DNA from: Haliotis rufescens
Lineage: Eukaryota
Reading direction: 5' to 3'
Assembly (NCBI RefSeq): GCF_023055435.1
Contig: NW_025963813.1
Location: 6,758,001-6,822,000 of the forward strand
Length of the DNA stretch: 64,000 bases
Shown: one piece after another, positions 1 to 64,000 of the stretch
How the letters are laid out: each line of letters begins with the position of its first letter
Numbering within the stretch: the first letter of the stretch is position 1
Notes under the pieces: generated by a model
The model's database searches: none
What the model saw: the letters and a program-made list of their open reading frames with translations, nothing else
What the model was told of the DNA's origin: nothing
Translations under genes and position numbers: made by a program

Positions 1-10
1 TCACAGGACA

Positions 11-2506
11 GTGAGACCCAGTGTTGCAGTATTACTTTGCTGCAGGAGAGACAATTGTGACTCAACATTCCCGTCTATTGATGACCTATTGACTCATTTG
101 CGACAACATATTAGACAGAGAGATTCTGTTAATTGTCCTTTCAGACATTGCCAGGTGAAATGTGACAAAATATCTACATTTTCGTCACATTTGTCCAGAA
201 AGCACAAACATCAGCGTTTGGATTGCATTTCATCAGATTATATTTATTCTGCCACCCGCAATAATGGAGCTGAAACTGAAAACCAAACTGACAATTTTGA
301 GGAGATGCCCAGTGAGAAAAGTTCTGTTAATTATGATATAATTAATGATGATGAAAGTACATTTTTAGAAGTTTCGGAGGCAGATTTTCTACGAAATGTT
401 GCGCAATTTTACATGAAGTTAGAGGCTAAACATTTGCTGCCAGTTTCAATTATTCAAGATATAATACACGAGTTTCAATCATTCCATGACTGTAGTGTTC
501 AGATTATTGAAAAACACATTGAAGACAGACTTTTATTGCTTGGGGTTAGTGCTGAAGTTATTACGCAAGTGAAAAATGACATAAATGAGTCTGATGTATT
601 TTCCAAATGTAATAATGGCCCACTGAGGTCAAATAAATGTAGGACAAGTTTCTACACAAAACATTTTACATATGTTCCACCTGAAGAAATAGTGTTAGAA
701 TCTGACAGTGTGACCAGTGGGGATCAGTCCAGTTTCCAGTACATACCAATACTAAAGACTCTGTCATGTTTATATTCTTACCACAAGGAGTTCATAAACT
801 TTCATGATCTTGAAAACAGGGAGGCTTTATGTGCAGATAAATTGATCGACATTCATCAGGGTTCACTCTATCAGAAAAGTTCATTTTTTTTGAGCGGGGA
901 TAAACTATTTCAGATCATACTTTACCAAGATGCCTTTGAGGTGGTAAACCCTTTAGGATCTGCTCGCAGAAAACACAAACTTCTAGGTGTATATTTCACT
1001 CTTGGCAATTACCCTGTGTTTAGACGATCAAATATAGATCACATGCAACTAGTAATTCTCTGCAAAGAGAAAGATTTGAAACAATTTGGTTCAGACAAAT
1101 TGTTTAAACCTCTGTTAAGAGATTTAAGACAGTTAGAGCTTCATGGACTTGACATTGGTGATGGAACTTTCATTAAAGGCTCATTGTTCTGTATACTTGG
1201 TGACAATCTAGGATCACACATGATTGGAGGCTATCTAGAGAGTTTCTCAGCAGATTATTTTTGTAGATACTGCATTATCAGTAAGAGTGAAGCATTTGAT
1301 GGGGATCATCCAGCTAGCGGTTACAAGAGGACTATAGAGAATTATCAGGAAAGTGTTCAAGTTGTTACAGATGACAAGGTACCTCATCATAATGGCATCA
1401 AGAAAAATTCAGATTTCAATAACCTTACACATTTCCATGTGGTAAATGGTTTACCACCATGCTTGGGGCATGATCTTTTTGAAGGAATCTTGCCATATGA
1501 TCTTATGCTGATCATTACTTACCTTGTGAAAGAGAAAAACTGGTTCACATTTGACCAGTTGAATAGGCGTATTGCGCAATTCAAATATAGAGGACGTGAT
1601 TCATTAGACAAGCCTTGCACTGTTGGACATAACTGTGATAAACTTACAGGGCATGCAGTACAAAATTGGGTGTTTATAAGATTATTCCCCTTGTTAGTTG
1701 GAAAATACATACTGGATACTGAAGACAGTGTGTGGTGTCTTTTCCTGTTGATGAAAAAATTAACAGAGATAGTGTGCAGTCAGTCATTTTCTATGTCATT
1801 GGTAGCTTTCCTCAATTCAGTTGTGGAAGATTATTTGTTTGAGAGAAAGAGACTCTTTCCAAATGTTAGGCTTCGGCCAAAGCACCATTTCATCAGTCAT
1901 TACCCTGAACTTATCCTAAAGTATGGACCTTTGATGAGACTTTGGACCCTCAGATTTGAGAGTAAGCACTCATATTTTAAGAAGTGTGCCAGAAAACTAC
2001 AAAACTACAAAAGCTTAGCAAAAACATTGGCCAAAAAGCACCAAATGTTGCAATGTTTCTATAACTCTGGAACTCTTTTTGCAGCTGAGCTGATTGCAGA
2101 TAACCTGTCACCATTTAATCCTGTTGTATATTCAAATGCATTCAGAGAAGCAATTGCCCGTCATTCATTAGATGCGACAAACACTTTCAAAGCTGACAAG
2201 TTGAGTTTCAAGGGTGTGCAGTACAGAATTGGAGATATCATGATAATAAATCAGTCAAGTGTATCAGAGTTAACAATTGGAAAAATTCAAAGCATGTTAG
2301 TCAATAATGAGCAGTTGTATTTAGTTGTTAGCCGTGGAGTATTTTTCTTTGTCCCTGCAATGGAACTATTTGCATGTGAGGAGGATTTAAACACTGGCAA
2401 TTTAGTATGTAACTCCATTACTGAATTTGCAGATTACTGCCCTGTTGCTGTGTACCAGGAAGCTGGAACAAACTTCTTGTCATTGAGACAAGCTATTTCA
2501 GTCTAA
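11..2506 (+). CDS. EnSpm/CACTA-type DDE transposase with N-terminal C2H2 zinc fingers (probably 5'-incomplete; possible acceptor TCACAG at 1-6)
   Basis: 831-codon uninterrupted ORF. C2H2 fingers (CRRDNC...HLRQH, CPFRHC...HLSRKH). Motifs ILYQDAFEVVNPLGS..KHKL, GDNLGSH, FCRYC, PPCLGHDLFEG, RPKHHF..HYP, WTLRFESKH are typical of animal EnSpm-like transposases. No ATG at the ORF start. Confidence 0.88.
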   Translation: MRPSVAVLLCCRRDNCDSTFPSIDDLLTHLRQHIRQRDSVNCPFRHCQVKCDKISTFSSHLSRKHKHQRLDCISSDYIYSATRNNGAETENQTDNFEEMPSEKSSVNYDIINDDESTFLEVSEADFLRNVAQFYMKLEAKHLLPVSIIQDIIHEFQSFHDCSVQIIEKHIEDRLLLLGVSAEVITQVKNDINESDVFSKCNNGPLRSNKCRTSFYTKHFTYVPPEEIVLESDSVTSGDQSSFQYIPILKTLSCLYSYHKEFINFHDLENREALCADKLIDIHQGSLYQKSSFFLSGDKLFQIILYQDAFEVVNPLGSARRKHKLLGVYFTLGNYPVFRRSNIDHMQLVILCKEKDLKQFGSDKLFKPLLRDLRQLELHGLDIGDGTFIKGSLFCILGDNLGSHMIGGYLESFSADYFCRYCIISKSEAFDGDHPASGYKRTIENYQESVQVVTDDKVPHHNGIKKNSDFNNLTHFHVVNGLPPCLGHDLFEGILPYDLMLIITYLVKEKNWFTFDQLNRRIAQFKYRGRDSLDKPCTVGHNCDKLTGHAVQNWVFIRLFPLLVGKYILDTEDSVWCLFLLMKKLTEIVCSQSFSMSLVAFLNSVVEDYLFERKRLFPNVRLRPKHHFISHYPELILKYGPLMRLWTLRFESKHSYFKKCARKLQNYKSLAKTLAKKHQMLQCFYNSGTLFAAELIADNLSPFNPVVYSNAFREAIARHSLDATNTFKADKLSFKGVQYRIGDIMIINQSSVSELTIGKIQSMLVNNEQLYLVVSRGVFFFVPAMELFACEEDLNTGNLVCNSITEFADYCPVAVYQEAGTNFLSLRQAISV

Positions 2507-2510
2507 CACA

Positions 2511-5500
2511 ATGGAACAGAACACTATGGATCAAATGGAAATATGTTGTGAAAGTGGCAATATTCCACAAAGTCCTAAAGCTGTATCAGACTATGGACTA
2601 AGGGCAACATTGAGAAAAAGTGTAGTTGACATATTGGGGAATTTGGAAGAAAGTGTTATCTCTGAAATTGTTCAGGAGTTGGAGAAACTTGGTGTTGTAA
2701 CCATTCAGGATTTAGAGTGGATCCATGAAGACGATCTGAAGGGAAACATTCGACCTGTCCATGCACGGAAACTTTTGAGAAGATCCTTGATGCAGAGTTC
2801 CACCAGAATATCAGCTGGTAAGCAATCATCTGAATAGATATATGTAATCTTTTCCGTATGTCAGATGAGGGTGTTTGAATTTAGCATTCATTGCCTCTAC
2901 TTTAAATGTTTCTTGTGTAAAAAAACTTAATACCTGACTTTTTTTCAGTTCCCTGACAGATAACATCTATTTTTAATGTATTTCAACATTCGATTCTTTC
3001 GAGGAAAAAACTTTTAACACAATTTTATTGTCTTGCAAAGAAAATGTCTTTTTCGGAAATTTGGAAACAGTTAACCCTTCTCGTGCAGCTTACTTTACCG
3101 AACTGCATCTGTTAGTGGCGGCTCCCTTTTCCTTCACCTGTCCAATTTAGTTAATGATGTCTCGATTAATGTTCACAGTAAGTATCGGCCCACCTATATT
3201 GTAACACACCTATTATTAAATGGTCACCCATGTATGATAACATACCCAAGATTTGTGACATCTCACACCAACCACCACCCATCTCACACCCATCTCACAT
3301 AGACCACCACCCCACCAACAAGCACCCTTCCTGTATTTCTCACTGCGACATTGATTTGAGATTAACAACATTTAACTTCTATTAATATTAGTTCCAGGAA
3401 GTAGCTGTTCTTCCATGTCACCTTTGTCACCTACTTCGCCATCATCGAGTGATTCGTCCATGAAGTTTTCACCGAAAAGTCCGAAACCCATCATGTATTC
3501 AAATCGAGACCCCAATTGGCCGGTTAAGATGGAACTTCCCTGGGATGATCTGAACTGTTTAACCAAGGAGGCCCTTGTACAGGGTAAACGCTTAACACCA
3601 GATGCCAAGAAGGAGGTTGTACATAAGGTTGTGGATGTTGTAAGACGAAACACACATCATGCCCTCCGACCTCAGTTTTCGATCATTGCACAAAGGATGG
3701 TAGCTAAGTATACACAAAGTCTTCAAGACAAAATTGATGACAGTGTGGTGGGCTCTGGGTATGACACTTTGTTAAACAAATTAGTGACCAGGAACCAAAA
3801 TCTGAATCGCGGATCCTCAAAATTCTGCATGTCAGGAAAGAAACGGCCTATGCAGAATACAGAAACTGAATCTGGTAGTGACGATTCCAGAAATGAAGTC
3901 AAAACAAGGAGGGATTCCTATGGTTGTGTTAAATGGATGCCAGAGTTGAAAGGTGATAAAGTGAAGGTCATGGAGGAAATCAGGGATGCCCTGATTGAGA
4001 TGAATCAGTGTAATTCTGACAAAAAAGATGTGAACAAGATAGAAGAGAACATGTTGTCATGTTATGCTCTGCAGAGAAGGGACATCAATAGTGGAATGTC
4101 AGTGGTGGATCTCAAATTATCATGGCCATTTCTGTTCAGTATTCAAGGAGTTCTGTGTCACTCCCAGGAATTACTTGGTTTTAATGTGCGATCCGCTCTG
4201 GGAAATGCATACGCCAAGAAAGGACCTCGACTAAACAATTTCTTCAGGAAATCATCTGATGGAAATGAATTCATCTTTGATGAAGCACGACGACAGAGTA
4301 GTCAAGATAACCTGAAGGCTTGGTTGTCGGCAGTGGTACTGTGCATAATGGGACACCTTGGAGAAAAGGATGAAGAGCTTTTCTATGTTGTAGATGTAAG
4401 TTCAATATACAGGTTGCTGAATCTTGATCAATTTTCCCAGTATTTTAACTTCTGGAATTAATATTATGAATATAATACACTTGCTACCTGCCCAATCACC
4501 AGGGACTGTAAATTTCTGAATTTATGGGATGCACAGACACATTTTGCATGCATTTTATGACAGCTATATCTCTGAGGTAGAGGGGTTATGGGTATGGGGG
4601 TTAGCTGATTAGTGATTGTCTAAGGTTTAAAATATTCTTAGATGTACATGATGTAGGCAGATTTTGATTTTGGAACCTTTCTTGGGTCTTTGGTTAGAAA
4701 AAGATTAAAAACTGAGAGCTATTTAAGGGCACTCTGTTAAAGCAATCTCCTAGATATTCACATCAACAAATTATCCGTTCAGATAAATACATATATATCT
4801 AGCATTCCTTAAGTCCATATTGATTATTTGTCAAATGAATATAAAAGATGTCTTTTAAGAAAATATTTTATTTGAAGCTTTTAATTGTTCTTGTTATTCT
4901 AGTATTACATTCCATCTCTTTTCATGTACTTCATTTACCAAAGCTAAATTCACTAAAATGGTTACTCTTCTGAAAATAAAAGGTTTTAACACTTGTTTCT
5001 TAAGGAAACATCAACTGCTGCAGAAGTCCAGGCTTCCAGTAAAACAGATTCACCTGTGTTGGTGGTTTTGGGTATGTTGAATCAATTGTTGGCATGTCAG
5101 TTGTTTACAATGGGAGTTTGTTTACTGTAACATTGTGTACAGTGACTGTAGTCTACTCTTGGATGTGGTGAAAACTTGCAGACCCCCTGGATTCCGCGAT
5201 TCCATTGCACATTGTCCTTGTCATATGTAGACCAGGCTGCGGTTCCACAAAACAAACTAAAACTAAGATGATTGTGGGTAATACTGCATTCCAGTGGCTT
5301 GCTATGGTCATGGTGTGAAAATCGCATTGAAAACGGGTCCCCAAGGCAAGGCAACCTTCACGCTACGACCTTCGTAAGCCTGTGATGTGAAATGACTCGT
5401 CAAGGCCTAGTTTTAGATGATCTCTTTAAGATCATCTTAGCGTGAGGTTGTTTTGTGGAATGGGCTTCTGCTTTCTGTGGCAGAGATGGCGACATTCAAA

Positions 5501-6609
5501 ATGACCATTATTTTTAGCCCACCTGGACCGAATGACAATATACTTTCTTAAAATGCCCCTCACATCTTACTTCAGTTAAAAACAAATCTGTGATTCAACA
5601 AATAAAAAAAGAAAAGGCCTTATGATTTTCAACTTAAATATGTACAGGTGACTCTGTATTAGCTGGGAAGAGCTACATGGTAATGTGTGACCGCCAAATC
5701 CTCATCCCAAGATGTCACAGTTTCATGGATTCGTTCTCAGCCCTCTTTGCATCATACTACATCTTCAACCTGCAATACCAGACCGGGGCTGCAGCTACAC
5801 TTGAGTTCATTCAAAGGTAAATTTCTATGATATTTAAATGTGTGATATGTTAAGAAAATTTTCCATGAAGTATTTTTCTAAACACAAATGGGACATTTAA
5901 AACCAAGGAAGATTGGTTGCAGAAACACTCAACAATTCTAGCATCGGTTCTGCAGTTTATCTATTTTCTGAGGTAATTCGGTAAAATGAAAATTATTTGT
6001 AGCATGCAAATGAGATTCCATTTATATTTTGTATTTTGGGGGATAGACTACTGTTTGGTTGCTTTTTAGCCCACCTGGACCAAAGGTCATGGCAGCCATA
6101 TTGAAAATGCTGAAAAGGTCGTCTTCAAAACTACTGGGCCGATGAAGCTGAAGCTTGGTGTGTTCCAAACCAATGATGACACTCAGATGTGTTCAAGGCA
6201 TTCGGATCAGATTTCCAATATGGCCGCCAATACCATTTTGTTTTTTTTGGTCAGACATTGATTAAGCAATTGAGTTGAAAATTGCAGTGGTGGTAGCTAG
6301 CACAAAGGCCACAAACACATTTGACTAGTTTTGCTGTATTTTGGTATTAAACCTGGATTTGACCTTTGAAGATTGACTACGCCCCTGCTAAGTCCATTGT
6401 TAAATGTTAAATTTACTTGACAAAGTGAATATATGTAGCCAGAACATTATGGCAGTGAATCTTCCTTTGTTTTTTTCAGGTGCTTCATTGGTATCAATCC
6501 TGATAGGGGATCCAAAGGCAATAAAGGGAAAAAGAAGAAAACTCAGATGGGTGCCAAAGTATTGAAGCTGATCAGCAGCCTTTCTGACTTTGAGTGGCTT
6601 GAACCATAA
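2511..6609 (+). CDS. Transposon accessory protein (TnpA-position ORF2; SAM-like N-terminus, SAMD3-like C-terminus); exons 2511-2817, 3392(or 3398)-4395, 5005-5071, 5648-5816, 6480-6609
   Basis: All introns are GT-AG with consistent phases (1,0,1,2). Exon 1 LEKLGVVTIQDLEWIHEDDL..IRPVHARKLL is SAM-like. The last exons read ...FASYYIFNLQYQTGAAATLEFIQRCFIGINPDRGSK...SDFEWLEP*. Confidence 0.8.
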
Positions 6610-7244
6610 AGTGATCGCAAGGAACTGTAACTTATATATCTAATACAGCTTTAAGTTGTTGTTTTACATGCTGAACTACGAGTGGTAATGAGTTTGCAGT
6701 TATTGTTTTATGGAAATAGTTAAAGATTTATTATTTCCACTTGATAAATGTAAAGCAGACTGGTAATGCAAATTTTATCTTTAACCAAGGTGTTTTATTT
6801 ATCATGAGCTGTATAGTGACTACATGATCATGATTAGTGACTGTAACTTGCTTGAAGATTTAAGCATGACTGAACTAGAACCCTTAAGTCCTATTTTAAT
6901 GTGCTGTTAATGTATATTGGTGGCAGATTTCATTATTTTCAATGAAGGTAAGGATATCAGAGTTTTAATAAGTAAAAATCAATGATAGGTGTTAGCAACA
7001 TTTACATAAAAACTGCAAATTAGATATTTAATTCACTTGTTAAAGTGGGCTGCATTGTTTAAATTTTGAGAGTTGCTGCAGATTGCCGTAATTTTTTTAT
7101 GTAGCTTAAAACCTGAAACCTGAAGTTTCAGTGGTATTCTGTTTTGCTATGATAGATTTAATTGTTTTCAATGAAACTAAGGATATCATAGTTCATTGGA
7201 TCACCATTAGATGTTTTATGAAGTTTGTCAAATTAGAGAGAAAG

Positions 7245-9220
7245 TTAACTGAGCATGTACATCACTTGGAGTGCCAGTAAACTCAGCTTGTACATCACTT
7301 GGAGTGTCTGTAAACTGAGTGTGTACATCACTTTGAGTACCTGTAAACTGATTTTGTACATCACTTTGAGTACCTGTAAACTGATTTTGTACATCCCTTT
7401 GAGTACCTGTAAACTGATTTTGTACATCACTTTGAGTACCTGTAAACTGAGTGTGTACATCACTTTGAGTACCTGTAAACTGATTTTGTACATCACTTTG
7501 AGTACCTGTAAACTGATTTTGTACATCACTTATGGTACCTGTAAACTGAGTGTGTACATCACTTTTAGTTCCTGTAAACTGATTTTGTACATCACTTTGA
7601 GTACCTGTAAACTGATTTTGTACATCACTTATGGTACCTGTAAACTGATTTTGTACATCACTTATGGTACCTGTAAACTGATTTTGTACATCACTTATGG
7701 TACCTGTAAACTGATTTTGTACATCACTTATGGTACCTGTAAACTGAGTGTGTACATCACTTTTAGTTCCTGTAAACTGATTTTGTACATCACTTATGGT
7801 ACCTGTAAACTGATTTTGTACATCCCTTTGAGTACCTGTAAACTGAGTGTGTACATCACTTTGAGTACCTGTAAACTGATTTTGTACATCACTTTGAGTA
7901 CCTGTAAACTGATTTTGTACATCACTTATGGTACCTGTAAACTGAGTGTGTACATCACTTTTAGTTCCTATAAACTGATTTTGTACATCACTTTGAGTAC
8001 CTGTAAACTGATTTTGTACATCACTTATGGTACCTGTAAACTGATTTTGTACATCACTTATGGTACCTGTAAACTGATTTTGTACATCACTTATGGTACC
8101 TGTAAACTGATTTTGTACATCACTTATGGTACCTGTAAACTGAGTGTGTACATCACTTTGAGTACCTGTAAACTGATTTTGTACATCACTTTGAGTACCT
8201 GTAAACTGATTTTGTACATCACTTATGGTACCTGTAAACTGATTTTGTACAGCACTTATGGTACCTGTAAACTGATTTTGTACATCACTTTGAGTACCTG
8301 TAAACTGATTTTGTACATCACTTATGGTACCTGTAAACTGATTTTGTACATCACTTATGGTACCTGTAAACTGATTTTGTACATCACTTATGGTACCTGT
8401 AAACTGATTTTGTACATCACTTATGGTACCTGTAAACTGAGTGTGTACATCACTTTGAGTACCTGTAAACTGATTTTGTACATCACTTATGGTACCTGTA
8501 AACTGATTTTGTACATCACTTATGGTACCTGTAAACTGAGTGTGTACATCACTTATGGTACCTGTAAACTGATTTTGTACATCACTTTGAGTACCTGTAA
8601 ACTGATTTTGTACATCACTTATGGTACCTGTAAACTGAGTGTGTACATCACTTTGAGTACCTGTAAACTGATTTTGTACATCACTTTGAGTACCTGTAAA
8701 CTGATTTTGTACATCACTTATGGTACCTGTAAACTGATTTTGTACATCACTTATGGTACCTGTAAACTGATTTTGTACATCACTTATGGTACCTGTAAAC
8801 TGATTTTGTACATCACTTATGGTACCTGTAAACTGAGTGTGTACATCACTTTGAGTACCTGTAAACTGATTTTGTACATCACTTTGAGTACCTGTAAACT
8901 GATTTTGTACATCACTTATGGTACCTGTAAACTGATTTTGTACATCACTTATGGTACCTGTAAACTGATTTTGTACATCACTTTGAGTACCTGTAAACTG
9001 ATTTTGTACATCACTTATGGTACCTGTAAACTGATTTTGTACATCACTTATGGTACCTGTAAACTGAGTGTGTACATCACTTTTAGTTCCTGTAAACTGA
9101 TTTTGTACATCACTTTGAGTACCTGTAAACTGATTTTGTACATCACTTATGGTACCTGTAAACTGAGTGTGTACATCACTTTTAGTTCCTGTAAACTGGG
9201 CATGTAGATCACTTCGAGTA
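7245..9220. repeat. 33-bp tandem minisatellite (~59 units) inside the transposon
   Basis: Unit TGTACATCACTTATGGTACCTGTAAACTGATTT with modular variants; the overlapping ORF has an 11-aa period. Confidence 0.97.
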
Positions 9221-9532
9221 CATCAAGCCATGTTAAGTTAACATACTTATATTTATCATCTGTTTCATGTCATAAAGTAACTGGTAATGTTAAGGAGAAA
9301 ATACTTTCTTGTGCAGGATTGCAGTTCTGAGTTGTTATTATTAGTCTATTTAATCAATGACTCACTCACTTTATTTCACAAATTGCAGAAGGTATTTGTT
9401 TACTGATCATATAAATACCCAGTCAGTTAACTGAATAAAACTTGTTTTTTGACAAATCTGTTGTTCAAGTGATTTTGTACATTCACTATTCAGCAGTAAA
9501 TTACTGTAGTAATGGTAGAAGAATGGTTTTAA

Positions 9533-9659
9533 TACGGTAAAAGGTTGGCAACCGTGCTGACGGTCATTTACTGTAAAAAGTACAGTATAAAAGTACTACG
9601 GTATATACTGTAGTACTACGGTAAATGCGCGTCAGCACGGTTGCCAACCTTTTACCGTA
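9533..9659. repeat. Perfect 30-bp subterminal inverted repeat
   Basis: TACGGTAAAAGGTTGGCAACCGTGCTGACG (9533-9562) is the exact reverse complement of 9630-9659. Confidence 0.95.
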
Positions 9660-9685
9660 AAATATTACGGTATGGTTTTACAGTG

Positions 9686-9758
9686 TGGGTACAATGTGTG
9701 AAGCCGTGATATTGCTAGAATATTGCTAAAAGTGGCGCAAAACCATGCTCACTCACTC
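9686..9758 (+). mobile_element. 3' half of a family-A tRNA-SINE, interrupted by the EnSpm insertion
   Basis: TGGGTACAATGTGTGAAGCC..GATATTGCTAGAATATTGCTAAAAGTGGCG..ACTCACTCACTC matches the downstream part of full copies such as 24402-24586. Confidence 0.85.
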
Positions 9759-11319
9759 CTACATAATCTTTTCAGGGTACCCACCATGGCGTATGGTACT
9801 GAACATCAAGCAAGCAAGCAAGCGAGCTATCTTGATTCACAAATACTTGCCTGGAAGACCAAAAGCCTATAAGTACAATTTGTATGGACTGAAGAATTGT
9901 CTTCAGCAACCCATGCTTGTCCTTAAAGGCGGCAAACGCTGACTTGGGCGATGCATGTCGTGGTATCCCAGTTGCGTCGATCGATCCTCATGTCAATCAC
10001 TGGATTGTCTGGTCCAGACTCGATTATTTACAAACCGCCATTGTACATAAACTTGAATATTGCTGAGAGTGGCATGTACAACACATGAAGAAAACTGGAA
10101 GTGTGAAAGTTTTCTGTATCAAGGGCAAGGCCACATTCACTTTTCACTTGCCCATAATAACAATCATAATCATAACAATGTTATTTTTAGATCTTGGTAG
10201 ACGCTTACAACTGTCATGGAGCATGTCATCCGTTTGCTATGTCCACACTTATTACAAGGCCGTGTCCTGTTGCAGACGCTGTTTGACGAGCGGACGTTGA
10301 TGTTGTGAGACTGTCCAGAACTGGTTTTTCCCATCTTTGTGTCCAAATACCGCCAGTTCCTCTCGTATCCTTCACGGACGGTGAATGACTTGTTGGGGAG
10401 ATGGGATTTAGTTGTAGAAAACATGCACCAGTGCGACCTGTTTTTGAAAAGTGCAACTTTTTGTCTACGTGTACTGTTAGGTCAGATTGTTTTGTGGAAG
10501 GGGTGGAAGAACGTTGGGTTTGTTATAATACGTTGTCCAAAACAAGCCACTGTTGCCATGTTATTTACCTTAACTCTGATATATCTGTGAACGCATCCCA
10601 CGCAAGACACCGGAGATTATATACAGCGATGACATCCCGCTCCCCCAGTCAGAAGATGTCAGAAGAACATCCGGCCTACAGCACATGCACTTCTCAACGC
10701 GTATGGATGTACCTATACTATAGTCGCTCCGTTCAGTATAGCATTGGTTCTTTGTTCTCCGTGGGGATTCCTGGTTGGAACTCATGCAGCGACCTATGCT
10801 GGAAGTAACTTCAAGTAAGTGACTTGGTTGGACACTCATGGACTGGATCGGTGCTTACAGTATAGATCTTTGGATTGTCTGGTCCATACTCGATAGGTCG
10901 CCGTCATGTAGCTGGAATATTGCTGGGTGCCGTGTTAACCAACATACTTCACTTGGCATTCGGCGAAATATATGAAAATATAAGAAAAACGTTTTGAGGT
11001 AAATCTTGATGTCTTTCAATTTGCAGTACCTCAGTTTTACTACAAAATCTGTGCTAATCTATTTTCCCTGTCTATCGCTGGTGGAACAAGAAACAACACT
11101 GTAGATGGCGGTATGTAGTACATGTATTTCATTTGTTCCACTCTGCTATTGCTAAGATGATCGTAACTCCCACATTTTAACATAGGCGTACAATAATCGT
11201 TGCACTGAGGTCGCTTTGTGCAAGTGGGCCCTGGACATGCCATGTCCTTTGTCTGGTTTTATTAGCAATTGCATCAAGGTTGCTTCTGCTTCTGGGGTTT
11301 AAGTGAGGGGATTGAACAA

Positions 11320-11550
11320 TGGCACCGATGGCCCAGTCGTCTGAGGCGCCGCAAGTTGCTGTGCAGGATTGCGTCCCTTGGGGGTACACACGTAACCAAT
11401 GAGTGTAGGTTCGAATCCCGGTTCGCACCGATTGTTTCCCCAAAGTGGTAAACGTCTGAGAACTGCACCGCTTCAGGCTTTCCTCCCACATTAAATTGAC
11501 ACGCCATGGTATAACTGAAATTTTGTCAGTGTGTGTTAGTACGGCTTTAA
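11320..11550 (+). mobile_element. Family-B SINE (tRNA-Leu-like head), diverged
   Basis: GGCCCAGTCGTCTGAGGCGCC...GGTTCGAATCCCGG; matches 43577-43864. Confidence 0.8.
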
Positions 11551-12707
11551 TGTTTAGTTTTACGTTATTGAATGAAATGTTAATATATCCTAGGCACCAT
11601 AGGCAACTGTACATCGTGTAAAATCATGAGGGGAAGTGTTTTATCTTGTTTCTCAACTAGAAAGAAAAATCTGAAACATTATCAACAATTTCATGTTTGG
11701 ACACACTTTTCACACTTTTGGTAACTGTTATGTTCTTGAAAAAGATTCTTAAGGGCAATGTGATTATCAGTGCCTTTGTGGCCCAGGTCTTGCACAAGTT
11801 TGTGATTTTATGAGATATAAATACAGTGACAGCTCAAAAGGAAGAGGTCACTGAAGGTTTATAATTTTAGTAAGAAAAGATGAGCCAGTTGACTGATGCT
11901 GTGTTTCTGCAGGGGAGACTGCTGTACTGTCACCCCCCTCCCTGTCTGGATGCTGCATACTCCCAAGCCATACCCACCCCGGAGGAAGGCGGAATCACCC
12001 ACCCTGGGCGGCAGGGGAGTGAGGGGGATCTCATGCTGAAGGTGACAGTCCACATGTGGCTCTTATCATCTTGTCAGCCTTCGATATTCGTGTCAGTGCG
12101 CCACATGAGACAATGATGCAATGATAGTAGTCCTCATAGACTAGCAGCATTTGAGGGCTAAAATTCTGAACCAGTTCTCGATGCTTCAAATATTGTAACA
12201 TATGTTACTAATTGGAACTGAATAAAACTGAGAGAAAATGAAAACATTGTAAACAGTTTAGTCTCGTTCAAGCACTATTACAAACTAGTAAATCAAAGTT
12301 TCCACTCAGGCTGTACTGAGTATTCTGAAGCTGGTCGAAGTCAGATGATTGAAATAACTATCTGAAGGTGAGGTGAAAGTAACCCGTTTCTCACTGTATC
12401 CAGTGCATACATCCTCAATAAGCCAGTGTACTGTATATCTTCGTTTTGTGTTTCCAGGACTCATCCGCCACCATAGCTTCATTTCTACTTTAATTTCATT
12501 TTCTTTGGTTGATGATTTCAAGCTCATTTTTTAGCGAGAGAAACTCTATGCTTAGTGATAAGAGATTGCTGGTGATGTCACTTCCAAAACAAAGCCATGG
12601 TCATGATAGAATTGAGATAAAATACTCTGGAAAGCCGAGGCTAAAGTGCTTGCAGTTGCCAATTGCAATTCTTTACCGAATCGTCAGTATGTAGGCTGTA
12701 GCGAACC

Positions 12708-12871
12708 GGGCGGTCAGGTAGCCAAGTGGTTAAAGCGTTCGCTCGTTACACCGAAAAACCGGCTTCGAATCCCGACACTGGTACAATGTGTGAAACCCAT
12801 TTCTGGTGTCCCCCCGCCATGATATTGCTGTAATATTGCTAAAAGCTGCGTAAAACCATACTCACTCACTC
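12708..12871 (+). mobile_element. Family-A tRNA-derived SINE
   Basis: A-box TAGCCAAGTGG, B-box-like GGCTTCGAATCCC, shared body, (ACTC)n tail. Confidence 0.88.
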
Positions 12872-14509
12872 TTTATAAAATACTCACTGTGGCGAACCTT
12901 TGATTTTTATTGATAATTGTCTTGATAGTTCGTTATGACAGTGACCCCCATGTTTGACACTTCTGAGACATGGATTATGTTTTAGAACCAATGCACACAA
13001 ACACCAGTTTCCATGCAAACAGAACATAGAAGAAAGAGTGTTTTAGATCATCTCTGATACACATGAAAAATAACTTCAGTCGAACCAGCTGGATGTGTCA
13101 AATTCTGTCTTGAACTCATTTGGGAGGCCCAAGTATTAGAATTAAACATCAAATGTGCAAGCTGATTACTGTTTGGTTTGTCTGATATAAATGGAGACAC
13201 AAACTTTTATTGGATTCATAATGCAACACCAATATTTGTATTTTCAGGTCAAAATGTCTGCCCACACATGGAGTGTCCAAGTACGTCTGCACGGAGGGGC
13301 CCCAGTAGGTGTCTGCGGAGTCGTCACTAAACTCCACACCTCACCGCAGCCAGACATCAATCAATACCGAACCATGGACACGACACAATAACGAAGTGGT
13401 TTTAAACAAATATTTAGCAGGGCATGAAGGTTCTGTTGATCTGAACAGTACGATTTCTCTAAGGAGCAAAGGTGGCCCTCGTTTCCAGCTTCCAGAACAT
13501 CTGCCAGGGTCCACTGATCTCAGGGACCTGGTCTGGATCTGTGTTCATGCTGACACCTCTTGATATAACCGACATACTGTTTAAAGCAGCTTAAACCAAA
13601 CTCACTCATTGTGTTGATGGGTTTCATTATAGTGGCAAACATCTGACGGGCATCTTTTGTCCTTACAGACGGTAGAGTTGCCCCCAGGCCTACCAGAAAC
13701 CTTGGAAAGGCCTGGAAAGTTCTGTCAAGACCACTGATCACTGGTTTGCCTGTTACGGATTTGACAATGTTTACTGCACTGTGTTATAGCTGGAATATTG
13801 CCGACTTTTGCATTAAACATTCACTCAATCACTGTTAAACTTACTCATATGTAAGCTGGCAGTGAAGATCCGGGGTAGAATAGGTCTTCAGCCAACCCAT
13901 GCTTGCCGTTAAAGACGACTTTGCGTGACCACGGTCATGTAGCTGGAATATTGCTGAGTGAAGTTATTGCCCAATTTGATTAAGGTGTATCTACCAGCAA
14001 TATAGTTGACACTGGTGGGGGGACTGTACAAACTGAGTGTTTATTGAAGGTTGTATCGTCCCCTAAGGACACAAAAACACCACCTGTATTTCTGTGTTAT
14101 CGGATTTGCTCATGGCACAACAAAACGGTGAATTGAAATATACTTGGCTGGGAAGTTTAGGACTAATACAGTATTACTGGTAGTGCTTCATCACATCTTG
14201 TACAGTGTTGCTTGTGAAATAAAACATAATACAGAGAAGCTTGCTGGTTTGACACGTCCTGTTTTGCAAGTGAATCCGCTGAAACAGGTTCCATGCTGTG
14301 ATAAGGCTGGTGAAAGACTGCAAAAGCAATTTACAAGCTAGCAATCAATTCACTCACTGGAAAAAGAAATCGATAAAATGGAAGAAAATTTATTTGCAAT
14401 AACAGGACCTTAAAAAAAAACTGAAATCATTTCTCAAAAACAGACTCCCCTTGGTTTGTCAGCATCCACGAAAATAAAGAAAGCAAAAAACTTTCCATTA
14501 CACAAAAAA

Positions 14510-15240
14510 TCAGAACCTTAAAAAAACCCATAAAACATTTCTCAAAAATTTCAATCCAAGGTGGTATTTTACTGCAGCTTCAATATACAATTACTAGGCT
14601 TACTTATAAGCACTTACTAGGAGGAAGAAGTTTCATATTTGTCCTACAAAACATGTATTGGTTATATATGTAACTATGATAATTAATTTCTTCACAATAT
14701 TTTTGGGTTTTTTCTTGTAAATCGAAATGACCACATGATTTTACGTACTTCACATATATTTCCACTGTCGAAATCTGCATATCTAGAAGCCATAAATCAA
14801 ATAATTACTGGCCCATTTGATTGTTGTCTGCTGAAAAAGTCGAGATGTTGTTAAGTATGACACAAATTGCTACTTAAGCCATTTACAGTCTTCAGTTTCT
14901 CCAGATGCTTGGTGACATGTATGTCCAGCTCACATTTTCAAGGCACAACAAACATACCACATCGATCTTCTACATGCGTGTCAGTGTCACTTTCACTGTC
15001 CGAACTGTCAGTGATGCTCACATCAGCAATATCTACATCTACATCTGAATCATCGGGGTTGGTCGTCAGTTGCTCAGTGATGCTGCTTGGCATTTGATCA
15101 CAATCTAACTAAACAATTGATATGTTCTATCTACAAACTTCCAGCCATGTCCTTCTGGTGCATATTGAACAGGAGTTGGTGTGTGATACAAAGATTGTGT
15201 GTTTGTCCTTTTGACCATCAAAGCCAACTTAGAGAGGCAT
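14510..15240 (-). pseudogene. AcademX-like transposon relic (C-terminal coding remnant plus 3' region)
   Basis: Minus-strand remnant TPTPVQYAPEGHGWKFVD followed by an acidic tail; reverse-complement similarity to ~17190-17880. Confidence 0.6.
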
Positions 15241-15915
15241 GACGTCTGACCATGGACAATGGTTACCGTCCTGGTACCGGCTGGATCATGCACATACAGT
15301 GGCTACTATTGGCTACCATAACACGGGTTCTATGAGGAAGTGTCCGGTGTCACAACCGTCACCAGAGAACCGTCCCATGAAGATTCCCATGCTAAGAGGC
15401 TACAAATTGGATCGGGTGGTCAGGCCAACTGACTTAGTTGACACATGTCATTGATGATCATGATATCAATCACTGGATTGTCTGATCCAGACAATATTAT
15501 TTACACATCTCTGCCATATAGCTGGAAAATGGCTGAGTGCAGTGCTGAACAAAAACAAACCCGGAGAACCATCAGAACATAAGACCATGGGCTTACACTT
15601 GATCAACAAGGTAAGAAGACGGTACGGAGCAGTATCTACCCAAGCCATGACTCACCAGTGTCCAACAGACTGAATGTCAGGGGCAAGTCACCATGGGCAA
15701 CAGTGGCTACCATGGGACTATGACAGATCAGACTACAAGTCAGACTACAAGTCAGACATCAAGATGTATGGGCATCCATCATGATATAACCCAACTCGCT
15801 CACCTGTAGATACTTCGGAACAATAAAATGCGAGTGTTGGGTTGTGAGGCAGGCAGGCAGGAATGAAAATCTAATTATTTGTCATGGCTTGTACTCCATT
15901 AAATACAGTCAAACA

Positions 15916-16125
15916 CTACAAGTCAAGAGCAAGTCACCATGGACAACTGTGGCTACTGGGGCACAAGGACAGACCCGACTACAAGTCAAGGGCAAGTCAC
16001 CATGGACAACTGTGGCTACTGGGGCACAAGGACAGACCCGATTACAAGTCCTGGGCAAGTCGCCACAGACAACAGTGGCCACTGGGGGTCAAGGATAGAC
16101 TGGACAACAAGTCAGACATCAAGTT
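15916..16125. repeat. 63-bp tandem repeat, ~3 copies (degenerate copy near 15676)
   Basis: ACTACAAGTCAAGGGCAAGTCACCATGGACAACTGTGGCTACTGGGGCACAAGGACAGACCCG repeated. Confidence 0.9.
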
Positions 16126-16547
16126 TCAACCATTAGACAACTTCACCCAGCTACAGGATGTTGTTGCATTCCGCAAAAATCAAAGATTGCTTGCTGTTAA
16201 CAGACAGATTTAGTGAGCGAGTTGGGATTAACACAGCTTGTCAGTTTGATTTGGGAGGAAAACCCAAAGTGATGCAGGTCTCAGACATTTACCACTTTGG
16301 TGAAACCCACAAGCATAGTTTGGTGCTAAACCGGGATTCGAACCTTGAACAGTGAATTGCAGCACCTCAGGACGACTGGGCCACCATTTAACAGACAGAT
16401 GATGGAGATTAGCTCGCCATGCAATACCTCCTATTCAGGAATCAAACAGCGGCATGCTGGGAAACAACCCCTCGTGATGAGTGAGGTGAGGTGAAATAGG
16501 GTTTAACGTCGCGTCCAAGATTATTGCAATTATATAGCGACTCGTGA

Positions 16548-16710
16548 TGAGTGAGTATGGCTTTAAGCCGCTTTTAGCAATATTCCAGCAATATCAGGGC
16601 AAGGGACACCAGAAATTCGGCTTCACACATTGTACCCATGTAGGAAATCGAACCCAGCTCTTCGCGTGACGAGCAAGCGGTTTAACCACGAGGCTACCCG
16701 ACCGACCCCC
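16548..16710 (-). mobile_element. Family-A tRNA-derived SINE
   Basis: Reverse complement of the family-A consensus; flanked by CTCGTGATGA duplications. Confidence 0.88.
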
Positions 16711-17880
16711 CTCGTGATGAAGTTGGACAAAGTAGTTTTGTTGCTTCATCACTTGAAACACCTGAAAGGTGGACATGTCTGGATGGATACAGGAAACAGC
16801 TGCATCAACACAAGGCGCTACATTGACATCAGTGCAGCTGCTTTGATAATTGGCAAAGATGTGTCATGTACTTCCCTCTGTACACTTTCACAGGGTGCGA
16901 CTACACAGCTGCATTCATCAGAAAGGGAAAGTGTCAACCTTGCAAATGGTCCGGTCATCGGAAGCCTTCTCATCTACGTTTAAGTGTCGGGGGTTGTCCC
17001 AGATACCATCAGAAAACGTTTCTTGAATTGAGAAGTTTGTGTGCAGCTTATATTCCAGACCGGAGATATCAGACATAAATGACATTTGATTTAGTATTTC
17101 TAAACAGAAGTACAACACATTGTGCTCCACCGGACAAGATTCAAGGGTATGACCCATGTGTTACCACCATCCAAGAGAACATTGGTTGAAATGATCAAAC
17201 AAACTCTGTGTAAACACCAACTCCTGTTCAATATGCACCAGAAGGACGTGGCCGGAAGTAAGTAGATGGAACCTACCCATTGTTTAGTTTGATGGTGATC
17301 CAATGCCAATCCGCATCACTGAGCAACTGACGACTATCCCTGATGACACAGATGTAGATAATGACAACGTAAGGATTAGAGACAGGTCTTACCAGTTTCT
17401 GTGTCACGTTCACTGTCTGAAGATCAATGTGATACGTCCGTGGTGCCATGAAGATGTGAGCTGGACATACATGTCACTAAGCATCTGGAGAAACTAAAGA
17501 TAGTGAATAACTTAAATAACAATTAGTGTCAAACTAAACAACAACATGACTTTTACAGCAGACAACAATCAAATGGGCCAGTAACTGCTTGATTTATGGC
17601 TTCCAGATATGCAGATTTCGACAGTGGAAATGTATCTGAAGTACTTACAATTGTGGTCATTATGATTCACAAGAAGAAACTCAAAATATTATGAAGAAGA
17701 AATTAATTATCATAGTTACATATATAACCAAATATTTGTTTTGTAGGCCAAATAAGATATGAAACTTCTTCCTCCTAGTAAGTGCTATAATTATTGTAAA
17801 TTGAAGCTGCAGTAAAATACCACCTTGGATTGAAATTAGTTGGGAAATGTTTTTGTGCTCTATTTTATAGATTCTAACAG
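16711..17880 (+). pseudogene. AcademX-like transposon relic (XPG/PIN-like nuclease domain), frameshifted
   Basis: Fragments VLLLHHL..VWMDTG...RRYIDIS, YTFTGCDYTAAFIRKGK, LPPSKRTL..MIKQT and TPTPVQYAPEGRG follow the XPG-like TGCD/GKGK and LPP..HGW pattern of Academ proteins. Confidence 0.65.
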
Positions 17881-18142
17881 AACACATTTTAACTGACAAC
17901 CCATTTACACAAGATTCTTATCCTAGATGCTTTTATATTTATTTAAAAATTGGTCAAATGATAACTTTTCCAAAAACCACTACAAAGAGTTATCTACTCC
18001 GGTCAACATCTAAAATCTGATCCCGATCACTCATTTTACCATAACCTTCTAATTACTTCAATGGAATGATAAAAAATGATAGTCTTAATTTTCAACACAT
18101 TTCTGTTACAGACAATATAATCTGTGCTTTTTTCCTTTAATA

Positions 18143-18420
18143 TGAGTGAGTGAGTTGGGTTTAACGCCGCTTTTAACAGTATTGCAGTTATATCACGGCG
18201 TTTCAGCTTAATATGTGAGGAAAGCCCGAAGTGATGCAGGTCTTAGACGTTTACCACTTCGGTGAAACCCAAGAGCACGGGTATGGTGCTGACAAACCTA
18301 GAAACATAATCGGGGCGAACCGGGATTTGAACCCACAATCATAGGTTTCTGGCGTGCCCAAGGGACGCAACTCTGCACAGCGAATCGCCCCTCCTTAGAC
18401 GACTGGGCCACCCGTGCCCC
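18143..18420 (-). mobile_element. Family-B SINE
   Basis: Full-length reverse copy flanked by a TCCTTTAATATGA target-site duplication. Confidence 0.88.
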
Positions 18421-18838
18421 CTCCTTTAATATGAAGTAAAGTGAAATGAAAGACAAGTGTCAATACAGATTATTTTAGCCATTTTTTATGCCAAACAAGT
18501 TTTGTTGCAACAGAAATATAAAACACTTACTGTTAGAGTATAACTGTGTTGCTTATTGTATTCTCCATATTTTGACACCATATATTAAAAGAAAAAAATC
18601 ATTAGTTTTTTATGAAAACATCCACTTACATGAAGTATACTGCACAATAAGTGCTGAGCCAGCACCTCTAGTGAGAAAATGGAATTTTGGATTTTTGTAA
18701 GACATTTTTTTGTGTGAAAATTCAGCCCTTTTTCTCTTTGAAACAAGCATTAACTTGTATGGACCTCAATATGAAATAAATCGCTCCCCTCTCTTAGACT
18801 TATACACTCTTCCATATGCACTTTGACTCCCAAGATGC

Positions 18839-19105
18839 ATTTGTTGTTTGTTTAACGCCGCACTCAGCAATATTCCAGCTATATGATGGCTGTTTGTAAA
18901 TAATTGAGTCAGGACCAGACAATCCAGTGATTGACATCATGAGCATCAATCCACATAATTGGGATCAATGACATGCATCAACCAAGTCAGCGAGCCTGAC
19001 CACCCGATCCCGTTAGTCGCCTCTTACGACAAGCATGGGTCGCTATTCTACCCCGGATCTTCACGGGTCGCTGAAGACCTGTTCTACCCTGGATCTTCAC
19101 GGGTC
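18839..19105 (-). mobile_element. Family-C SINE-like element with a partly duplicated head
   Basis: Reverse complement of GACCCGTGAAGATCCGGGGTAGAATAG..ATGCTTGTCGTAAGAGGCGACTAACGGGATCGGG...GCTGGAATATTGCTGAGTGCGGCGTTAAACAAAC. Confidence 0.85.
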
Positions 19106-19167
19106 AGAAGCATTTGTAGTTTTTTAACCAAAATAATTATAAAACATAACCAAATGAGACGGCGGGG

Positions 19168-20725
19168 GCCACCTGCACAGTAGATAGTAACATTATACCA
19201 CATGATGGCCACCTGCACAGTAGATGGTAGCATTATACCACATAATGGCCACCTGCACAGTTGATAGTAACATTATACCACATAATGGCCACCTGCACAG
19301 TAGATAGTAACATTATACCACATAATGGCCACCTGCACAGTTGATAGTAACATTATACCACATAATGGCCACCTGCACAGTAGATGGTAGCATTATACCA
19401 CATGATGGTCACCTGCAAAGTAGATGGTAGCATTATACCACATAATGGCCACCTGCACAGTAGATGGTAGCATTATACCACATGATGGCCACCTGCACAG
19501 TAGATAGTAACATTATACAACATAATGGCCACCTGCACAGTAGATGATAGCATTATACCACATAATGGCCACCTGCACAGTTGATAGTAACATTATACCA
19601 CATGATGGCCACCTGCAGAGTAGATGGTAGCATTATACCACATAATGGCCACCTGCACAGTAGATAGTAACATTATACCACATGATGGCCACCTGCAGAG
19701 TAGATGGTAGCATTATACCACATAATGGCCACCTGCACAGTAGATGGTAACATTTTACCACATGATGGCCACCTGCACAGTAGATAGTAACATTATACCA
19801 CATAATGGCCACCTGCACAGTAGATGATAGCATTATACCACATAATGGCCACCTGCACAGTTGATAGTAACATTATACCACATAATGGCCACCTGCACAG
19901 TAGATAGTAACATTATACCACATGATGGCCACCTGCACAGTAGATAGTAACATTATACCACATGATGGCCACCTGCTCAGTTGATAGTGACATTATACCA
20001 CATAATGGCCACCTGCACAGTAGATGGTAACATTATACCACATAATGGCCACCTGCACAGTTGATAGTAACATTATACCACATAATGGCCACCTGCACAG
20101 TAGATAGTAGCATTATACCACATGATGGCCACCTGCACAGTAGATAGTAACATTATACCACATGATGGCCACCTGCACAGTAGATGGTAGCATTATACCA
20201 CATGATGGCCACCTGCACAGTAGATAGTAACATTATACCACATAATGGCCACCTGCACAGTAGATGGTAACATTATACCACATGATGGCCACCTGCACAG
20301 TAGATAGTAACATTATACCACATGATGGCCACCTGCACAGTAGATAGTAACATTATACCACATGATGGCCACCTGCACAGTAGACGGTAAGATTATACCA
20401 CATGATGGCCACCTGCACAGTAGATGGCAACATTATACCACATGATGGCCACCTGCACAGGAGATAGTAACATTATACCACATGATGGCCACCTGCACTG
20501 GAGATAGTAACATTATACCACATGATGGCCACCTGCACAGTAGACGGTAAGATTATACCACATGATGGCCACCTGCACAGTAGATGGCAACATTATACCA
20601 CATGATGGCCACCTGCACAGTAGACGGTAAGATTATACCACATGATGGCCACCTGCACAGTAGACGGTAAGATTATACCACATGATGGCCACATGCACAG
20701 GAGATAGTAACACTATACCACATGA
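19168..20725. repeat. 40-bp tandem minisatellite (~39 units)
   Basis: Unit GGCCACCTGCACAGTAGATAGTAACATTATACCACATGAT. Confidence 0.97.
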
Positions 20726-22065
20726 TAATAAGTTCCAACTTAATATCTTGAAATTTCAAGATACTATCGAAAAAAATAAAAAACAAATGGCCCTAAAAGG
20801 CTTCCTACATTTGCCCATCAACCAGATAATATTTTAATTTCGGTTATTAATTGATCATGCTAATACTTAAATATTGCTCAGTGCCCCTTATGTTCAAAGA
20901 AATGTTTATTAACCATTAGCCATGGTTGGTAGCCTAAAAAGAAATGACAAATGCATTTGCCTGATTGTGATAGCATATCTCTCACAATTCTTGACGACAT
21001 TCTTTACCACAATATTTATCACAATTAAGCCGATAACATTTCAGCATCACGATGGAAATTATTTACAATGAATTTTATCAAATAAAAAACAAAATGTTGC
21101 ACCAAACTTCAGTGGTTTATGATTGTGTACCTCTCATGATCATGATTATAAGAAGGATTTTCTTAATATTATTTCAAATGACATATTTTGTAATTGTATG
21201 CTGGTATTGGTGTCTGTGAATGGCTCCCATCTTTCTTTGTATTGCAATAGTTTCTTGCAGTTTCCTTTTTTTCCAGTGATTGATGTAGGTATGGAGGTAT
21301 TTTGGTTTGTTGCCAGCTAATATCGAAGTGAGGATGGACGCCGGTCATAAAATTGTTGTTGTTTTTTTACATATATCCACGTAAACACATATGAGCCTGT
21401 ATCAATATTAACTCAAAACGGTCATCTGATGGAGGGACCCCGAAAAACAAGTGGTTGAAACAAGCGTCAGAAATTGTCTCAAGTCCTCGCTAAACTCTCC
21501 AATAATTATGGTATCATAAGGACTAGTAGACATTTGACATTATTAAGGGATTCATTAAATGTTATCATTATAAGGACTAGTGGACTAAAACAGTTAGTTT
21601 CTGTCGTTGTTGGTTTTCATAAACAACATGCTTTCATCTTCTGACATGTTTCGTTTGGACTGTGCGCACCGGAAGTGGACAGTTGTCCGGGGGGACAACT
21701 CTGTCGATTTTTCCTTTGGGGTTTCCTTGCACGGCGCCAAGCTTTATATGCTTTGCTTTGAGAAAGTTTCTTGCGGATGAGCAATAGTTGGAAATATGTT
21801 AACAAACTCTTAAAAGAAACCTTATTTTTATCTCCCACATGTATAATAATGTGTGTACATACGAAATAAATAAATGATAATGAAATATTTTTTAAAACAT
21901 TCCTGATATTTAGTTTTTGTCTTTTCTAAAAAAAATTACACCAAAATGTTTGTGTTGGTCCGACACGATGATCAAACGGAGAAACTCTTTGATATGAGTA
22001 ACAGTTAGATAGTTGTGGGTTTAACAATATCTGCATGTCTTCACTGATCTAGTTCTTTATAAAAT

Positions 22066-22227
22066 AGGGGCGGTCGAGTAGCTTTGTGCTTAAAGTGTTC
22101 GTTCGTCACGCCGAAGACCCGGGTTCGATTCCCGACAAGGGTACATGTGAAGCCCATTTCTGGTGTCACCCGCCGTGATATTGCTGGAATATTGCTAAAT
22201 GCGGCGTGAAACCATACTCACTCACTC
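22066..22227 (+). mobile_element. Family-A tRNA-derived SINE
   Basis: B-box GGTTCGATTCCC; TSD TCTTTATAAAATA. Confidence 0.88.
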
Positions 22228-22557
22228 TTTATAAAATAATATTACATCAATGTAACTATTACTTTGAAATGATTAATTAAGAAAAAAATTAATAACTTTA
22301 CCACTGCAGATATACAAGAACATTTTTTTATGCCATTCTGCCCAGTGTTACTGCCATAATTATTCATTCAATGTTCTTGACAATGCAACATATGTTGCTG
22401 ACATATGATGTGCCAACAAAAAGTGGTTTTTTTTATGTCATTCCATTCATTTAAAAATTTAAACATTTATCATGTATACCACTATGGCTGCGTCAACTTT
22501 ACACTTCTTGTTCCTTGAAAACAATAACAACTGTTTCAGGGAGTCATTGTTGTGATA

Positions 22558-22785
22558 CTCGTGAAGATCTGGGTTAAATAGGTCTCGAGCAACACATGCT
22601 TTCCGGACTAACGGGATCGGGTGGTCAGGTTCTCTGACTTGGTTGATTCATGTCATCGTATCCCAATTGCGTGGATCGATGCTCATGATGCTAATCACTG
22701 GATTGTCTGGTTTAGACTCGATTATTTACGGACATCCGTCATATAGCTGGAATACTGTCGAGAGCGGCGTTATCAAACAAACAAA
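22558..22785 (+). mobile_element. Family-C SINE-like element
   Basis: Matches the family-C body and (AAAC)n tail. Confidence 0.82.
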
Positions 22786-23000
22786 AAACATTGTTATGAA
22801 AACATGTTACTAGTTTTGTTTTCATATGTCTGTTTTCTATTTTTATATTACACACGTATTTAAACTCAAACGTATCATGTTCTCATTCCCGATTCTGAAT
22901 TTACCACATGCAAATTACGATTTATTTCACCTTCTGGGTTACACACGCGCTTTATGATTGCATATAGGTACTTGCATCAATAGGTAGGTGTGCTACATTT

Positions 23001-23270
23001 CAAGATCCGGGATGGAATAGGTCTTAGCAACCCACGCTTGCGACTATGCTTGTCAATGCTTGTCGCGACTATGCTTGTCGTAAGAAGCGACTAACGGGAT
23101 TGGGTGGTTAGGTTCGCTGACTTGGTTGATGTATGTCATCGTATCCCAATTGCGTAGATCGATGCTCATGATGTCAATCACTGGATTGTCTTGTCCAGAC
23201 TCATTTATTTACAGACCGCCGTCATATAGCTGGAATATTGCTGAGTGCGGCGTTTAACAACAAACAAACA
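23001..23270 (+). mobile_element. Family-C SINE-like element with stuttered ATGCTTG head motif
   Basis: Matches the family-C consensus. Confidence 0.85.
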
Positions 23271-23716
23271 CTTAATTGAAATCAGAAAGGGCATAATGTG
23301 TTTAAAAACAGGTCTGAAATGCTCCAATTAAATTCCATCACCGATTTATAGAAATTGACCTCTCGAAAAGCCGCATTAACCCAAGGTCACCTTGACTGAT
23401 GGGTGCGGTGCCAAACAACTAACACAATGCATTGTTCAAATGTCACCATCTCACGACCTGAGATGTCTGAACACAAACAGGCATATAGAATCAGATACTT
23501 CTGTAGTTTATACCTTTGTGAGTTTCATTCTTCTGAGCCATAGGCTACATAAATTGTTTCTGAAGGCTGGTATTTATAAAGTTAAAGCATTGGTCTCAAT
23601 AAATATATCATAATAAAGAAATCCCTTTAATAAAGAGGCTTGCTTACCAATTTTTGCAGAGTCAGAATTCGTTTGTTTTAATCCGATTAAAAATTAATAT
23701 GAAGGGTGTCATGAAG

Positions 23717-25080
23717 TCAGTTCCCGCTAGATGTGCCTGAAATTGTCCGCAATAAGTTCGAGTCTTTATTATATCTGTTTTCAACATATTCGATATGTTT
23801 GCTCCAAGTCAGGTGTTGATCTAGGATCAGGCCTAGAAATTTGATTGGTTTGCCTTTTATGGAGAGAAAGGGTATTATAGCATCTTTCTCCCTGCGTTTG
23901 AATGGAACTCCCACAGTTTTTTTTCACTTGAAAGAGTGAACACCCATTCATTGCATCATTGATCTACTCCATCCATGGCTGACTGGAGTGACAGAACGTT
24001 TAATGCTGCCTGTGGCGTGCTGTTGTCTGGTGACATTGGAATGATTGTTCCCTATTTCAACTGATAGCAACAGGTCTTGCAAGAAGCTGTCTATGAAGTT
24101 TGCCATGTTCCATTCTTCTCCAGTTTGTGCTTGTTTGGTAAGGGGTCCACTATGCTATACCACGTCGAAGGCTTTGCTGAAGTCCAGAAATACTGCGGCT
24201 AGGTATAGTCTGTTTAATCGACATTTATTTACTTCATTTTCCAGTCTTAGTGTATGATCTAAACACGAGTGTCTCTCCCCGAAGCCGCTTTGATCAGGTT
24301 TGATGTGGTTGCAAGTTTCAAGGTGATGCGTGATTTTTCTTTTGTAGCCATGGCTTTCATAGTTCTGCACATGTTTGAAGTTAACCTTTTCTTTGACTGT
24401 TGGGGCGGTCGGGTAGCCTAGTGGTTCAAGCGTTCGCTCGTCACGCCGTAGATTCGGGTTCGATTCCCGACATGGGTACAATGTGTGAAGCCCATTTCTG
24501 GTGTCCCCCGCCGTGGTATTGCTCGAATACTGCTAAGAGCGGCGTAAAACCATACTCACTAACTCACTCTCACTCACACTCACTCTCTGTACGGGAATGG
24601 GGGTAACTTCGGAATTTTTGTAGGTTTACGCTCAGCCCTGATTGCATGTATTTTGCTCCAGACTGTTTTTAATCAGCATTTGTGGTTTCATTTAGAGATT
24701 TGCAGGTTTGCCATGACTCCATTTTAGAATCGTCTATGAGGTGTCTTACTTTTGTCCTGGATGCTGAGACTTGGGCGAAGACTGATTCATCCCATTTAGA
24801 CATATGGGCTTTCTTTCTCACTCTTTTGCTTTCGTTATTTCCCTGTTTCACCATGGTACCGAAGTTTTGCCGGTTGTGCCGGCTTTTGGGGGGAATTGAT
24901 TCAGCTGCGACAATAATTATTGAGGTGAGAATGTGGCAAAAAAGATCAGGATTATCCGATGCAATTCCTGGTGATTTGAATGATGTACATTCCTCCCTAA
25001 ATTTGAGCCAATCAGCCTTTGCATAGTCCCATGTAGGCAAAGGATTGGTCTGTTCCTCTAATGTTGGTGGGCTGCCCATA
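23717..25080 (-). pseudogene. Degraded non-LTR retrotransposon ORF2 (reverse transcriptase; I-group/Nimb-like), interrupted by a SINE
   Basis: Fragments WDYAKADWLKF, QSGF...SCLDH..RLEN..YLAAVFLDFSKAFDVV and IKFLGLILDQHLTWSKHI...NLLRTISGTS occur in the correct order with frameshifts. Confidence 0.85.
24402..24586 (+). mobile_element. Family-A tRNA-derived SINE nested in the LINE relic
   Basis: GGGGCGGTCGGGTAGCCTAGTGG...GGTTCGATTCCC...(ACTC)n. Confidence 0.9.
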
Positions 25081-25683
25081 GCACTACGAAAACAGGGTTA
25101 GTCCAGAGTAGAAAAAGCGAACGCAGGCATGTACATGCACGTTGCTATATAAATGCTAAAATCGTGAACCTGACTAAACCCCATGGCACTAACCCTACTT
25201 CTTTAAGCTGAAAACCAGATCTGACAGAAACACAAGGCCATAGCCAGGGTGCTACACAAATTACAGAGAAGAATTGCTTTTTCCATATTTTATTAACACA
25301 TAGAATAATGTTGATATCACCAAGATATCGGATATGATTTATCATATATCACAAGTAGAATATATAAAAAGTTCCGATGTAAACATGATCAACAGTTAAC
25401 AAGTCAATGTGGAATTTATGAAGTAAACGAGTGTGAGTGGAGGACCTTCACGGTTGCAGATTCTGACGGAATCACTGTCGTACACAATACCATCTTTGGT
25501 GATCCAGGGTATTATATCTCCCTTCTATCATGATAAATACCCTGAACCCATTCGATAGGTCATATTACCATCTCTATGAGAATTTCTATCATGATTGTAA
25601 TCTATATTTAAGCATTACCTATTTCGACTCAACTGGAGGCAATGGTAGTGAATGGGTCCAAGAAGATATTATACACTGGATGA

Positions 25684-26033
25684 CAATACTGGTTCTTGTA
25701 GAATCTGTGTCAAACACTATACTGGTTCCGACAGAATCTATGTCAAACACAATACTGGTTCTGACAGAATCTATGTCAAACACAATACTGGTTCTGACAG
25801 AATCTATGTCAAGCACAATACTGGTTACGATAGAATCTATGTCAAACACAATACTGGTTCTTGTAGAATCTATGTCTAACACAATACTGGTTCTGACAGA
25901 ATCTATGTCAAACACAATACTGGTTCCGACAGAATCTATGTCAAACACAATACTGGTTCCGACAGAATCTATGTCAAACACAAAACTGGTTCCGACAGAA
26001 TCTATGTCAAACACAAAACTGGGTCCAACAGAA
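25684..26033. repeat. 33-bp tandem repeat (~10 units)
   Basis: Unit ACAGAATCTATGTCAAACACAATACTGGTTCTG. Confidence 0.93.
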
Positions 26034-26855
26034 CAAAACAAATCTTTTCTCAGCAACATAGTAAAGCTTGGCTCTGACAAAACAGTACAGAATTTCCATG
26101 CTTACAGTCAAATTTTCCCTAGTATAGTGTTGCAATTAAGATGAGTTCTGAGATCCTTGAGGTTGACTCCTCCTTATTTAAACTGATGGATCTCTACATC
26201 TTTACATCAGGGATATGACAAGGACCACTCGACAACCATGCTCAATTCTGAACACTGTCTTCACAGACACTACAGCCTCCATATGACACTTGGTAATCTG
26301 GAGGGTAGTGTTCCCTCTGAATGTTTCCGACTATTGAATGTCTGAATGTAATGAGTGACTGGTACAGAGTAATTTTCCATTGCATATATTAGACATTCCC
26401 CCAAACATTGTCCAGATGGCAGGGTTTCCGGACTAACAAGGCTTAATTGTTTATGAACTATAAAAATATTAACCATGATTATTCATTCAAGCTTATTACT
26501 ATTTAGTCAGAGTAGCCTGTTACTTCTCCTTAGCATGATTGCATAAACAGATAGAGGCTTTCATTGTTGTAAGACACTACAATGGACAACAGATCTCCTA
26601 TGAACAAGTTAACACTATGCCATAGGGCAACACTGTACAACAATATGAAGAACTGAGTGTTATTTGAATGAAACATTACTAAGTTGAACCAAGCACAATA
26701 CATGCCATCAAATTTGTTTTGGAAATATTAGGCAGCTACATGTAATGCATCCTCTGTCCTCCGGGGTATTATATCTCCATTCTAATGATATGTACCCCGG
26801 ACACATTCACAACCTTAGCTTTGTCACCAGCTCCATCTCTTATCATCACCATAGG

Positions 26856-27030
26856 AGTGAGTGAGTGAGTGAGTGAGTGAGTGAGTGAGAGAGAGAGAGA
26901 GATATTCCAGCAAAATCACGGCGGGGGACACCAGAAATTGGCTTCACACATTGTACCCATGTCGTGACTCAAACCCGAGTCTTCGGCATGACGAGCGAAT
27001 GCTTTAACCTCCAGGCTACCCAACCACCCC
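26856..27030 (-). mobile_element. Family-A SINE with expanded (GAGT)n(GA)n tail
   Basis: Reverse family-A body. Confidence 0.82.
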
Positions 27031-27642
27031 AAGTGTTAAGTGAGAGGAGGGAAGTTGTTCAGCTACAAGACATTTCGGTTGTAAATGAGATGGTATTCAA
27101 AAGTCAAGTATTGATGTCATTGCTAAATCATGAAAGAACTGTAATTTGACTGGACATCAATTTTAATGAGCCAGACTCCAGGCGGAGCTATGATGGTGAA
27201 AGTTTGCTGGGTATTAATCATAATACAGTGCAGATAAAATACCCTGGATAATCGAGGATGCAACTTGTCAAGCGTGGTCCTTGAGGTCACTGTTACAACA
27301 TCTTCATCTATGGACCCCAAACTATGTTTTAATGTCATGCGTGATTATTTTACACAGGGGTCAGTCAAAGCTTGCCATTTTTCTCTTACTATGGATAAAC
27401 TTTGTGAAAACACACATTCAAATCCTTGACACTTTAACATAAATATACAGACATGATATGTGATGCCAGCAGCCATGTAAAAACTGGTCAAGTCAATACA
27501 ACAAAACAGCTTGTATCCCCACTGGAAAGTCAGAATGAGGCATGTAATGATTATTTTTATTATGATCCTTAGTTTTCAGAACAATATTCCATGCTTGTTT
27601 GTTTCACCAAAATGGTATATCATCAGATGTCAGCTTGATGGG

Positions 27643-27918
27643 AGGAGTGAGTTGGGTTTAACGCCGCTTTTAACAGTATCCCAGTTATATCACGGCATGT
27701 CAGCTTAATGTGGGAGGAAAGCCCAAAGTGATGCAGGTCTCAGACGTTTACCACTTTGGTGAAACCCATGAGCACGGGCATGGTGCTGACAAACCTAGAA
27801 ACATAATCTGGGTGAACTGTGATTCGAACCCACAATCATAGGTTTCTGGCGTGCCCAAGGGACGCAACTCTGCACAGCGAATCTCGGCGCCTTACACAAC
27901 TGGGCCACCCGTGCCCCC
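27643..27918 (-). mobile_element. Family-B SINE
   Basis: Full-length reverse copy flanked by TGATGGGAGGA duplication. Confidence 0.87.
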
Positions 27919-30193
27919 TGATGGGAGGAAAGCTTAAAGTGATGCAGGTCTTAGAAGTCACTTTGGTGACACTCCAGAGGACAAGTATAGTGCTGACAAA
28001 CAAAGGGAATATGTGAGGCGAATACTGGACACAAGCCTATGATCATTTCCGATGCATCCAGATGTGCCTACCCATGTGTCGATTCATCTGTTAAACCTGT
28101 ACAGATTTAAAAAAAAGGTAACATTTACAAAATTTGACAACATAATCAGGCTGACAGCAATGACCAATTGTTAGCCAGGCATAGAACATGGAGGAACTAA
28201 TGGGCAAGGTAAGTATCACCCCAGGTATTGCATCGTTACTCAAGTATTGTATCAATACACGAGGAAGGCGTATCAGGACACTCCTGATATTAAATTCCTC
28301 CAATTACTGGACACTCGGACAATGATCAGCCAGTAATGTCACACAGTATGTAGGCAGTCTCTGGTTCTGTTTCTTCGAAGAAATCTCCATGTACATCAAA
28401 CACACACAGGTTAAACACGTACACAATACACACCCATCCTAGATGCTGTATGAACTGTATCAAATGGATGGGTTCTCATATGAATGATCAAGACTGCATA
28501 GACAGGGGCCTATCATATTGTTGTGGACAAATCATGTAAGTCAAATCACTGCATAGATTGGGTGAAAACCGAAGTGTTAACAAGATGTAAAATATTTCAA
28601 AAGTTAACAATCACAGAGAAAATATGATCAGAAGGCGTTACATATATACACTAAGAATAAAATTCAAATCTGTCTGTTGTGTTACTGTAAAACCTTGTCC
28701 ACAGGATTAAATTGATACATCAATGTTTTACAGAATAACCTACAACATGTACAAGCTACATGGAATTTAAGTTTATTTTTCCTGTGTGAATTTACTAAGA
28801 GAGTCCTGCACCCTGACATTTCGCAAACAAAGAAACACTGGAACAAAAGCAAACTTTTGTGCGCAGTGAGAATTATTGAGAAAGAATTATATCAGCTCCA
28901 TGCCCTCATAGGTCGTACACAGAGGACAACTGGCTTTTCTATTACATGCTTATCTCAACAACTGAGCTAACAAAATTTATATTCTCAAAAATAAAAATGC
29001 CACCACTTTCAGGTTATAAGATGTCTGAAAACGATAGTGTCAATTAGGCAGACTGAAAGTAGTTTCATCAAGAAATAAACCTAGGGACCAAGTTGTATGT
29101 TGTGTAAGCACTCGGTTATATTCCAGCCATATGACGACAGCCTGTAAATAATTGAGTCGAGACCAGACAATCTGGTGACTGATATCATGAGCAACATTCC
29201 ACACCGTTGGGGTACGAAGACATGCTGTCAACCACGTCACCAACCATCTGATTAGTTTGGTCAGCTCTTATAACCAGCACAGGCTGCTGGGGCCGGAATG
29301 TCCGAGAGACTACATTTTCAGTGGGGCATGGGACCAATCTGTTAGTTTCCAGGGAGGTTCTGTCTTTTTGGGACCATTTTTTCTTGAAAACATGTTATTC
29401 CAACCAAAAAGTAAGTAAGTTTTATGCAATGAATTGCTTCAGGTGCGGGAGCCAGCAGGGGAAAAGAGACCTGGCCTTGGACCAGACGATACATTGGTCG
29501 GTCCCTATAACCAGGCAGGCTGATAGTAGTTCCGTCATGAAGGGTGGGTTATTTCATCTGTGTGAATATAGATTTTATATTTAGAGACAGACATAGAATT
29601 TCAAGTCTAGATAATAATAAATTGATTTATCCATTTTCCAAACCAAGCAAAGCGCCTAATATCAGCCATTGCGCTAAAAATGAATCTGACTTGTCTTTAA
29701 ACAAGTCTTCAACAGTACACCGAGATACTTGAGTTGACAAGGTTTTACAGTGTATTGCTGTAACCTTCACAAACACTCTGGAGGGCATTACATGTCAAGG
29801 CACAGTTTCTACATTTACATCTTGATACATAAACTTGCAATCGGTCAAGCAACCATAGCCAGTTATCCTATCAAGCATTTTGGATAATGTATGGAACACG
29901 TCTCAACATGGAACCAAAACAGCTCCAGGCAAAAAGGTTTTTAAAATGTACAATATTTAGAATAAAGAAGTAAGAATATCTGTTGTAAGTTCAATATGGA
30001 CAGGGTAACAAATATATAGGTTTACTGATGGAGGGATTTGTTTGTATTGTCCAACTAGGACTGTTCATTGATACCTATTACCGGTAAATCTCTGAAACAG
30101 TAGGTGGAAAGTATACTTGTAAGTTTCAATTTTATTACCAACATTTGATTGGGTGAGTTGTCATGCATAAATATCTTTGACATAGGGTACTTA

Positions 30194-30728
30194 CAGGCCT
30201 CAAAGTTGCGACTAAAACGGTCGCCAATGCGACCTAAATTTCAATTTGTCTACTGTCTAAAATTTAGAGGTAGCCAAATGACTACCTTGAAAAACATCTT
30301 GTGGCGACTAAATTCTAATGCTACACATATGTAGACACAAAAATATGTCTGCTACTAATTTTACTCACAAATGTTTCCTCCTAAAGTCAACAATGAACCG
30401 AAATGCATAAATATTAATGTAATTAGTATTTTGTTTTAGTTGATAGTTTATTAGATAAGGCAGGATGTACCTATATAATCTACTAACATAAATTGCATCA
30501 TTGTTCGAGTCACAAGTAACAAAACTCAAGTACAGTTTCCACTTATATACAATTCCAAGACTAGTGCTTTGACTTGTACATATAATAGTTATTTGATAAA
30601 AGATAATTTCAAATGCCTTTGGCTACCTACAATATTGGCTTGACTTCTTGATTTTACCACTGGCTACCTGAAAACAAATACTCGTAGCCATATGGCTACT
30701 TTGACTTTAAATTAAACTTTGAGGCCTG
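30194..30728. mobile_element. Non-autonomous TIR element (MITE) with CAGG termini, possibly hAT-related
   Basis: CAGGCCTCAAAGTT ... AACTTTGAGGCCTG perfect 14-bp TIR; related copy at ~61360-61968. Confidence 0.75.
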
Positions 30729-32809
30729 ACTTAAAAGTATCTTTCACCTGGTGCCATTGTACAAAACCTTAGTGCTACAAATGTTGTAAGCCAAGGTTAA
30801 GGCATGGGAGTTACAATCACCTTAGCGCTAAGATTGCTTTGTACAACGGCACCCTGTATGTTATTAGGTTTAAAATATGTTGCGTTGTCTATGACACGTC
30901 ATTCAAAGAAAATAGAACTGGTAAAATAGATCAATAGGAATTCCCAAACATTAACCAAATGAAGTCATTGAGGATGTAACAGGATAGAAAGTTGAGATTA
31001 CCACAGATACCTGTTTCAACAGTCTCTTCATTCAATCACACTTATGTATCCATGGCAACGATATATGAAATGTATACAAATATATGAAATATAGTGATAA
31101 TGTTGCCGTGGTGATATGTTACATGACCTGACAAAGATTTGAGCGCAAGTTAAGAAAAAATAAATCAACATGTTATCACACAATCTGCATAAATACAAAG
31201 CTGATGTAAACACAGTAAATGGAATCATGTATGTAAAACGAAGTTCAGGATATCATCCCAGAATCCCCAAACCAGAAGTAAAAGGATATGGACTTTGTAA
31301 TCTAAAAATTAACAAAGGGACCAATAATTTAACATGTTTGTTGTTTAACGCAGCACTCGGTTATATTCCAGCCATATGACGAGAGCCTGTAAATAATCGA
31401 GTCGAGACCAGACAATCCGGTGACTGATATCATGAGCAACATTCCACACCGTTGGGGTACGAAGACATGCTGTCAACCACGTCACCAACCATCTGATTAG
31501 TTTGGTCAGCTCTTATGACCAGCACAGGCTGCTGGGGCCGGAATGTCCGAGAGACTACATTTTCAGTGGGGCATAGGACCAATCTGTCAGTTTCCAGGGA
31601 GGTTCTGTCTTTTTGGGGGGTTTATTTTGATAAATGATAAAGTAGGTAAGTTTTATGCTATGAATTGCTTCAGGTGTGGGAGCCAGCAGGGGAAAAGAGA
31701 CCTGGCCTTGGACCAGAAAATACATTGGAATGAAAACTTACAATTTACCTGCACTTAAGCCTTCTGGTTCTATAATCCTGTGAAATGTTCAGTCATATAT
31801 CCAAATTGAGTTCTATGTAATATCAGCCCTAACTGAGGATAGATAACACAAGCATATAAACCGACATCAGTATTTAGAGTGATGAACATTACAGAAAAAA
31901 TATGTCCTCAATAAGGGCGGCAATGCATTCACGATTGCCCCTGATAGATGATGATTAACTTGTTACCTCACAAGCTTGAATAAAACAAAACAAAAAATTA
32001 ACAAAATTAACAGAAAATTCACAACCATAGAACATAAAATGTACACCGAGATTCAAACTTTGAAATGTGACAACGATCTGAAACAACCATCTTGAAATCA
32101 GAACACAAGAAGCTCCACACAGGTTCAACCGTGACTGACCCTGGTGAAGAGTTCTGTCTAGAGTATAATGGACGGTTCTGTTCAACTCCTGTCACACAGT
32201 GGACATATTCTCTACAGATACAGAAACACCCTGTTTTTATGCACCTTGTTAAACCGGACACCTCTCATTCTAGACAATGACAAATCACAAAGTCACAACA
32301 AATTGATTACAGAATCACCAGCTGTTTTACGAAATGATCAGACTTACTTCCAAACTACCTCTCTAGCCCAGAAGCACCTTCACAAGCTTCAGAAGATTTT
32401 CAAATTCAAATTTCTAATCTAAAATCGACCAATCAAAAACACAATGTTTACACTTGATATAATGATAAAAGTCATTCTCGTAAATTGCTCATTATCTGAA
32501 AACAATCTTCATAGCAAGATCGGATATTTGAAAATATAACCCAAGTAGTGAAACAACAGACTAATCAAGATAATGTTGTGTACGATTAAGGGACAAACAT
32601 CACTAGAACATAATGGATTCTGGTATATTTTACACTTGTGCTTCTACAATTAGGACAAATCTATACCCCAAACCATCAAATAGTTACATTGTTCTAGATT
32701 ATAGATCTCCATCTCACAATACAATCATGAATAAGGTTTATCTGACATACAGACTTCCATTGCCTCTGAGGTTACTTCATACAGGACCTCCACTTGGAAG
32801 ACCTCTTAA

Positions 32810-33372
32810 CACACAGGATCTCTACGTACAAGATCTCTACATACAGGATCTCTACATACAAGACCTCTACGCACAGGATCACCACACAGGCAAGCTCTGT
32901 ACACAAGATCTCTACATACAGGATCTCTACGTACAATATCTCAACACACAGGTTCTCCACACAGGCAAGCTCTGTACACAAGATCTCTACTTACAAGATC
33001 TCTACGTTCAAGATCTCCACACCCAGGATCTCCACACAGGCAAGCTCTGTACACAAGATCTCTACATGAAAGATCTCTCACATATAGGTCTAAAAAATAC
33101 AGGATCTCTACACTCAGGATCTCCACACAGGCAAGCTCTGTACACAAGATCTCTACATGAAAGATCTCTCACATATAGGTCTAAAAAATACAGGATCTCT
33201 ACACTCAGGATCTCCACACAGGCAAGCTCTGTACACAAGATCTCTACATGAAAGATCTCTCACATATAGGTCTAAAAAATACAGGATCTCTACACTCAGG
33301 ATCTCTACACACAGGATCACCACACAGGCAAGCTCTGTAACAAGATCTCTACATACAGGATCACCACACAGG
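32810..33372. repeat. Complex tandem repeat built on a ~15-bp CAGGATCTCTACATA unit with higher-order repeats
   Basis: Repeated GATCTCTAC / CAGGCAAGCTCTGTACACAA blocks. Confidence 0.9.
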
Positions 33373-33642
33373 AACTTTACATACATCTCTTCACATATTC
33401 TTGCCACTAACTCACTATAAGCGAGGATTGAATAGGAATCTGTAAGTTAAGATACTTTGGGTACAGTCATGTGTAAATAATCATAAAAATAATAATCTAG
33501 AATATTCTACTAGTAATCTACACCATACAAAGGACATAAATGATATCCTTGTACAAAGTCTACCTCAATATTCAAGAATAAATAAATAAATGTTGTCCTA
33601 AGACCATAAACTCTGATAATACATAGCTATATAATCATGGTA

Positions 33643-34122
33643 ACAATGGTAAGCCAATGCTTTATGACGAACTGGAGTACCAACAATGGTAAGCCAATGC
33701 TTCATGACAAACTGGAGTACCAACAATGGTAAGCCAATGCTTCATGACAAACTGGAGTACCGACAATGGTAAGCCAATGCTTCATGACAAACTGGAGTAC
33801 CAACAATGGTAAGCCAATGCTTTATGACGAACTGGAGTACCAACAATGGTAAGCCAATGCTTCATGACAAACTGGAGTACCAACAATGGTAAGCCAATGC
33901 TTTATGACAAACTGGAGTACCAACAATGGTAAGCCAATGCTTTATGACAAACTGGAGTACCAACAATGGTAAGCCGATGCTTTATGACAAACTGGAGTAC
34001 CAACAATGGTAAGCCAATGCTTTATGACAAACTGGAGTACCAACAATGGTAAGCCGATGCTTTATGACAAACTGGAGTACCATCAATGGTAAGCCAATGC
34101 TTTATGACAACCTGGAGTACCA
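33643..34122. repeat. 40-bp tandem repeat (12 units)
   Basis: Unit AACAATGGTAAGCCAATGCTTTATGACAAACTGGAGTACC. Confidence 0.95.
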
Positions 34123-34201
34123 GGAAACTAGTTCAACAAATACACGTACAGGTAGTTAACATGAATTTGCAAACAAAACCAACTCTCTGTTATCAGGTGT
34201 A

Positions 34202-34612
34202 CTGAGCTCCAGATAACTTTTAGAGCAATTGAGTTTTTACTCAAAGGTTTCTATTTTAATTGGGTTATTACATTTTTCATTGGGTAACCAATATTTTTTC
34301 ACTCATCTATTCATCACTCTATTGGGTTTTTCCAAAAATGAGTAAGCATTTTGAGATTTCAAAAAAAATATGACAGTTGGAAATATAGGCTGGACTCGGA
34401 AAGTAAATTTGCTCGTAATTGTGTTTCGGAAATTAGCTCCATTGTACGCATGCTGAAAAAGCTTCATTGGGTATTTACGTGTGCTGGTTTCAAACAATTG
34501 AGTTTTTCATTTAATGCATGCATTTCTGTATGCAAGTTAATTGAGAGTAATTGGGTTTTGAAATGTTTTTGGGGGGTATTTTACGCAAATACGAAGCTTA
34601 TCTGCAGCTCTG
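34202..34612. mobile_element. MITE with ~15-bp TIRs
   Basis: CTGAGCTCCAGATAA ... TTATCTGCAGCTCTG; second, truncated copy at ~44960-45297. Confidence 0.75.
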
Positions 34613-35070
34613 GGTGTATCCACGAAAACATCACTGGATGACAGCAACTCAGTCCAGCCTTGTACTGAAAGTGTCAGCAGTCAGCAGTCAGAAACAACCA
34701 CAGTGCTTTATGAGAACGAGTACTTTTGTTCAACAGAAGCGAAAACTGGTTGAGAGAGTTTCCCATACACCTATTGAGCTAGTGACCTCCCCTGAACCTC
34801 TAGTTCTTTGAATTTGTCACCAGCCAAAAACTAGAATGCATTTCCCCTGCAGGACAACTACAATGTAGTATTGTTTTTCCACTCTGAAATAAGAAGCTGC
34901 CACTGTGACAACAGTTTCAAAAACCTGTGATAAGTTGTCTTTCTGATTCAGCCTCGAGGTCAGCATCAGTTACTGGACTCCTCAGAAATACAAGAATGTG
35001 GGACTACTGCGAGTCGATTGAGACAGTTCCACTACATGGGTTCCTTCACTATATAGGATGCTCTGGTGAT

Positions 35071-35615
35071 ACATCTTCCCGAGGCAAGAGAGTTAACTGA
35101 CTGTGAAAGTCCAGTTTCCACCCTTGCCAAACTAGGCTGGTATTATGGAGTTAGATTTTGGCTGGACTAACAAGTCTATGCATAGTCCAATCGCAATCGC
35201 GCAATGAAATCAAAATCCGGTTCGTAAACCGTTGTGCAGATTTCGGTCGATTGCATGATTTACAAAGCATGTGCACTGCCAGCTCATTGTCAACAGATAT
35301 TTTCAAAATCTTTTCATGTTTTTAATCAAGGTGCTCGCGTGATTTGATTCACTTCGGGATGTAAGACTCGTTTTATCACCATATAGATGTTGATTATCGA
35401 TCAGATCGTCTTGACTTAACCGCCATTTTGTTTGAAGCAAAGGCAAGTGATACTAGAGGTGGAATTTGATTGGTCCATAGGAGAGGCATAGAAGGGACGT
35501 AATGCGTAATAACCACTGGTGGCGCTACGATCGAGCCCAGGAATTCCAGCCTAGTTCAGCAAGGGTGGAAACTGGACTTTAATGGTCAGTTAACTCCCTT
35601 TGCCTCGGGAAGATG
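35071..35615. mobile_element. MITE with ~70-bp TIRs
   Basis: CATCTTCCCGAGGCAAGAGAGTTAACTGAC..CCACCCTTGCCAAACTAGGCTGG is mirrored at 35546-35615; second copy at 47616-48172. Confidence 0.88.
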
Positions 35616-36309
35616 CTTGTGATAATACACAGACGAACTCTGTGATATAACACTAAATACATTTGTTTTCCTCATCAATTCTTGACATTCACCTTCATCA
35701 CCACTGTTATTTCACAGAAAACAAGTTGATTGGTAATAAATAATTGGATTACATTGTTATACTTAAAATTACAACACAAATTTGAGTAGTGTGTATGTCA
35801 GTGCTTTTCATCCTGACCTCATACGACAGCAGCATGTGTTCATACAAATTGCAGGTGGGTCACTTGTAACTCCAGCCATGCATGTTTCATGAATCAGTCT
35901 CAGCACCATGACTGCTGCAAGCATATGTTTGACATGGTAGTTACAATAGCACAACCACTGCTTGGTGAATGGCACAGGTCATCAATGCAAATATTTTTAG
36001 TCAGGTAATTGTACACAACCGAAGAAAGTATTGCATAGAAGTCGCATTTGTGGTGGCCTGAGAACAGCAGGGGTCTGGAAACGGTCATATGTGCCGAACG
36101 TGTCCGATTGGGAACCTCAAATGTTCAGGTTTAAAATATTGCTTACTGGGCATTTAATTTTTCTGTCCGGACATTTAAAAATATTGTCCGGACATTCTTA
36201 AATTTTGACCGGACCGGATTATTTTTGCAACAGGTGAGACACGTGGATAGGTAATTTGCAAATGTACTGTACACGACGACCATCTTTGCTGTTCCCAGAG
36301 GTGCTGTCA

Positions 36310-36640
36310 AAAACATGTGAGTCTGTGTTGCACTACATTTGTTGCCCCGACAATGGAAGGTCGGAGGTTGAATCCCCTGCCATGTCATACCAAAGGACGT
36401 TAAAAGATGTTACTTGTTGTTACCCTGCCTGGCGCACGGCATTAAGCAGATAACACAAGGCATGGTTGGCTCGGAGTCAGTATGATGTGTCTGTGTGGAG
36501 GAGTATCCATGCTAAACAAGGTATCTCAGTGGGCTGGCACTATATAGCGGGCATTAGTCTGGATTAATATAAGCAGCCATTCTCACACATGTATGCACGT
36601 CGCTATATCAGTGCAATCATCATGAACTGTTGCTAAACTC
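36310..36640 (+). mobile_element. Old V-SINE-like element
   Basis: Degenerate B box followed by GTCATACCAAAGGACGTTAAAAGATG..CCCTGCCTGGCGCACGGCATTAAG..TGGTTGGCTCGGAGTCAGTATGATGTG, resembling the V-domain core. Confidence 0.55.
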
Positions 36641-37074
36641 CATTTGACCAAATCCCATTTGACCAAATCCCATTTCACCTAACCTCACCTGTGCCACCAT
36701 ATGTGTGCTGCTTGGTCGTAAAACATCTCAAGTAGGATTTGTATGGAGAGCAGTGTCATGCTCTCAGAAGTCATCGTGTACCCTGTTTAGAATATTCAAA
36801 CTATTGATTTCAGCACCAGATCTCTTCAAACAAGATAACAAGAGCTATCACAAGCCTCACAATACGATGAGACTGATCTGTTTAACATCTGTAAGAATTG
36901 ATTTCTCAATGTGTTCTGTGACAGAAAAACATTTTAAGATTGTCCTAGTCCCTGTTTCATAAGGCAATCATACCACTGTGATGCAGGACCCATTTCACAA
37001 ACCTATTGACGTGCTACAACTGTCGTAAGTAAATCAACGTAATGGTATATAATGGACTTCTAGTGCAATGGCTG

Positions 37075-37780
37075 TTGTAAGTCTATGTTAAAGTATAGTC
37101 ATAAAAATAGTTGTAAGTCTATGTAACATATGAGATTAAAGATTGTCGTAAGTCTATGTAACATATAGGAGTAAAGATTGTCGTAAGTCTATGTAACATA
37201 TAGGAGTAAAGATTGTCGTAAGTCTATGTAACATATAGGAGTAAAGATTGTCGTAAGTCTATGTAACATATAGGAGTAAAGATTGTCGTAAGTCTATGTA
37301 ACATATAGGAGTAAAGATTGTCGTAAGTCTATGTAACATATAGGAGTAAAGATTGTCGGAAGTCTATGTAACATATAGGAGTAAAGATTGTCGTAAGTCT
37401 ATGTAACATATAGGAGTAAAGATTGTCGGAAGTCTATGTAACATATAGGAGTAAAGATTGTCGGAAGTCTTTGTTAACTTATAGGAGTATAAATAGTCGT
37501 AAGTCTTTGTTAAAGTATAGGTTTGAGTAAAGATTGTCAGAAGTCTATGATAAAGCATAGTAGTAAAAATAGTCGGAAGTCCATGTTAAAGTATAGGAGT
37601 AAAGATTGTCGTAAGTCTATGTAAAATATAGGAGTAAAGTTTGTTAGAAGTCTATGTTAAAATATACCTGTAAAAATTAGTCATAAGTCATGTTAAAGTT
37701 CATGAGTAAATATAGTCATAGGTCTACTTTAAGTTATAGGAGTAAAGATTGTCGTAAGTCTATGTTATAGTATAGGAGTT
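37075..37780. repeat. 35-bp tandem repeat (~20 units) bounded by imperfect TIRs
   Basis: Unit AAGATTGTCGTAAGTCTATGTAACATATAGGAGTA. Confidence 0.93.
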
Positions 37781-37968
37781 AAGAAAGTCCTAGCACTGTG
37801 ATCACTTTGTGAAACAGGTCCCAGCTGTGTACAAAAGCAGTGGTCTTATGACAGTCTCAGAGTGAACTACATCATAGATCACAGGCGGGAAGTATGTATA
37901 TCTGGGGGCATAATGGTGACAAGATTCTAGGGTTGTTGCTCATCTTCATATGCTGGACCACGGCCCTC

Positions 37969-38199
37969 CTACAGCTTGGTGTCGCTCATCACAGAACGTG
38001 GTCGTATGTCCCTGTTCTGTGTCCTGGCCACTGCGATGTGGAGACACTGCACCCACTGTTCCACGTTCTGCTGGCCTTTGGCCTTGAACACATAAGTCTG
38101 ATCTGCTGTGAAGATCTCAAATGCACGAGGAATATCCCGGATTCCCTTCCGGACTGCTTTCACACTCTGAATCTTGCTGACTGGTAACATTTCTTTACA
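37969..38199 (-). CDS. VEPH1: VEPH1 exon 14 (PH domain end, stop)
   Basis: [16 protein letters not shown]...AFEIFT...[12 protein letters not shown]...TKL*. Confidence 0.93.
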   Translation of the reverse strand, partial: CKEMLPVSKIQSVKAVRKGIRDIPRAFEIFTADQTYVFKAKGQQNVEQWVQCLHIAVARTQNRDIRPRSVMSDTKL

Positions 38200-41100
38200 C
38201 TGAAAGAAAATGAACACAAATAAGTGAAAAAAACCTATTCCATTACATTGAAAACTTGAAATCTGCATCAATGCCAAAAAGACTCTGATTTGAACTTTGA
38301 CATCAATCCCCTAAACCAACCCGACGTCTTTGAGGGCCACATCACGCAGGTAATAACAAGAGAAAACTGTGTCGGATCAAAAACATCTTTCCATGATCGT
38401 TTTAATAGAACTGTTACTATGTAACGCCATGGTAGAGGCTAATGCCCTGATCTCGTGAGGATTATTCACTCTCGGTGGATCAAGTTTGGTGATCTCATAA
38501 GCCTGAGGGATGACTGCATTAAGTAGTAATGCAGGATAAGTAAAAAATTCATTGATTACAGAAATCACTGTGCTCAGCAATATTCCAGCCGGATGACAGA
38601 GGTCTGTAAAGGATCGAAACTGGACCAGACAAGCCAGTGATTGCCATTATGAACATCGAACTACACATTTGGGATATGATGACTTGCATCAACTAAGTCA
38701 GAGAGCCTAACCACCCACCCGATCCCATTGGTCGCCTCATACAACAAGCACAGGTTGCTGAAGATCAATTCTAATCCGGATCTTCATGGCGGCGTTAACA
38801 AGTTAGACATGGTATCAAAACAGACAGAAACATCCTATGTGTGTTCAGACCCACTCCTAACTCGCTACAGACCATGTCTCGCACATCGATGCAAACATAA
38901 AAGGACAAAAATATTTTCCTTTTTCAAAAGCATGAATGAGAATAAATTAAGAAACACACAATGTTACGGATCCTCCATGCAAGTTCCATGCATGTTGACC
39001 ATTGTTTTCTGAGAAGATGAAAAGACAGCGCCATGGTACTGTAGCTCACCTGGATAATATTATATATGTAATCAACAGTCAGCCACTACGCAGAAGTTGC
39101 AGTCAACATTGCTTTTCAAATATTCCCAGTATAATACTTCTAACAATACTGAGGCTAAAAATATCAACAAAAACACATGTAACTAAATTTCCACAATATT
39201 TCCAAGTCGGCAAGAATGAATGTTCTATCTTGGAGCATTGCAATGCCCAACAGTTCCATTAACTTAACACAAAGTATACTCTGGGCCTGTGTGTGTTACT
39301 GACCGAATCACTCTTGCTGTAGGTGAAGTTGCCCCCGGAGAGGGTGAAGTACCGCGTCTTCCAGCGTTTCAGGAACTTCCAGCGGCCCTTCTTCTCCTTC
39401 AGCTGGCCCTGACAAAGTATTCAGGAGACAATAAATTATCTACAAGGAGACCTGGGTTCACATAGTTTGTCTTTGAAGTTGAATTGAATTTGAACTTCAC
39501 TGTCTAGCCCTCTTACACAGAAGTAGTTACACAGCACTGAGCTTTGATAACACACTCTATTTCTCTGGCAATAGGCTGATTGATATTAGCGTTAGGCTAA
39601 AAAAGAAATTGGTTCTCAGGTTGGATTTCAGAACACTGGTGTGGGCTGGCGGCCTTTTCTGGGGTAGAGGTGGTGTTCAGTCGACCTGGGAGAGTGCCGC
39701 CCTATATAAATGTAATCCTTGATGAGTAAAATCCTGATAAATGTTTCTTTTCTTCTAATTTGAATCAGCTAGTGGTGGTCACCATGGTTGTACCAAGCTT
39801 TGACACTGTTGTAAATAACAGAACTCAACTTCTTGGTATCTTCATGTTCTCCAATTGTATCAAAAGCAGACACAAAAATCTTCCATGTCAACAGACCAGT
39901 TAACCAGCCTTATATGCTTAAAACAGCTGATGCATATGTTTTCATGATTATCTTTGCCTCATTTTTATATCAAGTGATTTAGAATTAATTTTCTTTACAC
40001 AATTCTACAATCTCGCATTTAACAATGATAATAAAACATGTCATCATCAAAACATTGAAACAGTAAAAGACATAAACAAAAGGGTACTCTGGAATGTTTG
40101 ACTACAATATTTTCTTCTGTACAGTGCACTTCCCCCCCCCAAAAAAAGCTGTGTAGAGGACATGGAAACAAAGGAATTACCCAAATGGAACTAGTTTTTT
40201 CATTTCATATATTCTCAGTGAATTCAACCATTTCTTGTCATATGCTTATCAAAATGTGTAGACTTTTAAAAATTGAAATGGATGTCTGTTGTTTAACACC
40301 ACACTCAGCCATATATCAGCTGTATGAGAGTGGTCAGTAAATAGTGAAGTGATTGATATTTTGAACAATCTCTGGGTAGGAGAGCGAATGTGACTCACCG
40401 CTATGACAGGCAGGCCATCCTGTAGCAAGCCGGACACTTTTTCTGGGTGGTTGCACATGAAGCATGCCCAGTTCTCCTGCGTCACGCTCAACTCAAACAC
40501 ATCGAAGTAGCGCTCATCGTGGAGTTCATGTAGCAGAGTATCTTGATCCTACACAACAATGAAGAACAAAAGATTGTTCAAATCAGAATTACACATGATC
40601 GTTTGAGCAATGATCCAAGTTCACACAGTTCAAAGAAGCAATCTCATTATGTGTGTGGCTGTTGCTGAATGCCTCATTCAGCTGTATTGAACTGTATGGT
40701 GGCGGCCTGTAAATAATCTAGTCAGGAGTCGACAATCCAGTGATTGATATTGTGAGCAACGATCCATGCCATCTGGGCACAATGACCTGCAACCAACCAA
40801 GTCTCCAGTCTGACCCCCCGATCCATGAAGTCACGTCTTACTACCAGCATAGGTTGCTGGGCCTCAAATCCAACCCATAGTTACCACAGGGTTTCAATCT
40901 CAACAAAAGTTTGCCACTAACGTGGCTATATCCCCCGCCCCTGTTGCAGAATTTATGACATGATTAAATCTAAACAAACCCTAACCTTTTTTAACCGAGG
41001 AGGAACTTGTCATGGAAATTGTAAAAAAAAGAAGAGTTTGGAACCTAAGTCCATCTTTTTGCCATGGAAACATAAAAAAAATTTTTTTCTAAAATTTCTA

Positions 41101-44100
41101 AATAGCAAAAGGCACCAGTTCAGCATCTACTTGACAGACCTGCAAAGTTTGATGAAAAAATATTGAACGGTTTATGAGTTATGCTCCGGAAACGAAACGT
41201 GACGGACAGACTACAGACGGACGAACAGACGGATGTAAGGACGGACGGAGACAGTTTCTATATCCCCCACCAACTTTGTTGGGTGGGGGATAATAAGATA
41301 AGATGTTTTACTCCAATACAATACCTCTCGGAGTGAAGACCTGAGAACACCTCAATAGGAGATTGCATCAGGCAAAACCCTGACCGAAATTTTGGCTGCC
41401 CAGTCTACATAAAGAATGAGTGGGTTCTTGTGGCCATAAGATGCCCACTTTCTATAACAATTTGGCTTATTTCTTTACCATTTGACCCTGCCTGCCTGAC
41501 CCTGGCTGGTAACCTTTCTGTCGGCTGCATGAGATTTTCCTTTACATGCCTGACTGTCCGGCAGATAATTTTAAGACTCCTTATGTATTCAGTTTTATTA
41601 TAACTCCTCATAGATTCTCAGTTAATTGTTTGCATTATTTCAACCTTATCAAGACACAATTTGTTTCATATTTTATGCAATTTGCTAATATTTATAATGT
41701 CTGAATGCGGGCTTGTAACTTTTAAGATGGGCAGGCAACATTAATGGGTCTGTCTTGAAAAGTTGATGGGTTTTAAAATTATTTCAAACACTGACCATAA
41801 TGAGATTAGGGTACAATGTCCCATCAGTGCACATCAACTCATAGTGCAGACAAACCAAGGACCTGATTTGGGCCAAATTTTACCCAACCATGCTGTTCGT
41901 TTAATAGGTGACCTCATGCATAATCATTGGGTTTTGATACCAAATTTATCAGAGCAGTTTATCTCATTGTTAACACCATCTGAGATAAAACTGTTATTCT
42001 GTAGCTCACCTTATGTGCAGGGAAGGTGGAGGTCATGAGGGTCAGGAAGCTGCTGTTGCCCCGCTCCCCCTTCAGAGCATCCCAGCAGCGCTTCAGGCAG
42101 CTCACGTTGGTGTCTCGCTGACTCAGAGCTGAGGAGGACTGTGCCTGAAGACCATACACACGCAGGTACAATAGAGTCTGGACCAGACAATATAGTGACT
42201 GCCATTATGAGCATTGATCTATGCATAGGTTGGTTTGTTGTTTTACGCCGCACTCAGCAATATTCCAGCTATATGACGGCGGTCTGTAAAATAATCGAGG
42301 CTGGACCAGACAATCCAGTGATTGATATCATGAGCATCCATCCACGCAATTGGGATCGATGACATGCATCAACCAAGTCAGCAAACCTGACCACCCAATT
42401 CCGTTAGTCGCCTTTTAAGACAAGCATAGTCGCTTTTTAAGGCAAGCATGGGTTGCTGAAGACCTATTCTACCCCGGATCTTCACGGGTCCTATGAAATA
42501 GGCATACAAAGACATGCATCAACCAAGTCAGAGAGCCTGACAAACCGACCCTGTTAGTCACCTGTTCTAACAAGCATGGGTTGCTTATTTTAACCCAGGG
42601 TAACACTGAGCGAGTGAGTTGGGTTAAACGCTGCTTTTAAAAGTATTCCAGTCATATCACAGCGTGTCAGCTTAATATGGGAGGGAAAGCCCAAAGTGTT
42701 GCAGGTCTCAGACGTTTACCACTTTGGTAAAAGCCACGAGCACGGGTATGGTGCTGACAAACCTAGCAACATAAACAGGGCAAATCAGGATTCGAACCCA
42801 CAATCATAGGTTTCTGGCGTGCCCAAGGGACGCAACTCTGCACAGCAAATCGCGCGCCTTAGACGACTGGGCCCCCCAGGTAACACTGTGAGTTTATAAG
42901 TTACAAAGACTTACTTCCAAGGAAATATTTGTGTGTGACAATTGCATCAATCAAATGGCAGCCATAGAACTTCTAAGTTAACTCAAAATGCGAACGGGGC
43001 GGTCGGGGAGCCTACTGGTTAAAGCGTTAGCTCGTCACCCCGAAGACCCGGGTTCGATTCCCGACATGGGTACAATGTGTGAAGCCCATTTCTGGTGTCC
43101 CCGCCATGATATTGCTGGAATATTGCTAAAAGCGGCATAAAACCTCACCCACTCAAAATGCGAACCGAGTCAGTTGTGACCTGACAAGCAATTGACACCA
43201 ATTTACCTCACACATCATGATGTCATGACATAAGAAAAGGATGTGTATTGATTTTTCGGACAGTCAGAGAGCAATATTCTATAAGGAGTATTTATGAAAC
43301 TGGATATATATATGAAGCTTACCTGTACAGATAAAAACATGAGGTGTATCCATGTTTTGGGCAGGCGTGTGTTGAGTGTGAAGTAGCTGTTGAAATACAG
43401 GCACTGCTCCGACTGACTACAACACTGAAAGTGGAGGCGCAGGTACCGCCGTCGGCCATCTAGAATCATGATATACAGCATGCAGTCCGTTTGCCAGAGA
43501 CAGATGGCAATAGGGAATTCTCATATTAATGTCAACTTTCAATGCAACATTTTCATGATTATATCAATCTTCGATAGGGGTGCACGGTTGGCCCAGTCGT
43601 CTAAGGCGCCGCGATTCGCTGTGCAGAGTTGTGTCCCTTGGGCACGCCAGAAACCTATGATTGTGGGTTCCAATCCCGGTTCGCCCCGATTATGTTTCTA
43701 GGTTTGTCAGCACCATACCTGTGCTCGTGGGTTTCATCGAAGTGGTAAATGTCTAAGACCTGAATCACTTCGGGCTTTCCTCCCACATTAAGCTGACACG
43801 CCGTGATATAACTGGAATACTGTTAAAAGTGGCGTTAAACCCAATTCACTCACTCACTCACTCAATCTTCGATAGGGCATTTTCATGAATTTATGAACTT
43901 TTTATGGGACATTCCCTAATGCCATTAGCAAATGTCAAAAATACATGTTTGATAACAATAACTTCATGTCCTAGAAATTGAACTGATCTAAAAGGTGATA
44001 AATTCACGGTCTGACTGTTGACTCTGAAAGTAGCAGCTGACTTATTATGTGTTACAAGCAGGTAATTCTACATTACCACTCTAACTCTAAAACAGAGGGA

Positions 44101-47100
44101 GTGGGTTTGGTTTGATGCCCCACTATTAGCATTATTATGCCTCAAAGTGAGATTGACCAATCAGAGAGCAGAACTACTGACCCAACATGAGCCCGTTTAC
44201 TGTCAGAAAAAATCCAAGATGGTTGTAACTGACCTAATATGACAACGTATACAGTCAGTAATAGCCATTTTGGATTTTCCAACACCCACCTCACATATTT
44301 CACATAAAAATTCTGGTACAGAAAATCATTATTCGACACTGTTTTGTGTTTTAATATAATTAATTGTGATGCTCACGACTCGCAAAATATTCTTCTGCTA
44401 ACCTAATATAACACTGTATACACCCACTAAAGACACCATAACCAATAATATTCCAGACATGTTAGGTCAATTGGTACATGTTATACCCACACTGGGATTA
44501 GAACTGAGACTTTGGCATTAATGTTTTAACTACCAGGCAATGCAACCGCCCTTATTAGATTAAAAAACAACAACTACAAAATGTTGTCCCTCTAAATCAA
44601 TTGGACAGGTAAGCCCCTGTAATACAAATGTTATCTTATTTAATATGAAAAAAGCATGGGTAAAGTATAGTGAATAATTTGAATAATTACTTACTGACAA
44701 CACTGCACTTTGTTGGCAAGGGGATCCTGGCTTTGAGGCTGCTGATGAAGTTCTTGATTTTACTCAGATGTTTCTCACAGAAATGTTGCACACCATCATG
44801 GGTCGGTTCAAACTGAAACAATGTGATCATCTTGCATCTTGTACACCAAGGGAAGTGTTCAGGCACTTGGAAAACATCGAGCTGGGACCCTGATATTACT
44901 AAACTCATAAAATAAGAGATAGATATAAGATACAGGAACAAATACTGATCAGGTCCCCTCATCTATTCATAACTCTATTCGGTTTTTTCCCCAAAAAGTG
45001 AACATTTTTATATTTTAAAAAAATGAAATAATGTTTTAGATGTATATAACCATGATAACTGTTCCAAATATATAGGCTTGACTCGGAAAGTAAATTAGCT
45101 CGTATTTGTGTTTCGTAAATTAGCTCCTTTGTATGCATGCTGAAAAAGCTTCATTGGGTATTTACGCATGCTGTTTTTATACATTTGAATTTTTCAATTA
45201 ATGCATGCATTTCTGTATGCAAGTTAATTGAAAGTAATTGGGTTTGAAATATTTTGGGGGGTATTTTACTCAAATATGCTGCTTATCTGTAGCTCTGCTG
45301 TAACAAAGACTTACAGCAGTCGTAGCGCTAAGATGCTTTGTGGCCCCTGGGCTTTTATTATGATTTAGGTGGTTTCTAATAAATTACATATGCATTACAG
45401 TACCATGCTTTACTGATTATGACATTGAAGTTTGGCTCCTTTAATTTTCCCCTGGCTCCTTGTAAACAAATGTAAGGAGCCACTAGTTCATAAAGTAAAG
45501 AGCTAAACCTGGAGGCCTACAACATGAATTAAAGTATTTAAAAAAGCTGATAACAAACAAGGTTAGAAATGTAAATGTTCTGGAAATGATTGCAGTAAAG
45601 ACTCAGACATCCCATGCAGGGTATTCAGAAAATCTGATTAAAATCAAACCTTATTTGGGTGTAAAATAACCACAAGACAAGGTGGCCATTATTATTTTCC
45701 ATTCAGAACTTCCCGTTTATGTTCGTTACTGCTTTGCTTACTTGTAATGAGAATTTAGAAATCGACATGATGATTGGCTGATATGGACATTTTTTCAGAT
45801 CTTGACGGAGAGAGTATCAAATCTGGGACAGAGAGAGGTATCAAATCTGAGAGAGAGAGGTATCAAATCTGAGTCAGAGATCTGATTTGAACGAGATTAG
45901 GTATGTAGAGAAAGACAAGACACTCACAGATTGGTTCTGTCCGGTCAATGTGGAGGCGCTGTTGGCGGAGAGTCTCTCTGATATAAGTGTGGACGTCGGA
46001 CTCCCTGCTCGGTCACTCCCAACACCCATGTTGGAGCTGCTTGCCCTGGAAACGCAAGCAAATACATGTGTACTCATTCAGCACAACCAGTGAGGATTCT
46101 AGGTTAGAAATGGCCCCCAGCAACCTTCAAGGTGACGTAATGAAGTGGGTGGTTAGACATGGTGACTTGGTTAATAGCTTGTCAGTGTGGCCTGATGGTG
46201 AGGATTGCTGCTCATAACATCAATCACTGGTTTGATCCACCGTCATATAACTGGACTATTGCTGAGGGGGGCGTTAAACAAAAAACAAGCAAACAAGCAT
46301 ACAGGGTGGAGCTCGTGTTACCACAACAGACTGACAGACATAAAGATTCACTTCAAGGCCAACTCAGACATGTTTAAGAATTCATTGAAGTCACAGCACA
46401 ACATTTATATTACCCAAATCAATGTATCAGTGTGCACACGAATTTCATAATCAGGTCCGAAGGGAGGGGGGGACACAACCTGGGAGGTTTACAGTCACAT
46501 TATCTTTTCAAAATCTATCGATAAATACCCTGGACCTATTGCTGACATATTTTGTTTCAAGACAACCACAGCACAGCCAACTGCAGGAATTTAGCGGGAG
46601 GACCATTGTGCCCCTACATGGTATACATGGACTCCATAATTCAATATTAATTTTTAAAGCTTGAATTCGTATTTGCCATTTGGGAGTACAGCAACTGAAT
46701 TTGTACGTCTTAGCTATGGGTGTGCATTATCAATAATTTAGAGTGTCTTATTGTCACACAGAACTATCCTACTGATAACACAACATAATATCCTGATTAT
46801 TCTGATAACAACATAATGTTATGGCCTGCCCACATTAGAAAATCAAGACTTGCAAGTTGATCAGACTTCAAAACTGTTTCACTTCTGCATCTCTAATAGC
46901 TTTCATATGGCAGACTGACATCTACCATTTCCGATTCCATACGCAGATCCAGAGGAGTTGCTGGTGCACACACACCTTTGTGAAGTATACTCACCACATT
47001 GAATATAAAATATATTTTAACTAAATCATTTCCTCACTCACGCAAATTGTTTCCCGAATTATGAGCTGGCATCCCCACCCCTTTTCCCAAAAGCTGTGCA

Positions 47101-50100
47101 TGCCTCCATTTCATAAAAATTGTTTTTGGCTTGCCATTCCCTAGTATTTATGACACAGGGTTTTACTTTGCATATGAAACTGGGAATCACTGCACATGTC
47201 TTTGAAAGTCATGAGCACAACTTTGAGAGTGATGAATGTAATTGATATAATATGATATTTTTTACATTTTTATACTTATCCTGCATTACCATGATTACAG
47301 TATTTATAACTTTTAGTCAACAACATCTTTAAAACAAGACATAGCTCCTGACAGTCTTATCATCACAACCTTTTCATGTATAGAAATGCCTGTAAGTCAT
47401 AGTCACTTTATGTACGTTCTACTGCTGGGGACATCCTAACAAAACAATAAACAATTTCTGTTACAATCCCTTTGATGTGTATGTAGCAAGTCGTACTCAG
47501 TAACACAAATCTAATCTCATGAAAATGAGATAATTAATTTTTATACGATAACTCTGTGTGTGAAGATCTGAGGACACCCAAGGTCGGATCAGCCATTATT
47601 TGGTTGTGGCTATGTTATACACATCTTCCCGAAGCAAGGGCGTTAAATGACTGTAAAAGACCAGTTACCACTCTTGTCGAATTAGGCTGGAATTCCAGAG
47701 TTACATTTTGCCTGGACTAACGAGTCTATGCATAGTCCAATCAAAATCGTGTAATGAACTTGACATCCGGTTCGTAAACAACATGTATTTCAACGAGCAG
47801 ATTTTGGTTGACTGAAGGATATGCAAAGCAAATGGGTGTCGAGAGATATTTAGCAAATCTTTTCATGTTTTTAATTAAGGTGCTCAAGTGACTTGATGCA
47901 CTTCACAAGGTAAGACCCATTTTACTACAATATAGATCTTGATTATCGATCAGATCTTCTTGACTGGCTGCCGCCATTTTGTTTGAAGCAAAAGCAAGTG
48001 AAGTGAGAGATGGAATCTGATTGGTCAATTTGAGGGACATAGAAGGGACATAACTTATAATAGCCACTGGTGGCACTACGATTGAGCCTGAAATTTTTGG
48101 CTTAGTTTGGCAAGGGTGGAAACGGGACTTTTATAGTCAGTTAACGCCCTTGCCTCGGGAAAATGTGTTATACACCCAGTTGTTTCAGAAAGCTTGGCAT
48201 CTACACCTAAAAGGGAGTACCAATATGGGAAATGTGTATTCTGAGTGAGTTTTCTTTTGTTAAAATCAAAATTTCCCAAATCGAAATTGTAAAGAAATGA
48301 AGCCAAATCAATTTAGAAAGCTGACATCTAATTGGCTCGCACATCCTTCATTTCCTTGGGCTGGTCAAAGTTAGCTCAGGGTTAATCTGATTTGACCTAC
48401 TATGGAGTTGTTGTCAGATCTTCGTGAAGAGAGGTGTCATATCCGACTAGATGATCTGATTTTAAGGATTTTAATTGCATCAAATATCATGGACATGACT
48501 CATTGATACTCTGTTAGGAGTAATTTCGATGACAATGGCACCAACTATGCAGGATGCCTGTGTCATGTGAAACCCTTCATGATCTTGCTACTCACCTGGA
48601 AGACTTTGCCAACGATTGCTGACTCGCCATATTGCTTGATGGCAGCGTAGTTGTCTTGACAGACACTGTGCCACTAGGATGGGTTGCATTCGGTGGGTTG
48701 CCCACGGTGATGATAGTGATGGTTCCTTCTGTCTGGCTTGACACTGATTTCATCTCCTTCTCACCATCACTGAAGTTAGAAGGGGAAATAACTCTCATTT
48801 GATGTAACAAAGGGAGATGACTCAATTACCAAAGCTGATGAAGGTAGTTTCTTCAAACTAAGCTGGTCAAGACAGAAATGTCTTTTGTTAAAAAGCTATC
48901 GGAAACACCATCATCGTCAACCAAAATTACAGGAGCACGGAGTTCAATAAATCCTCAATCGTCAAGGGTGTAAATAGCTTCGCTGATCTTTTTTACTTTT
49001 TCACGGGAGTTTTCTTCATGTTCTTAGTGTTTGTAATCTTGTCAGTACTGTTTGACACCCAGTCCTGCTCATGGGGCCAACATTCATACAACTAAATACT
49101 GAAAGATTCATAAGGCAAATCCACGCATTGAGCACATCGTGCCGATGTACTGCAACACCTACAGAAATTGGAGAGGCCGAAAATACCTGTCTGCAAGTGA
49201 GACACGCGGGACGATGCATGGACTGTCCATCCATGATGAAACACGACTAAGAAGAAAATGAAAACTGGCAAATTGAAGAAGGACAAAGGGTTTTATCAGC
49301 CCCAAGTCAAAACCTTTTGCACAATGTATTTATTCCTGAGGAACCCAAATAATTTACAGTGTTACAACACAGGCAGCAGTTGTTGTTAAACGCTGCAATC
49401 AGCAATATTCCAACTATATGACGACAGTCTGTAAATAATGTGAGTCTGGACCATACAATCCAGTGATTGACATCATGAGCATCGATCCATGCAATTGGGA
49501 TACGATGACATGCATCAACCAAGTCAGCGAGCCTGACCACCCGATCCCATTATTCACCTTATACAACAAGCATAGTCACCTGTTACGGCAAGCATGGGTT
49601 GCTGAAGACCTATTCTACCCCGGACAGTTAGTGAGTGAGTTGGGTTTAACGCTGCTTTTAACAGTATTCAAATCATATCACTGTGTGTCAGCTTAATGTG
49701 GGAGGAAAGCCAAAAGTGACACAGGTCTCAGGCAATTAACACTTTCGTGAAACCAACAATCACGGGTATGGTGCTGACAAACCTAGAAACATAATTGGGA
49801 TGAACTGGGATTAGAACCCACAATATTAATAGGTTTCTGGGGTGCCCAAGGGACACAACTCTGCACAGTGATTTGCAGTGCCTAAGACGACTGGGCCACC
49901 CATGCCCCACTGTGTACAGGCTACTTTTTGACAATGAAGACAATAATAAACAACACATTGCCGCATTTCATAAATGGTGTGACATTTTCACAAATACTTA
50001 AGTTGCTTGTAATAAGTACCAATCACATCTGCAAAACAGAACTTTTAATGATGACTGTTCTGTTATGCGATTGTTATATAAAAGTTGTAGTCAGTCTGTT

Positions 50101-53100
50101 TTAATCTTCTGTATGGTATCAACCCCTCTCACTCAAGAAGAAAATCATTATTTTAGGAGGCAAAGTTTCAGGATGTCATAGATGAGCTGTGTAAGTTTCT
50201 AGCTGAGCTGGTACAATTTTAGATGACCCTTCTCACTTGTCATACCCTTGCTATATGTTTTACCATCCAGACATTTTTTACTTGTTCCCAATCTTATATC
50301 CTAAAGATCTAAAATGTCTTATATTTCTGTTTGCCTTAAATAATTGTTAAGGACACTGTTTTCTTTCGTAAATCAGTTTTGATCCATGTCATGTCAAACC
50401 AGAATAACTATAGTAATATGAAAGAATTGGTGGTCCTTAACTTCTTGTAAAAAGTATATTTTCAGCCCACCCAACAATTCAAACTTAATTTTGCAAATTA
50501 TGTAAAAAATTAATTTCATCATTAAACCAAGAAATGAAACGGAAGACGTGGAGCAAATCATGTACTGGAGATTAGGGACACCTACTATTTCTTGAGATCT
50601 TCTTTCATTTGTTGAACAAAGAGTCGAACTGCACTGGATCCACTGGATGCCAGCTTTCCAACTTCCTCCATGTTGTCTACCAATAGGGTGTTGTGATTCA
50701 GTCCAATACCTCGTATCTCCTGGAGGATTGTGGGTAATAGGGCTGGCTCTGTTGTCGTTAACCTACTCACCAGATAGTTCATCGACTTCTTAGCTTCCGT
50801 CTGGTCATGAAACAGAAGACCAATGTAAAATTTCATGTGGTTTATCATTAGACCTCTGCGACATATTATTGGCCATACTATTACAATGATAAAAGGCATT
50901 ACCAATCTAAGCAGATAAAGAATACTATACAGAGAAGGATTATGCAGGGCCGATATTTGACCCAAATTCTGGCATTTGCGAAGACAAGTACGGAAGGCTT
51001 CCTCAGGCAACTGCTAGCAGGTTTATAAATACCACAGCATTCACAACAAATATCATGTGGATTGGCTGATGAATAAGTATGTCTGCAATTCTTACAGACC
51101 GGTGATTTATCATGATCAGTTCCCATAATTTGCTGAAGATGATGATGAGATAAGAGAAAACTTTTAAAAAAATATAATCAATTCTCCACCAATCGAAACA
51201 CGGTCACACACAGTGGCAATGAGAAAGAGAATGATGTGGGAGGGGTAGTCAAGTGATCAGGCCAGGTTCCGTCACAGCACATGGGATTACTGTGCATGAC
51301 ACATTTTTTTGAGTGGTGACTGCTGGGATGTGTTCAAGCGAAATGTTTTAAGAAGCTGGATACTATTTTAGGTCGTTTCCACACAAGGATAGATGGTGAA
51401 GGATGAAAATCAAAGTGTGAGATAGGATAAATTTCAGGATAGGCTTTGTAGAGTGAGTGAGTGAGTGAGTGAGTGAGTGAGTGAGTGAGTTTAGGTTAAC
51501 GTATCTTTTAACAGTATTCCAGTTTTTCACGGCGTGTCAGCTTAATGTGGGAGGAAAGCCCTAGGTCTTCCTAGGTACTAGTAATCTTCATTACGACCAC
51601 CCACTTCCCATTAAGCCAACCCTTACAACCAACCTTGGACCCACTTCTGCCATGCCACTGCAAGAATTCCAGGTCAGAACACATTGCCATTATCACATCC
51701 TGGGCAATCTGATGGTGCCCATGATCTTGGCAATCTGTGGCACCAGTATTGTCTAGGCCTTGATATTCCCCACTACTGACCTGACTGATGGTGCCAATGG
51801 CACCCATGATCTGGGCAACCTGTGGCACCAGTATTGTCTACTGCTTGATATTCCCCACAACTGACCTGACTGACAGTGCCGATGGCGCACATGATCTGGG
51901 CTATCTGTGGCACCAGTTTTGTCTACTGGCGCACATGATCTGGGCTATCTGTGGCACCAGTTTTGTCTACTGGCGCCCATGATCTCGGCTATCTGTGGCA
52001 CCAGTATTGTCTACTGCTTGATATTCCCCACTACTGACCTGACTGATGGTGCCAATGGCACCCATGATCTGGGCAACCTGTGGCACCAGTATTATCTACT
52101 GCTGGATATTCCCCTCAACTGACCTGACTGATGGTGCCGATGGCGCACATGATCTGGGCTATCTGTGGCACCAGTTTTGTCTACTGGCGCACATGATCTG
52201 GGCTATCTGTGGCACCAGTTTTGTCTACTGGCGCCCATGATCTGGGCTATCTGTGGCACCAGTATTGTCTACTGCTTGATATTCCCCACTACTGACCTGA
52301 CTGATGGTGCCAATGGCACCCATGATCTGGGCAACCTGTGGCACCAGTATTGTCTACTGCTTGAAACTCCCTGCTACTGACTGGACTGATGGTGCCGATG
52401 GCGCCCATGATCTTGGCAACCTGTGGCACCAGTTTTGTCTACTGGCGCACATGATCTGGGCTATCTGTGGCACCAGTATTGTCTACTGGCGCCCATGATC
52501 TCGGCTATCTGTGGCACCAGTATTGTCTAGGCCTTGATATTCCCCACTACTGACTGGACTGATGGTGCCGATGGCGCCCATGATCTGGGCAACCTGTGGC
52601 ACCAGTATTGTCTACTGCTTGATATTCCCCACTACTGACCTGACTGATGGTGCCGATGGCACCCATGATCTGGGCAACCTGTGGTACCAGTATTGTCTAC
52701 TGCTTGATATTCCCCACTACTGACCTGACTGATGGTGCCGATGGCACCCATGATCTGGGCAACCTGTGGCACCAGTATTGTCTACTGCTTGATATTCCCC
52801 ACTACTGACCTGACTGATGGTGCCGATGGCGCCCATGATCTGGGCAACCTGTGGCACCAGTATTGTCTAGGCCTTGATATTCCCCACTACTGACCTGACT
52901 GATGGTGCCGATGGCACCCATGATCTGGGCAACCTGTGGCACCAGTATTGTCTACTGCTTGATATTCCCCACTACTGACCTGACTGATGGTGCCGATGGC
53001 ACCCATGATCTGGGCAACCTGTGGCACCAGTATTGTCTACTGCTTGATATTCCCCACTACTGACCTGACTGACGGTGCCAATGGCACCCATGATCTGGGC

Positions 53101-56100
53101 AACCTGTGGCACCAGTATTGTCTACTGCTTGATATTCCCCACAACTGACCTGACTGACAGTGCCGATGGCGCACATGATCTGGGCTATCTGTGGCACCAG
53201 TTTTGTCTACTGGCGCACATGACCTGGGCTATCTGTGGCACCAGTTTTGTCTACTGGCGCCCATGATCTCGGCTATCTGTGGCACCAGTATTGTCTACTG
53301 CTTGATATTCCCCACTACTGACTGGACTGATGGTGCCGATGGCGCCCATGATCTGGGCAACCTGTGGCACCAGTATTGTCTACTGCTTGAAACTCCCCAA
53401 TACTGACCTGACTGATGGTGCCGATGGCGCCCATGATCTTGGCAACCTGTGGCACCAGTATTGTCTACTGCTTGAAACTCCCCAATACTGACCTGACTGA
53501 TGGTGCCGATGGCGCCCATGATCTTGGCAACCTGTGGCACCAGTATTGTCTACTGCTTGATATTCCCCACTACTGACCTGACTGATGGTGCCGATGGCAC
53601 CCATGATCTGGGCAACCTGTGGCACCAGTATTGTCTACTGCTTGATATTCCCCACTACTGACCTGACTGATGGTGCCGATGGCACCCATGATCTTGGCAA
53701 CCTGTGGCACCAGTATTGTCTACTGCTTGATATTCCCCACTACTGACCTGACTGATGGTGCCGATGGCACCCATGATCTGGGCAACCTGTGGTACCAGTA
53801 TTGTCTACTGCTTGATATTCCCCACTACTGACCTGACTGATGGTGCCGATGGCACCCATGATCTGGGCAACCTGTGGCACCAGTATTGTCTACTGCTTGA
53901 TATTCCCCACTACTGACCTGACTGATGGTGCCGATGGCACCCATGATCTGGGCAACCTGTGGCACCAGTATTGGCTGCTGATCTGCAACTTCCTCCAGCT
54001 TTGCACGATGCTCAACAAATGTTTTGGGTTTGTCAGTTGCCATGTCAACAAACATGAGCATCACCACAGCTCCCAGCATGTTGCTAGGGAACAGCTCACA
54101 GAACTTGGGAACATGTTCCTCTAAAAGCTGAGAATGAACAGAATAAAAGAGAAAGCATGTTTTAGACTATATTTTGAAAACTCGTCCAATGGAAAAGTCG
54201 TATATCGTGTAAAATTATATATTATCGACTTCCACAATCATGGAGAGGAGTGAGTATATACCTGATCAGAAATATTCCACAATGTGATGCAGGCATGAAA
54301 ATATGTCATGACACAATCTGAATAAATACTATACGATCTATATACAATGCACACATATACTGCTGTATGTAATATATGAATATTGTTTAATTGTTTGTTG
54401 TATCCACCTATTAATATTCCAGCAATATGACAGTGGAATATATATTGAATCACCAGGGCTCGAATAAGCAATATAAAACATGCACCAGTGCAAACTATTA
54501 TTGAAAATATACAACCTAATATTTAAGTCTACAAGGCAAAGTGCATGTCTAAATCTTTCAAATTTGTGGCTAACCCTTACTTGTCCATACAAAATCTGTC
54601 TTTGAACACACTCAGTACCCCTAAGCTTTATATACCATACTACGTCAACAAAACCTGTTATGTGTTATTTGCCATGTTTTTTGTTGTTGTTGTTGGGGGT
54701 TTTTTTTAGGGGGGCTTGACATCATCAAACAGTGGGTGCACATTCAACTCTCAGTCTGATAAATTTGTGGGACTAGTGTGCAACTTGGTTTTGTCTGGTG
54801 CAACTAGGTTTTTTTTATGTCAAAATCACCTGGTGCCTGTTGAATCAAGTTCCATAATAACCCTGACAACAGACATGGTAACTCTATCAGCATACATATA
54901 AGTGAAGACATCATGAAGCAAAAGAAGTCTTTAACCATGACAACAAAGATATTTCAGTGTAGACACATGACATCCATTTGCTGCTGCATCTACCTGGGGT
55001 TTCTTCTTGGCAATGGAACCAAAGACCTGGATGAGGGAAACTTTCTCGGAGGAGTCACACTTGTCCAGCAAGGCTACCAGGTCATCTACATGGTCGTCCA
55101 CCGGCACCGGGTTCTGGGCGTAGATCTGTGGCATCACCTGACTCATCTGGTAGTTACCTAGACACCACAGAGGGCATGTATCACACAAAGGTCATGTATC
55201 ACACATACAGGTCATGTATTACACATACAGGTCATGTATCACACATACAGGTCATGTATCACACATACAGGTCATGTATCACACATACAGGTCATGTATC
55301 ACACACACAGGTCATGTATCACACATACAGGTCATGTATTACACAGGTCATGTATCACGCACAGATGTCATGTATCACACACAGAGGTCATGTATCACAC
55401 AGGTCATGTATCACACACAGAGGTCATGTATCACACACAGAGGTCATGTATCACACATACAGGTCATGTATCACACATACAGGTCATGTATCACACACAG
55501 AGGTCATGTATCACACATACAGGTCATGTATCACACATACAGGTCATGTATCACACATACAGGTCATGTATCACATGTAGAGGTCATGTATTATACACAG
55601 AGGTCATGTATTACACACAGGTCATGAATCACACACACAGGTCATGAATTACACACAAAGGTCATGTATCACACTGGTCATGTATCACACACAGAGGTCA
55701 TGTATAACACACAGGTCATGTATCACACACAGAGGTCATGTATAACAAACTGAGGTCATGTATTACACACACAGGTCATGTATCACACAGGTCATGTACC
55801 ACACATAAGTCATGTATTACACACACAGGTCATGTATTACACACAGGTCATGTATCAAACACACAGGTCATGTATCACACACAAGTCATGTATCACACAG
55901 GTCATGTATCACACACAAGTCATGTATCACACAGGTTATGTATCACACACACAGGTCATGTATCACACACAAGTCATGTATTACACACACAGGTCATGTT
56001 TTACACACAGGTCATGTATTACACACACAGGTCATGTATCACACACAAGTCATGTATTACACACACAGGTCATGTATTACACACAGGTCATGTATCACAC

Positions 56101-59100
56101 ACAGAGGTCATGTATTACACACACAGGTCATGTTTCACACACACAGGTCATGTATCACACATAGAGGTCATGTATCACACACACAGGTCATGTATTACAC
56201 AGGTCATGTATGACACACACAGGTTATGTATTACACACAGGTCATGTATCACACACACAGGTCATGTATTACACACAGAAGTCATGTATTACAGAGGTCA
56301 TGTATTACACACAGAGGTCATGTATTACACACAGAGGTCATGTATTACACACAGGTCATGTATCACACACACAGGTCATGTATCACACACACACACGGGT
56401 CACATATCACACATAGGTCATGTATTTCACGTAGGACACTACAGCCACCTACCACACAGGACACTACAGATACATGCCCCACAGGATACTACAGCCACCT
56501 ACCCCACAGGATACTACAGCCACCTACCCCACAGGACACTACAGCATCCTACTCCACATGACACTACAGACTCCTTCTCCACAGGACACCACAGCCACCT
56601 ACCCCACAGGACACTACAGCCACCTACCCCACAGGACACTACAGCCACCTACCCCACAGGACACTACAGCCACCTACCCCACAGGATACTACAGCCACCT
56701 ACCCCACAGGACAGTACAGCCACCTACCCCACAGGATACTACAGCCACCTGCCCCACAGGACACTACAGCATCCTACTCCACATGACACTACAGACTCCT
56801 TCTCCACAGGACACCACAGCCACCTACCCCACAGGACACTACAGCCACCTACCCCACAGGACACTACAGCCACCTACCCCACAGGACACTACAGCCACCT
56901 ACCCCACAGGACAGTACAGCCACCTACCCCACAGGATACTACAGCCACCTACCCCACAGGACAGTACAGCCACCTACCCCACAGGACAGTACAGCCACCT
57001 ACCCCACAGGATACTACAGCCACCTGCCCCACAGGACACTACAGCCACCTACCCCACAGGATACTACAGCCACCTGCCCCACAGGACACTACAGCCACCT
57101 ACCCCACAGGACACTGCAGCTACCTACCCCACAGGACACTACAGCCACCTACCCCACAGGACACTACAGCATCCTACTCCACAGCACGCTACAGCTACTT
57201 ACCATGCAGGACTCTACAGCCACCTACCCCACACAGCACTAGTCACCTACCCCACAGCACGCTACAGCTACCTACCACGCAGGACACTAACTACGATGAG
57301 GGCCATGTGTTTAGCCAAGAGGTCAGCATTGTCGATGGTGGCAAGGGAGAGGTAGCTGGACACATTCCGTGAAAGGTCTTTATTCTCACAGTCCAGGAAC
57401 TGCACCACTGCCGGGATAGCCAGCGTCATCACACACTGCTTGTTGTAGTGCTGCAAACAGAGAGACACCAATGGTCATCTTCAGAGTAGGACAGTGGTCA
57501 CTAATCAATGGTCACCAGATTAATGTTGGATGAAAACATAAAGGTCTCTGGATTAATTCAGGTTAATGTCAAAGACTTTCATCACTTTGCATTAAAAGCT
57601 ATTTTAGAACTTCTAGGAAACACTGTTGCAAACTGTTTTGTTGTCGTTCAGTTCATTTGCATAATTGTCTTAAATTTAGCATAATATAAGACGTAATTAC
57701 GATAAAATGGTGGCTGCAACAGGGTGTTGCAATGGCTGCCACAATCAAAATCAGGGTACATCAAACATTTGGTGTTTAAAACTAAGGGTGGTCCAAGGGT
57801 CCTTCAGATTTGCTCCCATAGACTTTCATTGGACTCTATTGTAAATTTGGGGTTGTTATCAGAACACATCAGTCACAAGTTTAACTTTGGGGTTGTTTTC
57901 AGAATGCATCAGACTCATTCATAAATTTGGGGTTGTTATCATAACATATTAGCCTCAAGTGTAAATTTCCTTCTTTAATAGGCATTTAGAGGTTGGAGTA
58001 CTAAGAAAGGATAAGAATCTATGGATGAACACCGTTATCAAGCAAGTGATAGACAGAGTGTCGTTGACAAGTACATATACAAGTAGGAGGCAATGTTTAT
58101 ACAGTAGAGTAGATATTGTTATACTGGAGTAGAGAAGCCTGTTATACATACACAAGGGTTGTGATGACAATCATCGGTGAAGTCAGTGACATAAACAAAC
58201 CTAACCTAACCTAACCCTAACACTAACATAACCATGTTAACAGAACCTAACAATAAGGATTAAATTGTAAATTTGGGGTTGAACATCAGAACATGACGAT
58301 AATGTAATTCAAAAGGATTTAGTAGTGCTGAATATGACAGTGTTTGAAGTTAAGGGGTCCTGTGGTCTTTGAGATCCTCTGCTACAGAGATCCCCGAAAT
58401 CTTTTAACGTTAGGTTTATCACAAGGACCCTTGACTTCCATGCTTAACTCCCACCACAGTACAGGACTATTCCTACCATGAAGAGACAGCTCATGACGTC
58501 AGAGGCTATCTTGACGTGGGGTGGGTCTTCCTCCTTCTTGGCGGGGGTGAGGTTGTGTGTGTGGCACATCTCCAGGAGACGCACCAGGGACTTGACATGC
58601 TTCTCTATACTAGACGTCTCCCTGTTTTGACAGGAGGTGCAAATGAGTCAGTGACGTTTATTGCATCTTTGAAATGTTTTCAGTCATATGACCACGATCA
58701 CAGCATGTAACACCACTTTTTAGTTATCAGTCAGGGTGGCCTCTTTTGGATGCGGATTTTCAATTCCTACTACAGGAGACGTTTTTTTGCTTTCAGGGGC
58801 AAAGTCACTGAAGCGCGTGAAAAAGGTTGGTTGGTTGGTTTGTTGTTTAACGCCGCACTCAGCAATATTCCAGCTATATGACAGCCGTCTGTAAATAATC
58901 GAGTCTGGACCAGACAATCCAGTGATTGACATCATAAGCATCGATCAACGCAATTGGGATCAATAACATGCACCAACCACGTCAGCGAGCCTGACCACAT
59001 GAAAAAGGACCTTGAATATCCTGCGTATTGGTGTCACTTCAACGTCAGCGCTTGGTTGATTCCCGGCCTTCATTACCACCAGGAGGCTCTTTAGGTGGCC

Positions 59101-60920
59101 GCAGCCTGTGTGGTTAGCGGCTGAAGCGGATACATGAGAAGAAGACGTGTGTACTTGAATGTGTGTGATTTAAAACTGACGTGTTGCACTATCAGGATTG
59201 TTTGTTTGAAAATTATTAATATATATATACATACATGTATACATGGTATATGGTTATATCATGGCATGTCAGCTTAATATGGGAGGAAAGTCCAAAGTGA
59301 GTGAGTGAGTGAGTGAGTGAGTGAGTGAGTCTGGTTTTACGCCGCTTTTAGCAATATTCCAGCAATATCACGGCGGGGGACACCAGAAATGGGCTTCACA
59401 CATTGTACCCATGTCGGGAATCGAACCCGGGTCTTCGGCTTGACGAGCGAACGCTTTAACCACTAGGCTACCCGACCGCCCCAAGTCCAAAGTGATGCAG
59501 GTCTCAGATGTTTACTACATTGGTGAAACCAACGAGCAAAGGTATGGTGCTGACAAACCTAGAAACTGAATCAGTTGTGGTTATATTACAGTTACAAAAG
59601 ATGGGATATAGATGGACACAAACATATGGCATAGAGGGCACTGTGAATGTTATGATACATAAAGACAACAGGGAAATACCAGACAATCGGTTGAACAGTT
59701 TGTTTTTTTATCACATGTTTTTACACCATCATAACTTGTAAAGTAATGTGCTGAATGTATTGTGATACAAGGGTTCCAAATCAATCCACTGTAAACTACG
59801 TTAATTACGAACACGATTATACCGAACTGACGGATATAACTAACTGTTTTTGAGTCCCGTCCATTTCCAGCAAAAAGTCTGTATATGTGCCTATAACGAA
59901 CTACGGTTATAACAAACTAAAATTAATGGCCCCTTTTTGTTCGTTATAACCGTAGTTTACTGTATTGTATCGAGGGCCTTGTTTGGGGTTACAATACTTT
60001 ATTGCTGTATCTTTACACACAGCCAACACATCGGAGTCTGTTTCATCATGCTAATACCCCTTTTCACTACAACCACGAATATCGTGGAGCACTCTGAATC
60101 GGAAACTTTCGAAATTTGTGATGATTTGGCCAATAATGCCAACTTTCATGCCTAATTGGGTTGAAAAATATGAAGAGTGCCAGGAATGGGTTAAGAAACA
60201 TGTACCAATTACAAGATCCATGTACAGATCATGCACGAATTGTAAGAATCACCTACGACTAAGTTACGAATATGCTGAATGTTGTTCTTACTTAATTCTT
60301 ACATGATTCGTAGTTGACTCGGGACATTCATGGCTGTTTTGGGGTGTTTTCGGGTTGAGGTCAAGAAATGTTTGTAGCCACGAATCGCTAAGAATAGCCA
60401 AGAATGCAAACGAATCAATTACGAAGCTGTTTCGGTACATAAGAATTAATTACAAATAGATTACGATACAGCCATGAAATTGCAATTCGTGGACCCTTCC
60501 ACAAACAAAAACTTTCTCGCCAATTCGACAAACTCCAACGAACTGTACAAATATTTGGGCATCAAAAAAGATTCATTTAAGAACTTCAAGAAATGATTGA
60601 GATTTATCTACGAACATGAAAATTTGCCTATTCGGGGTGATTCGGGATATTCATGGTCGTAGTGAAATAAGGGCATAATCAAACTAACAGTGCTTGATTA
60701 TCCTTGCCTACCTGATGGCTGTCGTGATCCTGGTGATGCAGATCTCCACCACGCTCTGATCGTTATCGTTGCTGTCATAGTCGGCAGTATCAGCAATGTC
60801 ATGTATGCGGTCAATGATGTCCGAGAGGTCGGCTTCTATGTCCTTATCCTCCAAAGAGAACAGCTCCCCTGCTTTAGACAGATCCTTCTGGTTAAGGACT
60901 TCGGCAAAAAGCTTGTGCAT
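37969..60920 (-). CDS. VEPH1: VEPH1/melted orthologue (ventricular zone-expressed PH-domain protein); 14 coding exons, 2286 nt, ~761 aa
   Basis: N-terminus [23 protein letters not shown]...[20 protein letters not shown] is characteristic of VEPH1/Melted. C-terminal PH domain [25 protein letters not shown]...FEIFT...EQWVQCL. All junctions are GT-AG and phase-consistent. Confidence 0.95.
39304..39408 (-). CDS. VEPH1: VEPH1 exon 13 (PH domain start)
   Basis: [35 protein letters not shown]. Confidence 0.94.
40399..40548 (-). CDS. VEPH1: VEPH1 exon 12
   Basis: [19 protein letters not shown]...[11 protein letters not shown]...PVIA. Confidence 0.92.
40902..41296 (+). mobile_element. Non-autonomous Helentron/HINE (DINE-1/pearl-like) element
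   Basis: AACAA start, TATATCCCCC near both ends, GACG/GACA microsatellite, 3' hairpin CCCCCACCAAC..GTTGGGTGGGGG followed by ATAATAA. Confidence 0.7.
42010..42144 (-). CDS. VEPH1: VEPH1 exon 11
   Basis: [11 protein letters not shown]...LKRCWDALK...[13 protein letters not shown]. Confidence 0.9.
42227..42490 (-). mobile_element. Family-C SINE-like element (full length, within a cluster of SINE fragments)
   Basis: Reverse family-C consensus with complete GACCCGTGAAGATCC head. Confidence 0.87.
42607..42877 (-). mobile_element. Family-B SINE
   Basis: Reverse copy; GGTAACACTG duplication. Confidence 0.85.
42996..43155 (+). mobile_element. Family-A SINE
   Basis: 15-bp TSD ACTCAAAATGCGAAC. Confidence 0.9.
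43323..43459 (-). CDS. VEPH1: VEPH1 exon 10
   Basis: [12 protein letters not shown]...CLY...[13 protein letters not shown]. Confidence 0.9.
43577..43864 (+). mobile_element. Family-B SINE (tRNA-Leu-like head)
   Basis: TGGCCCAGTCGTCTAAGGCGCC..GTGGGTTCCAATCCC; TSD TCAATCTTCGATAGGG. Confidence 0.9.
44695..44812 (-). CDS. VEPH1: VEPH1 exon 9
   Basis: [20 protein letters not shown]...[11 protein letters not shown]. Confidence 0.9.
45928..46045 (-). CDS. VEPH1: VEPH1 exon 8 (Ser-rich linker)
   Basis: [16 protein letters not shown]...QNQS; phase 2-0; donor GTGAGT. Confidence 0.75.
47616..48172. mobile_element. MITE with ~70-bp TIRs (same family as 35071-35615)
   Basis: Terminal inverted repeats and colinear internal similarity. 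Confidence 0.87.
48596..48769 (-). CDS. VEPH1: VEPH1 exon 7 (low-complexity linker)
   Basis: [12 protein letters not shown]...AKSS; phase 2-2 fits its neighbours; donor GTGAGT. Confidence 0.78.
49380..49908 (-). mobile_element. Adjacent family-C (49380-49625) and family-B (49631-49908) SINEs
   Basis: Reverse matches to both consensus sequences. Confidence 0.82.
50586..50800 (-). CDS. VEPH1: VEPH1 exon 6
   Basis: [14 protein letters not shown]...ILQEIRGI...EDLKK. Confidence 0.88.
51700..53972. repeat. 85-bp tandem array (plus ~45-bp truncated units) derived from the VEPH1 exon-5 end and donor site
   Basis: Period 85 (53768/53853/53938); the unit is contiguous with and near-identical to the exon 5 3' end. 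Confidence 0.96.
53918..54127 (-). CDS. VEPH1: VEPH1 exon 5
   Basis: [10 protein letters not shown]...[14 protein letters not shown]; 210 nt, phase 0-0. Confidence 0.88.
54994..55157 (-). CDS. VEPH1: VEPH1 exon 4
   Basis: [12 protein letters not shown]...AKKKPQ. Confidence 0.9.
55170..56430. repeat. ~18-22-bp tandem array (ACACACAGGTCATGTATC) abutting the exon-4 acceptor
   Basis: Direct inspection. Confidence 0.96.
56432..57289. repeat. 25-bp tandem array (~33 units) derived from the exon-3 donor junction
   Basis: Unit CAGCCACCTACCCCACAGGACACTA versus the real junction CAGCTACCTAC|CACGCAGGACACTA. Confidence 0.95.
57276..57450 (-). CDS. VEPH1: VEPH1 exon 3
   Basis: [19 protein letters not shown]...[10 protein letters not shown]...ADLLAKH...VLRG. 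Confidence 0.92.
58477..58621 (-). CDS. VEPH1: VEPH1 exon 2
   Basis: [13 protein letters not shown]...[17 protein letters not shown]. Confidence 0.92.
58825..59000 (-). mobile_element. Family-C SINE-like element, 5'-truncated
   Basis: Reverse body and tail; flanked by GTGAAAAAGG/ATGAAAAAGG. Confidence 0.82.
59298..59482 (-). mobile_element. Young family-A SINE nested in a family-B SINE
   Basis: 13-bp TSD AAGTCCAAAGTGA at 59288-59300 and 59483-59495. Confidence 0.92.
59787..59964. mobile_element. Short Tc1/mariner-like MITE
   Basis: CACTGTAAACTACGTTAATTACGAAC ... GTTCGTTATAACCGTAGTTTACTGTA imperfect TIRs. Confidence 0.55.
60054..60676. mobile_element. TIR element with internal ACGAA/TTCGT motifs (possibly PIF/Harbinger-related MITE)
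   Basis: ATACCCCTTTTCACTACAACCACGAATATC versus GATATTCATGGTCGTAGTGAAATAAGGGCAT. Confidence 0.7.
60712..60920 (-). CDS. VEPH1: VEPH1 coding exon 1
   Basis: MHKLF...ITTAIR; donor GTAGGC; upstream acceptor CAG at 60931-60929. Confidence 0.93.
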
Positions 60921-61536
60921 TTTGCCATCTGAAGCAAAAAGAAGTTTTCAATTTTTATTTGTTTGACCAAAGTCAAGAAAGAAAATCCAGAAATTTCAAT
61001 TTGCAATGAAATCTATTGAGAGTCCCTGCAAATCCTCGTGTTGTGTGGGGAGCACAAGTACACTGAACATTCCAGGAGGACTATTTCCTGCCTAACTGTA
61101 GATACTGTCAGAGTCCACATTTCGTTCCACGATTCAAACTAATGTTTATCACACGACACCTTGGCCTCCATTCTGTAGCAGTTGAAAACCCTGTTAGTAA
61201 ACTTGTTGGAATTGTGAATTGGGCGGAGCCTAGGTCTTCTCTCATTAGTCTTAACAATGCTTAACCAGAAACCACCCCATTTTGTTTGTTTGGCGTTTAA
61301 TGCTGCATTCAGTGATATTCTAGCAATAAGACAGCAGTCTGAAAATAATTATCTCAACTCAGGCCTCAAAGTTGCAACTTCTTTGGTCGCCATGGCATTG
61401 ACATTTCCTCTTGGCAACCAATATTATTTAAGTCGTCGCCACTTGGCTACTTGGCAAAATCATCCCGCATAATATTAGAGACAGAATAACAATACATTAA
61501 TAAATACTGATTGACTGAACTCAAATTTCATAATAT

Positions 61537-61708
61537 GAGTAAGTGAGTGAGTGAGTATGTTTTTACGCCGCTTTTAGCAATATTCTAGCAATATCACGGA
61601 GGGGGACACCAGAAATGGGCTTCACACATTGTACCCATGTCGGGAATCGAATCCTGGTCTTCGGCGTGACGAGCTAATACTTTAACCACAAGGCTACCCG
61701 TTTGCCCC
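61537..61708 (-). mobile_element. Family-A SINE nested in a CAGG-ended MITE (~61360-61968)
   Basis: TSD TTCATAATATG. Confidence 0.85.
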
Positions 61709-63547
61709 TTCATAATATGGTGTGTGAGGTAAAAAAACAATTGATAATCTTGTCAAGTATTTACAACAACATAAATAACAACAAAGCTTGTTAAATCAAA
61801 GGTAGATATCAGTATTTGATATGCTTTAACAGTATTATACATTACTGACAACAATCTTAATGTTTTGCTCCTTAATTTTTCACATGACTTCTTGAAGTTC
61901 ACAATAGCTCCCTGAAAACAATATTAGGAGCCAATGGCTCCTTGGGAAAAATGTATACTTTGAGGCCGGTCAAACAGTCACTCCAGTGATTGACACTTGA
62001 GCAATGGCACATGCAATATGGACACGATAACATGCAATCAACCAAGTCACAGTCTGATCGTCCAATCCATTTGGTCACCTCTTAAACCAAGCAATGAAGC
62101 AGAGGTGCTGGGAGTCTGTACCCGATATTCTTATCCGGAATCCCAAACAGCCATGTACAGCACAACACAATACAGTACAGCAAGGATAATTGGATCCAGC
62201 AGATCCAATAGAGCCCCTCAACAGGCTTACTTACAATATCGGGGCTCGAAGTTCACTGAAATAGTCTCTTTCTTTCTTTGTTGTATTACGCTGCACTCAG
62301 CAATATCCCATGCATATTTAATGCAGAATGCCTCTGGCATACTTTATGAACATATTCTGTGCTCAAAAGACCGCCATTTGTGACAATTAAGCCCCTTGTT
62401 ACAATAAAAATTCTACCACTTACAACACAGATAATTGTCAAGGGAGGCTATTCATGTTTGGCTTCAAGATCAACAAAGATCGATTATGTATCGCTTTACT
62501 CGTTTACAACGGTAAATTCATGTTTTTTATTAAAAGGTGATGATAACAAATAAAATAACTGACAACGTGGCTATCGGCAGGAAAAAAAATAATGGAAATA
62601 TGATATATTTTTTTTACATTTTCTCATAAATTACAGTCAGCAGGTCCGTATTCCGAAAAATATAAAACGCCTGGCCTTAATTATAAAAATGTTGTTACCA
62701 TGGTAAGCATGGTGAAATTAATCATTTATTACTGGTACTTAATGTAACCTTGACCCAGCACCTGAGGAATACATATTGTTTGAATTGTATTTCAAACTTG
62801 CTATGTCTGTACATGACAATATCTCCCTACATGTTATTTGTGTTAATGGGAAACAACACTTGAACTTTGAAAGTATTGAAATGTGGCTCAGCTTTTTCTT
62901 CGCGGATTCAAAATTTGCCTTGTGTTCGGCGCCAAAGAATGAGAAGCCTCACATCATAACAAAGGATATAGAATAAAGACTTGCAGCCAAACTGACATGT
63001 GTTTTTGTTGTTGATTAATGCATACAAGACTTAAAAGGGTGAAGCTAATGGTCAACATCATATTATGCGGAGTAAGACACTACATAGTATCCCTTCAGGG
63101 AATTCAGGTGAACGAACAGGTAATAACAAACTTGGTCAATAAAAATGTGAAAAATTTGAGATCAATTATCACTAGGCATGATGACTTAAATTGTATTTTC
63201 CGTTCTGTTAAGCATTGTTATATACACAGATGCCACTGATTGATATACCCCTGACACTGAGCGTTGTACCTCCAGCGTAATGCTGCATACTTACTCAGTC
63301 TTTAGCTGTCACCTCAACATTCCACATAAAAACACAACACATGTGTTTCCTTCAAGCCTGTACTACCTCGAATGCTCATACTGACAAAAACCCTGGTGTA
63401 CCTCAGCCGATACAGGGTAGAACTCACAAATCAATGGAGCACTGCTGAAGTGCACTCTCAAACGCAGGGGTGAACATAATTGAATTATTTTGCACAGGTA
63501 ATCTGAGTGATTCTAGCACTAATTATACTCGTAACAGAGTCGTTAGT

Positions 63548-63795
63548 TCGTTTGATTTGTTGTTTAACTCCGCACTCAGCAATATTCCAGCTGTATGACG
63601 GTGGTCTGTAAATAATCGAGTTTGGACCACACAATTCAGTGATGGACATCATAAGCATCGATCCACGCAATTGGGATACGATGACATGCATCAACCAGTC
63701 AGCGAGTCTAACCACCGGATGCCGTTAGTTGCCTCTTACGACAAGCATAGTCACGTTTTACGGCAAGCATGGGTTGCTGAAGACCTATTCTACCT
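63548..63795 (-). mobile_element. Family-C SINE-like element
   Basis: Reverse family-C consensus. Confidence 0.85.
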
Positions 63796-64000
63796 CGTAG
63801 TCATTAACTGAGCATCAAGTGAATGATGACAATTAGAGGTGCCGGGTTTATACAAGCATGCATGACCAGAAGGGAGTAGTAATAGTTGAGTAGTAATATG
63901 CCTATGTTTTGAGTATATGAACTGAACTTCTTTGTTGTAAAAGTAATATGTACACATATTTGCTGTATACTAAACATACATACATACATATTTACACATG

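Follow-up and report, generated by a model that had tools for sequence, protein, structure and literature searches.

The head of a SINE from the abalone Haliotis rufescens folds, according to our model, into a compact pseudoknotted RNA, and our preferred reading, to which we give a probability of roughly 0.55, is that this RNA is an exoribonuclease-resistant RNA (xrRNA) of a new fold, which would set the 5' ends of SINE RNAs by stalling the 5'-to-3' decay of host transcripts. Quite apart from what it does, the head is an RNA fold that covaries strongly and matches nothing in Rfam. Both the SINE family and its head sequence have probably been published before, and it is the RNA fold that is newly described here; a search of the open-access literature found nothing on the fold, on its viral copies or on any retrotransposon that carries an xrRNA. 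The element lies in a stretch of 64,000 nucleotides of contig NW_025963813.1, referred to below as the window, whose numbering is used throughout. A first-pass annotation of the window had proposed that this SINE begins, in place of a tRNA head, with a conserved pseudoknotted RNA that might be a self-cleaving ribozyme.

The SINE copy, of the LP-SINE type discussed below, is 261 nt long and occupies 42230..42490 on the minus strand, starting at 42490 and ending at about 42230. Behind the head lies a body (42276..42403, minus strand) and then a LINE-like tail (42230..42275, minus strand) that ends in short A/C repeats. As the first-pass annotation had noted for the tRNA-SINEs, this tail is held in common; it resembles those of the tRNA-SINE and of the I/Nimb-type LINEs of the genome. 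A probable degenerate target site duplication (TSD), read by eye, flanks the copy (5' copy at 42491..42502, minus strand; 3' copy at about 42219-42229), and a second, separate member of the family, damaged and 5'-truncated, lies just upstream (42511..42604, minus strand). The family is large, with at least 12,059 exact copies of a 29-nt head core in the 1.33-Gb genome and 0 for the reversed-pattern control, and its members are flanked by TSDs, have a common 5' start and lack pol III boxes. Only one-mismatch matches to the A and B boxes were found in the LP-type SINE, the tRNA-SINE of the window giving a perfect B box, and at the locus there is neither a tRNA-like match nor a tRNA-derived-SINE head with A and B boxes; on both points the first-pass annotation was correct. 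Its quoted consensus does not describe the copy at 42400-42490, in which the hairpin unit is duplicated and mutated and the 3' strand is changed. The duplicated form is the commoner one, present in 12 of 16 scorable copies from 30 unselected loci. Tandem arrays of the SINE head alone, with a period of about 44-52 nt, were also seen (L341, L358 and L365). Elsewhere the window contains tRNA-derived SINE heads (24407-24478 and 59406-59477), an open frame of 361 codons (3376-4461), a long array of a 33-bp tandem unit (7112-9220) and a near-perfect palindrome (9537-9655).

In our model the head is an H-type pseudoknot, made of a 4-bp stem S1, a 7-bp stem S2 and an AGAAUA linker; behind it stands a conserved hairpin whose loop resembles a T-loop, and covariation across families supports this arrangement. 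S1, of about 4 bp, closes an 8-nt loop that consists of one U and of 7 bases which pair with the 7 bases after the linker to form S2. At the locus, reading along the minus strand, the element starts 2 nt upstream of the 5' strand of S1 (42485..42488). There follow loop L1, a nearly invariant U (42484..42484; U in 24 of 28 rows), the 5' strand of S2 (42477..42483, 7 nt) and the 3' strand of S1 (42473..42476). The linker, recognized by family comparison, forms the end of loop L3 (42465..42470) and is followed by the 3' strand of S2 (42458..42464); both 3' strands were placed from the covariation alignment. Of the two copies of the conserved hairpin that result from the subfamily duplication, the first is degenerate (42429..42443, minus strand), and the second, with the UAA that follows it, has one stem mismatch and a loop that is probably T-loop-like (42404..42421, minus strand). 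A model of the motif, R1, scores 47.6 bits at the locus.

In an alignment of 16 representatives, picked by hand as intact, 93% of 176 cells are paired and two-sided changes occur in all seven S2 pairs; none of 500 shuffles matched this result, and slid controls gave 39-50%. With 24 unselected cluster medoids, drawn from 104 matches, none of 100,000 partner swaps reached the score of S2. The first-pass annotation was right that the head is a conserved pseudoknotted RNA. The same test is uninformative for S1 (34,143 of 100,000 swaps as good), which is too conserved to pass it, and it lends weak support to the lower stem of the second domain (3,722 of 100,000). An automatic-anchor alignment, which is crude, with several rows mis-registered and 28 of 30 rows usable, paired 134 of 196 cells compared with 97 on swapping. 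Minimum free energy folding of the head was no better than that of shuffles (z 0.13), a null result that can arise with a pseudoknot. An 18-nt block of the head is conserved in sequence, and in two families L3 carries inserts of about 60-70 nt. Of the four pairings that had been drawn in the first-pass annotation, GAAGATC with GGTCTTC survives as a stem of the pseudoknot, and GTCG with CGAC also holds. The long-range pairing of the 5' and 3' ends and the kissing loop are unsupported across families, 94,801 and 64,543 of 100,000 swaps, respectively, being as good. It is possible that the long-range helix serves as an alternative fold in the SINE family of the locus alone, in which it has five Watson-Crick pairs in competition with S1.

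A first set of family copies had been chosen by similarity to the head; the 45 copies used to look for TSDs were unselected. Although 34 of the 45 gave no TSD call, the 11 with a TSD of at least 8 nt begin at or within a few nucleotides of one G, as had been claimed: five start exactly there and the other six between 3 nt inside and 4 nt outside it. In six SINE families from metagenomes the shared sequence, as judged from the divergence of the flanks, begins 1-3 nt before S1, and in these families the distance from S1 to the conserved hairpin ranges from about 48 to 125 nt. Since the start stays near S1 despite this variable distance, the end of the SINE follows the knot and not a fixed spacing. 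The proposal that the RNA's 5' end is set by the head is probably right. Small-RNA (miRNA-seq) runs gave 26 reads and no pile-up of ends, too sparse a sample for sense 5' ends. The base preceding the first G in 29 SINE copies of this genome is A in 10, G in 10, T in 9 and C in 0, a small sample that includes tandem copies.

Heads of this kind were described in 2016 by Matetovici et al. (PMC4758252), who reported LP-SINEs from Haliotis (Hdi_LP/Hmi_LP, 255 nt), oysters and periwinkle, with a head of about 70 nt that corresponds to the 5' end of three LINEs (Nimb-17_LMi, I-3_DR and RTE-9_CPB) and was guessed to be a promoter. The SINE of the locus resembles the published elements in having a non-tRNA head of about 70 nt from a LINE 5' UTR, TSDs and a repeat tail, and differs slightly in length (261 against 255 nt). 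In our own data the head is homologous to the 5' UTR of 19 of 20 LINEs of this genome and to that of a further LINE (L252), and the element has TSDs, a LINE-like tail, a short tandem-repeat end and a length close to 255 nt. The family is probably of the LP-SINE type, the match to Hdi_LP/Hmi_LP being to their published description. The scallop head in Supplementary Figure S2 of that paper, compared by eye, shows the same order of motifs with its own complementary S2 strands. The head fits the LP head, a known SINE head, and a match of this kind is one that the first-pass annotation itself had named as counting against its proposal. In its available portions the 2016 description proposes a promoter and gives no RNA fold, viral occurrence or upstream HDV-like ribozyme, and the available part of PMC11481361 mentions neither LP-SINEs nor ribozymes.

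The promoter hypothesis takes the head to be an internal DNA promoter, possibly with a second role as RNA. It is in keeping with the 5'-end position of the motif in three LINEs and several SINEs (PMC4758252) and with the sequence conservation of the 18-nt block, and Pr77, a dual promoter and ribozyme cited in the same paper, provides a precedent. A DNA promoter does not, however, predict covariation of base pairs, variable spacing, or occurrence in RNA viruses without a DNA stage; furthermore, initiation at the knot would yield LINE copies that lack the ribozyme described below, and none was seen among 37 inspected. We consider this explanation quite unlikely.

Judged by sequence, many SINEs and LINEs of animals share the motif, and it extends to viruses. 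A 17-nt hairpin pattern matched at least 122 metagenome loci and 9 virus loci. A covariance model made from 15 animal-derived rows only was run on 88 loci and gave 39-73 bits for seven RNA-virus contigs, which represent six distinct viruses; because patterns had been used to find these loci in the first place, the scores are partly built in, but the pairing of S2 is not. The RNA-virus contigs encode RdRP or capsid domains and belong to positive-strand RNA viruses of mixed kinds. In them the motif is in the sense orientation within the 3' UTR, 7-200 nt past the last stop codon, and in one contig (L162) it is duplicated in tandem, with a compensatory change in S2 between the two copies. The same model gave 66 bits for a motif in the sense orientation between two open reading frames of an AT-rich DNA-virus contig of 212 kb (L165:7980-8054). 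A homologue whose knot is intact, with 7 of 7 S2 pairs, occurs in two phage-like contigs of 31 and 76 kb (L381:2489-2563, minus strand; L388:352-426, plus strand); it is intergenic and lies ahead of a terminator-like hairpin. A phage collection that we searched contained no similar DNA. The first virus pattern gave 0 matches and looser virus scans mostly chance matches, and in one such scan 5 of 54 loci had all seven S2 pairs, all at the usual offset. These five are three of the known RNA-virus loci and two loci of one phage-like lineage.

A strict pattern, which would miss divergent members, gave 6 matches in 185,579 prokaryote genomes. These GTDB matches (L171-L176) were rejected as bacterial members, their flanks, with simple repeats, TSDs and a LINE, looking like animal DNA. 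One of the six is a complete LINE (L252) inside a clam-symbiont scaffold; it has two ORFs, with endonuclease, RT and RNase H domains, and carries the motif. In another SINE family (L092, L101, L115 and L120) the head stands ahead of a tRNA-like promoter region, as in the scallop MESC SINEs.

The viral 3' UTR is the typical position of an xrRNA (PMC8374639), and the location of the viral motif is also explained by a block to exonucleases. It fits a translation enhancer equally well. The head might be a cap-independent, ribosome-recruiting element, similar to a 3' CITE, which serves uncapped LINE and viral RNAs and was captured by SINEs to reach the LINE protein. The position just past viral stop codons suits such an element, which would also account for strong conservation behind an HDV-like ribozyme, where the RNA would be uncapped. 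Yet the mixed kinds of virus and the homologue in phage-like contigs are not what it predicts, and some other cause would be needed for the SINE 5' ends, which in independent families track S1. On balance a translation element seems to us fairly unlikely.

The LINEs that share the motif limit which mechanisms are plausible. We sought LINEs of the abalone genome with the C-terminal protein of the LINE in the clam-symbiont scaffold, and from 136 scored matches took 20 with long open frames. In 19 of these 20 intact LINEs the motif lies about 0.4-0.6 kb ahead of ORF1, and the tail is similar to that of the SINE; that they are of the I/Nimb type is suggested by domain content and the literature, rather than by a tree. 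Directly upstream of the motif in 18 of the 19 is a 57-nt HDV-like fold, the nineteenth element being truncated inside the knot. This predicted minimal ribozyme fold at the LINE start (for example L291:1637-1693, plus strand, and L283:6140-6196, minus strand), seen in about 800 genome copies, is followed after 0-1 nt by the motif. An HDV descriptor recognized 28 of 30 LINE ends and none of 85 SINE heads, and in those 85 heads the HDV-like nested double pseudoknot P1-P4 with L3 and a catalytic C was not found. Rfam gave weak matches to the LINE fold, below the gathering score, at three of four loci (E 0.15-0.26). HDV-like ribozymes are known from the 5' ends of R1, R2, R4, RTE, and also Ingi and LOA elements (PMC5786205); here the fold is predicted for the partner LINEs, whereas the SINE lacks it and has as its head the module that follows it. 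An antisense, piRNA-like small RNA of 31 nt lies over the LINE pseudoknot at L291:1700-1730 (127 reads with one start, in one run, X21).

TSDs abut the G1 of the ribozyme in 18 of 22 LINE copies, and among 827 copies with an intact knot, genome-wide, its exact 3' end is attached in 800. All of 30 unselected copies and all 7 that we inspected of the 27 exceptions keep it, so that of the 827 none of the 37 inspected starts at the knot. Trimmed LINE RNA is therefore not a common template, and the genomic 5' ends fit an end set by the structure in SINEs but not in LINEs. This difference has implications for mechanism. If a self-cut, a cut by a protein or a transcription start occurred at the 5' edge of the knot, LINE RNA would lose its ribozyme and LINE copies would start at the knot, and none was seen to do so. 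Of the mechanisms that we weighed, knot ends in the SINEs and not in these LINEs are expected only from one that is sensitive to the state of the upstream 5' end.

The same comparison weakens the case for the self-cleaving ribozyme of the first-pass annotation, a new class that would cut just 5' of the knot. The sharp 5' ends, the compact, conserved and pseudoknotted form and the occurrence in phage-like contigs are all in its favor. In addition, the 5' domain of the pistol ribozyme consists of a short stem, a fully paired loop and then an A-rich linker, as does the head. But the LINEs keep their adjoining ribozyme, with the caveat that the HDV helix next to the knot could block cleavage there, and a cut within the 3' UTR of a positive-strand virus would sever the end of the genome. 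No known catalytic core was recognized either. As the first-pass annotation had found, the head lies outside the HDV, hammerhead and twister consensus: descriptor and motif tests were negative, with the core motifs of hammerhead, twister and pistol, in a crude form, absent from both strands, and Rfam gave no match at the locus or at 20 homologous loci. The P2/P3 junction and catalytic core of pistol are missing by the same tests. We regard self-cleavage as very doubtful. A mimic of the tRNA elbow that recruits a host endonuclease, for example RNase P, would meet the same objection from the LINEs, and no tRNA-like match was found. What favors it is the loop of the conserved hairpin, in which positions 1 and 5 stay U and A, respectively, and position 4 a purine, while position 3 varies. 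T-loops follow the pattern U, any base, any base, purine, A, with two extruded bases, a pattern that this loop fits. Even so, such a mimic is extremely improbable.

In the mechanism that we favor, the head would be a mobile RNA module, pseudoknot plus hairpin, that blocks 5'-to-3' exoribonucleases of the XRN1/XRN2 type, with the T-loop-like hairpin perhaps docking on the knot. A host transcript or intron would run through a SINE copy, read-through being the presumed origin of SINE RNA; decay of this transcript would stop at the base of the knot, and the SINE RNA left behind, its 5' end fixed, would be copied by a partner LINE. In viral RNAs the product would be a short 3' subgenomic RNA. XRN enzymes need a 5'-phosphate. 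In the LINEs the 5'-OH end left by the ribozyme, together with its tight fold, may keep the nuclease from loading, so that full-length RNA persists. Protection of 5' ends by HDV folds has been proposed (PMC11331408).

The closest analogues are the class 3 xrRNAs of plant viruses, in which a stem-loop pairs with a 3' strand to form a pseudoknot; they contain a T-loop, and it is at the base of P1 that XRN1 stops (PMC12397905). The head is like them in that the apical loop pairs with a 3' strand, in its putative T-loop, in its site in viral 3' UTRs and in a predicted RNA end at the foot of the first helix (PMC12397905, PMC8374639). It is unlike them, as far as they are described in these sources, in lacking a P2 helix, a J1/2 bulge, L2B in the apical loop and an AGY motif; its T-loop-like loop is in a separate downstream hairpin, and it is found in animal retroelements. 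By analogy the head may work like a class 3 xrRNA, of which it is not a member because the detailed core differs. Nor does it have the three-way junction and double pseudoknot of classes 1 and 2, being an H-type knot plus a hairpin.

Several observations count against a block to exonucleases. Known xrRNA rings measure 15-16 nt (PMC8374639), as against the inserts of about 60-70 nt in L3; a pseudoknot alone is insufficient for resistance (PMC12397905); and there is a good homologue in a phage-like lineage. Strong conservation of the module in LINEs that are led by a ribozyme, where none of the 37 copies inspected was trimmed to the knot, is also not fully accounted for. Across eight LINEs the 130-nt module shows 91-100% identity, compared with 56-77% for a stretch of ORF2, an indication that the module has an additional task or has recently been swapped.

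A broader form of the favored interpretation, for which we would put the odds just short of even, is that the module constitutes a fourth structural class of xrRNA, exchanged between the LINEs and SINEs of animals, RNA viruses of invertebrates, a large DNA virus and a phage, and that LP-SINEs are carved from host transcripts by the 5'-to-3' decay machinery. With neither promoter nor ribozyme, this would be a third route to retrotransposon RNA. With the partner LINEs, the I/Nimb type joins those LINE groups for which an HDV-like ribozyme is predicted. Since 2016 the LP head has been an unexplained domain common to distant LINEs and SINEs. Should it prove to be an xrRNA, it would be a non-viral one encoded in a genome, a kind that a 2021 review regarded as yet to be discovered (PMC8374639). 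It would also explain how SINEs without a pol III head come to have RNA with a fixed 5' end, and a 70-nt part would link retrotransposons with RNA viruses.

What the first reader, a model, noticed from the sequence alone, without database searches (positions are those of the whole stretch)
55158..57289. VEPH1 intron 3 consists almost entirely of two satellites, each seeded from one of its own splice ends
Seen: the 2.1-kb intron has almost no unique sequence. The donor half is ~33 copies of a 25-mer equal to the last 14 exon nt plus the first 11 intron nt (gene strand TAGTGTCCTGTGGG|GTAGGTGGCTG versus real TAGTGTCCTGCGTG|GTAGGTAGCTG). The acceptor half is a ~20-bp array resembling the sequence just before the AG (GATACATGCCCTCTGTGGTGTCTAG). 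Inference: together with the exon-5 array, three splice ends in one gene have nucleated tandem expansions, suggesting a junction-anchored amplification mechanism that grows introns and creates decoy donors.
Basis: partly seen in the sequence, partly recalled or inferred. Interest (0 to 1): 0.7.

Follow-up and report, generated by a model that had tools for sequence, protein, structure and literature searches.

The report
Splice-donor mirage repeats fill abalone intron
One intron of an abalone's VEPH1 gene is 99% filled by two local repeats, one of which copies the exon's splice signal about 33 times although the assembled RNA uses only the first, and in a sample of other genes such repeats begin three to four times more often near exon edges than deep in introns, so this is likely a common, tolerated kind of repeat already known from lancelets and humans.

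Summary
Observation confirmed. The 2,118-nt third coding intron of abalone VEPH1 is 99% two arrays whose units were found nowhere else in the genome. The 25-mer (34.4 copies) spans the donor: a lancelet-type 'mirage', like the human F7 intron-7 repeat. The 16-20-mer only abuts the acceptor: it stops 8 nt before exon 4 and holds 2 AG in 1,257 nt. RNA contigs of three organisms join exon 4 straight to the first donor; a related organism's DNA has both arrays. I ran the enrichment test on 1.39 Mb around 406 called junctions: arrays span 9 of 205 donors (1.5-3.2 expected) but only 3 of 201 acceptors (1.5-3.1 expected); 27 more start within 100 nt inside introns (10-16 expected). Breakpoints do not cluster at the junction. 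So there is a broad exon-proximal excess, not precise junction anchoring, and two donor mirages in one 13-intron gene is unremarkable (P=0.11). Best reading: ordinary local duplications, filtered by splicing rules. Earlier notes of this scan list seven like cases elsewhere in this genome. The sample-wide rate (about 5% of donors) was not found in print in 8 searches.

The parts
57276..57450 (-). VEPH1 coding exon 3 (175 nt); its last 14 nt are the exon part of the first 25-mer copy
   Evidence: tblastn 100% to P0002 aa 119-177; covered by RNA contigs of X15, X17, X19
55158..57275 (-). Coding intron 3, 2,118 nt, phase 1, GT..AG, 99.2% tandem array
   Evidence: exon 3 to exon 4 join seen in RNA contigs of X16, X17, X20
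56433..57289 (-). Donor-spanning 25-mer array ('mirage'), 34.4 copies; edge copies diverged, interior homogenised with repeated variant blocks; 26 GGGG runs on the gene strand
   Evidence: locus-unique
57274..57275 (-). Authentic donor GT (GTG|GTAGGT, 8.3 bits on a matrix trained on this genome)
57201..57202 (-). Strongest decoy donor (ATG|GTAAGT, 10.2 bits), 73 nt inside the intron; 22 further copies score 8.0 and one is identical to the real 9-mer
56469..56479 (+). 11-nt inverted copy, inside the donor array, of the terminal copy of the acceptor array (55172-55182); possible template switch, not shown
56423..56446 (-). Meeting point of the two arrays: an exon-part-only last copy of the 25-mer and about 5-10 nt of spacer
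55166..56422 (-). Acceptor-adjacent 16-20-mer array, about 65 copies, 2 AG in 1,257 nt; does not contain the acceptor
   Evidence: locus-unique; present in organism B DNA
55158..55165 (-). 8 nt between the array and exon 4, ending in the acceptor TAG (CAG in organism B); 6.1 bits, below the 25th percentile of called acceptors
54994..55157 (-). VEPH1 coding exon 4 (164 nt)
53918..54127 (-). VEPH1 coding exon 5 (210 nt)
   Evidence: exon 4 to exon 5 join in RNA contigs of X16, X17
51711..53980 (-). Second donor-spanning array: 85-mer (55 exon + 30 intron nt) with 44-nt deletion variants; 18 intronic copies carry a donor 9-mer identical to the real one

Best explanation
The intron is filled by two locally born minisatellites, one spanning the splice donor and one ending 8 nt before the next exon, which likely arose as ordinary short tandem duplications, likely grew by slippage or unequal exchange, and likely persist because splicing still uses the first donor and the single acceptor. 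Shown: the anatomy, that the units occur only here, the normal splice in RNA contigs, both arrays in a related organism, and an excess of array ends within about 100 nt of exon edges in a 1.39-Mb sample. Inferred steps: (1) a short ancestral intron (roughly 50-80 nt if each array is collapsed to one unit) suffered two independent duplications with breakpoints unrelated to the junction; (2) copy number rose and interior copies were homogenised; (3) selection filtered the outcome: arrays inside exons are lost, donor copies downstream of the true donor are silent because the most upstream donor wins (shown for human F7, assumed here), and copies of the acceptor AG are less tolerated, so the 3' array stops short of it; (4) arrays pile up near exons mainly because that DNA is old, poor in mobile elements, somewhat GC-richer and hard to delete without hitting the exon.
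For: Locus-unique units. RNA: in 3 of 3 RNA runs laid on exon 4 the one contig continues with the last 30 nt of exon 3, no array copy kept; 3 of 3 RNA runs laid on exons 1-3 leave the genome at the first donor. Organism B DNA: five extra short contigs at depth 40-199 on the acceptor array against 39.8 single-copy; its single-copy contig ends so that its last 30 nt start at the first array base, as a repeat would break it (reading inferred). Breakpoints uniform around the junction, n=14, P=0.76. 0 of 290 arrays lie inside 43.8 kb of called exon. Junction-centred 20-mers that are the first copy of a repeat: donors 10 of 200, acceptors 3 of 201, against 3-4% at 12-100 nt inside introns on both sides and about 1% deeper; donor versus acceptor two-sided P=0.053. 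Dispersed repeats cover 3-14% within 100 nt of junctions and 22-33% farther in; masking them and weighting for GC raises the expected donor count from 1.5 to 3.2. The two units are not kin: 24% and 35% of 156 other units align as well. Reading into the array meets a stop at the third codon, so decoy use would give a truncated message. Precedent: PMC3087553, PMC3902484, PMC1557585.
Against: The excess does not vanish under my strictest null: donors 9 against 3.2 (P=0.006), proximal 27 against 15.1 (P=0.004), so step 4 is not shown to be sufficient; the mask only sees repeats with a second copy within 1.39 Mb and so undercounts. Arrays near junctions lean G- and T-rich on the sense strand (84 and 90 of 132, against 54% of background windows; P=0.016 and 0.0007), which fits a transcription-linked process. 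Both VEPH1 donor arrays end in an exon-part-only copy near junction phase, which a single plain duplication does not give. Contigs drop rare forms, so low-level decoy use is open. The donor/acceptor asymmetry is borderline. No array-free orthologous intron was seen.
Confidence: 0.66

Rival explanations
1. Birth bias: tandem duplications arise more often in the roughly 100 nt around exon edges because transcription and co-transcriptional splicing (polymerase pausing, R-loops, nucleosome or methylation borders) raise local breakage and gap repair there. This is the softened form of the first reader's idea; the selection filter still applies on top.
For: Excess survives masking, GC weighting and within-region placement. 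It depends on exon context, not on the motif: donor-like GT sites deep in introns are first copies in 10 of 876 cases (1.1%) against 10 of 200 real donors (P=0.001). Mild sense-strand G/T lean. The VEPH1 donor array has a G-skew of 0.55 on the gene strand. Junction-spanning arrays are longer than others (median 977 against 375 nt; period-matched P=0.04).
Against: No breakpoint clustering; acceptor junction at background; strand lean is no stronger in spanning or proximal arrays (7 of 12, 15 of 27 G>C) than in distal ones (62 of 93); greater length fits longer survival equally well; if half of deep-intron DNA is unrecognised mobile sequence the donor excess falls to about 2-fold (P=0.03); 0 of 34 kinase donors carry one.
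Confidence: 0.22
2. The arrays are kept by selection as regulators: decoy donors divert some transcripts to decay, or G-rich repeats act as intronic splicing enhancers, tuning VEPH1 output by copy number.
For: 24 decoys are about as strong as the real donor and one is stronger; any use gives an early stop; arrays are shared with organism B.
Against: Only the normal join is seen in RNA contigs; sharing at about 97% flank identity needs no selection; like arrays sit at about 5% of sampled donors in unrelated genes; in F7 such sites do not compete (PMC1557585).
Confidence: 0.06
3. The arrays are members of dispersed satellite or transposon-borne families that inserted in the intron and resemble the splice ends by chance.
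For: 34 of 290 sampled arrays do share a unit with another region, so such families exist in this genome.
Against: 24 of 24 and 24 of 24 genome matches lie in this intron; the first 25-mer copy is coding sequence conserved across molluscs.
Confidence: 0.02

Closest known systems
Lancelet 'mirage' minisatellites (Adh3, globins BflGb6 and BflGb9, troponin C, PGBD5); PMC3087553 (passages of abstract, section 16, references) and PMC3902484 (one passage)
   Same: Locus-specific tandem copies of an exon-intron boundary; unit size in the reported 10-160 bp range; copies carry splice signals; normal splicing continues; edge copies escape homogenisation; origin called unclear there too.
   Different: Mollusc, not cephalochordate; more copies (34) and the whole intron consumed; the acceptor-side array here does not span a boundary, so it is not a mirage; length and somatic instability not tested here; here a rate and a null test are given.
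Human F7 intron-7 37-bp VNTR, with 6-16, CBS intron 13, lamin B2 and PDGF intron 4 repeats; PMC1557585 (abstract, outline, passages of Introduction, Results, Discussion)
   Same: First unit spans the donor; many pseudo-donors follow in the intron; the most upstream site is used.
   Different: F7 pseudo-sites are identical to the true site, whereas 22 of the VEPH1 intron-3 copies differ at -2, one is identical and one is stronger; in 6-16 and CBS the nearest pseudo-sites are also used, which was not seen here; scanning was shown in mammalian cells, not molluscs.
Variable internal tandem repeats at exon-intron boundaries of human segmental-duplication genes; PMC2812944 (passages)
   Same: Minisatellites of about 30 bp at boundaries lengthen introns.
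   Different: There many change gene structure or create introns and alternative transcripts; here no new intron or exon is evident.

Membership tests
Mirage / junction-spanning minisatellite (donor 25-mer array) | Repeat unit spans an exon-intron boundary | tested here: met
   First copy = 14 exon + 11 intron nt; junction confirmed by RNA contigs
Mirage / junction-spanning minisatellite (donor 25-mer array) | Locus-specific, not a dispersed family | tested here: met
   24 of 24 matches in this intron at up to 2 mismatches
Mirage / junction-spanning minisatellite (donor 25-mer array) | Copies carry cryptic splice signals | tested here: met
   22 copies 8.0 bits, one 8.3, one 10.2, real 8.3
Mirage / junction-spanning minisatellite (donor 25-mer array) | Normal splicing from the authentic, most upstream site | tested here: met
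   One contig per run in X15, X17, X19 and X16, X17, X20, all at the first donor; rare forms cannot be seen in contigs
Mirage / junction-spanning minisatellite (donor 25-mer array) | Concerted evolution inside the array with divergent edge copies | tested here: met
   First five and last three copies differ from the interior consensus; variant blocks recur (read by eye, no tree built)
Mirage / junction-spanning minisatellite (donor 25-mer array) | Length polymorphism and somatic instability | not testable with these tools
   Only short-read contigs were available and they break at the arrays
Mirage (acceptor 16-20-mer array) | Repeat unit spans an exon-intron boundary | tested here: not met
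   Last copy ends 8 nt before exon 4; no exon sequence; 2 AG in 1,257 nt
Mirage (exon-5 85-mer array) | Repeat unit spans an exon-intron boundary | tested here: met
   55 exon + 30 intron nt; 18 copies with the real donor 9-mer; its dispersal and the exon 5 to exon 6 join in RNA were not tested
Dispersed satellite or transposon-borne repeat | Same unit at other genomic sites | tested here: not met

The most novel reading that the evidence does not exclude
Abalone genomes have a mutational bias that starts tandem duplications in a zone of about 100 nt at exon edges, so that about one splice donor in twenty carries a mirage and whole introns are built by it; splicing rules then shape the zone, letting arrays cross donors but stopping them short of acceptor AGs. 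This would make transcription or splicing a driver of intron growth in a mollusc and give thousands of natural decoy-site experiments.
Probability: 0.22. Interest if true: 0.7.

Novelty: new member of a known kind. Interest (0 to 1): 0.36.

Why it matters
The locus alone is ordinary: another tolerated junction-spanning repeat. What adds value is the measured background. In conserved genes of this genome about 5% of donors (10 of 200; 95% interval 2.7-9.0%) are the first copy of a repeat, arrays cover 13% of the sampled genic DNA, and array ends gather within 100 nt of exons. The lancelet paper called the origin of mirages unclear and their generality a guess; this genome makes both testable at scale, and offers many natural tests of how the spliceosome picks one site among dozens of near-equal ones. 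Practical side: such arrays can mislead gene models (the H. rubra protein P0003 lacks exon 4).

Tried and rejected
Common origin of the two arrays: rejected, unit likeness is at background. Donor motif itself seeding arrays: rejected, cryptic donor-like sites are at background. Fixed breakpoints at junctions: not seen. Assembly artefact: unlikely, copies vary and organism B contigs carry the arrays. Selective decay of decoy GTs: no general signal; in 9 sampled donor mirages GT is intact in all copies in 5 and in 8 of 36, 18 of 26, 17 of 19, 20 of 25 in the others. RNA structure hiding decoys: single folds of real and copy contexts are alike (-17 and -15 kcal/mol), uninformative. G-quadruplex drive: 26 GGGG runs but 21-nt spacing, only 2 short-loop motifs, not pursued. 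Exchange between array and coding exon: three exon-5 copies encode Val where the exon has Ile, as the H. rubra protein does, but the site varies among I, V and L in 19 homologues, inconclusive. The 11-nt inverted copy: three of its four changes occur in other copies, so chance is not excluded. No run on record as RNA was listed as holder; runs guessed as RNA were laid instead. No DNA of organism C or of distant abalones was available, so the array-free ancestral intron was not seen. Pfam found only the PH domain among nine VEPH1 stretches; identity rests on homology. The primary mirage paper (PMC117041) is not held and is cited second-hand. Paper searches found no genome-scale enrichment test and no mollusc case; the library lacks most subscription journals, and no supplements were read. 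39 of 261 chosen exon matches had no DNA in hand and were left out.
Full report
1. What is there. The window lies at G000:C35:6758001-6822000 of a 1.33-Gb genome. The minus-strand gene is VEPH1/melted: exon 1 finds VEPH1 proteins across animals, and six exons joined by coordinate give 372 aa identical to P0002, named H. rufescens VEPH1-like. Coding intron 3 is 57275-55158, 2,118 nt, phase 1. TRF finds a 25-mer x34.4 (56433-57289) and a 20-mer x64.3 (55166-56393), plus an 85-mer x26.6 at exon 5. The two arrays cover 99.2% of the intron.

2. Donor array. The first copy is the last 14 exon nt and first 11 intron nt. Interior copies are homogenised with recurring variant blocks; edge copies are divergent, and the last copy has only the exon part. 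On a donor matrix re-estimated from this genome the real site scores 8.3 bits; 22 copies score 8.0, one is identical and one, at 57202, scores 10.2. Reading on from exon 3 meets a stop at the third codon, so use of any copy would truncate the protein. The unit occurs only here: 24 of 24 matches at up to 2 mismatches.

3. Acceptor array. Units are 16, 18 or 20 nt. The last copy ends 8 nt before exon 4; the array has 2 AG in 1,257 nt and no exon sequence. It may repeat the branch-point region (inference). It too is locus-unique, 24 of 24, and is no more like the donor unit than other arrays' units are. So it abuts the acceptor but is not a copy of it.

4. RNA and relatives. Runs guessed to be RNA from organisms A, B and C were laid on stretches flanking the arrays. 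Contigs of X15, X17 and X19 cover exon 3 and leave the genome at 57273, which is the first donor plus three letters shared by intron and exon 4. Contigs of X16, X17 and X20 cover exon 4 and continue with the last 30 nt of exon 3; X16 and X17 also continue into exon 5. One contig per run; contigs cannot show rare forms. DNA of organism B (X13; 19 other letters and 7 gap letters in 724) has five extra short contigs at depth 40-199 on the acceptor array, and its single-copy contig ends at 57260, its last 30 nt starting at the first array base, as expected if the unit is repeated there (inference, assuming 31-letter words). Both arrays therefore likely predate the A/B split.

5. The enrichment test. 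I searched G000 with five Pfam families (457 rows), chose 261 rows before seeing any DNA (dropping whole-domain intronless matches, tandem paralog clusters and duplicate contigs), and held DNA for 222 of them in 135 merged regions, 1,391,194 bp. TRF gave 315 arrays of period 10 or more and 2.5 or more copies, covering 13% of bases; 290 were not microsatellite-like. Splice sites were called near match edges; 406 were kept (205 donors, 201 acceptors) and 38 weak calls dropped. These are computed calls, not annotated sites. Arrays span 9 of 205 donors against 1.5 expected under uniform seeding (P=2e-5) and 3.2 under the strictest null (within region, dispersed repeats masked, GC-weighted; P=0.006). 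They span 3 of 201 acceptors against 1.5-3.1 (not significant). 27 arrays begin within 100 nt inside an intron against 10.3-15.8 (P=1e-5 to 0.006). None lies inside 43.8 kb of called exon. The 12 spanning arrays are in 12 different regions. A TRF-free test agrees: a 20-mer centred on the junction is the first copy of a repeat at 10 of 200 donors and 3 of 201 acceptors; the rate is 2.8-3.8% at 12-100 nt inside introns, 0.6-1.2% beyond 100 nt, and 10 of 876 at donor-like GT sites deep in introns. By family the donor counts are kinesin 6 of 89, myosin 2 of 39, DEAD 2 of 30, kinase 0 of 34, ABC 0 of 8. Limits: five families, small counts, several junctions per gene, and a repeat mask that sees only 25% of bases as dispersed; doubling the deep-intron rate leaves the donor excess at P=0.03.

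6. Is the junction the anchor? The exon share of the unit in 14 spanning arrays (12 sampled, 2 from VEPH1) is 0.17-0.91 and fits uniform (P=0.76). Most sampled arrays end within or at the end of the intron part, as a plain duplication predicts (by eye); the two VEPH1 donor arrays end in an exon-part-only copy, which is unexplained. The picture is a broad exon-proximal zone that includes the junction at donors and stops short of it at acceptors (two-sided P=0.053). VEPH1 intron 3 shows exactly this pattern at both ends. At the sampled rates, two or more donor mirages in 13 introns has P=0.11, and arrays at or near both ends are expected in about 0.9% of introns.

7. How it likely works. Two independent short duplications in a small intron, growth by slippage or unequal exchange, and a splicing filter (all inferred). 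The filter has experimental precedent: in human F7 the most upstream of several functional donors is used and only perfect-consensus copies compete (PMC1557585, passages). Why arrays gather near exons is the open part. Age and freedom from mobile elements explain some of it; a residue of about 2-3-fold remains, and a mild sense-strand G/T lean keeps a transcription-linked birth bias alive at about 0.22.

8. What is known. Tandem copies of exon-intron boundaries were named mirages in lancelets, occur at both boundaries, do not disturb splicing and are of unclear origin (PMC3087553; PMC3902484; passages only). Human cases are F7, 6-16, CBS, lamin B2 and PDGF; boundary repeats in duplicated human genes are in PMC2812944 (passages). 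The donor and exon-5 arrays meet the defining feature; the acceptor array fails it. Earlier notes of this scan list seven like loci in this genome (unchecked AI notes, one gave the F7 lead); a word search of the notes for an enrichment test found none. Eight paper searches found no genome-scale test or mollusc case.

9. Verdict. Real, a new member of a known kind, probably harmless. Interest 0.36, carried mostly by the sample-wide rate rather than by this intron.

Noticed in passing
G000 regions (e.g. C201:5436.8k, C556:20389k, C556:3503k, C334:32577k, C445:58253k, C223:62579k, C445:29048k, C113:17004k; acceptors C446:1162k, C2:41299k, C24:39875k): A dozen further junction-spanning arrays (units 29-110 nt, 4-39 copies) in kinesin, myosin, DEAD-box and ABC genes; several more abut acceptors at 6-17 nt like the VEPH1 one.
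   Followed up: partly
135 sampled G000 regions, 1.39 Mb: Minisatellites cover 13% of this genic sample; only 34 of 290 units recur in another region and 5 of 290 sit inside dispersed repeats, so most look locally born.
   Followed up: partly
window 56469-56479 and 55172-55182: Perfect 11-nt inverted pair linking one donor-array copy to the terminal acceptor-array copy; may record a template switch from when the intron was short.
   Followed up: partly
protein P0003 (H. rubra VEPH1-like): Exon 4 is replaced by unrelated sequence, right after the exon-3 donor; likely a gene-model error at this same intron.
   Followed up: no
window 51711-53980: Three copies of the exon-5 85-mer encode Val where the exon has Ile, as the H. 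rubra protein does; the site is variable across molluscs.
   Followed up: partly
window 45795-45880: 22-mer x3.7 beginning about 45 nt inside the intron after VEPH1 coding exon 8: another exon-proximal array.
   Followed up: no
window 2-2503 and 3376-4458 (+): Long stop-free frames (834 and 361 aa); the first has weak zinc-finger hits below cut-off; may be a DNA transposon.
   Followed up: no
window 7256-9198, 19167-20726, 25683-26033, 32809-33362, 33642-34122, 37073-37784: Six more long minisatellites (units 30-40 nt) beyond the VEPH1 stop codon; relation to exons of other genes not checked.
   Followed up: no
window 23720-25097 (-): Broken frames resembling a LINE reverse transcriptase (recalled likeness; not searched).
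   Followed up: no
G000:C113:13.9-14.3 Mb: Tandem cluster of about 15 closely similar myosin-head genes.
   Followed up: no
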